The notes beneath the pieces were generated by a model. It was given only the letters and a program-made list of their open reading frames with translations, was not told the DNA's origin and did no database searches. This document shows, piece by piece, positions 1 through 64,000 of a stretch of DNA of 64,000 nt. The position numbers and the translations under genes were made by a program. Origin of the DNA: Paraspadella gotoi (Eukaryota > Animalia > Chaetognatha); assembly GCA_051294375.1 (NCBI GenBank), contig CM119268.1, positions 17,424,502 to 17,488,501 of the forward strand, read 5' to 3'. Numbering within the stretch: the first letter of the stretch is position 1; every line of letters begins with the position of its first letter.

Positions 1-57
1 CTACCTTTAGAATTAGAGAATGAAGCTTAAGATAGCGATGGAAGAAGTTAGGTTATA

Positions 58-75
58 AGAGAGAGAGAGAGGAGA

Positions 76-143
<68 letters not shown>
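58..143. repeat. (AG)n microsatellite, representative of dozens of (AG)n/(CT)n tracts in the window
   Basis: Read directly. Similar tracts at ~5682-5760, 6001-6256, 15705-16010, 17456-17575, 19068-19185, 20396-20482, 22518-22815, 23848-23962, 56440-56830. They generate the spurious ERERER/LSLSLS ORFs. Confidence 0.97.
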
Positions 144-145
<2 letters not shown>

Positions 146-399
146 CTTGGCTCGATTTTTTAATTTTCTCTAAAAAACGAAAAAATCCAAACTATTTTTC
201 CAAACCCCGGATCGTGCCAAAATTCTGTATTGATTTGTAGAAGCCAAAATATTTTTCTGTTTTTAAGTCTAAGGTATTTCAACAATTTTTTTTTTTTTTT
301 TGTGAATATTTTTTACGGTTTTTTTAGTATTTTTTTTTGCCTAACCTTCAAGATTGCATGATCTCTCGCCTCTCCTCTCTCTCTCTCTCTCTCCCTCTC

Positions 400-432
<33 letters not shown>

Positions 433-2089
433 AACCTGAAAAAAAGGGATTTGGCGGGCGGAACGGTTCCGCCTCCTCAGTTCTTACTTTTTCAGATTCT
501 CTTTTTTGTTTCGATATGTAAAACCAGAAATTCTTCGGCGCCGAAAACAAAGCGCCTGAGCAGAGAAATTATCAGAGAAAGAAATGCGTAGCTCTTTAGT
601 TTTATTTATTATTGTATTTTTTTGTTTGTTTTTCGCTTGCAAAGGTATTTTCAACCACCGAGAATTTACGAAATAGATTATGACGAAAAAATTCTTGTTG
701 TTACTGATTTTATAATTTATTTTCCGGTCGAAACAGTAGATTTTGAAAATTAGTTCAGAGATATTTATTGAATAGCTGAAAACATTTAGTAAGACATTAA
801 GATATTACTTTTTTTCATTTTTTAAAATTTTTTGTTGGTAACAAGAGGCTTCAAGTCATATTTAGTACATTAAGATCGAGGTTAACACGCTTGAATTAGA
901 TTTAAGTCACCGTCGTTATCCTTGGGAGCAGTTTAAACAATTATCGGATTATTCATCACGTTCAGATGTGAAAAGATTTACGAAACATTTATTTTAGCAT
1001 AAATTCTTCATAACCTTTTTTTCAATAAATTCAAAAATATCCACAGTTATCTTTTTATTTTGATCCACAGGTCGCAAAAGCGAAGCGGAACGATTTGAAT
1101 CTCATGGATGGAAAATAATTCGAATTTTGAGCCAAGAGAGGTCTCTTTAGGTCCGATAGTTTTGTCACATAGCCGGTTTAAAACAAAAGAATAGTAAAAC
1201 CAATAAAAAATGCTTGAATAATAAAATATCCATTTTCTCGTTGTCGAATTAAGTCTTTGAATTTTTTTGGCAGTTATTGCAAGTAATATTTTCTTTTAGA
1301 ATCCAATATGTTATCCAATATTTAGTCGGTACTCATTAAATCTGGACGTGAGACATATGTGACACAAAATAGCACTTTGCAGTATATTAAGTCATTTCCA
1401 CCAGAGGCTTATAATAAAACAAGCATCCAGCGAGTTTTAAAAATGTTTTACCTCGTTGTATTTATGTCTATCTAGGCCTATCATTAAGACTTTTACTTTT
1501 AAACAAAATAAAAACTTATTCCCTGTGACTTTTAAGAACTCAAAGTAAGGAGCTGAAAAATCAGTCAAACATCAAGTATGTAAAAAAAAGTAGTCTTTGA
1601 ACTATCATGCTTTTAATTTTAAATATTAATATTTTTAACAATATAATATTGTAATTCTCGCTATCCGTTATCCGATACTTAATATCTAATACCACGAACG
1701 CAAAACGGCTTTTTTTCGGGATCTATGGCAGACGCGCAGGGGTCCCATTTACCAGAGCAGACGAAGATCCCAAATTCTTATTCAACGGATCGACCCTCTC
1801 TCTCTTCTTCTCTAAAAAAATGGCGGATCGGAGAGAAATGGAAGAAGTGAGATGGAAATGAGGAGGTTGAAGTGATAAAGGTGGAGAAGTGATGGGGAAG
1901 GAAGTGATAGAAATGTGGTAGATCGTGGTGTGTCAAGAGGACTGTTGGTTACGGTGGAGTGATGAAAAGATTAAGCGAGTTAAAAATATTTTTTGCTGAC
2001 TCCGTATATGTAAATTAAAAAAATCATACTTTTTAAAAAACATTTTTAGCATAACAGTAAAGCAAACTGTATTTTTTCTGTAATAATAT

Positions 2090-5000
2090 TATGGTGGACT
2101 AAAAATCCACCAACCGTTCATCAGCATACTGTGCAAAGTTTCATTACAAACAACCAGACATTTACAAGAAATATACTGGGTTCGGGTTCAGCCTACACTA
2201 TATGACAGTATGTGTCAACTGACTACACAAGTATGAAAACATGCACAAGAAGCATTTAATAATGACTTTACCAGTCTGCCAGTATTACCTAAAATAACTT
2301 TCTTAGCCCGTGTATTATGGCATGCAATATATTTATAGTATTATCTTTATAAAATAAGAAATTTTCAAAATAAATTTTCTTAATTTTTATTAATGTTTCA
2401 GATTTTTTGTAAAAAATTAGACCAAAAATATAAAACGTTATCATAATTTTTTTTTGTATTCAGTGTCAAAAAAGTGTCAAAATTCTCAACTTTTTAACTC
2501 TCTGAAGTAGTAACTACAGTGTGTCCCAATGGTACTGTCGGTTAACTTTTACATATTGTGCGGAACTTGTTAATAAATGTTATTTCTGAGATAACAATGT
2601 CAAAGATAAGTTCTTTACCATTTATGATACTATATTTCAAATTCAATATTTTACCAATTGCTTTATGTAATAACTACAGAAGTTTGCTTTGTTCAATTTT
2701 TAAAATTTGGGTACCTATAAAATGGTCCATAATAAGCCATGGATTTGGCTCACCACTTTTGGCAACAGCTGGTGGCCTGTGATACCCATTGGGGCTTCCG
2801 ACCCCTCAGTGACGCCTCCAGTCACTGGTGCGGTTACCCTAGGACGTCTCGCTTTGCCAACGCAGAGGAAGTCGTAAGGACTGTGGATGGAACTCTACGC
2901 GCTGGGATGGCTGAACGATGATGGATGTGAGGCGATGTGAATATACCGCCACATACAACATATTTTATAAAAGTTTTTAATTTTTTTCTGACAAATCCGA
3001 AATTTTTAAAAAATCAATTTTAAAATTTTAGAAATTTATAAGGATATTACTATAAAAGAAATAACAATTTGCTATACTGTTATGATAAAGATTTTTTTTA
3101 ATGCATAATTTTTTAAAATTTAATATACAAAAAGCAGCAAAAAAATATTGTTATCTCCCTTAATCTTTTGATCACACTACTATACATGATCTAAAAACAT
3201 TAAGTTTCACTGTGACACTATAAAATAATCAGTCCTACAGCATATAAAATGACGTATAACATTAACGATGTCCGTGACCTTATAAAATATTCAAAGACAT
3301 ACAGCACAGAGAATGACGTATAAAGATATTGAATCAATAAATTAATGAAAATGTCACAATAATATGATGACCATGACCCAATAAAAAATGTTATTGCTAT
3401 GCTATACGAAAATGATATACACAAAAAAAGACTTATCGACTGATGTTGACGTGATGCAACAAAATAAACCAAACCAAACATATATATAGTACTGAAAAAG
3501 ACATACTAAACATACTGACATAAAATGACATATGAATCTAAAGGACAAATGATTTAAAAAATGATAAGTATGACTTTGATATGATTGACTTGGTAAATGA
3601 CTAACGTAAAAAAGACGTAAATAACCAATCACCAATGACCAATAACCATGACATCAAATTTGACCGTAAAGTTTAATAAAACTGAAAGTGTCATGAATTT
3701 AAAAGTAAACTAAAAGTGAAGCGAATATATTATAAAATAAACTAAAAGGTGTAATAAATAAGTGCATAAAATAAGTAATATAATTTAGATAAATAACCTA
3801 AAATTATGCACTTGTCTTAAAATACGTTAATGTTAAATATATAGGGTTAGAGTTATAAGGTGTAAGGTTAAGGGTTAGTGCCTAAGTTATAATAAATAAT
3901 AACTTAATAACGAAAGTAATAACAATTTTGAAAATAATGTTATGTTACACTTAAAGACTTTTCTTATTTAAGTTTACGATTTGTTAACTAAGCTTATATT
4001 TGTCACCAATTTAAATCAACATTATTATTTTACGTATAACTTATTTAATAAATTGTAAATGTGTCACTATGAGCAATTAAAGCTTAATTTAAAGAAAAAA
4101 TATTTACCAAGTCACGGCTTAACATTTAGATTATGCAAATTTATAATTTGGATTTGATTTCAAATCTATATTGAACAACAAGAGACAACGTTTTTAATAA
4201 AGCTTTTTTCTTTCTGAAAAAATTAATATATTTTTCATTTTATAATTTTATATTTCCAAAAATTTTCTTGGAGCTGGAGTGGACTTTTTTTGCCCGCTCC
4301 GACTCCAGCTCCAGTCCGCCAAGATAAAATCTCAGCTCCAGCTCCAGCTCCCGTCCGGTAAGAAATAAATTCAGCTCCAGCTCAGCTCACAGCTCCGGCC
4401 AAATATGCCGCTCCGGCACTCGACTCCAGCTCCAGCTAGCTCCACATCCTGGTATTGAGTAATCCATATCATATTTCTGCAAAAGAATTCTAGTAAGCTT
4501 TGCCATTTTTTAATAAGATACAAAATATTTATGGGCGATCTTGAGTCTTGGGTACATTGTTATCATCATCTGGTGATGCGAGGTTTAATCTTGTCAATCA
4601 TATCAGGATACAACTGAATTACGTAACATTGCAAATGTCTTTAAATGTATGCATCCTCATTGTTATTACTAATTTCTTTTACTATCTGTTAATAATGAAT
4701 TAATTAATTAATATCAATGAATTAATCTTCTTTAATATTTTATGGTTCTGGTTCTGGTGTAGCCAAGTAGATTACAGACTTAATGCCATGCTACTATTGA
4801 TAATACATATTCATACCAACTGGGAAAAGTATTTTGGGCTTAAAATATAGTAATAACAAATTAAAAATATAGTTGATAACGAAAATTAAAACAATAAAAG
4901 AAAATATATTGTTTTATTTATCTTTAAAAAATAATATAAGCAAAATATTTTGATTCAGAAATGCTATATTTTATTAAGAAAAATCATTTTCTTTACCTAG

Positions 5001-5111
5001 GCAATTTCAGAAACACTTTGCTCAGTTAATCAGGTAAAATATTACCTAAGTTCACCCCTTAGGTGTTACAGCCTCATCTGAAGCTCAGGGACTGCTTATA
5101 TTGTCTCTTCA
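2090..5111 (+). mobile_element. Internally deleted duplicate of the TRIM-2/hAT nest (LTR start, nested hAT remnants, LTR end)
   Basis: 2091-2126 matches the LTR start at 6699 (GGTGGACTAAAAATCCAC..CCGTTCA.CAGCA). ~2127-4570 matches ~9498-11920, and ~4600-5111 matches ~13065-13581. It ends with the hAT TIR (CCTAAGTTCACCCCTTA), the TSD copy GGTGTTAC and the LTR end TGTCTCTTCA. Confidence 0.75.
2789..2856 (-). ncRNA. Degenerate copy of the permuted twister ribozyme motif
   Basis: Near-identical to 44829-44898, but the T2 GC is changed to AC and one C is lost from the T1 strand (GA-CG instead of GA-CCG). Confidence 0.6.
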
Positions 5112-5273
5112 TATCCTTATAAATATGTAAAATTTTATAATTAATTTTTTAAAAACTTTAATAACATATTTCGATTCCTCCAAGAAAAAAAAAACTTATA
5201 AAAAAATAAGTTTATGATATTTTATTATATTGCTGATAAAAAACAACAAAACCGGTTTGTCATAAACTACTAC

Positions 5274-5680
5274 TGAGAACTTTGACCTTTTTTCTAATTT
5301 TGACACTGAAGATGAAGAAATTTGTGATAACAAGTTTCTTATTATTGTTATAACTTTTTTTGAAAAATCTGAATTTTTTATAAGAATAATACTATAAATA
5401 TATTTATATTTTTGCTTTTTTGTTCCCTAAACAATATTAACAAAATACTTTTTGTATTCAATAATCATACTATCTCGCATAAAATTATTATTGTTAATTG
5501 ACACCATTTTTTGTTCTCATGTGCTCAACACTACTGTTGGTGGAAAGCAAAACGTATACGGTACGGGGGCCTGAGGGGTTTTAGAGAGAAAAAGAGAATG
5601 GAAACCGACCCAAAATCATTTGTCATCCCACTCAGAGTTTATCTCCCTCCCATTCATCTTTTTGGGACGTCGCTTCTTTG

Positions 5681-5760
<80 letters not shown>

Positions 5761-6028
5761 TATAGTAACCAGAAAAAAAGCATTAGCATAGCACATACAA
5801 CGAACCTTTAGTGATCTTAACTAGTTGCCTGGCAAAAAAATCAGATTTTTATTATTTACATTTATTTTAATTCCGTAGTGACTAGTCTGCTTTTCAGTCT
5901 GATATTTTACGAATCATTCTTGAGAAGAACTCAGTATAACGAGGCGAATGTCTGCAACGAAGGAAAATGCCCGCTGCCTTACTTTGGTGCTATAGAGAAC
6001 GAGAGAGAGAGAGAGAGAGGAGAAGAGA

Positions 6029-6060
<32 letters not shown>

Positions 6061-6182
6061 AGAGAGAGAGAGAGAGACAAAAGCTCCATTCCGGGCTGAG
6101 CACCAAAGGCGCCCTCTACCCCAATTACACTCGGAGGGCAGAAAACCTCCCTGGAACCCATCTTCTCTCTACGTTTTCAAGT

Positions 6183-6249
<67 letters not shown>

Positions 6250-6268
6250 AGAGAGAGTGGAAGGCAGA
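5274..6268. repeat. Segmental duplicate X1 (second copy 19474-20492)
   Basis: Near-identical sequence from TGAGAACTTTGACC to GTGGAAGGCAG. Differences are mostly homopolymer or microsatellite length. Confidence 0.9.
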
Positions 6269-6298
6269 ACNNNNNNNNNNNNNNNNNNNNNNNNNATC

Positions 6299-6367
6299 GC
6301 GGCCATTGGTGCCTGAGGCAAATCATTCGCCTCCCAACCCAAAGGTCGGGTTCTTGCCAGTGGTCGC
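6299..6367 (+). promoter_or_regulatory. tRNA-Gly(CCC)-like segment inside the TRIM-2 LTR (putative Pol III promoter; not a functional tRNA)
   Basis: Acceptor stem GCGGCCA/TGGTCGC, A-box-like TGGTGCCTGAGG, TCGCCTCCCA as in tRNA-Gly(CCC), and B-box-like GGGTTCTTGCC. A diverged copy lies at ~6743-6802. Confidence 0.55.
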
Positions 6368-7389
6368 CTAGCAATTAAGAGGGATGGGGCTCTTAACCCC
6401 TGTAACTTGGTGTTACAGCCTGATCCGAAGCTCAGCGACTGCTTATATTGAACGGTTATTTACTAATGTTACTAGTTACTATGTTTGTACTGATGTTACA
6501 TAACAATAATTACTGTCTCTTCATGTGAGCCCGACTTCCGACACCAACAGCAACAATAACTTTCAGGCAACATGCCTCAAACTGGCGGTTCCCTTTCCGC
6601 CAAAACACATCAGGCGGCATGCTTCGACTTGTGACGAACTTTCCACCAACAACAATTCACTGAAGAGACGATCATGACTTTCCCTACGGGAGGGAGGATG
6701 TACGGTGGACTAAAAATCCACCCAACCGTTCACCAGCAGAAGTTGGTGCGGAGGCAAATCATTCGCCTCCCATCCAATGTCGGGGCTTCTAGCCTGTGGT
6801 CACCTAGCAGTTAAGGGATGGGGCGTTTAAACCTGCTTGTAACATGGGTGTTACTAAGGGGTGAACTTAGGCAAAATTTTTTCTTAATAGTAATAGACAA
6901 TTTTTGGTTTACCTAGTAGTTAACTGATAAAAGTAGGCAATTTTATATTGAGGAAAGGAGCTTTAAAACTAGAGATAACTGACAACTTATGATCTAATTT
7001 GCTAAGATTTAAAGGGAAATATTTTCTTCAATATTTAAAACCAAATATATTAAATTAAATTTAAAATTAAAAAATTACAAATAGGATATTTTTCGGTATT
7101 AATTTTTAAACAAAATCTTTTCAATATAAACTTTAATTTGCTCAACATTGAAAATTCAATTGGTTTTAGCCCAAATTTTTAGAATATTTCAATGAAAGAC
7201 AAAATAATTTTGTAAAATAAAATTAAAGCTAAAAATATTTATTCAGATTTAACCAAGTTTGGTGACAGGGTTTGAGTCCGTTATATAGTTGTTTTTTAAT
7301 TAAGATAAACATTTTCAGAATTTTCAAAATGTCATTTTTTATTTTGAGTTAAAATCTTGTTAATGATGAAAAATAGAAGGAAAAAACTT

Positions 7390-8045
7390 TTTGGATTTTT
7401 AGAGAAAAAAAAATTTAACAAAATTTTTTATTATGATTAAACATACATGTTTGATTTAATTTGAAGTCTTTATCAGTGCTAATTTAGTTTTGATAGTACA
7501 TATTTTTTTGTTCTAAGTAAACATGAAAGGGATGGAGAGAAGAGAGAGAGGAGAGAGGAGAGAAATAAAGTTTCCAACAAAGAATTAAAAAAAATGACAG
7601 TGGTCAGCTTTGAGATAGGGTAAGTTGAGCAGAGAGAAAGAGGGGTGAGAAAAGAAATTGAAATTTGGCGAGAGAAAGAAAGAGAATAATGTAAGATGTA
7701 TTTAATGATGTATATGTATTGATCTAATTGTTGACCTCTGCATCTTCTCTCTCTCTCTCTTGCCAATTTTAATTTCTTTCCTCACCACCTTCTCTCTCTC
7801 TGCTCAACTTACCCTATCCTCAAAACTACCACTGTCCTTTTTTTATTTCTTTGTTAGAACATTTTTTTTCTCTGTCTCTCTCTCTTTCCCTCCATCCTTC
7901 TCCTGTTTACTTGTGAACAAAAATTATGTATTATCAAATTAAATAAGCACTGATGAAGATTTGAAATTAAGTCGAACATGTATGTTTTAATCATAATAAG
8001 TTCGTTTGTTGTTAAAGAATTCTTTTTTCTCTCCAAATCTAAAAA
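7390..8045. repeat. ~300-bp imperfect inverted repeat (arms ~7390-7686 and ~7744-8045), Penelope pLTR-like
   Basis: The arms are reverse complements, e.g. GAGATAGGGTAAGTTGAGCAGAGAGA vs TCTCTCTGCTCAACTTACCCTATC. Each arm carries a hammerhead-like motif after a CT-rich tract. Confidence 0.8.
7947..7985 (+). ncRNA. Minimal type-I hammerhead ribozyme motif (Penelope-like element type), one core A missing
   Basis: GCA-CTGATGA-A-GATTT-gaaatt-AAGTC-GAA(A)-CATG-TA-TGT: core CUGANGA, 5-bp stem II, palindromic stem III CATG, stem I GCA/TGT. A more decayed inverted copy lies at 7441-7479 (-). Confidence 0.6.
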
Positions 8046-8146
8046 AAAACAAACGAAAGAAAAAAACAATATTTGAAATTTATCCATGGCATATTTAGCT
8101 TTCTAATGAGCTCAATTTTTTAATAAATCAGCTTGGAGGTATTGAG

Positions 8147-11100
8147 CAGAGGTTGTGGAGCTGGCGCATTTTTTCTCCAGCTCCTAGCTGCCAACTCCAG
8201 CTCGGAAAATTTTTTATCAAGCTCCAGCTCCAACTGTACATACCTAAATTTTTTTCAGCTCCGACTCCACTCCAGCTCCTAATATTTTGCGACAGCTCCA
8301 GCTCCGTGCTCGTGACCCTTAGTTTAATGTTATAGTTGCTTATATTTAATAACCTAATTGTTATATCTATTTAGCTTATTTTATAACTTATTTATTTAGC
8401 TTGATTTATAATATAATTAATTTAATTAATCATGTATGAAATAATTATATATCATTTTTTAATAATATTATGTTTTTTAATATTATTTACGTATGAGACA
8501 GATTGTACTTAAATGTTAGAAAGGAGTTAGGAGTTACGACGGTAGGATAAAACATTTACTCCCACATACATTAATATCTACTTACTTTATTAATAACATG
8601 TTTCTAAAAATTTAACTTTTTAATTTTATATTTGATTATTTATCAGGATTTTCTAGTTTTGGCTAGTAATTCATAGAGTTATGCATGCATGAATTCTTGA
8701 GTCATGATCATGAAAGTAGATTACTATGCACGCTTAAGGTTTTTTACTTACTACCAACTGACCGCCGCGACATTGTAAAGCGCTACGTTAGAGGAAGGGT
8801 AAGTCTCCTCTAACTGCAGGAACCAGCACTTTAGGCCCGCTTTGATTTAAGGGCAAGAAGAGGGAGCCCGGCAGACCATATCAGGTCAGATAAGTACCCC
8901 AGGCATTTTTCCAGGGATTTTTGCCCGACGCCTAAATGAGTCATAAAGTCTTGGAGTCAAGATCATGATATGACATGCCAATGACCCGTGTCACATTTAC
9001 TGTTAACTTTCAGAGCGGGGGCAGCTCCTTTCTTCTCTTATTTTTTACTAACACTTTACTCTTAATGTATTCTATTGTTACTTTTACAATTTATTATTTA
9101 AAATAATAATGTTGCAAACTTAAATTGTTTATATATATTAACTTATCTCACTATCTTTCTTTCAATATCCCTCACTTTTTTATTCTTATTCTTAATCTGT
9201 CTTTAACCTTCCCTGTCTTTTTCTTATTTTTTTGGACCTTCTCTCCCTCTTCACGTTTCACACACGCCAACCTTATACTTTGTCAAAAATTTTCACAAAT
9301 GATTTATTATTTTTTTGCGCATAATGAAGACTTACATCTAGTTTAAAAAATTTTCCTTTTTCTCCATTTTTAAAATAAAATTGTTGCATAACAAAACAAG
9401 GATCGTCCATCCTTTTTGCGCCGCAGTGACTTTCTTTTTTCTGTATTTCATGTGATCAGCATGATTAGAAATTATTTTAAAAAGTTTTATGATGATCATA
9501 CTGTTGCAAAGTTTCATTACAAACAACCAGACATTACAAGAAATATACTGGGTTCGGGTTCAGACCTACACTATATGACAGTATGTGTCAACTGACTACA
9601 CAAGTATGAAACAATGCACAGAAGCATTTAATAATGACTTTACCAGTCTGCCAGTATTACCTAAAATAACTTTCTTAGCCCGTGTATTATGGCATGCAAT
9701 TATTTATAGTATTATCTTCATAAAATAAGAAATTTTCAAAATAAATTTTCTTTAATTTTTATTATGTTTCAGATTTTTTGTAAAAAATTAGACCAAAAAT
9801 ATAAAAAGTTATTCATAATTTTTTTTTGTTATCAGTGTCAAAAAAGGTCAAATTCTCAACTTTTTAACTCTCTGAAGTAGTAACTACAGTGTGTCCCAAT
9901 GGTACTGTCGGTTAACTTTTACATATTGTGCGGAACTTGTTAATAAATGTTATTTCTGAGATAACAATGTCAAAGATAAGTTCTTACCATTTATGATACT
10001 ATATTTCAAATTCAATATTTTTACCAATTGCTTTATGTAATAAACTACAGAAGTTTGCTTTGTTCAATTTTAAAATTTGGGTATCCTATAAAATGGTCCA
10101 TAATAAGCCAATGGAGTTTGGTCACCACTTTTGGCAACAGCTGGTGGCCTGTGATACCCATTGGGCTTCCGACCCCTCAGTGACGCCTCCAGTCACTGGT
10201 GCGGTTACCCTAGGACGTCTCGCTTTGCAACGCAGAGGAAGTCGTAAGGACTGTGGATGGAACTCTACGCCTGGGATGGCTGAACGATGATGGATGTGAG
10301 GCGATGTGAATATACCGCCACAATACAACATATTTTATAAAGTTTTTAATTTTTTTCTGCAAATCCGAGAATTTTTAAAAAATCAATTTTAAATTTTAGA
10401 AATTTATAAGGATATTACTATAAAGAAATACAATTTGCTATACTGTTATGATAAAGATTTTTTTTAATGCATAATTTTTTAAATTTAATATACAAAAGCA
10501 GCAAAAAAATATTGTTATCTCCCTTAATCTTTTGATCACATACTATACATGATCTAAACATTAAGTTTCACTGTGACACTATAAAATAATCAGTCCTACA
10601 GCATATAAAATGACGTATAACATTAACGATGTCCTGACCTTATAAAATATTCAAAGACATACAGCACAGAGAATGACGTTATAACGATATTGAATCAATA
10701 AATTAATGAAAATGTCACAATAATAATGACCATGACCAATAAAAATGTTATTGCTATGCTATACGAAAATGATATACACAAAAAAGACTTATCGACTGAT
10801 GTTGACGTGATGCAACAAAATAAACCAAACCAAACATAATTAGTACTGAAAAAGACATACTAAACATACTGACATAAAAATGACATATGAATCTAAAGGA
10901 CAAATGATTAAAAAATGATAAGTATGACTTTGATATGATTGACTTGGTAAATTGACTAACGTAAAAAAGACGTAAATAACCAATCACCAATGACCAATAA
11001 CCATGACATAAATTTGACGTAAAGTTTAATAAACTGAAAGTGTCATGAATTTAAAGTAAAACTAAAAGTGAAGCGAATATATTATAAAATAACTAAAAGG

Positions 11101-11807
11101 TGTAATAAATAAGTGCATAAATAAGTAATATATTTAGATAAATAACCTAAAATTATGCACTTGTCTTAAAATACGTTAATGTTAAATATATAGGGTTAGG
11201 ATTATAAGGTGTAAGTTAGGGTTAGTGCCTAAGTTATAATAATATAATTAATAACGAAAGTAATAACAATTTGATAAATAAGTTTTGTTACACTTAAAAC
11301 TTTTCTTATTTAAGTTTACGATTTGTTTAACTAAGCTTATATTTGTCACCAAATTTAAATCAACATTATTATTTTACGTATAACTTATTTAATATAATTG
11401 TAAATGTGTCACTATGAAGCAATTAAAGCTTAATTTTAAAGAAAAAATATTTACCAAGTCACGGCTTAACATTTAGATTATGCAAATTTATAATTTGGAT
11501 TGATTAAAATCTATATTGAACAAACAAGAGACAACGTTTTAATAAAGCTTTTTCCTTCTGAAAAAATTAATATTATTTTTCATTTTTATAATTTTATTAT
11601 TTCCAAAAATTTTCTTGAGCTGGAGTGGACCTTTTTTGCCCGCTCCGACTCCAGCTCCAGCTCCGCCAAGATAAAATCTCAGCTCCAGCTCCAGCTCCCG
11701 CTCCGGTAAGAAAATAAATTCAGCTCCAGCTCCAGCTCCAGCTCCGGCCAAATATTGCCAGCTCCGGCAGCTCCGACTCCAGCTCCAGCTCCAGCTCCAC
11801 ATCCCTG
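8147..11807. mobile_element. Non-autonomous hAT-type DNA transposon (hAT-2) nested in hAT-1
   Basis: TIRs CAGAGGTTGTGGAGCTGG / CCAGCTCCACATCCCTG, subterminal (GCTCCA)n arrays, and a perfect 8-bp TSD GTATTGAG at 8139-8146 and 11808-11815. Confidence 0.85.
10161..10227 (-). ncRNA. Degenerate copy of the permuted twister ribozyme motif (inside hAT-2)
   Basis: Carries the same mutations as 2789-2856. Confidence 0.6.
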
Positions 11808-14800
11808 GTATTGAGTAATCCATATCATATTCTGCAAAAGAATTCTAGTAAGCTTTGCCATTTTTTAATAAGATACAAAATATTATGGGCGACTTGAGTC
11901 TTGGTACATTGTTACATATCATCTTTGATCACTCAACCTAAATTGTAAAATCTTAACTTATGTATCTTAAATCATTTTCTCAGCATCTTGTAAGAGGCTT
12001 TTCTATTAAGATACTTAAAACTTTTAAAAATCTATCTAAACAATGTTTCTTAAAAATTTAAAACAAAATTTTTTTCTTTCGGTTAAAACTAGATTTTCAA
12101 GAGAAAATAATTTTCTTAAATTAAGCTTAATTCACAATCAAATTTTTAACTTAAAACTGATTCTTTACAGCTATAGCTCAATTTTCTACACTTCCTATAT
12201 TAATTCTTCTTTGTACGTACATACTTGGAGTTGTAATCACTAATAAGTCTAAAATAAACTACTGTTACATATTTTCCAGATGGGTTTTTATGCTTTTATG
12301 AGTTTTATGAGTTAAAAAACTTATAGAATTTATTTCAATTCGAACTTTTTACTTTATGTAAATGTTTTATATCATAAATTTAGTGCCTTATTTTATAGGG
12401 AATCTCTGAATTAAAAAAAATCAAATTCTGAATTTAAAAAAATTAAAAAACAGTAAGGCCATTTTTTTAGATATCGGCGTTTAACAAACTCCATCATCAC
12501 TCCCGTGCTTGGTATGTGTGTGCTGAATTTGCAAAAGTAATGACTAACGAGAATATACTTTCTTGAACGAAGTCGTTAAAAATGGAAAGCAGTTGCAGCT
12601 CAAACCGTTAGACTCTTCGTTGCAGGAAAAAACTATCTTGGGCAAGAAAGGACAATGGGAGATTCTTATGGCGCATTTTGTGAGAAAGTGTTTTTCGTTT
12701 CAAAATATTCAACGAATAATCCAAAATTGCATGAAATAATCTAAATTTGCTTGAAGCGAAAGCAAATTTTGAAAATATCTTTCATAGAATATGGATTGCG
12801 ATGCACCTATAAAGTAATTCCTGCCAAATTTTCTTATGAGAAAAACCGCCTTACCGTATTGGGCTGCAACTCTTCAAATAAGGTTTCTTTTATATTTAAT
12901 ATAGTACAAAAAAAAAATCGAAAAAAAAACGATGGAGCCTTTTAAAAAATAGTAAAAGTGAATACATTTCATTCGGAAATCGTTCAGGAGCTCTTCCTTT
13001 CGAAATCCGCAGCTCGGTTTTAGCCTATGTTAATTGCAATGTAGTGATATCCCGACTAATCTATGTGCATATCATATCGGATACAACTGATTACTACATC
13101 TGCAACATGTCCTTAAATGTATGATCCTTCATTTTATTTACTAATTTTCTTTATATCTGTTAATAATGAATAATTATAATAATATCAATGAATTATCTTC
13201 TTTAATAATTTATATATGGTTCTGTAGTAGCCAAGTAGATTACAGACTTAATGCCATGCTACTATTGATAATCATATTCATACCAACTGGGAGAAAGTAT
13301 GTTTGGGCTTAAAATATAGTAATAACAATATTAAATATAGTTGATAACGAAAATTAAAACAATAAAAAGAAATATATTGTTTTATTTATCTTTAAAAATA
13401 AATATAAGCCAACTATTTTGATCAGAATTGCCTATATTTACTCTAAGAAAAATATTTCTTTACCTAGGCAATTTCAGAAAACACTTTGTCACGTTTAATC
13501 AGGTAAATATTACCTAAGTTCACCCCCTAGGTGTTTACAGCATCATCTGAAGCTCAGGGACTGCTTATTATTGTCTCTTCAATATTTTTTCCTTATAATA
13601 TGTTTAAATTTTATATTAATTTTTTAAACTTTTTATAACATATTGGATCCTCCCAGAACAAATCTCTCCTTTTTGACCAGACTCGCATCATTTAATGGCC
13701 GTCAAGGGAAAACAACAAGACGCAGAATTCCAGATTTTTGTCTGGATTTGTGCAAAACGAGGTGACTGGCGGATAGAGGGAGAGGGTTGGGAGGAAGAGA
13801 AAGAGAGAGACAGGGGAAGAAGGGGAAGAGAGGCAGGAGGCAAGAAGGGACAAAGAGAGGGAGATAGAGAAAAGATTAAAAAGCATAAGAAAATGAAAAG
13901 TTGATGGAGGTTAAAAAAAAAGTAAACCAAGTAAAGAGTTATAGGATAGAAGGAAGAAAAGGAGATAAGAAAATAGAAGCTATGAGAAAGAAGCGAAGAT
14001 AATAAGAGAACCTAAATGTTTGGGAGCAAAAGACAGAAAAGAAACGGAAGGAAAGAAGAGAAGGAAAAATGTCAGGAAAAAACTTTCGTAAAAAAAAAAG
14101 AGGAATTACAAAACATAGGATGAAAGAGAAGCATAGGGAAATAAATAGTGCAGCATAGTACAGATGACAGAAAAGACAAATAGCAAAAGCGTATCACTTT
14201 CATTCCGCATCCGAGTATCAGAATTCTCTCCGCTCGCATTTTAATGGTCATGGAATTACGGGGCGGAATTTCCAGTCAGATCCTCAAAATATTTTACCGA
14301 TTCTTGGTCATTTTTTTTCTTTCTGCTCGTTTTACATCATTCATTCTTCCTTTTTTCAATAAGTTCTTCACTTGTTTCAAACTACCTTTCTTTTATCCTT
14401 TTTTTTTTATCTTTTTCCACATTTTCTCTCTTTCCTTACCAGTTCCTTACTTGTACTTACCTATTTCGGTAATTATAAACGTTTTTTTTCTTTTCATCGT
14501 TTTTATTATTCTCATCTCGCATCGGAATTTTTCCCCCAATGGATAATTTTTATCAATATATATCATTTTCGATATATATCCTTCTTCCATTTGCTTAATC
14601 AATCGCTACTCCCTTCTCTCTTTCATCAATCCACTCTCTCCCCATCAGTCCTCACTCTTCCACCCCTCTTCCCCCCCTCTCCTCCCTCCCAACCCAATGT
14701 CATTTATCCTCATCCCCAACCGACTTATTTGTCATACGTCAGACCACAAGATGGCAGAGAGCGATAAAAAGACCGTCTACCAAAAGGATTCGCTCTCCAT

Positions 14801-14816
14801 ATCAGATTCCATGTCG

Positions 14817-14867
<51 letters not shown>

Positions 14868-15231
14868 ACCCTTTATTCCTTCCTTTTTACAATATTTCTT
14901 TTCCGTACTTTTGAAATGACATTTTTCAAAAATCTTTAAAGATATATATGTTTTTAATAAAAAATTTAATAAAAATTTTATACACGTATTTAAATTTAAA
15001 TTTTTAAATTTTGTTTGTTCTCGGACCCTCGTGACAAACGAAAGCTAAAATTGTTTTTAATTTTATTATTATTAGGTTTTTAGAATTCCGAATTTAAATT
15101 TAGGTTTAAATCTATTTAAAAATCTAATAATACATTTTTTTTTTCAATTCTATCTCTCTAACCGACGAAATCCCATCGTTATCCATCTTTTCCGCTTCCG
15201 GTTCCATTTTTATTGCTTTCGGTTCCATCCT

Positions 15232-15267
15232 CGATCCCGCAGGACTCGAACCCGGAATTTCTTGATC
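15232..15267 (-). pseudogene. 3' half of a tRNA-Arg-like sequence (fragment; duplicate at 22054-22090)
   Basis: Minus strand reads GATCAAGAAATTCCGGGTTCGAGTCCTGCGGGATCG, with a T-loop GTTCGAGTCC and an Arg-like 3' end. There is no 5' half; a (GACC)n tract lies upstream. Confidence 0.5.
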
Positions 15268-15700
15268 GACTCATTTAAGATCGGTCGGTCGGTCGGTCGG
15301 TCGGTCGTTGGTTCCTCCTTGGTCTGACTTTCGCTTCACATTTCGCCCTTTTCTTTCTTTTTTTTTTTTTCGTTTTATTTCGTTTTATTCGCGAATAAAA
15401 TAAGTTGAAAATTCCAGAGTCACCAGACGGTGGAGGGAGATTATATTTTTATTTTTATTCAAATCTTTTTTTTTTAATTTCAAAATATATATATATTGTT
15501 ATTCTAAGAATCACATTGATTCATTAATAATAAGTATGTTTGTTTTATTTTTTTTTATAAAAATACTAACAATTACATTTTTCTTAACTATACATTTTGC
15601 AACTTTAAATAAAGTTACATGAATAATGGTTGGTTCTTGGTCTTCTGGAATCCAGGGAGCGATCTTAGCGGAGTAAACCCGGTCGCCATAACATCACCAT

Positions 15701-15741
<41 letters not shown>

Positions 15742-15745
15742 TCCC

Positions 15746-15816
<71 letters not shown>

Positions 15817-15912
15817 ATAACATCACCATCTTCGAAGATGTGACGTCAGCCTGCACCGAGATTCATCATTTCTCCTTCCAAACATTCTCTCTTTCTTTCT
15901 CCTCTCTCTCTT

Positions 15913-16001
<89 letters not shown>

Positions 16002-16159
16002 TCCTCTCTCTTCTTTCCTTCCTCTTAATCTCTCTCTTTAATCCCGGGAATAAAATTCGTTGGCCGCAAATTCGACGTTTTTCAAACAACTTTTCAAACA
16101 ACTTCTGCCTCATTTGCATAAATTTTCGCTAAAATTTCCATTACTCCAATCACGCCGGA

Positions 16160-16524
16160 ATGTCGCCCAGCTTCGACTACGATGACGACGACGAAGATAA
16201 AATAAAAGACGACGACGATGAGGCAGACAATGACAATGATAAAGAACCAATGAGATTGACGGCGGAGGACTGTCAGTACGATACTTATCAGGACCATGAA
16301 CGATTGCTTCAACCAAAAAGGATGAAAGTACGACTAGGGACTTTTGAGAAACAACTGGAATGGAGCTAAATCAAGTCAAGGAAAAGTATACATACCGATC
16401 GTCAATCGTAAAAACCACTCCATGTATTTTGAAATAAGCCAAGTCAATCTTGACAACGACGACGATGACAAAAATGACCTCGACGAGACGGAGGCGACGA
16501 CGAGGCGACGAACCACGACGACGA

Positions 16525-16567
<43 letters not shown>

Positions 16568-16591
16568 CGACGACGGAGCGACGATGGCTGA
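16160..16591 (+). other. Possible short Asp-rich ORF or exon (frameshifted; copies at ~18214-18600 and ~22963-23365)
   Basis: A consensus of the three copies gives MSPSFDYDDDDEDKIK...RLLQPKRMKVRLGTLRTNWNGAKSSQGKVYIPIVNRKNHSMYFEISQVNLDNDDDD...GGDDG*. It is largely driven by (GAC)n and has no recognisable domain. Confidence 0.25.
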
Positions 16592-17096
16592 AGCGATGAT
16601 AATTCTTAATGAATGGGGCCTCCCAGTTCGCGAGACGACAAATCGTGTCGCCCCCTCTCCAAAGTTGTTAATAACAACAACAACAGCGAACAGAACAACA
16701 ACACAGTAAAGAAGGGAAACGGAGGAAAGTTGTAAATGTTAATAAAGAAAGAAAGGCAGCAGAGGACGACGACGACGACGACGACGACAAGAGAAAATTG
16801 AAAGGGGCGACAAACGTTCCACTCAAAAGAGAGCGAGAAACTTAATCACAAGAAATCCGGCGTTTCCAAATGAACTCGGAACGAACGTTTATTCTTCGCA
16901 GACGAGACACAAAGTGAATTCGTAAAAAAGTCTGCATACGAAAAACGTTACGATACTCGGTTCGGAGAAACGATGGTTTAGCTAGGGAGACGACGTCGTC
17001 CTTCTCGTCGTCCGAACAGTTTTTCTATCAGGGTGACGTCTAGAACGATTGCGCGCTCTCTATCTCTCTCGCGCTCTCTCTCTTCTCTCTCTCTCT

Positions 17097-17165
<69 letters not shown>

Positions 17166-17452
17166 GAAAATTTCGTTGCTTTCCTAAGAAAAATAATAAA
17201 TAAATAACTAAATATGTGAATAAATCAATAAATGACTTTTATTTTTTGTTTCTTAAACAGAAAAGGAAGGAATATTTTTTAAATAGTTAAACATTAATAA
17301 TTATCGATAAAAAAATCACAATAATTTCTACATCTACCTTCTATATCTTGAAATGGAATTGAATTTCTAGTCCAACCTTCTTTCATTTCCTTTTTTCCTT
17401 GTAATACTTAGTCTAATTAATACATCGAAAAGTTAACAAAAAGGAAGTTTTG

Positions 17453-17572
<120 letters not shown>

Positions 17573-18066
17573 CAGAGAGGGAAGAGAAAGAGAGAACAAT
17601 AGAAAAAGCGTGCTAAACTGCCAAGAAAGTTACGACATCAATTTGCAGCAAGTCATTCCAGTTAGTGAGACCAAGGGAATAATGATACCAATTGAATTTT
17701 CATCAGTCAACTTCTCCCCGTTATTACTTTTGTTTAGTTTAATAGCCAAGCATCCAGGGGACTTTTATGTCTCGTGGTAAAAATCTTTTTGAAAAGTTAC
17801 GTTGAATTATTGCAAAATCTAAATTTAATTGCTCACAAAGCGAAAAGATAAGTTTTATATACATTTTTTAAAATTTTGTTATCCACTCATTATAATCAAA
17901 AATATTTAACGTGAACTAAAGTAACGACTTCCCAATTGGGGACCTCTGCATTCACGCTGAATGGGGAATTCACCTCTTTTCCCGATTCGCAACGTCTGAG
18001 GTGTCATCAACGCGTCTCTCTCTCTATCTCTCTCTGTTTTTNNNNNNNNNNNNNNNNNNNNNNNNN

Positions 18067-19066
18067 TTTCCTTCCTCTTAATCTCTCTCTTTATCCCCGG
18101 GAATAAAATTCGTTTGGCCGCAAATTCGACGTTTTTCAAACAACTTTTCAAACAACTTCTGCCTCATTTGCATAAATTTTCGCTAAAATTTCCATTACTC
18201 CAATCACGCCGGAATGTCGCCCAGCTTCGACTACGATGACGACGACGAAGATAAAATAAAAAGACGACGACGATGAGGCAGACAATGACAATGATAAAAG
18301 AACCAATGAGATTGACGGCGGAGACTGTCAGTACGATACTTATCAGGACCATGAACGATTGCTTCAACCAAAAAGGATGAAAAGTACGACTAGGGACTTT
18401 GAGAACAAATGGAATGGAGCTAAATCAAGTCAAGTAAAAGTATACATACCGATCGTCAATCGTAAAACCACTCCATGTATTTTGAAATAAGCCAAGTCAA
18501 TCTTGACAACGACGACGATGACAAAAATGACCTCGACGACGACGACGACGACGACGGAGGCGACGACGACGACGACGACGACGGAGGCGACGATGGCTGA
18601 AGCGATGATAATTCTTAATGAATGGGGCCTCCCAGTTCCGCGAGACGACAAATCGTGTCGCCCCCCTCTCCAAGTTGTTAATAACAACAACAACAGCGAA
18701 CAGAACAACAACACAGTAAAGAAGGGAAACGGAGGAAAGTTGTAAATGTTAATAAGAAAGAAAGGCAGCAGAGGACGACGACGACGACGACGACGACAAG
18801 AGAAAATTGAAAGGGGCGACAAACGTTCCACTCAAAAGAGAGCGAGAAACTTAATCACAAGAAATCCGGCGTTTCCAAATGAACTCGGAGACGAACGTTT
18901 ATTCTTCGCAGACGAGACAACAAAGTGAATTCGTAAAAAAGTCTGCATACGAAAAACGTTACGATACTCGGTTCGGAGAAAACGATGGGTTTAGCTAGGG
19001 AGACGACGTCGTCCTTCTCGTCGTCCGAACAGTTTTTCTATCAGGGTGACGTCTAGAACGAGCGCG

Positions 19067-19153
<87 letters not shown>

Positions 19154-19473
19154 TCTCTCTCCTCTCTCTCTCTCTCTCTCTTCTCGAAAATTTCGTTGCT
19201 TTCCTAAGAAAAATAATAAATAAATAACTAAATATGTGAATAAATCAATAAATGTTATTTTATTTTTGTTTCTTAAACAGAAAGGAAGGAAGGAATATTT
19301 TTTAAATAGTTAAACATTAATAATTATCGATAAAAAATCACAATAACTTTCTACATCTACCTTCTATATCTTGAAATGGAATTGAATTCCTAGTCCAACC
19401 TTCTTTCATTTCCTTTTTTCCTTGTAATACTTAGTCTAATCAATACATCGAAAAGTTAACAAAAAGGAAGTTT

Positions 19474-19476
<3 letters not shown>
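18067..19476. repeat. Third copy (Z) of 16015-17452, starting at an N gap
   Basis: Near-identical to part of Y1/Y2; joins X2 at GGAAGTTTTGA|GAAC. Confidence 0.88.
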
Positions 19477-24760
<5,284 letters not shown>

Positions 24761-24763
24761 TTC

Positions 24764-24833
<70 letters not shown>

Positions 24834-24969
24834 ATCTCATCGTTATCGACCCCGCTCGCCTTGACTCAATCACGGATGCTGACGAGAAACGACGACGATG
24901 ACGACGAAGCCTAATTCCGGTTCCATTGTTTCTCCCAGCCCAGAATGAGAATCCGGGCCTTTAGCTGCG

Positions 24970-25010
<41 letters not shown>

Positions 25011-26363
25011 ACTTCTCTCAATCGATCCTTTACCGAAGCGGCAAGCTACCATTTGGTTTTGTTTCATTATGTGAGCGGAAATTTCATGAAAATTTGAAGA
25101 ATTCATGTAGTTCACATTATGCTGCCCAAAATTTATGAAATGGTGGTGATAATAATAAATTTGTATTCTTTATAATCAAACTTATTTTTTTCTTTCTCAC
25201 TTCCTTTCACTGTCTCTCTCTCACTCTGTTCTTCTCTCCTTCTTTAATTCCCTTCTCAGCCTTTATGGACCATCTTTGAGTTTGATGACCCGCATGAGGC
25301 CCTGGGACGGCAGCCTGGGCCCGCGGGACCTAAAGAAGGGGACCGCGCGATCTGTGGCGTTAGTTCACCTGCTCATTTTAAGCCGACGCCACCGCCGCTG
25401 ACGACGCCGCCGACGACGCCGATGCCGCCGCCGCAGACGACGCCGACGCCGACGCCAACATCGTTAATAACTCGAATTATGCGGGCAAAACTGACGACAT
25501 CGACATCAAACCTAAAATTTCATTTAAATTTACATATTGAGCTTCATATACTCCTTTTTCTTTTTTTGAATTAAATTCAGAAAACTGAAAATTTCTATCA
25601 AAAGCTGCCAAAGGCTTAAAAAGCATTTTATTACGATACGGATAACATGTGATCGTACGGAATAGGCAGCCATACCGTTTCTAGTGTGAACACACACTAT
25701 CGCACTCAGCAAAGAGCAAACTCATACGACTTATCGTTTTGGGCATTTTCTTGAGTAATGGGAATTGAGGGGAAAAAAGAACGACGATGACGATGAGAAG
25801 GACGACGGCGGACTCGGCGGTCAGCCCAGGGAACGCGCACGTAACTGTGATATACGTCAAAACTTGAATTTCCTCGTGGAATCGCGCGTGCGTGGGATTG
25901 GAGATGGAGATGGAAGAGGAGGAAGGGGAGGGGGATGGAAGGGAAGAGTAGATGATCGCCAGGAGACCCCGAACGTTGGTTCTCGTTATGACAACCGGAA
26001 GGAAGAAACGAAAACTGAGTTGCGAATTGGAAAAGGATCACTTGTCTGCATTTCCTTCTGGACTTTCTCTCTAGCTTGGTTTGTTTTAAAACATAATTAT
26101 TAACCTGAGGCGACTTACCACCGGTCTCTCTCTCTCAACCCTTCCTCTCTCCTCTTTCCCCCGAGCCGGTCAATCCAACACGTCTTCTACAAACCTAAGT
26201 CAATAAAATTAACAAAAAGATACATTCATAAATTTAAATTTAAGAAAAAAGGAAACAATATTTCGAAAACAAATTTATTAACATAAGACAATAAAATTAA
26301 CAAAAAACGAAAATGTTAATTCATAGCAAATCCCAAAGTTTTCTCTTCAGGCCGACCTCGGAG

Positions 26364-29300
26364 TCATTTCTCACAAATTCTCTTCCCGTTCAAAATTAGG
26401 ATCAAGTAGACGATCCCAACAAACAACGCCGTGGATCCGAAGCAGAGATACACTCGCCGCCCGCTCAGCGCTCCGTAGAGGACGCCTCCAACGAGGCAGC
26501 CAACGGCTCCTCCAGCGTTGATAAAGGAGGCACCGGCTATGCCCTGGAGTGTCGCGCCCAACCCGGCGGGGGCAATAGCGTTAGCGAATACGGCGGTCGT
26601 TGTCCAACTCAGGGCAAAAGTGACGCTAAAGAAATAACTCCCTAATTAATAACCAAAATTTGACTTCCTTGTAATTTTTATTCAAAAGTCCTTATCTTGC
26701 ACTTGATAACTGAAAAGCGATATTTTCCAAATTTTTATCACATCTGAAAATCAAAATGAAAATCAACAAAAACAAAAAAAAAAAACAAACCAAAAAACAT
26801 CTGATATCACCATATTGATTTATCATTTTTCTTTAGGAAGTCTCTTCGTGCTGGCGATAAATTTAAATTTTCACTTTTTACATTATAACACCAAAAAAAT
26901 CATTACTTTTCAAATCATAACGTCGCAGTCAATCAACTCAATTACCTATGAAGCGTCTCTACTAAGAGGATGAGCCAAGCGGATTTGACTAAGAAGTAAC
27001 CCAGAAATCTTAGGAAGTACCCGAAGAAGGAAACCACGAGGCAAACGTCAGGGCCAAATCTTGCGTTGAGGGTGCCGCTAAAAAAGATGGCGCCAGGAAG
27101 AAGGTCATGGGTAAGGGGCGCCAAATTGTTTATCACAACACTACCTGAATTGAAACATGATTGCTTCTGATAATGTGCCGACCGCATAGGATATGCCCAT
27201 TTGAGTTTGTGATGCCAGCAAGACAGTCTCTAGGAACAACCCGTGATAGCTGTTGTAAAAACCTACAAAGCAGCCGATGACGAAGATGCTGCTCAAGAAT
27301 GCCAAAACTCTATAATTAGACAGCAGCTGCGTCAGCTGCGGAAGGAGCCTCTGTGGAGTTATCAATGGTTGCACCTCGTTGCTTTGAGATCGGGAGGAGA
27401 TAAGGTCGGATGGGGCTTCCGTTTTCGGCGATGTCTGTGAGTCTAGAAAAGGTTTATAAAGAAAAGGTTTATAAATGAATAATAAAAAAAAAAATAAAAA
27501 ATAAGCAGCCTCGACTAAAATATTTTTGGCTGGAACTGAGGATCGGATGTGTACTCACTGTAGGGCTCCCAAAATTTTCTCATATTGAAAAAGTTGTTGA
27601 TTCTTGTAAAGTTTCTCATTCCATTTTTAGTGAAAAAACCGAATATCACCATAAAAAAAATTCTCAGATTTTGATTGATGGATTTTCATCACCACTTTAT
27701 ATAGCGCACCACTTCCGGTTGAAGCTGGCTTTTGTTTTTAAAAATAAAACGTTTTTACACTGATAAATATTTAGTTTTAAGCTGGATAATTGTTTATAGT
27801 TTTAGATTAGTTCCTCTTTTTATAAATTCTAAATTATATATTATCAAAAATATTTATTACGTGAATTAATTTTATCTTGAAATTAAAAAAACTAAATCAA
27901 TATTTTTGAAAGATTTGTCAAATATTATTCTTTCAAATTAAAATTTAATATAATGTAATAATATATTTTTCCAAATATTTATTAATTATTATACTATCAG
28001 AAAATCAGTAAATTATTCATATTCATAATTCAAATTACTTGTTTGAGCCGAATTCATTCCGATGAAGAGTGCAAAGAGAGCGGCGGAACCTTTGAAGGCT
28101 GAAGTGAGTTGAACTCGAATCCAGTAGGTGTCGGAAATGTCGCCGAGGTGGTTCAATCCTTTAAAAAAACTAGTTAAAAAAAATCTTAAAAGTATTTTGA
28201 TCTCGCCTGACGTTATTATCAAAGAAAATAACTGAAAAAAATCCGGGAAAAAAAATGAATGATTGATGCAATTACCTTTGGTTAAAACTAGGCGTGAAAA
28301 GAATGGTCAATTTTAAAAATTTTAATTATCGGTTAAAATGCTAAAATTTAACCAGTTAACCGTTAAAATCGGTTAATTTGCTAACTATCATTATAATGAT
28401 AAAACTAAGTAACAAAAAATATTTTTTTATTTTCAATAAAAATGAATTAAAAAGGAATTCAAAGAAAAAATTGTAATAACAAAAAACAAAACAAAACATA
28501 AATAAATCAAATAATGGAGGTGGTAAAGTGAGTTAAGCGGAATTAACTTATAATTAAAATTTATGCAAAATGTTAGCCTTCTTCAATGAGACAATGACAG
28601 AGAAAGGGAGAGAGAGAGAAAAAGAGAGAGAGAGAGAATGTTTGATTATATGTTAAGGTCAGTTAGATTGAGAAAGGAAAATTAAAAGAAAATTAAAGTT
28701 CAGTTAGTACAATAAAATACATTTAAGCAATATAAAAAAGTAAACAGTATCGTGATTAAAATTTGAAACTAGGAAAGTAGTAAATAACTACATTATTAAG
28801 TAATAAACATTGAAATAAATGAAAGTGAAAGTGAAAATATAAAGTTAATAGTTTATTTTTTTTAATATAGTAAATTTATAAGAAGAAGAAAAAGCTCTCT
28901 CTCTTTCTCTCTCCCATTATCATATATTAGGAAATTTCACAAACCTAATTTGCACTGAAGAAGGCTAACATCACCGAAATGTGTTTTTTTTAATTAAAAT
29001 AAATTCAGTTTGAAATTAAAAATTATTTTTCACTTTTAATACTTACATATATGATCTAAAATAGGGGAAAAAGTTTAAAAAAATAATTGACAGCTTTGCA
29101 AAAAAAAACCATAATACTTAAAACAAATAAAAATTTAAATTAGTAAATTATAAAATTAACCAGTTAATTTTACCAAATTAACCGATTGGTTAAAATTGTT
29201 TTTAATCGGTTAAAACCCCTATGTAATTGGTAATTGGTTATTGATGTAAAAGTAATTGATTATTAATGCAATAATAATTGATTGATGTAATAGTAATTGA

Positions 29301-32300
29301 TATAATAGTAATTGATGCGATAATTAGTGATTATTGGTACGATGATAACCAATTATTAATTATGATAACCAAATGATTGAAAGCGATGATAACCAATAAT
29401 TGATGTGATAACCAATTATTGATGTGATGAAAAACATTCATTGATGCAACCATAGTCATTCATTGATGCGATGATAGTCATTCATTGACGCGAAGAGTCA
29501 CTCAACATAAATTAAACAAACAAATGCGTGTATGAGTGAGAGAGAAAGAGAAAAAGAAAATTGTTTTGTAAATAAAACAAACAAATCCAAGTATAGATAT
29601 GAAACATAACAATTAAAAAGATCTTGATTATGAAAAGTGTAACGAATAATTGTCTTCGCGCTATGGTCGGCGTGTTCAAAGCTTAACGTTTGTTTACCTA
29701 CGTTGCTAGAAAGATAGCAAATGCGCTTTGTCGGACTTGTTGAGGAAGCGAAGAGCCGGCAGGGGAATTAATGAAGAATGAGTATTTTAATGAAATGAAC
29801 ATTAAAATGATAATTGATGATTTATTGAAATGACTTTACATTGTTAAGGTTTGAACTACTCTCCATCTACTTTCACAATACAATACTTGTACGTTCTAAC
29901 ACTGACATTGTGACTTGAAAGACAAACATTAAAATTAGGTTCTCGAAAAATAGCCTTTTTTACTTTATAAAAAGCCATATCTAATTTTTTAAATTTTTTA
30001 TGGTTACCCACTTTTACAATTTTTAATTATAAAAAAGCGTGACAACGACGATGGCGACGACAATGACTACGACATAAAAAAGCAGAAGCGAACCAACATC
30101 TCGCCCAAGACTGGTGCGATAAAAAAACATAAATTCTTATTAAAATTCCATATTGAATTAAAACAGCGAAATATGTCAATTATTTTGATATTAAAATTTT
30201 AAAATATTAAAATTTTATATTAAAATTCTCTTAATAATCGGATTCTAATCCAACATCTTTTGATGACAAATAACTAAAATCAGAACAACAAGCATTCAAC
30301 AAACAACGCCAACAACTCGGGCACTAACCGAACCCACTAACGACAGAGAAAATCATGTAGCCAATGGTTCCCCACATTCTCTGCTTCCCATAGTCGTTGG
30401 TCGCGTTGCCCAACTCGTCAAAAGTCAAGGAGTCTATCAGCGCCTCTACCGGAGATTCGGAGGCGAGAAGCAGCGCGATGAGCGTCAGGGCCGCCCAGAA
30501 GGTAACATCGAATGCTTCTGGAGTTGGAGGTGCTGGAGGTGGTGTCGATGGAATCAGCGGCATCGGATCAAAGGTGCCGTTTTCAATTGTTGGCCGAGGA
30601 TGCAATATAAACAAGCACTGCCAAGATGCAACATGCACCGCCATGGTTAATAGAAGGATCACCTAAATTTAAATTAAATTTGTTTATATATTTACACGGT
30701 TCCTTTTTACATCGATTTAATCGGCACTGAGTGCACAAGAATGAGATGTCCCGGGATACGTTTCTGGACCTTTGGGCTACTAAAAAAATGGCAATCAAAT
30801 TTTAACTAATGACAGTTTTTTTATAAATTAATTTTAAAATTAGCTATATAAAATTAATAAAGTAGAAAAAAAAAATTGAAATTTTTAATTAATGAAAAAA
30901 ATTACGCATCACCTATAATCTATAAACAATTTCTTTTTGTTTGCGTCCATAACCAATATTTAATCTTTAATAGTTTATTTATAATTAATTTTTGTTTATT
31001 AAAATATTATTTTAATTTTTTTTCAAATAATTTAAATTAAAAAAAATTATAACTATGCCAAGTGATTGAAAAAAAAAATATTATAAGGGACTTACATACC
31101 TAATATTGGCCTTCATATACATATAAAGTAAGCTTATTATAATTATGTTTTGACATAAAAGAGAAATAATTTCTAAAATTAAATATAAAAAAATTATAAC
31201 TTTGAATTTTTTTTTAGCATAATAAACGATTTTTAATTAATTGTTCATAATGCTTTTAATAGCTACTGGTCTGTTGTATCCTTCTCACTTCTCACTATTT
31301 ATTTACTTTTGATAAAAAAAAATACTGACATTAAAAATTCTGTATGAAACAGACAAACTTTTTTTTAATCACATGCTATTTAATTTTTTATAGTAATATA
31401 ATATTACCCTTAGACAAAATTTAAAAAGCTTTAAACAATCCCAACTAGGCATTTTTAAGGCCAAAAGTAAGGTTATCAATTGTATAAATATTTGATATTG
31501 GGACTGCTTTGTAGGTTTTAACTTAATTTTAGTATGACAAAAAATTAGTATATTTAACAGTTTTTTATTTGGAATGGGCATCAAAGTTTAATATATATTA
31601 TCATCAGTACATTTGTTAAGTATAATAGATTCCTCCATAGATTTTTTATTTTTTGAGAATGAGATTATGGATAATGCGTAATTTCTTTATTTTTTAAAAA
31701 TTTTCAACATTTTATTTTTTTTATTCTACTTTATTAATTTTATATAGCTAATTTTAAAATTAATTTATAAAAAACTGTCATTAGGAAAAATGTGATTACC
31801 CTTTATTGGTGTAGCTCAAAAATTTTAAGAAATCCTCTCTCCATTTACATAACTTAGGACGACGTATCATGTCGGCCAGATAGGATAGAAGTGGGCGTGA
31901 GATTAAGCCAACAAAGGGACCAAACCCAAGGATGACCGCAGTTTCGTTAAAGTCGAGCCCAAGATATTCGGAAAAATAATTGGCGATGAAGGGGAAGGAG
32001 AATGTTCCTCCGGTGTAATAACAAAAGAACACAAACTTGACCATAAGCAACTTGGTATTACACGCCTATAAATTGGAAAAACGTCTTGATAATTAATACA
32101 AACAACTAGGATTAAAACGACTTTTATGGCAATGCGAATAATTGATATAAGGAGACGGGTTTAAACGAAAATACATTTAATACAATGTAGAACATAAACA
32201 ATTAAAACGGTGAATGAGAAAGTATTAAAGAGATTTCGAGTTGTGTTGTACGTGTGAGCTTGTTGGCTTTTATAGCCCAAAAGTCGGCCAAGGTGTCCTC

Positions 32301-32971
32301 AGCGTAAGGTCAGTGGCTAATCAACCACCAGTTACCACTGTGGCCAGAAACATGACCTGAATGACCTAAAACGTCCTCCATACTTTCCTCTTATTCACAA
32401 TGTAGTCGGGCATTGCCTAGGTTCACCCCGCCTATAAGCATAACTCTTTCAGTTGTGACCCGGTGGCTCATTGAGTAAAGCCATCAGCTCATGACCACTA
32501 GGTACCGAGTTCAATCCCAACCCGGCACCTACCTGCGGGAAGAGTGAGGACGGCTGTAAGCCGCCTTGGATGCGTGGCAAACCCTCAAGCCTGGTTCCAA
32601 GCCCAGGACCCGTTCCTTGTCTCTAGAGGGGTTATAAAAGTTACGGATAGTCATCTTCTACCCACTTGCGCCTTATCCACACTGGTGAGCCCATCCTGTC
32701 GAACGTATTCCAACCTTCTGATTCCAGGCCCATGGACGTGCCGAGATTGCTCCCCTCCCTCCACTGGAAGCAGTGCAGGGTGGGTTACAATCTGGGGGCC
32801 ATGTAGTCGGGCATTGCCTAGGTTCACCCCGCCTATAAGCAACTTAGCGCCTTATCAACAACAAAAAATTTTAAAATATTTACAATTATTCAAGAATCAA
32901 CATTTTACCGTTGCTATAGTTTTCTTCTCTCCCTTATTTTTTTCTTCAGTCTCGTTGTTTTCCCAGTCCAT
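26364..32971 (-). CDS. MFS transporter, MFSD6-like (MFS_1_like), paralog A, 7 exons
   Basis: Exons 32971-32909, 32065-~31851 (donor phase ambiguous), 30662-30329, 28158-28039, 27442-27145, 27077-26946, 26625-26364, with GT-AG boundaries. Motifs: PFIANYFSEYLGL, LSYLADMIRRPK, DYGKQRMWGTIG (MFSD6-family signature), LSEAIMFQF, ETLHSVTFALSW, ATLQGI. Multiple hydrophobic helices. Confidence 0.88.
28952..28985 (+). ncRNA. Hammerhead-like motif (Penelope type), decayed; inverted partial copy at ~28570-28586
   Basis: GCA-CTGAAGA-AGGCTAACATCACC-GAAA-TGTG-TT after a CT-rich tract. The minus strand at 28586-28570 reads TTGAAGAAGGCTAACAT. Confidence 0.4.
29225..29500. repeat. Degenerate minisatellite (~15-20 bp, ATTGATGTAATAGTA-like); related array at ~37030-37180
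   Basis: Repeated ATTGATG(T/C)(A/G)AT(A/G) units read directly. Confidence 0.7.
32401..32860 (+). mobile_element. TRIM family 1 with tRNA-derived LTR (Helenus/TRIMp3-like); 3' LTR internally deleted; in intron 1 of MFS paralog A
   Basis: 5' LTR TG..CA 32401-32681; PBS TGGTGAGCCC at 32683; PPT TCTGGGGGCCA 32791-32801. The 3' LTR 32802-32860 keeps both ends only. Perfect 4-bp TSD ACAA (32397-32400, 32861-32864). A-box/B-box tRNA-like segment at 32457-32527. Confidence 0.88.
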
Positions 32972-33212
32972 ATCCAGATTTTCAGTAAAAATTTAAAATA
33001 GAAGTCACTTGTATAACTTTCATTAAAGATTTTCCTGTTTTGAGTGTTCCAAAAAAACGAATACGGGAAGAAACAGGATATGATTCTGTAATTAAAAAAA
33101 CACGTTTCAAGACGGGTTAATGTTTCTAAAAAGGTTCTGAAGAACTGACTCAGTGGTTGAAATATCATGATTTAGCAGATCTGGGTCGAAATTTGAACTG
33201 TTGACTGTTGAC

Positions 33213-34170
33213 TAGGGTGTTTAAAAATAACAAAATATAACAAATCGAATAAGGTACATAGCTATTTCAGTGTAATAAAGTCTGTAGAATTCAATGTTGA
33301 TAACCATATTTTTCGTATAGTTTCATCTTTTTTGTCGAAAATGGCGATTTTTGCAGCACATAAGGTACTATTCAAATGCAACAAACGTTGTAGAGTATAA
33401 GCAACTTAAATTATTAAAATTTTATAAAAGCTATATTTAGCTTATATAATACGAAAATAAAGACCCATATAAATATTTCAGTAAGTTTATTTAGAAATTT
33501 TATATTTTATTAACTGTTTGTTAGCTATATTTATAAATAAATAATAATAAAAAATAAGCTAAAATAAAAAAATAAAATTTTAAAATTTTAAAACCGGATT
33601 TGAATTCCCAACAAAAAGTTGATATAAGAAAGTATAATCCATTTTAATAAATTCTTTCATTAAGTTGGTTAAAAATGTTAAAAACTAGTTTTTTATATAA
33701 TATATATATTTAATTTTTATCTTAAAATTATAGTTTTTAAATTTTGATCAACTTAATAATATAATTTTGGAATAAAAATTATATTTTCTTATATCAACTT
33801 TTTGCAAGGAATACAAATCCATGAATAAAGTTTTAAAATTAGTATTCTTTAACATTAACCTAATTTTTACTCATAATTATTAATAAATATAGTTAACTAA
33901 CTTTTTATAAAATATAAGATTTAAAAATAAACTTACCATAATATTTTTAAAAGTCATTATTCTTATATTTTAAAAGCTTATTAAAATTTTATAAAATTTT
34001 AATAATTTTTTTATAACAATATTATATACATTAAAAATCGTCATTTTCGATAACAAAGATAAAATAATACCAAAAATGGTTATCACCATCAAATTCTACA
34101 GACTTGTTTGCACTAAAATAGCTATGTACCTTATTCGATTTGTTATATTTTATTATTTTTAAACGCCCTA
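33213..34170. mobile_element. Foldback-like hAT MITE (almost the whole element is an imperfect inverted repeat)
   Basis: Termini TAGGGTGTTTAAAAATAA / TTATTTTTAAACGCCCTA, long inverted arms, and a perfect 8-bp TSD CTGTTGAC at 33205-33212 and 34171-34178. Confidence 0.88.
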
Positions 34171-35323
34171 CTGTTGACCTAGAGAAAATAAAAATGTAGG
34201 CTTCAGATCTGGAACAGGGCATGCCGGTTGGTTTACTTACAGGTAAAACCACAAATTAGGATATTTTAGGGGGATCTTATTTCTAGCTCACCAGTGACGG
34301 CCGATTCTAGAGGGAAATAGGGAAAAACCGACCTCTCGTAAAAATTATAGAACTATTAAGCGTAAAAATCTATAAAGTAAATGTTTTCTTAACCCAATAA
34401 AATAAAGATAACAAAACTATATAATTCAAAATTAAAGCACCCTAATCCAATGCAGCTACATTTAATCAATGAAACAATAAAATATCCTAACTCAAATCAA
34501 TTATTTAAATAATTACCGAAAAACAATAATAATAAAATACTAAACTAATAAATAAATATTATTCCGCGTCCCAATCTGATTCCTCACTCTCCTCTCTCTT
34601 TATTCCCTTCAACACGTGGTCCCCCAACTTCACCATCTCTTGGTGCGCGTTTCATTTGCGCACCTCCAAATCCTACCAGGGCGAGGAATTTGCTAGAGAC
34701 TGATTTCGAATTAAAATTAATTAATTAATTAATTATCGTAGGCAGATCCGACATTGTTTGCTCAAACTTTTTTTAAAAAAAATTTATTCCACTTCCACAC
34801 CATCGTTTTTGTTGGAGCGGCATAGTAGCAAGGCACAAACAGTCAAATATTCTAGAAGCTTCTTCTTGTATGTTCCTGAGGGGACAATGCTGATTAAGAT
34901 AATGAGGTCATCGCAAAACTTTCAACGGTTTTTGTAACACTTTGTTATTAGGCTTGAAAAACAACATTTTTTATCTACCTCGTTGGAACTGTTATGACTC
35001 GGAGGCAAAGCGAAGAGTGATGATCAGAAATATCAACTCATTGACGAAATACCGGGAAAAAAAAATTTAGCAAAGATGAGAAGGAGAAAGGCATATCTTG
35101 CAAAAATGATTGATCCTTGATTAAACATGATTGTATGATATTCAATATTCAATGATATTCATCCATCCTTCATCCATAGAAGCAGTTTTTTGTTATTTCG
35201 CTTTTCTTTTTTGCAACAAAAAAAAAGAAAGATAAGCAAATAATCAAAAAGAATAAAAGGAAAAAAAGCGAGGAAAAACGAAAAATGATTTGATATGAAA
35301 ATCTGTTTTTATATATATATATA

Positions 35324-36010
35324 TGTGGATAAGGCGCTAAGTGGGCTGAAGATGACTATCCGTAACTTCTATAACCCCCTTTAGTAGCTATGGAACGGGT
35401 CCTGGGCTTGGAACCAGGCTTGAGGGGTTGCCACGCCCCCAAGGCGGCTTGCGGCCGTCCTCACACTTTCCTCAGAGTAGGTACCGGGTTGGGATTGAAC
35501 CCGGTACCTAGTGGTCATGAGCTGATGGCTTCACTCAATGAGCCACCGGGTCACGACTGAAGGTGTAATGCTTAGAGGCGGGGTGAACTTTGCAATGCCC
35601 ACTACATGCCCCCCAGATTGTAACCCACCCTGCACTGCTTCCAGTGGAGGGAGGGGAGCAATCTTCAGCACTCCATGGGCCTGGAATCAGAAGGTTGGAA
35701 TACGCTCGACAGGATGGGCTCACCAGTGTGGATATGGCGCTAAGTGGGCTGAAGATGACTATCCGTAACTTCTATAACCCCCTTTAGTAGCTATGGAACG
35801 GGTCCTGGGCTTGGAACCAGGCTTGAGGGGTTGCCACGCCCCCAAGGCGGCTTACGGCCGTCCTCACACTTCCCGCAGAGTAGGTACCGGGTTGGGATTG
35901 AACCCGGTACCTAGTGGTCATGAGCTGATGGCTTTACTCAATGAGCCACCGGGTCACGACTGAAGGTGTCATGCTTAGAGGCGGGGTGAACTTTGCAATG
36001 CCCGACTACA
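35324..36010 (-). mobile_element. Complete TRIM family 1 element with tRNA-derived LTRs (Helenus/TRIMp3-like)
   Basis: Two ~283-bp LTRs (36010-35727 and 35606-35324, TG..CA, few differences) flank a 120-bp internal region with PBS TGGTGAGCCC (from 35725) and PPT TCTGGGGGGCA. Flanked by TATA/TATA. Each LTR has A-box TGGCTCATTGAG and B-box GGTTCAATCC. Confidence 0.92.
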
Positions 36011-37245
36011 TATATATTATATATATAGTTTTCATTGTGCCTTCCCAATAATAAGCGCATCAACAATTTTGAGCATCTGTTTTAATCTTCAGCTATTGCA
36101 TTTGCACAAATCTAATCATGTTTTTCATCAGTAACTTCTCTTTGTTGCTCTTCAAATTGCTCAGTAGATTAATCTCAATATCTAAGCAGTGAGCACACAC
36201 GTATCAATTGACTTCGTTGTAAGAATTTGACGAAACGTAGTTTGCTACCCACTCAAACTGAAGATGGTCCAATGCATGCAAAATGCTTTTAAGAGTTGAT
36301 TACTTGATTTGTATTTTTATTGGTCAAAATGCTATTTTAAAAGTCATGATGTCATCTTGGAAGTAAAAGAGATCATTTAAGTAAGTAGACAGGGTAAAAA
36401 TCCTCGGCGAATGGAAGCCCATCCGATCATTGGCTGGTGCTATATGTCTCCTGACCAATGAGAGGGTTCCATTCTACTTCCGGCAAATTTTACCCGAGTC
36501 GTTGGTCGATTTCGTTTCTTCAGGTTTTTTTCTTTTTTTTTCTTGAGTTTGATTCCGATGCGATGAGATGTATTCCATAGAAAATCTTTATATTTGTGTG
36601 AATAACGCTGAAAAAAAGTTAGGCTATACCTAAATATTCAAAAAAAAGAAAAAAATATTAATCATTCAGCTTTCATTTATACAATTAATATATAAAAATC
36701 TTAAAAGTATAAGGATCTCGCCAAGGTATAGTATCAAAGAAAATTAATGAAAAAGTACTATAATCTAATTTGCATATTGCAGTAAATCATAATGAATTGG
36801 AAATTCAAACAAAAAATACTTGAATCGATATGAAACAAAGAAAAAGGACACACATTTCAACTTCCTCACTGCCTCACTAATGGAACTTGATAATTTTGTT
36901 TGGTAGTTAAACCATAAACCGGCAAAATAAAGATAGAAATTGTTTTTTATTTTTGAGAGAAGATTATTATTGACTACTTAAGAGAAGTGGCGAGCGAGAA
37001 TAAAACAGTGGTTCAAACAAATATAATGCGATGATAATTATTTACTGATATGATGATAATCGTTTATTGATGTAAAGATAATCATTCATTGATACGATTA
37101 TAACCATAGTAATTGATTGATTTATTGATGTAATAGTAATTGATTGATGTAATATTAATTGATTGATGTAATAGTAATTTATATATAATATGTTTATCTC
37201 TCTTTCTCTCTTCCTTTACCCAAAAATATTTCCAAATTCATATTA

Positions 37246-37285
37246 ACGCTGATGAAGGCTTGAAATAAAGTCAAAACATGTTTCT
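37246..37285 (+). ncRNA. Hammerhead-like motif of the same family as 7947-7985, with GAAA mutated to AAAA
   Basis: CTGATGA-A-GGCTT-gaaata-AAGTC-AAAA-CATG-TT after a CT-rich tract. Confidence 0.45.
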
Positions 37286-37920
37286 TCTACATTAAAACAA
37301 AATCGTTGTCAAAACTAAATTCAAACTGTTTCTAATAATTAAGCTATATTGCTCATGATTTTAAACATGCTTTAATAGATTAATGCCTCCACTTTTACAT
37401 AGCAGGTCCTTGGAAACTTTCAATAACCACTCTCACAGTGTCATTTATTCCCTCCTAGGGTATATGGCTTCCATATCAATGAAGTTGTATATATATATTT
37501 CAGGTTTATGTATCTCTCTGTCTTAAAAGTAACATTTTAATAAATAACTCAGTTTTCAGTGGCGCTTTGAGTAATCATAAAGAAATTTAATAGGTTACCT
37601 TTTAAAGGTCAGTTTGTTTGTCTGGTTGGTTTGTCTGTCTATTTTTTATATCCATTTCATACTTGGATAGTTATAAAACTACAGAGAATCATAATCATAG
37701 ATCATAATCAAAATGTAGCCTATTTTATATAATATTTTGATGCTTTGCCTAATACTTAATAGATATATAATAAATCATCAGATTCTTTTTGTTTATGCAT
37801 TTTTCATTATTTAGTCACATAATCATCTGGAAATGAATACATAATAAAAGGAAAGGGGCGCAATGCCTTGTGCTTGTGCTTGTTTAAAAAGCAGTAACAT
37901 AAAGTGATTACAATAATATA

Positions 37921-38675
37921 AGCAGATCCCGACTCTATAATTCACTTTGTCGGTCCGTCGGTCCGCCCCCTCAATCTTGTCGGGCATTAATTTATTTCAT
38001 GTCAGAACATCGAACTATGATAAATTATGCAAAAAAAAACCAATGTCCGTCCGTCCATCTGTCTGTCTGTCTGACCAACCATCCGTCCGTCCGTCCAACC
38101 TTAACAAAAAACACCAATTACTCGTGATTGGATGAATGGATTGGAATGAAATTTTGTATGTGATTAGGGAAGTGTGTGATTTAGCTGGATATGCAGTTTT
38201 GATGGAATCGTCCGAGTGGAAATGAGTTTAAAAAGAAAAAACAAAAAAATATATTTCATTATTTGAACACAAATTACTTTTGAGTGGATAGGACAATTGA
38301 CCTGAAATTTTGTATGTGGGTAGGAAAGTGTGTGATTAAGCTGGAAATCAAGTTTCGATGGAATCGTCTTAGTGGAAATGAGTATAAATGGAAAAAAACA
38401 AAAAACCTGTTTCACTAATTGATTATGCTTCTTTTTCTTATATATAAATTAATCAAATAATTAATTAGTTAATTAATCAATTAGTCTTTAATTAATCAGT
38501 TATTAATTAATCAGTCAATTAATCAATCAAAATAAACATTTCGGATCAAGTTTATTAATTAATTGACTAATAATTAATTATTTAACTTGAATTAATTAAT
38601 TATTAATTAATTATTATATATTTAATTACCGATAATGATCGTGGGCAGATCCGACATTGTTTGCACAAACTTGTT
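37921..38675 (+). mobile_element. DINE-1/HINE-like non-autonomous Helentron-type element
   Basis: GCAGATCC(C)GAC near both ends with an internal inverted GTCGGG, (GTCC/GTCT)n microsatellite, an internal ~160-bp tandem duplication and a 3' hairpin GTTTGCACAAAC-TTGTT. No TSD. The 3' part recurs at ~34710-34770 (+) and 41323-41816 (-). Confidence 0.6.
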
Positions 38676-38996
38676 TAATATGTTTATTATATATGATCAT
38701 CTTCATCTCAATTTCAATTTCATTCTATGTTTCTATGCATCTTATTCTCTCCTAATTTTTTTACCCAATTCCTAAAATTTTATCTTTTCAAGTTCATTGC
38801 AAAGCGTGGTATTATTTAGTTTATGACAATTAAAAAGAATGCTAGTTAAAAAAAAAACTTCGTGAGCAGTGAATAAATATTTGACGAGCAAATTTGTGAC
38901 AAAAGATTCATACAAAAGCTGACAGCCTAACAATTATAATGAAAAAAAATATACAAACAAAATACACATTACACAGCTGCCTGTTAAAAATAAAAA

Positions 38997-41900
38997 TTAC
39001 TCTTTCCCAAGTCCGTTGATTTCATCCTTCTTTTCATGGATCAGACGCTTGTTGCACAACATTATGACCCCATAAGCTAAACATGAGATTAATCCAGTGC
39101 ACGCAAAAACGAGATATGTTTCCCGTCCTCCAATAACTCCATACAGATTGCCCCCAATAATGCAGCCCACTCCCACGCCCGCGTTCTGGTAGAGACCCCC
39201 AGCTAGACCCTGAAGAGTGGCGCTTAAACCCTTAGGAGCGATGGCATTCGCGATGGAGGTCGACGTGGACCAGCTCAGGGCAAAGGTCACGCTGGTTCGG
39301 GAAAGAGATGATGCTGATTGAATGTTTGTGTAAAAGCTTATCACTTTTTGTATCAGTTTGTAAACTTATATGAATAGGTGAAGCTAGACAGTATTAGGTT
39401 TAACTTGGATTTTATAAGATGAGACTGAAAGAGTAACCAAAATAAATCACATTGCTTAGACTAACCTGTGAAATAACTCTATGGGTAGGACGACCCAGGC
39501 GGATTTCACGAAGAAATAACCGAGAAATCTGAGGAAGAAGCCGAAGAAAGACAGAAGGAGGGAGAAGTCGGAGCCGATGAGAGCAGTGAGTGCTCCGCTG
39601 TGATTTGTGAGTAAGTAAGACCAATTATAGAAATATTAACGAATAGGTAAAAAATATGTAGTAAGAATGAAACATATGGAAAAATAGTAACAAATAGTAA
39701 TAGTAATAGAAACAAGTAGTAAAATCAGGTAAAAAAAACGACATTTGACCTGAACTGAAACATGACAAATTCTGAGAAAGTCGCCACAGCGAAGGCGACG
39801 CCTATTTGGGCTTGAGTCGCTCTCAACTCCGCCTCCATGAAGACTCCTTGGTAGTTTCCATTAAAGCCGATGAGACATCCGATGGTGAGGAAACTAAACA
39901 GAAACAATAACACGCGACGGTTGAACAGGAGAAGCAACAGCTGTTTGTGTGAAGTCAGTGACGATTCAGGGTCGCCGTTTGTTTGAGTTGTATCGTTCTC
40001 TGGCGATCTTGGGAGAAATGGTGGTGAAGTTTCGGGGTCTTTAGAAGTCGGACCTTCAGGGAAAAAAACAGAAGTTAACAATGAAATAGATCGAACGGGG
40101 ACTTTAAAAAAATTAAAATATTTTTGCAGATTTTCAAAAAATAATATTTTAAAATCTCAACAACTAAAATTTTGTTTACTTTTCGTGAACAATTTTTTTC
40201 CGAGAAAGAGAGTGCAAATTGAGGCTAAAACTTTGAAAGCAGTGTTGAAGTGAATGCGGATCCAGTAGGAGTCTGAAATGTCGCCCAAATGATTTAATCC
40301 TAAAGGAAATTTGTTTTAAAATCATCTAAATATCATTTTACTTGTTGTAAAAGTTATCCTATAACTTCCAGATTAAAATTAAAAACGAACCAAGTAATTT
40401 TTACATAAATTTATAATCATGACGACCTTAAAATTATTTCAATTTGCCCACGAATTGTTCGCAGACCCGACCCACCGAATCCGCTAACAATGGAGAAGAT
40501 CATGCAGCCAAACGTTCCCCACATCCTCTGCCTTCCGTAGTCCTCTTTTGTGGCGTCTCCCATGGCGTCGAACGTCAACGCATCCATCAATGCGTTCGTG
40601 GCAGATCCGAACGCCATCAACGACGCAACCAGGACTAACGCCAACCAAAAGGTGGCGTCGGAGCCGAGTGTGCGATGTGGAGGCGTGGATGTCGAGTCGG
40701 TGACGTGTACATGTTTTGGACGTGGATTTAAAAGGAGCAGGCATTCCCACGAAGCGAGATGTATCGCCGCGGAGACGAGAAGAAACATCTTTTATGAAAG
40801 TAAGTAAATAAAGAAAAAGTTTTGTTTATATATATGTTGATTATTGCAGCATTTCTGTCTGCTTTCTGTCCGAGTTTGACGTAAAAAGTAGCTCTGAACA
40901 AATTTCTAAATTTTCACTTTCCCCTTACTTTGTGACTGTGACTGAGATCGGCGAAATACGTGATTGCCAGTCGAGCGATGACAGCAACGAAAGGAGCCAA
41001 ACCAAAGATGAATGCTGATTCGTCAAATGTGATATTAAGTGCAGTTGACAAATAATTGGCGATATATGGGTTTGAAAAGACGCTTCCCGCAAACCAACAA
41101 AAGTACATAAGTTTGAGGAGAAGTAGAACAGTGTTGCAGTTTCTCTGTAACGATAAAAAGCTACCATGTAACAAAATTACAATTGATTAGGTCTTATTTT
41201 TTTATTTATTATCAGAAGTGATTAGTGATTTGTCACTAAGAAGTTCTTGTAAGTTGTAACAGAAATCAAAGTTATCTGTGGTAGAAAAACTTTGACATGG
41301 TGAGAATTCGAATCATCTTTTGAACAAGTTTGAGCAAACAACGCCGGATCTGCCCACGATCATTAGAGGTAATTAATTAATCAATTAATTAATTCAAGTT
41401 AAATAATTAAGTAGTCAATTAATCAATTAATTTGATCCCATATGTTTGTTTTCAGGTCTTTTCATCACTGACCACAACAAAAGCAATGACGACGATGATG
41501 GAGACTATGACAATAATGCCGATAACAATTAATTAACTTGATTGATTGAATAATTAATTAATTGATAAATAACTTGATTGATTGAATAATTAATTAATAG
41601 ATAAATAAATTTATTGATTGAATAATTGATTATTTATTGACTGAACAATTAAATAATTATTGATTAATTAATTTACTAACTGATTAATTAACTGATTAAT
41701 TATTTGATTAATTAACACATCCTGCATTTACATTTAATATAAAAAGAAGAACAAGCATAATCAATTAGTGAAACAGTTTTTTTTGTTTTTTCCATTTAAA
41801 CTCATTTCCACTCGGAAACTCGGACATTTTATCTATTGTTTTTAACATTTCAGAAACGAATACGATTTTTCTATCATATGGAATAAAATTTTTTTCTTAA

Positions 41901-42070
41901 TGATGGTTATCATTGATTTTACTTCGTGTCAGTGGATTTGGCTCACGGGGTACCTTTTTTATCTCCGAACTTTTGACGATTGTGATTATTTCCTCGGTGA
42001 ACTTCGTTTCCGCTGAGTCATACTTAACTTCTTCATTCTCAAATACGTCTTTAGTGTTTATTGACGTCAT
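38997..42070 (-). CDS. MFS transporter, MFSD6-like (MFS_1_like), paralog B, 7 exons
   Basis: Exons 42070-41954, 41144-40929, 40788-40476, 40299-40180, 40053-39750, 39597-39466, 39291-38997, at the same intron positions as paralog A. Motifs NPYIANYLS, DYGRQRMWGTFG, FSEFVMFQF, SVTFALSW, SATLQGL. One apparent 1-nt homopolymer indel in exon 4. Confidence 0.88.
41323..41816 (-). mobile_element. Partial copy of the DINE/HINE-like element in intron 1 of MFS paralog B
   Basis: Reverse complement of ~38370-38675, with an inserted segment. Confidence 0.6.
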
Positions 42071-42250
42071 GATTATATTCTGATTCTGTCGATAAAATGT
42101 AATAATTATTTGTTTTGAGTCTTGTTTTAAAAAGCGTCAAAATATTAGGGACGAAAGATCGAAAGAGTCCAAAGGCCATCGAATAACGAGAACAAAAATA
42201 GGTTTTCTTGCCGTGAAAAAAAAATTACCAAAAAAAAATTAGGGAAAGCC

Positions 42251-42483
42251 TGTAAGAGCAGGAAAAGGCTTATTGCTATATCTTCTTTAGCAACGGCGGG
42301 GATCACCTTCTGGGTTTCCCATTGGTTGACGGTAGGGGCTACGAACCATGAGTGGCCATCTTCGACCATTGGCACGGTCCCTTAAGTATCTTCTTGCATT
42401 CTTAACGAAGCAGAAGGCCCGAAGGATTGAACCCGGAACGGTGCCTTAGCCCCTTAAGCTATTGTGTCTTCGTTGACTGTACA
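42251..42483 (-). mobile_element. tRNA-derived short element: solo LTR of a third TRIM family, or a SINE
   Basis: Minus strand starts TGTAC and ends CTCTTACA. Contains A-box TAGCTTAAGGGG and B-box GGTTCAATCC with the anticodon arm missing. It is a GC-richer island; no TSD seen. Confidence 0.4.
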
Positions 42484-43073
42484 TAGTTTAGGGTGAGGAC
42501 GATTTAAGTCTCCACCACTCTTAAAACCTTTCATTTTATTAAATTGAAATTTTTTTAAAATTTTTATCTTTTCTCAGTGTTCGTCATCATCTCGATCGTT
42601 TCTTCTGTTGTTGATAAGATAAGATTAAAAGATTAAAATAATAGGAACAAAAACAAAAAAATCTGATAAGATAACCGCCAGACAAAATGAGAATAAAAGG
42701 AAGTAGAATAAATGAAAAGCGATCAAAGGCCGAAATAAGTAGCAAAAAGAAAAAAGAAGAAAATCAGCGAGAAGCGATCGTGGGCTGAATGGGGAAGTGA
42801 AGGAGAGTTGAGCTTAACGGTAAACAAAGTAATCGAATTAAGGGAGAAACGCGACTGTAATGCGAGAGAATATTTATATATAAAAAAGCCAGGATAAAAA
42901 AATTAAAGGCTGAGAAATAAAAGGATGACGACGAGAGACGCCCGAAGCTCCGCGTCTTGGGAGAAGAATTAAGCGATTTCGGTAGACATTTCTCCAGGGA
43001 GAGGTAAGGGCGGGAAAGTGCGGCCCTTATCTTAAAATATTAGACCAACGCTGCCGGTAGACCGACTAGTCTT

Positions 43074-43116
<43 letters not shown>

Positions 43117-44826
43117 TTTCTTAGTAAAAAAACCTTTTCTCCCATCCCAGTATCTTTTCTCCTTTTAAAACATCAAAATTCCTTCATGTTTTCTCCGATT
43201 CTAACACTTTTAGTTTTTAGTTTCCTCTCGTCCATTCTTCCCCATTCTTTTCATTTCCTAATTCTTTGTTCCCCGTCATGTTCTCCCCACTTCGATTCCC
43301 TCTCATCATTGTCTTCATCATTTCACATTTTCTTCCACCCCAACGCCATCTTTATTCTTATCCTCCTTCTCTTTCCTCTCTCCCTACTTTTTCCCCTTGC
43401 CCGAATCGTTATCGGCGGACCCAATGGTCTCTCTTACATCACCGGCATTAACCCATTTCGTCCACGCAGAAAGGAAATCTGCGACTAAAAAAAGAAGGGG
43501 GTATGGCGGGAGGGAGGGGAGGAGGGAATAAGAGAGATCGGCAGGGCGGAGAACGGCAGCGCGCCACGCCCTCTTCCGGTCTCCGCGATTCCAGTTTAGA
43601 GGCCAACAAATCAAGACGGAGGCCTAGCGATTCAGTTCGTGCTGGGTGGAGCTTTGGAAAGAAAGAATGAATGAGTCACGCTGGAGCCGCTTTGAATTGA
43701 AGGAGCGGGAGAAAAAGATGAGGGGGAGAAGGGATGCAAAAAAAAGATAGGAGCAAAGGAAGAAAAAATAGAGAAGGGATGAGAAGAGATCGAAAATGAG
43801 AAGTGAGGCGGAGAAGAAACGAACTCAGGTCCTGAGTCAGGACAGACTAAATTGGCATTTCTGACGATTTTAGGAACAAACCACGTTTCTCTAAAAAAAA
43901 ATCAAATTTAAATAATAATCATATCAAAATAACTTCACGCCGCATAAGTGATTGGAGAGGAGCTTGAAAGTGAGAGAGTGGTGGTGACCGGTGATCGGCC
44001 AGTGATTGAGACAAAGAGAGATGGTCGCGTGTTGATGTTGCCACACCTTGATCTATCTTGAACAAATAAGACCAGTAGTTTGCAGTCAGAACCGGAGAAA
44101 TAGATTGAAGGATTGAGAGAAAAAAGGGGAAACTAAGGGTCGCACGGAAGCGGCGTTTTTAAAGGGACCAATCCAAAATCATATCGGCGCTAATGGCAAA
44201 AACTGAAAAGCGAAAAGGCGCTAAACTCATTTTATCTCTAAATGGATCAAAGACCGGCTGGTAATCGTCAAGTATTTTTTTTTCTTTTTTATTTTTTCAG
44301 TCGCTAAGTCATTGTTAATATTTTAATTTTTAACGGTTATTTAATGTATTATTATTACGTTATTTTACGATATCTTAAAGAATTTATTATATTTTCCGAA
44401 TATTCTATCGTATTTTTCACGCGATTCCCGATGCCCTATTGCCACTTAATACTTTGCAATTGCCGTTCGGGAAACATCGTCGTAATTCTGATTTCCACTC
44501 AATTCCTTTAGCTTTAGGTTTATTCTTTCGATCGACTAGCGAATTTACGAACGAACGGAAATAGATTACGCCACCGTCCATGGACATCGGGCGCCATAGC
44601 GATTATGCCCTTAGAATGTGGTCGTTGTTTTCTTGTAGAAAATCAGTCAATCTTTCGTCGTCGGTAGTTTTTAAGAATCTTTATATTTCAAAATAAATAA
44701 AAATTGTAATCAGAGACGCCTTCCAGGGCTAGGCCCACTGTGCGTAATCAGCATCCTTAAATCGGCCTCTTATGGCAACAGCCGGGTTGCCTGTGATGCC
44801 CATTGGGATGGGGCATCTCACAGTTG

Positions 44827-44898
44827 GCTTTGGGGGCTTCCGACCCTCAGTGACGCCTCCAGTCACTGGCGCGGTTACCCTAGGACGGTCTCGCTTTG
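44827..44898 (-). ncRNA. Twister ribozyme, circularly permuted (type-P5-like), predicted cleavage between 44877 and 44876
   Basis: Minus strand CAAA-GCGA-GA-CCG-TCCT-AGGG-T^AA-CCGC-GC-CAGTGAC-tggaggc-GTCACTG-A-GGG-T-CGG-AA-GC-CCC-CAAAGC. All twister core elements are present: T1 CGG/CCG, T2 GC/GC, a 7-bp P3, P4 GGG/CCC, and P2 with one C-A mismatch. Confidence 0.78.
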
Positions 44899-46587
44899 TG
44901 TAGGCTAAAATGTGACGGGACCGGTTTAAACATGTCAATGACAGGATTCGGTCAATAATCCTAGTCTATTAGTCCGAGAGATTCCCCACGCTCTGCTCCG
45001 GGTATCACAGAGTACTCCCCCGTTGCTCGTGTTGATAAAAATCCGATCTAAATGTCCCGATTTTTTGAACGGCGCGTTACCGGTTACCCGATCATCCTTG
45101 TCTGAATTGCCGTCATAGAACGACACAACCGGCGTCCAGGACGACATCGGCGACACCTGCAGCGCCATCGGCGGCCAACGACCCAAACACGTATACCCGT
45201 TTCTCCGTCCAAGAGACGGCAAAATCAGGGGCTAATGGTAAGGAAGAACTGAGGGAAAAAAGAATGACCGAATGGAACGCATTGGGCGGAGGAAATGGCG
45301 GATCAAATGGCGGAGGAAATGACGAAGGCGGCGGTGAGGTCGGCAGAGGTCGGAGAAGCGGCGGAGGCGGCGGAGGCGGTGTTGGGGTCGGCAAAGTTAA
45401 TGCTGCGCTTTTTTTATCGGCGCTAGTGGCGATCAACTTTGTCAATGATTTTCGGCAAACGTGAAAAAAAATTCGCCACTTTTTCCGCAAAAAGGATCTG
45501 CCAAAAACAAAGACAATGCGTGGCCTTATCAAAATATCAATTTCGACTAAGCAATCATACTTCCTTTATATCATCTTTAGCGACAATCGGATCAACAACA
45601 ACAACAACAACAACAACGTTTCCCAGAAGACGATTCGTTGAAGCGAAAAACGTTCTCTCTCTCTCTCTCATGGGCGAATATCCGAAGACAGTCGAACCTT
45701 TTGTGTAGAATGAAAAGGGGCGGAAAGGGAAGCACCGACGTTGGAAAGGAAAAAAGAAAGGGGCGGGGAAGTAGGCCCGGCGCCGCAAAAGGCAAACGGG
45801 AGCTGGAAAGGGGGCCCGGCGCCGCAAAAAAAGAATCGGGTTGGCAAAGGATGCTTGGCGCCGCAAAAAGAATATTGGGCTATATGGTATAAATGAAAAA
45901 AAGAAAAAAAGAGTGAGAAAAGAGGCTTGTTAGCTTAAGAGGATTTTTCGTCACTGCTTATATTTTTTTCGTTTTAGCGTCATATTTTGAGGTTTTCTGG
46001 TCCCTTTATACTATCATTTTCTTTTTTCTTTTTTTTGTATATAAGTGAAAGGTGAGTATGGAGGCTCAGCGCCTTAAAAAAGAAATAGCGCGAAGAAGGA
46101 AAATAAAAAAGGCAGGAGATAAAAAGGCCCAGCACCTAAAAAAAAAACGCTCAAATAAAAAAAAGAAGCTCGGCAGTGCAGAGAGAGAAAAGAGGTTGAA
46201 AAGGAGATTCGGCACCGGAATAGGAAAAGCAAACGGGGGAGAATTAGGGAATCAGGATGAGGGAAAGAAAATGGACGGAAAAGATGCATGTCGCCCGAGA
46301 AAAGCGAAGTGCCGTCCGCGAGCATAAGAATCCCTAATTTCTTGGAGGAAAAAAACCGCTTTTTTATGACTCCTTTTTAAGTGGGGCGGTTAAGCGTTTT
46401 TGGATCCCGGCCCGTCGCCTGTTTTTCTTTTTTACGGGGTTAACTTCAAAATTTCAGGAGCCCTTTTTTTTTCCGCAGGCTTAAAATTTTTTCTTGCCTT
46501 TTTGACTCAAATAATCTGGCTAAAGTGTCCCGTGGCTAACTTTAGCGCTTTCGAATGCGAATGAAAACTAATTTGAAGAAAAACTTA

Positions 46588-49500
46588 TCATATGATCTTG
46601 AATAAAATGTAATATTGCATTTTTTTATTATCATTCTCGTAGTCGGCCGGGGTTGATATCTCGATCCCGTGTCTCCGCAGTACCGAGATAAGATCGACTT
46701 CCCTCTCCTCGTCCCCAGCATTCTCCATCAAATCGACGACGACTTCCAAAGATGCTCGCGCCGTCGCTTCGTTCTTCTCTCCTGGCGTCGAGAGAACGTC
46801 GTAGGTCATACGGTCGGTGCTCTGGGATGAAAAGCTGAACAGTGAGGTATTTTTTCGGCCGCTATTACTGTAATTGTCTGCATTCGATTTGATGACTTCA
46901 TTTTGTTAAGTAACATTTTTTTGCATCACAAACATACTATAGACCTGAAACAAGAAAAGAAAGTTGTCCATGAACCCCGTGGTATGCACAGCACGAATTT
47001 GCCCCATGGATATTTTTTCCGTCCTTGATAAGGGCCGACGTTACTCATGTACGAATCTGGTTTTGAAGTGTCAATCGCTGCCGCCAATGAAGCAGTTGGA
47101 CCAGTTTTCCACATCTTTTTTGCCTATATTTTAAAACATTTGTTTGATTTGGGTGATTTGAATAATTGGACATTCTTATCTAATTTTTACAAGTATGAGA
47201 TGTTGAAATTGAAATTGACCTGAATATCCAGAAAGTGATGTTTCTCCTTAAAACCTTGATCAATTTTTTGCTTGATATCTCGAGCCAGGTCCCAGAGGTT
47301 GGTTGACAATTCGACTGCGGTCTTAAGGTAAATCTGTAGAAGAAAAAAATTATCAACTACAGAATTTTTGACAACAATATATGGTGAGAATTTTTTATAA
47401 TAATTAATAATAATATTTATTTATTAATATCAAAAGCCTAGACGCTCACATTGGTTGCGTAAAAGCCACAACGGGTTCCAAGAGGAGAAGCCAGCCTTGA
47501 ACGGATATCAACTGGTACAACTGAAAAAAAGTTATTTATAAAATCAAAGTATGATACCAGATCGGAAGTTAAATTTTTTTTAAGTTAACAACATATATCA
47601 TGGACCTGTATAATGATCTTTAATACCATCAAAATCATTTTGATTTTCCAATTGCAATGCTCTCAGTACACAAACGGCAAAATTGTGGGCTGCCGTCGCT
47701 AAACTTCCAATTGTTACCTAAAAAAAGTGAATAAGTGATTATCGTGAGATTGATTATTGATTGATTGATTATCGTGAGATTATGCTTAGCAAAATGTCCG
47801 ATATCATGGGTTCAACTACAACAATGCCACTTAGCAAAAAACAGTAAGCAAAGTAACGAGCCACGCCCACCTTTTCTTTCCTACATTTCTTCCTCATGAT
47901 CGTCAAATTCGTCTCTTCTCCCTCGAAGAAAAACGTTTTCGTCAGCGGCAACTTCAAAGAGTCATTGGTTCTCGCTTCGGCGACATCAAAGAGAACAAAG
48001 TTCGGTGCTTGAGATTTTTCTATTTTCGTTTGAATCAATTTCTCCAGAGTCGATTCGTGTCCGGAGAGAAACGTTTCTTCGTCGGACGACCCTCTTTAAA
48101 TTTAGTTAATATTTTATAAATTAAACAGATATCATGGTTATTATTTAGAAAAATTTGTCACCTAATTCTAAAAGGGTCCAGACTGATTTCCACTCCTTGG
48201 TCGAAAGCCTCGTAAAATTCCAGTATGTCAGACATTGCGTGCATTCCTGCAAAAGTTAGTTTTCATATTTAAAAATAAAACGATACGTTTTTACAAATAA
48301 AACGATACATGAAAATTTGTCACCGGATCTGCTGTCCGATGTCGCGTGGTGATAAGTGTTCATGACGACGTAACCATTTTGAATTTTTATCAAGGTACAC
48401 CTGGACAAAAAAAAAATGTTTCCTCAAAGAATCATCATCATCATTAGCAGAATCATTATCATCATCCACATTATCCATGTTCTCTCCAACCTGTAGAGCG
48501 GCTTAAAGGAGTCGTAGTTCCACGGCCTGTTGGCTGCTTCCTCCACCAAATCCCAAACTTCAGCCACACCTTCGTGACGTCTTTCAGGGAGACGTCCACT
48601 TTCTCCAACTCTCCCGCCATCGCCTTTCCGCACATCGTCATTTCCGTTTTCACCATCTTTTCCCCGAACTCGATCTACGAAGGCGAAGACGCCGTCGAAA
48701 TCCTCTGCCGGCAGCCAACGCATCGGCGTCGAGCGGAGGTTCGCGCGGCTGCGGAGGTGTGGCTGTTTGTAGATCGTCGCTCTGTAGAGATTGGTCCGTT
48801 TATAAGAAAATAAAATAAATTAAAGGTTATACCACTTCATTGATTGGGAAGCCGGGTGCTCCGGGAGTGAATAAACGGGGCTGTGAGAGAGTCTTGATTG
48901 AAAGCTTGCAGGGACCTACTATGGCATTATCTTGTAATAGTGATTTAGGCCTGTCCAAAGTCAGGGGCAAAATAGCTTATTTATTAAATGAAGTGATATT
49001 TTTTTATATTGGTCGTACCAATTTCATGAAATAAATTATCATAATAATAAATATAATAATAATAATAATAATTATATCATTAGACTGTTAATAATGTGAA
49101 AATAGCGGAATTCCAACTTCAAAACTCCTTTATGATGCCGATAGAAGCATCTAATGTGACTAGCTAAAGAAATAACAAAATGACTAAATAACAAAATATT
49201 AACTCACCAAACTCATCACTCAAAAACGACGCCTGAGGAAAATACAAACAATGAGAAAATAGTAATATTTAGTAATCTCCGTACCTGACTGACTTTTCGA
49301 AGATATCCACATCAAATTCAAACCCTGGATTTGTAGCGAGATGAAATACAGAGTTGATTGTGAATCTCGCCGGTCCCCCTGGAACTGGAACGTAAGTAAG
49401 TTTGGATTAAACTTAGATCACAGAAGAAACACACAACGTTCATCATCAAGTCTTTGACACACCCAGTAACAGCAAGCTACTCTGGAGACACTAAATAAAT

Positions 49501-49796
49501 TTGACTCCGTCGAAGCTCGCTCGGATTAGCACATTAATGTGTGACAACAACAATTCCGTTCGAATTCGATAGTATGTAGTAATTTCAGCAAGTACTACTT
49601 TAAATTGAAGATAAAAATTGTCGCGATATGATTTTTATCTTTAAAAGGCGGGAACCCTCTCCGCTACTCGCAATAAAATCAATGACTTACCCTGCATTGA
49701 GTTTTCTCCTAGTAAAAACTGTTTTTCCCAATCTCCGAGAGGTCGATTCACCCAGAGGCCTTTGTCCTTCGGTCCGAAATCACGAAATGATTCCAT
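46588..49796 (-). CDS. Condensation-domain / alcohol acetyltransferase (PapA5/AATase-like) CoA-dependent acyltransferase, ~11 exons
   Basis: Phase-consistent exons 49796-49691, 49378-49285, 48781-48491, 48400-48324, 48246-48162, 48093-47871, 47717-47606, 47520-47450, 47333-47220, 47123-46945; last exon ~46850-46588 (boundary uncertain). Motifs RPLGDWEK, QPHLRSR, KPLYRCTL, active-site YHHATSDSRSG, CRKEKVTIGSLATAA, PVDIRSRL, LWDLARDIK, SNVG. Confidence 0.85.
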
Positions 49797-49991
49797 TTTG
49801 TCACGAGATGTCGGTGTAAGAGTCGCAAAGCAAAAACGACTCCGCCGATCGATTCAAAACCTAAAAATACTTTATAACATAATAAAGAGTGACCTCAGCG
49901 TATTGTCACTTACAAATGAACTGGCCAAATGTTAGGTGAATGATTAATTTGAAAGAACTACCGGAAACTTCATGCGTTATTTATTTTGTAT

Positions 49992-52900
49992 TGAACGATG
50001 CCGATAAAACTAATTTTCCTTCGTCGCTCTTGTATCATTGCTTGTTATTATCATAGTCTCTATCTTTAGTTTTCCTTCGCGATGCGAGATGCCATTTGTT
50101 TTTGAGATATTGCTTCAGCCCATCGCGAGGTTTGGGTCTGGGCATGTATTTCTGTCCAGACATGCATTCTTGTCCGCGAATGTCCTCCTTTATTTTGTAA
50201 TGTTTTTGCGCATGATCTTTCTGCTCGGGCATGGCCTTTTTCATGATAATAAAACGATGTTTTTGACGAGAGAATAGACTATTCGAGTTTGAAGAAGATA
50301 CTACGCGTTTCCTCTCAGATAGAAATTATTCAGCTCTTTCGAGATAGGCGCGTCTACATTTGGTGAGCCAGATCTAGGGAACATTTTCGTGGCCCTTCTT
50401 ATGCCCCAATAGCCTTTTTAAGGCTGTTTCAAAAAAGATTGTCACAAGATGGTATTTTGCAGACTTTTTTGAAAGCCTATGTCAATAAAATTCTTAAGAT
50501 CGTGCGTAACGGATTTTCCTCGCCTTCTCTTCTTCCCTAGCCGACCTATCCATGTATTTCTCCATGTGGTTGAGGCTTCTATTTCGTTCCGACCCGCGGC
50601 CCGGTGTGTCGGTCCGGCTGCGCCGGACTTCTGTGAATCATTGATGCTCCGGGCGCTTTGTTCGTCCGGCTGACGCCAGTTCCGCCACTAAAAGCTGCAC
50701 CCGTCCTCTCGGACAAATAACTTCCACGGATCGCGTATCGCAGCCATTATGGGTTGAAGACGTCTCAAGAAAATTCAGTATAGATTTTTTCATTGACGAA
50801 CCTGAGAAGTTGAAGATCCTTACGGCGTCTCAACGCGGCGCCTACTCGCCGCTTCGTCCTGGACTGGCCCGACGCGCGCCGCCAAATCCTCTCTACAAGG
50901 ACCAGTCTCGGCGGGTAACCCCGGTGACTGTCTTACGGGACTGCGCGCTCTGGCGGAAGGCCTCTCGGTTCATTGAGTATCTTCAAAGAGCCATCACTCT
51001 TAACGTCCTCCTTTTTTGGATAATTTTTAAGTTATTTTTAAATGTGATTCTGCCGCTCAGGCCAGCCGTCAGTGGACACTTGCAAGTCCTCCTAGTAGGA
51101 GTACATATGGAGTCGGCCAAGCGTCATACGAGAAATACTTGAATAACGACGCGCAAACACCTTTCGTTTTCCACTCTTGCCCAACGCAATGAGGTTGCAG
51201 GCATGAATTTCAAGCAACTCCTAGTTCTATGGAGTGCGCCATAGGGTGATCAAAAGTTGGAATGCTCTACGCCTCTGCTGGCGGAGTCAATAGCTCTCGC
51301 CATTCCATAAATTTCTTGTCTGGATTCCAATTCAGTTATAGATTTGGAGACAAAGCCGTTAACATGCGCACTCTCATGCACTTTTACCCTGCCGCTCTAA
51401 CGTCAAGACGCCAGGAAATGGCAAGAAAATAATCGAGGGAATATGGCAAGCGACGGTCGGCCAAGTGGAGCATTGGCGGCGCGTTCTCAATGCTCTCCAA
51501 GTTCGGGATCTCGAATCGGTCTCGAGTTCCTTGTGGACTTCTGGAAGCCAAGAGGTCAGTCTCTCACTTCCTGCGCTATCACTGTGGGAAATCAAGGACG
51601 CAACCTGAAGGCAAGTTCAAACGGCAGCTAGCGCTCGAGCCAAATGGCTCTTCAGATACATGGAACTATGTGCACAAGGAGATGACTCTCGCGTTTCATC
51701 AAGATTCTGGTCGATTTTAAGGTTTTCTGTTCAATCATCCACACACTGTGACACGCCAATTCCTTGGCGCTGATTTCCTGCCGTCGCGACCACCTCTGTC
51801 GTAGACCATTGCTGGCCGCAAGCTGTTGGACGACCTGACTCTCTGATTTGGGTAATCCCTTAGATCCCCCCCGTTCGACAATTGATGGAAGTACGTGGCA
51901 TCAAGCTGGCGCGTCATACAACATCTTCGATGCTTTTCCAACTCACTGAAGAATCGTATACTCGGACCTTTGACAATCCAAACTTTGTAACTACAAAACA
52001 ACCAGGCGATGGAGAGTTTATTTATTCATCCACATTCTATCTGAAGTGCATCCTGTGTGTCTTTGCAAGGTCTCGATCCGCACTGATCGCCACAGGAAGC
52101 TGGCACGGCAGCTCTAAAGGGTGAGTTTCGCAGGACGTTTCAACGCCATTGACATGTGTCTGCCGATCCAGTCTTTTGCACCAGTCATGGGGCGTCTTCT
52201 GGCCTAAAGCAAGCCATGAATAATCAGCGAAACCCTTGACATGGTGGGCTTCGAGCAGCAAATTGCGAGAAACTTTATTTGGACCGCCATTTCTGTCCCC
52301 TAACAAAGGATAAGATCGCTTAATCCCAGTAATTAAGCATTACTCCAAACGTAACTTCTCCGCCCGCCTCGCGGGATGTCGGTTATACAGTACAAGAATC
52401 GTACCTCAGTCAAGAGGCTACATACAAGTGCTGTACATGCTATGCATTAATGAGAGGCATGTCAATACGACGGGCCTATCATACTCCGTTTGGGTCATTT
52501 TGAAATACTGGCGATTTCCTTTGTTCTACAAAACGCTGCCTCAGGCTTTCCAAAGGGCTAATGGAACTCGAAGTTTGCCGTGTCCTTTCCAGGGTGTTTG
52601 TCTACCTATGACATCCTTGTCGCCTCCAAGGATCAGCACTAGCACACTGGAAGATCTTGCAAGACTCTTTGACGCCTGGCAGAACATGGACTTCATCTAC
52701 GAAACGAGAGAAGTGCGTTCTTGGCCCGCTTCTTTGACTTTCTTGGCCACAAGGTTACGTTCGCTGGCGCACTGTCTCGGCGCCGTCGCTCGACAAGCGT
52801 GGCGGTCATCCGTGCCTTCCCCAAGCCATTGACGATCAACGAACTATACCCGTTTCCTGGGCAGTGTCAATTACTCTTCGGCGTTTCTTGCCGCATGCTG

Positions 52901-55222
52901 CATTGACCATGGCGCCACTTTTTGGTGCCCTCAAGGGAAAACCTCAGCCAAAAATCTGTTGAATGGACGCTCAAGAACGCATCAAAGGCATTTGAAAGAA
53001 ACCAAAGAAGCCCTCGCATCTGCTTCTATGCTTGTCCATCCCGTTTCTGGCGCCGTTGACGGCGCTGACCGTTGAACGCTTCTGATGTCGCGATCAGGAG
53101 AGTTTTGGAACAACTTGTCCATGGATCCTGGCGGCCACTTGCCTTTTTCTCGAAGCCTCTACGGACAATGAGAGAAGTACTCTCATTTGACGGAGTTGCT
53201 GGCAGCTCACCTTCCATCCGCCACTTCCGATACTTCCTGGAGGGCGCCTTCACGCTCTTTACGGACCACGTCAGTCTTGTTCCTTCTCTGCACAAGAAGA
53301 CGATTCCCAAAAGCAGGCAGGCCACCAGCCTGGCTGCTATCTCTGAATTCACCACGATGTTCGCATGTCTCTGGGAAAAAAGAACATTGTGCGATCCCTC
53401 TCCAGGGTGGTCATCCTGACGCCGTTAGTGCTGTCAGCGGCGACGGCAATCACTTGCCCCTCTGCTCAGACCAAGAAGAGGATCAAGACATCCGCCGTTT
53501 GCGGGCATCATCGACGACTTCTCTTCGCGACTTCAGATGGCCATTCTGATGGCACCCAAAGTCATTCGTGGACATCTCCACCGCGCGTTGACGGCCACTG
53601 GTTCCGAAACTGGCGCCGCAATCGTCTTTGATGCGATCCACAGTCTTCTCATCCGGGCGTCAAAGCAACCAAAGCACTTGTTTTGAAACATTTTGTTGGC
53701 TCGGTGCGGCCAAGGACGCCGCCAGCTGGCACGTTCCTGCATCATCCTGCCAACGGGCAAAGGTGCGGACTCATGCCTCGGCACCTCTGGATTTTCAACG
53801 CCGCACAAAGGAGATTTCAACATGTCCATGTCGACCTCGTGGCACTTCCAGCCTCAAGAGGTTACACCCACCTCTACCGTTGTCGACGCTTCAGTCGTGT
53901 GGCCAGAGGCAGTCCCGACTCAGACATCTCAGCAGCAACGGTCGCGCGCTTTCGCTTCTGGTTGGGTTGCCCGCTTTTGGCGCCCCCTAGGGATTACTTG
54001 ATTCGTGGAAAGTCAATTCATTCTCAGATCTCTGGCTCAATTGGCTCAACCTTGCGCCAATCTTCATCATACCACCGTTTACCATCCTCAAGCCAATGGA
54101 ATGGTGAACGGTTCCATCGATGACTCAAGGCGTCCTCTACTCGCAAAATTGGTCGGCGCTCACTGGGTTCGACCAACTCCCGGCATCCTCCTAGTCTTCG
54201 CTCATGTTCGTCAAGACTCTGAGGCTCCATCGCGGAACTAGTCTACGGCGAAGAGTTCGATCGGGCGGAGTTAACCGGAACCTGGCGCCGCCGTACTCAG
54301 AGAGAACGACCTCCTTCGCGCTCTTCGGCGCGAGAAGCGCGCTTCGAGCTCTATCTGAAGGCACGCGCCATTCGACACATCGCGATGCCATTCCTGAAGG
54401 TCTTCACGAGGCGCGGTTTGTCCGTGTGCGCCAGGACCCTCACCGGGGACCGCTGCCAACCAGTCTCAAAACGTCCTTCCGTGTTTCAGCGTATATATGC
54501 AAAGTATTTCCGTCTGGACTTTTGGGCGACCCACGAGGTTTCCATTGACAGCGCTAGCCCTTCGTCGAGGAACAACTCCGAGACGGTGCCGGCTCAGCCG
54601 CCGCCCGAGGCCGCCCGCGCGTGCCTGCAGTTCCAGCTTCGCCTCCTCCAGTGCTCGGCGATTCATTGAGTTCTGCAGCTCCAATCCTATTGCAGACACG
54701 GACACCAACCAGAACGAACGAAACACACTCTCGGACCTCTTCGATATAGGGCGAGAACTCTATCTCTACCGTGACGTCGTTCTGGATGGGGGGCCTATGA
54801 AGAGATGCGATTAGCGAGTAGACTGAATTTTCCTTAGGTCGCGGCTCCTGTAGCAATTGACTTTGTTATGTATCATAAGTCCTCTATCGTGTAGTTTCAC
54901 TCTCGCGATGCGTAGATGCCAACTTGGTTTTTGGTAGATAAATTGTCAGCCCATCGGCGACGGTTTGGTTATGGGCAATGATGTAATTTACTCTGTCCAG
55001 ACATTGCTTTTCTGTCAGCGGCATGTCTTTCCCCTTTATTTGCTGTAATGTTTTTGCGGCATGCCTTCGTGCTCGGCATGCCTTTTTCATGATATATAAA
55101 ATAGACGAGATGTTTTTTGGCAGAGAATAGACATCATGTTTGAGAAGTTACTAGCGCGTGTTTTTCTCTCAGATAGCAAAATGTATTCAGCTCTTCGAGG
55201 ATAAGGCCGCCTCAGATCTCCA
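49992..55222 (+). mobile_element. Ty3/Gypsy LTR retrotransposon, CsRn1-like, full-length structure
   Basis: LTRs 49992-50358 and 54798-~55222 (TG..CA, colinear but indel-rich); PBS TGGTGAGCCAG at 50361; PPT GGATGGGGGGCCTA before 54798; pol domain order PR-RT-RH-IN. Confidence 0.93.
51690..54560 (+). pseudogene. Frameshifted pol polyprotein (protease, RT, RNase H, integrase)
   Basis: Fragments across frames: LGADFL (~51765), PFG (~52486), FQR, VYL(D)DILVAS (~52600), GHKV, ASDVAI..VLEQ, WRPLAFFSK, IRHFRYFLEG..TDH, HSLSHPGVKAT, CQRAKV, RRFQHVHVDLV, YHPQANGMV/ERFHR. Confidence 0.9.
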
Positions 55223-57283
55223 TATCATGTTTATTTGTATTTTTGTTGATACAAAGCAAAGTTCAAATGAAGGAGGATTTTTTGTTTGACAATTGATAAA
55301 AAAATTTACCTGATGTTAAATTTTTGAAGTTGTTCTCCTTTTGATAAAAAAAAAAATTGTTCACGTTACTTTACAGTAGGCCACTATGTTTATTAAGCCC
55401 TAGCCTAAGATTTTTTTAAATTAGGATAATTGATGATGATTGATTATGATTTCAGAAGAGAAAGATGATTGTGAAGAAAATTGATTTCATGCGCTCATTA
55501 AGTTTATCTCTCCAAAACTGTGAAATGCGAAAAATTTAAATAGCTATGTTTCAGCCTATAAGTGTTAGTATTGCATCTAGATACATTTTGTAACTACTAA
55601 AACTATTTCCAAGCAGACTGCCGCTCATAAGCATTGCCTATGTAATTGGCTTTGTCAAACCAGTTGCATATCCGTAACAATTATTAGATTAAAACTCATC
55701 AAATATTCTTAAATCCGGAAGGACTATGGTGAAACTCTGTCAGGAAAGGCCTGTGACCATCATTATACCGTGGCGACTTATTATTTTGTAATTAAGTAGC
55801 TGAAAAAAAAATACTTTGGGTATTTAGAAAGATTTGAAATTATTAAAATTGATAAAAAGTTATTTCCGACATTTACTTTGAGTGCTGATAACATGTGATA
55901 TAATCATTTGATTTTAAAAATAAAGACATCATATAAAACTGCAAAAACATATGGATCCAACGAGTACAGTAAATGCAATTTTTACTACTGTACTGATTCA
56001 CTGTATTCATTTGTAAAGTGACGCTTGAAACACTGAGTAATTCGGTTCTACTTTTTTAAAATCGAGAACAGTTTATGTTGGTTTTTGGGCCTACATTATT
56101 AGTGTTAGCCCAAAAAACCTGAACTCTCGAGTCCCGTTTCTCGAAGTAATAAAATTAAAAAAAATTAAATTAAGACGATAATAATTCCCTTCTAAAAATA
56201 TTTTTCAAGGTCTATTTCTTTCTCTGCGAATACAAACATCGCGCTAACCCTACTTCTATCACTTTCTCTAAACCTCACTTTTTTACTTTCCTTCATCCAC
56301 GGAGCCAAATGACAGTGAGATTTCCAAAAAAGGCGCAACAATGATCGAACAGTCGTCGTCGTCGTCATCGTCGTCGTCTTTGTCATTATCGTCCTTTTCG
56401 TTGAAGCGTCGACGATTCACTGGCGCCCCATTCAAAGAGGAACTCTCTCTCTCTTTCTCTCTTCTCTCTCTTTACTTCTTCTCTCGTCGCCCTCCTCTTC
56501 TCCATCATCTTTCTCCTCTCTTCTTCTCTCTCTTCTCTCTTTCTTCGTCTCCTCCTTCTTTCCTCCTCTCTCTTTCTCCTCTCTTCTCTCTCATCTCTCT
56601 CTCTCTCTCTCTTGTTTTTCAGTTACACCAAGGCTATTTCTGGTCGCCTAAGAAGCCGTCGTTCGCCTCAATAAAATAAAAAAAAGAAAATAAAAGGCCA
56701 CTATTCGAGGAAAAAAACAAGAGGAGAGAGAGAGAGGGAGAGAGAGAGAGAAGAGAGGAGAGAGAGAGAGAAGAGAGAGAGAGAAAGAGAGAGAAAGAGA
56801 AAAGAAAGAGGAGAGAAGAGAGAGAGAGCAGAGTGAGTAGTTCGTAACACGAAAAGCATCTTTAGTCAAGTAAAAGTGTTTTACTAATGATTTGAGATTA
56901 AAACGCGGAACTAAAAGATTTGTTAACGCCAAATCAGTTTAACAGAACATTGAATCTCAAAATCCGTTTGTCTCTCCATTTATTCGTTTCGGTCCGCACA
57001 TCCTTTTTTCCCTCCCCTGAATTCTATCTCCATGTAAACGAATTCCTTGGCGCAATCCAGTTATCCGCCAATGATTTTCGCTTTCTCTCTCTCTCTCTCT
57101 CTCTCTNNNNNNNNNNNNNNNNNNNNNNNNNNNNNNNNNNNNNNNNNNNNNNNNNNNNNNNNNNNNNNNNNNNNNNNNNNNNNNNNNNNNNNNNNNNNNN
57201 NNNNNNNNNNNNNNNNNNNNNNNNNNNNNNNNNNNNNNNNNNNNNNNNNNNNNNNNNNNNNNNNNNNNNNNNNNNNNNNNNNN

Positions 57284-57315
<32 letters not shown>

Positions 57316-57409
57316 TTTCTCATCTTTGTTTAGCCTCGGAAAAAATTGGTTGGGTATTTATTCGCGAAATATATTCGCGTTGCACGAGATGGGATCTTTG
57401 CCATCGGAG

Positions 57410-57460
57410 CCCGCGGTGCCCGAGAGACCGCGGTTCCCGAGAGACCGCGGTGCCCGACAG
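57410..57460. repeat. Short GC-rich tandem repeat, 17-bp unit x3 (CCGCGGTGCCCGAGAGA)
   Basis: Read directly. Confidence 0.75.
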
Positions 57461-57736
57461 ATCGCAATGCCTCCTACCCCTATTCTGCCTATTATTCTTG
57501 GTCATAAAACTACTTAAGTCATGTTCACGTGAATGTTTCATGTTTAAAAAAAACAAAAAACAAAAAAAAACAAAACAAAACAAAATCAGTGATTAAAAAG
57601 TTTCCCCAATATGAGGCCTCGGGTTTTCGCGCGTTCGCAACATTAACGGCGACACGTGGGCGAAAATAGGAGGACCGATAACGAGGCACCCGATTTGACG
57701 TTGGATCCAAAAATGAGATCGCGATTGGAAAGCGAT

Positions 57737-57786
<50 letters not shown>

Positions 57787-60700
57787 AACGGAGAATTGAA
57801 AAGAAAATATAGCAAGATCAAATCTCCTTACAACCAAATTTGTTATAAACAAAACTTATGGTATAGTTTGTTCTATGGCAACGAATGATTTGAATATTTG
57901 TTAGCCAGTACGTTCTTTTTTATGGTACTAATAGTGATAATTAATTCCAAGTAACCATAAAAATATATATACTATCTTGGAAGAGAAATTTTACTTTTTG
58001 CTCAGTGAAAATGNNNNNNNNNNNNNNNNNNNNNNNNNNNNNNNNNNNNNNNNNNNNNNNNNNNNNNNNNNNNNNNNNNNNNNNNNNNNNNNNNNNNNNN
58101 NNNNNNNNNNNNNNNNNNNNNNNNNNNNNNNNNNNNNNNNNNNNNNNNNNNNNNNNNNNNNNNNNNGGATGCGGAGGAAAGAGGATAGATTATTGCCGTC
58201 TTAGACTCACCACCGAGAAATATGAGGGAAGTCATAAGAAAGTAAGACAGATGGCGCCAGATGCGACGCGGCCTCGCGGAGCGAAGGAAAAAGAAAAAAA
58301 AACAAGACTTAGTTTTTTCGTTGAGGCTTTCGGATGCGTTGTCAGGTACCCTTTTTGGAGTTTTAATGTATTTAGATATTATAATTTAATCGATTTTGGA
58401 TTTACTGCTATCAATAGAAAGCTTATAATGAATGACCTAAATTAACAAACATAACTTTTTTAAAAAAATAGTCTAAAAATACCCTATTGTAAGAATTTTA
58501 TTTAAAAAATGCAAGACATCTATTTTTAAAAAGTTTTGATATCATGAAAAATTATTTTATTTTATCAAGTCAGATGTCTAACATGTATAGTTTTTGACGC
58601 TCTAAAGCTTAAAACTGGTTTCCTTCGTGTATAAATAATGCCATTCAATATATTAAAAAAATATCCTAATTTTTCAGTTTTGCAGTATTTTTTTTAAAGT
58701 TGGCAGCATTTCCTGTAATTTTTTTTTATAATGAGGATTATTATAAATAATATGGTCATAAGTTAGTGACATTTACTACCCTACTACTATGCGAGATCAA
58801 AATCTTTACATATTTTAACAAGGTCTAATATATAACCATTTAAATATTCTAAAGAATAAAAATATATTACTAACAAGTTGTCTAAAACCGAGACGTGGAC
58901 GCATGGAGGAAAAGTCTCGACATTCATTGGTTCCAACGAGAGGACTTGCGATTCAAAAGAAAAAACCGACCATAACACATCCGGAATTGGACAATTATAA
59001 ACGCGCCTACGTGAGGGCGCTTGTTAGACTCTCTCTCTTTCTCACTCTCTCTCTCTCTCTCCAAATCTAAATCTTAGATAAAAGTTCCCCCTTAAAGCGA
59101 CAAGAAAATCCTCTTAGAACAACGTCGTAACTCACAAATCGGTTTCTTCTACTATATTTTCATGGAAAATTCAATTAACCGCTCGGAGCGAGGGTACTAA
59201 GCGCTTCGGTCTTCTTTCCTGTGGCAAAAATGTTTTCTTGACGTTTATTTGTAATTTTAAAATTCGAGGTTTGTTACAAATTTTTTTTAGGTTGATTCGA
59301 CTGACATTTTTTTATCAGTTTAACTGTTTAAAAAAAATTGATACTAAATTTTCTGACACATTTATTGTTTTTCCTAGAGAGCTGAGCTTGACTTTCTACA
59401 TGTACATACTAACTACATACTTTAGTTTTTTAAATCTTTAGAGATTTTTTGTTTTTGTTTATTCGCCTGTTCATTTAGTAATTTCAACAGCAGAATCCAA
59501 AGGTAAGTATTTCATATTAATTCTTATTTTTTTCCCCTTTTATCATTTTTTTCCTTCCCTCGAACCTTGAACCAAATTATTTTTCCCGTTAGAACGAAGA
59601 AGGAAATAGATTGACATTAAAAAAAAGAAAGTTTTTTTTCTTTGTAACTTCCCGACGGAACCATCCTTTACTTTCTTTTTTCCACTTTCCTCCATCTTTT
59701 TTTTTAAGGATATACATGTTCCTTCCCCTTTTCTCTTTTCCCGCACCCCGCGCATGAATCGCGGGTGGGGGTTTCCATTATTCAATAAAGATAATCGAAT
59801 TCCCAGTTATGAAAAGNNNNNNNNNNNNNNNNNNNNNNNNNNNNNNNNNNNNNNNNNNNNNNNNNNNNNNNNNNNNNNNNNNNNNNNNNNNNNNNNNNNN
59901 NNNNNNNNNNNNNNNNNNNNNNNNNNNNNNNNNNNNNNNNNNNNNNNNNNNNNNNNNNNNNNNNNNNNNNNNNNNNNNNNNNNNNNNNNNNNNNNNNNNN
60001 NNNNNNNNNNNNNNNNNNNNNNNNNNNNNNNNNNNNNNNNNNNNNNNNNNNNNNNNNNNNNNNNNNNNNNNNNNNNNNNNNNNNNNNNNNNNNNNNNNNN
60101 NNNNNNNNNNNNNNNATGAGACGGCTTAAAGAATGGCAGAACAGCGCGGGCGATAATTTAAATTAGGAGAAAAGAAAAGAAGAGAAAAAATATGAAATGA
60201 GGTTCGCGACGCGTGGAGGCGAGAAAGGTGAACGAAAATTAACGCGAAGAGGCGAATGACTTTGAAGACGAGAAGATGGGCGGAGATGAACAGATGGGCG
60301 GAGAGTTCGCATAGATCATAGGAAAAGACGAGCAGATGGAAGGGAAACTCGTACAGATGGGCGGAGATCGTGCCGATGGGCGTAAAAGACGGGTAAATGA
60401 TCGAAGATTAAATTGTAATTGCTTCGGCCTCGTTGAGGATGGATGGATGGATCTTTCAGATAGGAGACCATAAAGGATCTAGGAGAGTACGTTTTCTGCA
60501 AGCTGGTATAAGAACTTGATGACGTAGAGCTGTAAAAGCTTGTAAGCTTGCAACAGATTCGTGTAAGAGCAATGATCAAAGACAGGACCAAAATGTCGGA
60601 GAATAAATTTCAGACAATGAACTAAAATCTAACAAAAAGAAAAAACAAATAATCCTGTTCAATTCAATTTATTCTAATTAAATTACGTCGCTTTCATTTT

Positions 60701-63567
60701 TTTTTTTCGGTCTGTGTTTTTATATTTCATTTTCTTCTTTTCTTTATCCTATTTTGCTTTCCTTTCTTCTCGATATTTTTCTTCTTTTTATCTTTGCCTC
60801 TTTCTGCGTTTCTACGTTCGCCTCCCCCCCCCAATCTTGCTAGCGCGTGGGTAGACGCGTGATTTTGCCGCAGACTTTTGAGACAATAGCATTTTTCTTT
60901 CGAGCCGAAGAACGCGCCTCAGGCGGACGGGACATAGTGAGAGGGTGGAGGGAGGAAGAGGAAGATAAATGAAAATAGGAAGAGAAAGAGGAAGTAGAAT
61001 GGATTTTGTAAAGAATAGGAAAGAGTATTATTAAAATATTGATTAAGTGGAAAATTTTTTTAAAAAAATTATGGAGTTGAGAATTTCCAGATTAAGAAAT
61101 GAAGACCATTTAAGAAGGTCATAATTAAATGCATTAAAAAAGAAAAGTTATAGTAAAAAATTTATATCAGGAAGCTTCACTGGTTAGGCCAAAAAAAAAA
61201 GAAAAAAAGAAAGAGATCGCCGAGACGGATTGACGCTTGACGCCGAGAAAAAAAAGAAGAACGTCCGGAGCGGGGAAAGGCTACGAGGCTACCGGGCTTT
61301 TTCAGGACGTGAGGCTCCGAGTCTATGAGGCCACGAGGCTACGCGCCGCGAGTCTCCGAGTCTATGAGAAAGTGGCAGAGAATAATTGACGAGACTCTGG
61401 GGACGGGGCAAGGGTTTTCAAAAGCGCGCGGGGCAGGAAATTGTTACAAGGCGGCCGAGGCGGAGGCGGGTGGGGAGCTGGGATGAGGGAATGCCGGTGG
61501 AAGGGTAGTTTGTGGGCTGGAGGAACGAGAGAAGAAAAAGTTGAGGAAAAAAAAAAAATTGAACTAGATAAGAACGAACAGGGGAGGGGCGGACAAAGGG
61601 AAGGGAACCCGAAGGCAAGAAGGGGAACCGTAAGGAAGGGGAACAGAAGGAAGGGACGGAAGGCGGCGAACGGTAAGGAAGGGGACGGAAAGGAAAGGGG
61701 AACGAAATNNNNNNNNNNNNNNNNNNNNNNNNNNNNNNNNNNNNNNNNNNNNNNNNNNNNNNNNNNNNNNNNNNNNNNNNNNNNNNNNNNNNNNNNNNNN
61801 NNNNNNNNNNNNNNNNNNNNNNNNNNNNNNNNNNNNNNNNNNNNNNNNNNNNNNNNNNNNNNNNNNNNNNNNNNNNNNNNNNNNNNNNNNNNNNNNNNNN
61901 NNNNNNNNNNNNNNNNCGAAAGGGGAGCGAGAAGAAATGGAAGAGAAAAGAAAATGTGTGATTCTTTGGGAAAACGAAAAGGAGGAAGAGACGATACGAA
62001 AAGGGCTCAAGGACAAACACGGCGATCAATGAAGGTGGAGGATCGCGAAGAAACCAAAACAAAACATAACAAAACAAAACATGAGAGAAAAAAAGGAGAA
62101 GATACGAGCGGAGCTTTGACACTGACAAAGCTCAACTATGATGAGAAACGCGTTTAAATATGATGAATAAATATGTATTAATATCTATTATTAGTACGGG
62201 AATGATAAAGAAATGATATGGTCAGCGATATCAGGCCAATGAATACATGTATTAACTTATGAACAGGGAAGATTACAAAATTACGACAAAATATCTTAAC
62301 TTTTAAATGCTTTTGTTTTACATTTCTGTCTCAGTCTAACTATACTCCAGTTAATACTTCGCGTATTCTCTAGATAATTAAATATTAAGCAAATACGCCA
62401 ACGTTCCTACGACTTAGGTAGCAAGAAATACTGCCTTTTGCCTCATAACCTTACTAAACAGTAGCTGAACTATTTATTGAAGTAAATCCTCCAAAGAAAA
62501 ACTATAAAAAGTTCAAAAATATAATGCATACATGGCACAGTTCAAATACAATTTCATTGAAATATTATAATAGTAAATCAATAACAATCAAGAAATAAGA
62601 AGAAAAGGCCTGTAAAATCTGTGAAATCTGGACATTTAAATTTGCATAAGGAAAGAAAAAAAAAAGAATAAATTGGAAAAAAAATTGACGGCGTCTGATA
62701 AAAAGGCTTATACTAAATCTTTTCCTCTTTAATCTATCTTCTTACCTTGGCGTCGCAAAGGATAATTTTTTTGGTTGTGTGCGTTAAAGTCCAGCTCAAT
62801 CGCCTAATAAAAATTGGAGTTTAAAATTGACATTAAGTTTGACAATTCTTAAAAACAAGATTCGTCTTTTCTTAGGAGGGTTTAAAAAGCCTAAATCTCC
62901 AGTTCCAGGCACCCTCGTCCGGACTACAGATCAAATGAGCCAGGATTACGGAGGTTTGAAACCCGAAATGCACGTTGAACGAAATTGAACTTTACCCAAT
63001 CTGCCACCAGACAGTTGCTGGACCCGAGTGCAACCTGGCAACGCGCTACATCATTTGGACATTTTATCAAAGTTTAAGAATAAATTTATCTTAAATATAG
63101 TTCAAAACAATAAACAGGAAGTTCACCTCTCCTTCACTGGTGCGGGCTGTCCTCCGGTTTCCACAAAAACCCCACAACCAGTAGAATTGGAATGTCCCCA
63201 ATCGAAATGAAAATTTAGAATGAAGAGATACCGTAATGGCGTACGGATCGTTTGGGAGGGAAAAAAATTGCTTAGTTGATAGATAATTTATATATGTGTA
63301 CAGCATCAGGGCCACGGATTTTACCACCTCCAAATTTTAATATGCTGGCGGGGAATGGAGAGGCGGAGAGATTATTTGCAGTGGTTTATCATCGGGATTC
63401 CGTTCGTCGTCCCGTCGGTCGTCGGTCATGCGGTTTGGAAAATAGTACTAAAATTATACACCCGAAATAATTCCTTTTTGATGAAATAAAACCCATCCGT
63501 AAAATGAAATTATTGCCTTCCAACCACGAAATGGAATTAATTACCGTTACACTCGCAAGTGACTCAC

Positions 63568-64000
63568 CTTTGAAGTGAATGGGAATGACGATGAGTAAAT
63601 GCCGCAGACGAGGAGAAAGAAGCGATGACCAATGGCGAAATAAAGGGGAATCATCGGCGCAGGAAGGGTGAGCGTTTTTTCTGTTCCACCGATAAGTAAG
63701 ATGCGGAAACGGGCAACGACTTCGAACCATGGGCTGATCTGCGATGACGGGGCCAATAGTGGCAGCTTGGAAGTAAGCCCTCAGGAGCCGGAGAGCCGGC
63801 GGATCTTGGCGTGGGAGTCGAGATCGATGCTGCTTCTGCGCCGATGATGTGCGCGCAGAGGGAGAACGTAATTTGCGCGTCGACGCGAGACGGGGATGCC
63901 GGACGTAACCCGAGTCGCCGGCCTCATTTTCGCTGGGAAGGTGAATACCCGCCGCTCCTTACGATGCCGCCGCGTCGCCACCCGAGAAAAGCCAGTGAGA
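63568..64000 (-). other. Possible GC-rich exon of a gene extending beyond the window
   Basis: GC-rich block ending at a consensus donor CAAAG|GTGAGT on the minus strand. Ser/Pro/Arg-rich frames, but each frame has a stop and no domain is recognised. Confidence 0.25.

Follow-up and report, generated by a model that had tools for sequence, protein, structure and literature searches.

The window, which is the whole 64-kb stretch of DNA analyzed here, carries two copies of a TRIM flanked by exons of tandem MFS_1_like (PF12832) transporter genes (27141-27554 and 38997-40791, minus strand). Two A+T-rich segments at 33213-34170 and 30817-31774 terminate in long inverted repeats (99 nt, 90%, and 86 nt, 87%) and are MITE- or foldback-like, and ~13600-24300 is occupied by segmental repeats whose periods are near 2.0 and 6.8 kb and which are rich in (CT)n tracts. 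A structured repeat of ~115 nt is present twice (6306-6416 and 6743-6854), its copies being 80% identical and offset by 437 nt. It may be a second TRIM-like element; it has no meaningful Rfam match and folds on the minus strand at z -2.6, and the twister model described below gives its copies 14.4 and 8 bits.

Architecture, copies and promoter-like segment of the TRIM

The full copy, E1 (35324..36010, minus strand), is 687 bp long and is inserted in a (TA)n tract. It comprises a 5' LTR of 284 nt (35727..36010) that runs TG...CA and is 97.5% identical to the 3' LTR, an internal region of 120 nt (35607..35726), and a 3' LTR of 283 nt (35324..35606), all on the minus strand. The PBS (35714..35725) starts one base past the 5' LTR, and the PPT (35609..35614), short and made of six G only, lies two bases ahead of the 3' LTR. 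No stop-to-stop frame of at least 120 aa overlaps the element. With a length below 1 kb, two LTRs bounded by TG...CA, no coding capacity, and a PBS and PPT flanking the internal region, E1 has the defining features of a TRIM, and the initial annotation of a non-coding LTR(284)-PBS-120 bp-PPT-LTR(283) element is confirmed on the minus strand. The TSD of E1, TATA, fits 4 bp, its length being ambiguous because E1 sits in a (TA)n tract.

A second insertion with a 4-bp TSD had been claimed at 32401-32860, and it is indeed there. This copy, E2 (plus strand), retains a full 5' LTR, the internal region, and a 3' LTR reduced by a large internal deletion to 40 + 19 nt (59 nt); it is 91.7% identical to E1 over 446 columns and is bracketed by ACAA on either side (32397-32400 and 32861-32864). 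Letters common to both LTRs within one copy differ from those of the other copy, as LTR-type replication predicts.

Further copies of the family were sampled through contigs of public sequencing runs from three studies of the same organism. In run X1, 5,170 contigs matched the TRIM copies, with summed depths of 0.5-1.6 million across most of the LTR; the internal part reached 0.18-0.38 million and unique flank ~180. The family is very abundant in the three studies, on the order of thousands, a deliberately coarse statement because summed contig depth is no copy number. Exactly before the LTR start, 85 contigs of run X1 and 71 of run X5 switch to unrelated flanks, and other contigs reproduce the LTR-internal-LTR order that the initial annotation had expected of additional copies. 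A 4-bp TSD can be read in E2 only, that of E1 being ambiguous and those of other copies not being visible in contigs. From a biofilm run (X10) came 12 short contigs, which were left out of the interpretation, and run X9, presumed to be RNA, did not enter as evidence of expression. We considered and rejected a SINE or tandem repeat, given the TG...CA LTRs, the PBS, and the sharp 5' boundary with unrelated flanks; the contigs running LTR-internal-LTR counter it further.

The LTRs also carry a tRNA-derived segment, which in the 5' LTR of E1 spans 35883..35955 (minus strand), with an A box at 35948-35937 and a B box at 35904-35894, and which in the 3' LTR lies at 35552-35480. The A box, 5-bp D-stem-like repeat, anticodon-like loop, and B box that had been described in the LTR are all in place. 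T8 and G53 are 45 nt apart, the canonical tRNA spacing, and 5/7 acceptor pairs survive. The A/B pattern arose in 114 of 200,000 dinucleotide shuffles of the LTR. The box motifs of Helenus/TRIMp3 elements are present (TRGCY in box A and GGTTC in box B); YGG, which occurs in box A of most Helenus families, is absent from that of the TRIM. The initial annotation had required conservation of the boxes; they vary little across copies, with variation at 3% or more in 1 of their 23 positions versus 11 of the 50 others in the segment (p=0.053). The segment was expected to be a pseudo-tRNA, and this is what we find: ARAGORN calls no tRNA within the 64-kb window, Rfam gives no tRNA match up to E 10, and the predicted fold consists of two hairpins with no cloverleaf, on which grounds we reject a functional tRNA. 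The T arm (35883-35913, minus strand) has been remodeled and now forms a perfect hairpin, 11-13 pairs long, that carries the B box at the tip.

No TTT occurs on the E1 sense strand, an absence expected in 2% of shuffles of the 404-nt unit; taken by itself, the lack of TTTT does not reach significance (60% of shuffles). The nearest T runs (four or more) sit 23 and 9 nt past the two copies. Structure, the 4-bp TSD, the PBS for a tRNA 3' end, and the low variation of the A and B boxes support the reading of this LTR segment as a tRNA-derived, Pol III-type promoter like that of Helenus/TRIMp3. We infer that Pol III uses it, with a predicted start at 35955 by tRNA numbering.

The PBS matches, at 11 of 12 positions, the tRNA-Trp-type PBS published for the CsRn1 clade of Gypsy elements, which combines a tRNA-Trp PBS with 4-bp TSDs (PMC2582038); the TRIM agrees with the clade in both. 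A literature search on the PBS string returned unrelated papers only. Within the window, a broken Gypsy-type LTR retrotransposon with diverged LTRs and many frame breaks lies at 49996..55213 (plus strand, approximate ends). The first 9 nt of its PBS, at 50361, are identical to the TRIM PBS. It encodes an RT-type RNase H domain (E 2e-5), downstream of which integrase-like motifs can be read by eye. Its PPT is a G-run similar to that of the TRIM, and its many small indels may partly reflect assembly errors. This element plausibly marks a candidate helper lineage for the TRIM, as distinct from a shown partner. Judged by these features, the host is a eukaryote and probably an invertebrate.

A twister-like motif in the LTRs

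Past the tRNA part, ~155 nt of LTR hold a type-P5 twister-like motif, found just downstream of the tRNA part in each full LTR (both of E1 and the 5' LTR of E2). The Helenus/TRIMp3-like reading of the initial annotation, which stands as regards structure, 4-bp TSD, PBS, and boxes, is incomplete in this respect: it missed the twister-like motif, and the T run is lacking.

In the 5' LTR of E1 the motif occupies 35798..35876 on the minus strand. P5 pairs 35876-72 with 35802-798, and P2 is formed by a 3' strand at 35869-66 (bulge at 35868) and a 5' strand at 35851-49. The 3' strand of L1 (35865-61) is followed by the P1 segment (35860-55), and T2 (35848-47), P3 (35846-22), and P4/L4 (35821-04) complete the order. 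Cleavage is predicted between 35854 and 35853, that is, at LTR position 157/158. The motif of the 3' LTR (35395..35473, minus strand) has a C at position -1 and a P5 weakened by two changes; its predicted cleavage site, between 35451 and 35450, is 403 nt from the first. The motif of E2 (32535..32613, plus strand) would be cleaved between 32557 and 32558.

The positions crucial for catalysis are intact, namely the general base G, the general acid A, and the next A in L1. Both pseudoknots are fully Watson-Crick (3/3 and 2/2 pairs), P4 has 5 bp, and pseudoknot T1 contains a U-A pair where most of the aligned natural P5 twisters have C-G. P2 has 3 pairs and a bulge, its 5' strand counting three bases, not four; a P2 of 3 pairs also occurs in the ten natural candidates described below, there bulge-free, and the TRIM P2 is not formed in predicted folds. 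The stretch that Rfam leaves unaligned is the P3 hairpin, and all elements stand in P5 order when set against the S. mansoni twister table of PMC8501958. Rfam gives no hammerhead match up to E 10.

Rfam Twister-P5 (RF02684) matches all three full LTRs at one place with 15.5-16.1 bits, which falls below the gathering score of 37.6; this Rfam model handles P3 as inserted sequence. When a general twister descriptor (two pseudoknots, P2, and P4) was applied, it had one match in the LTR and matched 1 of 20,000 shuffles; a strict descriptor matched 1 of 200,000, and its only three matches in the window are the three LTRs.

For a closer comparison we drew on ten P5 twister candidates from metagenome and viral contigs with a 3-nt P2 strand and P3 abutting P4. 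They came from pattern scans returning 29 and 14 loci. Candidates with a 3-nt P2 strand lie at L012, L023, L027, L030, L032, L033, L039, L041, L042, and L043, and at nine of these ten loci the P3 hairpin abuts P4. The set is not blind, because the search patterns were designed from the TRIM itself; its pairing is still independent, with 97.7% of cells paired and double changes in 14 of 22 pairs among the eight candidates that were aligned. Our model was built from these 8 rows, and two L043 rows, left out because of a MAFFT misalignment, were kept as held-out positives. On both strands of the 64 kb it returns seven matches, of which the three LTRs rank 1-3 with 19.1-20.3 bits (E 0.012-0.022, rough), and it aligns P1 with a zero-length loop in two of the three. 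The held-out true twisters reach 52-55 bits, and what are probably chance matches get at most 17, which places the LTRs (19-20) just above the latter. Judged by these scores, the LTR motif is twister-derived but deviant, since the LTRs rank first yet score 19.1-20.3 versus 52-55 bits for true twisters.

The scans also bear on the subtype as a whole. A dedicated model of P5 twisters whose P2 strand is 3 nt long may recover twisters to which RF02684 gives low scores, and L022, L023, and L043 each hold several twisters a few hundred bases apart. Short-P1 pattern scans of viral and prokaryote collections yielded no convincing loop-less P5 twister among 22 matches. No TRIM copy or relative appeared in the metagenome, viral, and prokaryote pattern scans (29, 14, 14, and 8 loci), as judged by matched motifs, and a first viral scan using an element-like P4 gave 0 matches.

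These scores raise the question of whether the twister resemblance arose by chance in a G+C-rich, hairpin-rich LTR. The Rfam scores far under the gathering score, the rough model E of ~0.01-0.02, and the non-independence of the three LTR copies all point that way. We nevertheless hold chance to be highly improbable, given the descriptor results (1/20,000 and 1/200,000 shuffles), the correct order of all elements with both pseudoknots paired, and a layout that matches the ten natural P5 candidates.

Variation across copies was assessed over 35793-35957, with low-depth edges dropped and a position called variable when it reached 3% in at least one of three runs. Of the 28 positions that vary in this region, one, a CpG, falls in the twister core, so that 1/28 core positions vary versus 27/137 others (p=0.026); at non-CpG sites the figures are 0/27 and 19/119 (p=0.015). 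The test is post hoc and based on contig depth in a young family. No variant at 3% or above occurs at the catalytic G, the catalytic A, or the A that comes next, and U/C variation at position -1 stays below 3% across the family. In run X1, all six positions of the twister span varying at 5% or more fit the fold: three lie in the P3 loop, one is in the P2 bulge, one turns a G-U into an A-U pair in P2, and one turns a C-G into a U-G pair in P5.

Predicted folding and a proposed replication route

The P1 region, which separates the L1 3' strand from the cleavage site, is a 6-nt palindrome, and because its six bases are palindromic a monomer P1 would be one pair closed by a tetraloop. The regular P1 stem-loop of a type-P5 twister is lacking. 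In predicted folds, a rival hairpin beats the monomer twister fold by 9.4 kcal/mol and buries the cleavage site, with a cleavage-site pairing probability of 0.98-0.99 in two LTRs and probabilities of 0 for P1 and P2; among the natural comparators P1 is formed in 10/10, with a probability of 0.85-1.0. A modeled strand-swapped dimer, which has a shared 6-bp P1 and two complete cores, improves on two monomer twisters by 18.9 kcal/mol and is level with the rival fold before pseudoknots are counted. Its gain of -8 to -11 kcal/mol lies inside the ordinary twister range of -3.6 to -13.7, and we reject dimer energy as proof of dimer function because ordinary twisters gain comparably from dimer folding. 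Nor is the palindrome independent evidence, since loop deletion from any stem leaves a palindrome. For the transcript as a whole, the free minimum lies 23.5 kcal/mol below the double-twister fold, with pseudoknots excluded from the energies. The two LTRs may have to pair for cleavage, a suggestion based on the one-bp P1 with a palindromic loop, as in dimer-dependent amphibian hammerheads.

The same folds bring into play a reading in which the twister is a real but inactive relic. A Helenus-like TRIM would have captured a ribozyme-bearing piece and would replicate ordinarily, with Pol III read-through ending in flanking T runs and the repeat formed by LTR 56-284 supporting normal strand transfer. 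The dominance of the rival hairpin over the monomer fold, the lost P1 loop and bulged P2, a model score far under that of true twisters, and the T runs of at least 4 at 23 and 9 nt beyond the copies all suit a relic, and Helenus elements spread without ribozymes (PMC10886601). Against it, the catalysis-relevant core is the least variable part across copies and the frequent variants keep pairs, and P1/P2 defects are tolerated in tested twisters: a study of 1,948 natural twisters, all of type P1 whereas the TRIM motif is of type P5, reports tolerance of P1/P2 imperfections and none of pseudoknot or catalytic changes (PMC11662667). P1 is moreover described as dispensable in twisters (PMC8501958, PMC11662667). 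On balance we consider a relic unlikely, if still a serious contender.

Our preferred reading, whose truth we regard as evenly poised, is that the TRIM works as a Pol III-driven LTR retrozyme. The evidence in hand is the order LTR-PBS-internal-PPT-LTR, a TSD of 4 bp, the A and B boxes, the core of the twister, and the freedom from T runs, and self-cutting into a unit-length, possibly circular RNA appears likely because a promoter-like segment is followed by a twister motif in each LTR. Pol III would start at the tRNA +1 of the 5' LTR and read the whole element into the A+T-rich flank, since the element offers it no terminator. The 403-nt unit would be freed by a cut in each LTR, and a host RNA ligase would circularize it. 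A CsRn1-type Gypsy reverse transcriptase, priming with tRNA-Trp at the PBS, would round the circle more than once, which would rebuild two LTRs and the upstream promoter removed by cleavage, and a Gypsy integrase would then insert the TRIM DNA with a 4-bp TSD. Double cleavage of a Pol-driven transcript, a circle, and a Gypsy RT step have been modeled for plant retrozymes (PMC4918200, PMC7761336). The predicted circle folds better than shuffles (z -2.9, 60 shuffles), and this fold stability lends weak support to a circle route.

A more specific version of the retrozyme reading, which we deem rather doubtful, makes the TRIM a non-plant LTR retrozyme that has captured a tRNA promoter and depends on an obligate double twister, in which P1 is a strand-swapped palindrome, solo LTRs stay uncut, and the 403-nt circle serves as template. 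Self-cutting would follow only upon transcription of the full element, and solo LTRs would escape, because a loop-less P1 forms only when two LTRs or transcripts swap strands.

The lack of a terminator also admits a narrower role, in which the twister is active but slow and is only a 3'-end former that replaces the Pol III terminator. No circle would be needed, because an RNA cut in the 3' LTR only keeps a ~100-nt repeat (LTR 56-157) for linear reverse transcription by strand transfer. The missing terminator, as opposed to the T run behind the tRNA part in most Helenus LTRs examined, agrees with this role, and a poorly pre-organized ribozyme would cut only part of the transcripts. Both LTRs have the same sequence, however, so nothing obvious favors the 3' copy, and plant LTR retrozymes of the same layout accumulate circles (PMC4918200 and PMC7761336). 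We rate this role as improbable.

The retrozyme reading, if true, would join Pol III TRIMs and LTR retrozymes, which have so far been treated separately, and would assign twister ribozymes a definite function within an LTR element. A natural dimer-dependent twister, if true, would be a new ribozyme architecture. The 403-nt unit, with its sharp predictions of site, junction, and dimer dependence, offers a cheap test of circular-RNA replication of LTR elements, and such elements could be widely missed because the motif falls under the Rfam cut-off.

Comparison with known systems

The papers found connect twisters with non-LTR retrotransposons and viroid-like circles only, and LTR retrozymes with plants and hammerheads only; an exogenous twister circle is known (PMC12542633), and LTR retrozymes are reported mainly from plants (bioRxiv 10.64898/2026.07.22.740005). 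The literature searched held no twister in LTRs and no dimeric twister, the original twister sequence lists, Repbase, Dfam, and most subscription journals being outside its scope. We found no mention of twisters in PMC10886601, and its sequence file gives 0 matches to three TRIM twister-loop motifs and 0 to the PBS 10-mer, with line breaks that may hide some. Motif searches and part of the supplement of PMC10886601 revealed no published Helenus family with homology to the TRIM.

Among animal retroelements with ribozymes, the Schistosoma SINE-like repeats share the succession of a Pol III promoter and a ribozyme, with the promoter ending up 3' after cleavage, but they are non-LTR tandem repeats with a hammerhead. 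Cleavage deprives them of the promoter, and they depend on tandem copies (PMC6765202); paired LTRs would remedy this, with the upstream promoter restored in every new insertion. The twister variants of S. mansoni Perere-3/RTE (PMC8501958) likewise place a twister in a retrotransposon, with a weak P1 and a P3 abutting P4, whereas theirs is of type P1 and occupies the 5' end of an autonomous non-LTR element and that of the TRIM is of type P5 in both LTRs of a non-autonomous one. Axolotl retrozyme hammerheads also have one bp and a palindromic tetraloop beside the cleavage site, and they cleave far better as dimers (PMC7229834); they belong to another ribozyme class, and dimer dependence is shown there and only predicted for the TRIM.

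Like Helenus/TRIMp3 elements (PMC10886601), ours is a TRIM of less than 1 kb with tRNA-like A and B boxes in a non-functional tRNA segment of its LTR, and like the animal families it has a 4-bp TSD, a PBS for a tRNA 3' end, and a Gypsy helper (candidate here). Most Helenus consensuses examined there end in the tRNA part and a T run, whereas the tRNA part of our TRIM is situated within the initial half of the LTR, with the twister-like motif behind it instead; its A box also differs from that of most Helenus families in having no YGG. Plant LTR retrozymes (PMC4918200, PMC7761336) are likewise non-coding, with a self-cleaving motif (predicted here) in each LTR, a PBS, a PPT, a 4-bp TSD, a Gypsy helper (a candidate in our case), and a unit set by two cleavage sites. 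They have a type III hammerhead and a tRNA-Met PBS where the TRIM has a twister and a tRNA-Trp PBS, and the TRIM further departs from them in its internal Pol III-type boxes, its unit of 403 nt versus 600-1000 nt, and its host, which is probably not a plant. The TRIM, in sum, has most of the features of Helenus/TRIMp3 but differs in LTR layout, and there is about as much reason to believe as to doubt that it works like an LTR retrozyme, yet one lacking the hammerhead and tRNA-Met features of that class.

Follow-up and report, generated by a model that had tools for sequence, protein, structure and literature searches.

The tRNA-TRIMs of animals depend on Gypsy elements with the same primer site (PBS), as published for Helenus, also referred to as TRIMp3 (Kojima 2024, PMC10886601). 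In the available parts of that paper, Helenus families are described as under 1 kb long, with LTRs that contain tRNA-like A and B boxes, a 4-bp TSD, a PBS in common with a Gypsy element and LTRs unlike those of the helper, features in which they resemble the TRIMs described here. The nearest among them are the Trp-primed Helenus-2_SyJa and Helenus-2_SyUm, which are paired with Gypsy-32_NVi. Another animal TRIM, ta-TRIM of taeniid tapeworms, is likewise paired to its helper lennie by PBS and 4-bp TSD (Koziol 2015, PMC4558846). The CsRn1 clade of Gypsy elements is defined by a CHCC motif, a Trp PBS and a 4-bp TSD; its published PBS is TGGTGA(G/C)CCC, with G/C variation within the clade (PMC2582038). 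Among self-cleaving RNAs, the twisters described in retroelements belong to non-LTR elements, whose 5' end they occupy (PMC5408937, PMC8501958), and animal retrozymes are described, in the accessible text of the reports, as devoid of LTR, PBS and PPT (PMC4918200, PMC7761336).

The window analysed here is a stretch of 64,000 nucleotides from Paraspadella gotoi (GCA_051294375.1 CM119268.1:17424502-17488501). It contains MFSD6-like exons, whose matches of 33-47% (bivalve, beetle and sea cucumber among those with a name) indicate an animal, a 5.2-kb Ty3/Gypsy element of the CsRn1 clade (49992..55222) whose sequence is full of indel noise, and three TRIM copies in total. On balance, we favour the reading in which two Helenus-type TRIM families rely on the Gag-Pol of some CsRn1-clade element in the host and on its tRNA-Trp primer, the Gypsy being a member of that clade, and carry a twister-derived module in their LTRs.

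The Gypsy element has the domain order gag-PR-RT-RH-IN and lies on the plus strand. Its 5' LTR (49992..50358, 367 bp as read) aligns to the 3' LTR (54798..55222, with an uncertain end at 55216-55222) through 330 matches, 26 substitutions and 80 gap columns. The Trp-type PBS with G at position 7 (50361..50369; PMC2582038) starts two bases 3' of the CA of the LTR, and the PPT (54781..54797) has the same form as in the related loci L008, L013 and L020. The C-terminal half of a CHCC-type gag motif (RFGDKA ... CX3C, with one frame break inside) was located at 51337..51385, approximately 970 bp 3' of the PBS (range in relatives, 686-1091); this stretch is the top match of a profile made from the relatives' Gag, yet its score is inside the shuffle range. 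The first half of the CX2HX9CX3C motif is unreadable, and a plain HMM search for gag broke on frame breaks. The protease active-site region (FLVD, 51527..51590) was recognized by eye in a three-frame translation. RT, RNase H and integrase are encoded at 52350..54743 (RT_RNaseH E 1.4e-7; score 581 versus 17-23 in shuffles). The preliminary description called the element autonomous, which is not demonstrable for this copy: open gag and pol frames are absent as assembled, pol having 44 frame breaks and 3 stops. Read error is the likely cause of the frame breaks.

The assignment to the CsRn1 clade, previously proposed with a phylogeny as its check, is supported. The pol tree comprised 43 of 82 loci, each with at least 2500 bp and 380 columns; its rows include no named CsRn1 sequence and its aligning profile was built from relatives of the window Gypsy's own RNase H. 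In this tree the Gypsy pol falls in a 16-row clade with 11 CHCC loci, 4 loci without gag sequence and no CCHC locus (UFBoot 100, branch 0.51). The CHCC type was also found in 12 of the 19 loci scoring at least 106 bits, and CCHC in none. The 4-bp TSDs attributed to CsRn1 elements agree with the published definition (PMC2582038) and were present in both relatives with two flanks (L004, L041). The window Gypsy resembles described members such as PwRn1 and AgCR in domain order, Trp-type PBS TGGTGA(G/C)CC, a candidate CHCC-type gag tail and its placement among CHCC elements (PMC2582038), but it is about 50% identical to its nearest relatives, no open frames are readable and neither is its TSD.

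Two of the TRIM copies belong to TRIM-1. Copy A (32401..32860, plus strand) consists of an LTR (32401-32681), an internal part (32682-32801) with the PPT at 32791-32801, and an internally deleted 3' LTR (32802-32860), flanked by the clean 4-bp TSD ACAA. Copy B (35324..36010, minus strand) has 284-bp LTRs differing by 6 substitutions and a 119-bp internal part; its TSD is TATA within a (TA)n run and of ambiguous length. With two LTRs, PBS, PPT, no coding capacity and 687 bp, under the limit of about 1 kb, TRIM-1 has the characters of Helenus. Its LTR has a tRNA-like head (35881..35956, minus, in copy B) with a TGGCT A box at 35948 and a perfect GGTTC B box at 35904-35894, from which copy A is one change off. 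Over its full length the head weakly matched (E 0.48) an Rfam model with an antisense-tRNA-like consensus, and it gave neither an Rfam tRNA match nor an ARAGORN match at the default setting. A sequence search of metagenome contigs found no further TRIM-1 copy. TRIM-2 (6296..6854, plus) starts after an N gap with part of its 5' LTR (6296-6522), followed by the PBS (6523-6535), an internal part to 6698 and the first part of the 3' LTR (6699-6854). The rest of this LTR (13530..13581, plus; duplicated at 5062-5112) follows an inverted-repeat insertion, which has an 8-bp duplication. The best A and B boxes of TRIM-2 have 2-3 mismatches and pseudo-tRNAs are called at a very low threshold alone. Of the Pol III promoters previously ascribed to the TRIMs, that of TRIM-1 is plausible, with its A box and the perfect B box of copy B, and the candidate in TRIM-2 is weak.

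The agreement of primer sites described earlier was confirmed. The sequence TGGTGAGCC is found at 50361 in the Gypsy and at 32683 and 35725 (minus) in TRIM-1, and TRIM-2 has the near match TGTGAGCCC at 6524. The 9-mer occurs 4 times in the window versus 0.14 expected, the fourth copy (2747-2755, minus) having no adjoining LTR. Identity stops after these nine bases, the Gypsy continuing with AGATC, TRIM-1 with CATCC and TRIM-2 with CGAC. Through a wobble pair, the Gypsy site may also match another Arg isoacceptor. To judge from the PBS, the primer of the Gypsy and of the TRIMs is of tRNA-Trp type and not Arg, because the site fits the published CsRn1 PBS TGGTGA(G/C)CCC (PMC2582038) and the Arg PBS of Kojima's list does not fit (PMC10886601). 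The primer had been left undecided between Arg and Trp likeness; the Trp part stands and Arg is rejected, on the clade as well as on this misfit. The TRIM-2 PBS matches the bee Trp PBS of the same list at 11 of 13 places (PMC10886601). Half-tRNA-iMet priming as in the fungal Helenus was set aside; the fungal elements pair with Copia and have 5-bp TSDs.

Whether the Gypsy is the helper must be considered at two levels. The clade, the primer class and the 4-bp TSD of TRIM-1A are consistent with mobilisation by Gag-Pol of CsRn1 type, and to this extent the helper/parasite system put forward in the preliminary description is partly supported; it follows the model published for Helenus and for ta-TRIM/lennie, to which the pairing by itself makes the modest addition of the clade name CsRn1. 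The window Gypsy family is one candidate helper, and a tentative one. The proposal that it serves both TRIM families as their dedicated helper draws on the G at PBS position 7 of all three elements, where all 13 relatives whose PBS could be located, among 22 loci examined, have C; on the same class of PPT; and on damage dominated by indels, compatible with read errors in an element that may be young. G/C variation at this position is, however, published within the clade (PMC2582038) and a variant host tRNA would give G to every CsRn1 family. The likeness of the Gypsy PPT to that of TRIM-1 was confirmed, but this form recurs across the clade, L020 being closer to TRIM-1 than the window Gypsy is, and the TRIM-2 PPT differs from both. 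The first LTR bases differ between Gypsy and TRIMs, whereas ta-TRIM and lennie have identical first eight bases, dozens of TSDs and a Leu primer, against one clean TSD and a Trp primer here (PMC4558846). As already remarked, the LTR bodies are unrelated: 16 tests for local similarity in LTR bodies and internal parts gave nothing above shuffles (lowest 3/100, antisense). No significant U5 or internal signal is shared either, the sole U5 similarity, between TRIM-2 and the Gypsy 3' LTR (1/500 shuffles), being equalled by 64 of 1104 window tiles. The TSD of TRIM-1A measures 4 bp, and the Gypsy flanks, GTAT on the left and TATC on the right at the best end, give no readable duplication in the noisy sequence. 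Substitution divergence between LTRs is 2% in TRIM-1B, about 10% in TRIM-2 and 7% in the Gypsy; the last value is inflated by indel noise, and local duplications show 0.6%. With no family-specific link and the TSD, LTR age and coding state of the Gypsy unreadable, a dedicated helper is conceivable rather than probable. At the other extreme, the shared primer site could be a coincidence and the TRIMs could use an unrelated LTR lineage, given that just nine bases are in common, that the 9-mer occurs once more outside an LTR and that the TRIM-2 PPT differs from the other two. This is very improbable in view of the position of the PBS directly after the LTR end in each case, the same unusual G, and the 4-bp TSD and clade-type PPT of TRIM-1. 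Use of some CsRn1-clade element of the host is the likely reading.

A feature of both TRIM families that had been overlooked is a stretch laid out like a type-P5 twister behind the tRNA-like head. In TRIM-1B it occupies 35804..35869 (minus; predicted cut after 35854) in the 5' LTR and 35401..35466 (minus; predicted cut after 35451) in the 3' LTR, 403 nt separating the two predicted cuts; it lies at 32542..32607 (plus) in the 5' LTR of TRIM-1A. All three complete TRIM-1 LTRs have the conserved residues of L1 (NAA, GA), L2 (GC) and L4, with pairable T1 and T2, and the layout is thereby shown in TRIM-1 LTR DNA. In TRIM-2 (6380..6436, plus) a relaxed descriptor recovers it with compensatory changes relative to TRIM-1, on both sides of P4, T1 and upper P3 (0/5000 shuffles); the L2 GC is missing from the 5' LTR as read and present in the 3' LTR, whose displaced remainder holds P4/L4, and the 5' half of the core is also tRNA-Ser-like. 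P4 has 5/5 pairs in TRIM-1, 4/5 in the TRIM-2 5' LTR and the 5062 piece, and 3/5 in the 13530 piece. P2 of TRIM-1 is limited to two pairs plus a bulged third, and P1 is a 6-nt linker in which the monomer could form one pair, short of a stem of two or more; the P1 region of phage twister examples measures 16-23 nt, and P1 deletion is reported as tolerated. The strict descriptor, written after the TRIM sequence had been seen, has no match in the window besides the three complete TRIM-1 LTRs; its background is 4 matches in 30 window shuffles and 2 in 5000 LTR shuffles, and a scan of 440,854 bases of loci gave none. Applied to 20 viral loci, it picks exactly the 7 with Rfam Twister-P5 scores of 35-57 bits. 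The letters flanking P1 are common to TRIM-1 and L089, L094, L106 and L107, and the TRIM-1 L4 is identical to the L4 of a schistosome twister candidate from the literature; a short P1 linker was present in 1 of 201 further loci, about chance level by our own estimate. TRIM-1A and 1B show 27 differences, all of them outside the 32 core positions (P 0.034). The Rfam twister model scores TRIM-1 at 15.5-16.8 bits, far below its gathering cut-off of 37.6, and does not match TRIM-2. The module in each TRIM LTR is likely to be twister-derived.

Alternatively, the TRIMs could be ordinary Helenus elements, mobilised by a CsRn1-type Gypsy without self-cleavage, in which the same stretch is either inert as a relic or the remains of a type-II tRNA (Ser/Leu-like), the twister likeness deriving from a T arm that resembles P4/L4. 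With its threshold lowered, ARAGORN reports pseudo-tRNAs at these three stretches, and L4 is one mismatch off a B box, but the hairpin pairs 5/5 and 4/5 with an 8-nt loop versus 3/5 and 2/5 in the tRNA register, and the Rfam tRNA model is silent at E up to 10. The TRIM-2 5' half aligns to the tRNA-Ser(AGA) of L319 (13/1000 shuffles, biased by how that locus was fetched), and TRIM-1 is weakly similar to a phage tRNA-Ser (2-5/100 shuffles, also biased). Mutated tRNAs pass the descriptor in only about 2 of 10,000 cases (26/126,000), and T1 complementarity is kept through changes on both sides. The predicted folding disfavours the twister: with pseudoknots left out of the energy, its fold is 13 kcal/mol less stable than the minimum, whereas 7/7 phage twisters fold into the layout. 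A tRNA relic appears rather unlikely overall. Less likely still is a twister active as a dimer alone, in which the self-complementary linker would form P1 between LTR copies and cutting would wait for both LTRs. The linker is fully self-complementary in 4/5 LTR copies (5-6% chance each, the copies not being independent), the predicted minimum of the TRIM-1B core homodimer contains the linker helix, and double hammerheads of animal repeats offer a precedent (PMC7761336); the probability of cross-LTR pairing in the full transcript is nevertheless 0.000, and the double-twister fold reaches -47.9 versus -65.4 kcal/mol for the best dimer.

The following cycle can be proposed. Pol III would start inside the tRNA-like head and would meet no T-run terminator in TRIM-1, the 687 bp of copy B being without any run of 4 T. 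The twister module is predicted to cut the transcript after LTR base 157, which would define an RNA end, as a terminator otherwise would; cleavage of both LTRs would release a 403-nt unit, which would need circularisation as in plant retrozymes. CsRn1-type Gag would package the RNA, priming would be by a host tRNA-Trp with an acceptor stem that probably fits the G at position 7, and integration would leave a 4-bp duplication.

Several known systems can be set beside this proposal. Type-P5 twisters (RF02684; PMC5408937, PMC8501958) have the same order, P2-GA-T1-(P1)-NAA-P2-GC-P3-P4-L4, with both pseudoknots pairable, and the L4 and P4 of the TRIM module are as in phage examples; the TRIM module departs from them by its P1 linker, the presence of P3, the weak P2 and the low Rfam score. 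The window TRIMs differ from Helenus in the G at PBS position 7 and in the module behind the head, and no ribozyme in Helenus is mentioned in the available parts of the original paper (PMC10886601). The Synergus Helenus LTRs (277 bp versus 284) share, by eye, 14/15 bases with the TRIM-1B LTR end, an 8-mer of which occurs within the accessible Kojima supplement in two Synergus families only, and a hammerhead-like core was seen by eye at the place of the twister module in the LTRs of Helenus-2_SyJa and Helenus-2_SyUm. In the literature searched, neither a twister in an LTR element nor an animal retrozyme with LTR, PBS and PPT was found. If the LTR module cuts, it would represent both, as well as a natural twister nearly without P1; it would explain the ends of a Pol III TRIM lacking a terminator and imply the swapping of ribozymes, twister or hammerhead, within one TRIM lineage. 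More speculatively, the Trp-primed, CsRn1-dependent Helenus elements may form a class of animal LTR retrozymes, in which a tRNA-derived Pol III promoter is followed by an exchangeable self-cleaving ribozyme, of hammerhead type in gall wasps and a P1-less P5 twister in the present TRIMs; this ribozyme would replace the T-run terminator and cut out the unit RNA on which the reverse transcriptase of the helper acts. The LTR retrozymes of plants (Cervera 2016, PMC4918200; de la Pena 2020, PMC7761336) have a hammerhead, a tRNA-Met primer and demonstrated cleavage and circles, in contrast with the animal, twister-like module and tRNA-derived head described here from sequence alone. Like the TRIMs they are non-coding, with PBS, PPT, 4-bp TSD and a self-cleaving motif in each LTR, which is a predicted one in the TRIMs; their Gypsy helper was likewise deduced from PBS and PPT alone, and their ribozyme, like that of the TRIMs, is by prediction blocked within the full transcript.

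The LTR retrotransposon at 49992-55222 (plus strand), referred to here as Gypsy, comprises two LTRs, a primer site (PBS) at 50361, a pol region with RT, RNase H and integrase at 52350-54743 and a PPT at 54781-54797. Pol contains 44 frame breaks and only three stops, and the two LTRs are separated by 26 substitutions and 80 gap columns. These imbalances, together with the gaps of 25 N and the duplications differing by indels alone in other parts of the window, point to long-read noise, decay being also possible, and neither intact status, age nor TSD is assignable to the copy as assembled. At 2120-24771, large duplications accompanied by 25-N gaps are 93-95% identical and differ almost only by indels; gap filling with long reads typically leaves this pattern, and assembly artefacts may therefore be present among them. 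The window also contains at least two MFSD6-like transporter genes (Pfam MFS_1_like) in tandem on the minus strand (26945-32065 and 39000-41176) and long imperfect, MITE-like inverted repeats (33213-34170, 38211-41816 and 7388-8045).

The CsRn1 clade is described as defined by a CHCC Gag motif, a Trp PBS and a 4-bp TSD (PMC2582038). Among 82 related loci fetched for comparison, CHCC was found in 12 of the 19 scoring at least 106 bits against Gypsy and CCHC in none of these, the best CCHC locus reaching 78 bits. A pol tree with 44 rows over 505 columns was built without any named reference element; it covers loci of at least 2500 bp and 380 columns, and the window row carries X at its breaks. 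In it, Gypsy groups with 11 CHCC loci and four others whose retrieved stretches lack gag (UFBoot 100), which supports its placement in CsRn1. The second half of a CHCC motif, alone not significant, is visible at 51337-51385.

The published CsRn1 PBS is TGGTGA(G/C)CCC (PMC2582038). At 11 of 13 places the TRIM-2 PBS agrees with the bee tRNA-Trp PBS of Kojima figure S2, and the Arg site given in that figure does not match (PMC10886601). At position 7 all three window elements (Gypsy, TRIM-1, TRIM-2) have G; among 22 loci examined, the PBS could be located in 13 relatives, and every one of these has C. The simplest reading would be that one acceptor pair is flipped in the host's tRNA-Trp, which would tie the TRIMs, short gene-less LTR elements, to the host's CsRn1 elements as a group and not to one family. 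The preliminary description had proposed Gypsy as their candidate autonomous helper through a common PBS and PPT, noting that CsRn1-clade Gypsy elements make 4-bp TSDs. The relationship is real and mostly known already: at the level of the CsRn1 clade, where the Trp-type PBS agrees, the model is likely right and was anticipated by animal Helenus elements, tRNA-headed TRIMs with 4-bp TSDs and PBSs common with Gypsy families, one Trp pair among them (Kojima 2024, PMC10886601). For the window's Gypsy family it is unproven, because the TRIM-1 PPT form recurs in three loci from other sources (L008, L013 and L020, the last closer than Gypsy), 16 tests of TRIM bodies against Gypsy gave no similarity above shuffles, and the LTR starts differ, unlike those of ta-TRIM and lennie, which are alike (PMC4558846). 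Of 1104 window tiles, 64 scored as well as the lone suggestive match in U5.

TRIM-1 is a 687-bp element whose LTRs measure 284 bp. It carries A and B boxes and lacks any stretch of four consecutive T; copy A (32401..32860, plus strand) has a clean 4-bp TSD, and copy B lies at 35324..36010 on the minus strand. TRIM-2 (6296..6854, plus strand) is the older by its LTR divergence of about 10%; it is interrupted by insertions and has weak promoter boxes. Its 3' LTR is split from 6855 to ~13529 by an inverted-repeat element (duplicate right end at 5043-5061) with a hAT-like 8-bp duplication, GGTGTTAC, whose terminal 17 bases match the reversed TRIM-1A LTR start at 16 places. A TRIM-2 LTR start at 2090-2126 ends abruptly after 37 bases and is probably the 5' LTR cut by another insertion. 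In both families a 3' LTR shows an internal deletion relative to the 5' LTR with both ends retained (TRIM-1A, 32802-32860, ~220 bases; TRIM-2, 13530-13581, ~60).

The new part of the finding is a ribozyme-like module, read from the sequence of three TRIM copies in one noisy window. Behind the tRNA head, Twister-P5 matches weakly in Rfam (15.5-16.8 bits, cut-off 37.6). A strict descriptor, which was built after these matches on the alignment in Rfam and general features of twister structure and then compared with published elements, matches the three complete TRIM-1 LTRs and nowhere else in the window; its background is four matches in 30 window shuffles, 2/5000 LTR shuffles and none in 440,854 bases of loci. 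It called 10 of 26 viral loci and, among 20 run through Rfam, exactly the seven scoring 35-57 bits. These loci were fetched by the P4/L4 motif, so P4/L4 identity with TRIM-1 is by construction; the letters flanking P1 on both sides, common to TRIM-1 and four viral twisters, are not. Type-P5 twisters occur in viral contigs L083, L085, L089, L094, L096, L097, L101, L103, L106, L107, L340, L341, L343 and L407, several directly ahead of a start codon. TRIM-2 passes once the L2 GC, present in its 3' LTR, is no longer required (0/5000 shuffles; this relaxed form gives one chance match elsewhere in the window and nine in 20 shuffles). Between TRIM-1 and TRIM-2, both sides changed with pairing retained in one P4, two T1 and four upper P3 pairs, and none of the 27 differences between TRIM-1A and 1B falls within 32 core positions (P 0.034).

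Against a twister, a 6-nt linker stands in for P1 and pairing in P2 is weak. Because of a rival hairpin, the twister fold also lies 13 kcal/mol above the predicted minimum, in energies that do not count pseudoknots. Natural short-linker twisters were found at 1/201 loci, no more than chance; in a viral contig (L333, 61-106), a P3 hairpin and a linker of 5 nt form part of a twister-like layout, which may be fortuitous. The stretches could instead be pseudo-tRNAs, as ARAGORN calls them at lowered threshold, or tRNA relics, the TRIM-2 5' half resembling tRNA-Ser; yet fewer pairs form in tRNA register (3 and 2 of 5, compared with 5 and 4), and when seven tRNAs were mutated in silico, 26 of 126,000 copies passed the strict descriptor. 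The palindromic linker suggests a twister acting as a dimer, to which full-transcript folding gives no weight. Overall, a twister origin of the module appears reasonably probable, while active cleavage is possible but somewhat doubtful.

The TRIMs would be transcribed by Pol III from the tRNA-like head, packaged by CsRn1-type Gag, primed by Trp and then at the PPT, and integrated with a 4-bp duplication. A predicted cut after TRIM-1 LTR base 157 would define an RNA end, and two such cuts would release a 403-nt unit that would circularise, on the model of plant retrozymes, whose unit RNA circularises (PMC4918200). Animal retrozymes are said to lack LTR, PBS and PPT (PMC4918200, PMC7761336). No twister within an LTR element appeared in the literature searched, judged mostly by title and abstract start, with subscription journals outside coverage. 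The closest parallel comes from two Trp-primed Helenus families of Synergus (PMC10886601 supplement), in which a hammerhead-like core, unmentioned in the portions of the article consulted, where ribozymes are named solely in citing retrozymes, can be read by eye behind the tRNA head. Their LTRs, Helenus-2_SyJa-LTR and Helenus-2_SyUm-LTR, likewise have no run of four T, show by eye a long loop-loop complement in this core, and equal the TRIM-1B LTR end at 14/15 bases.
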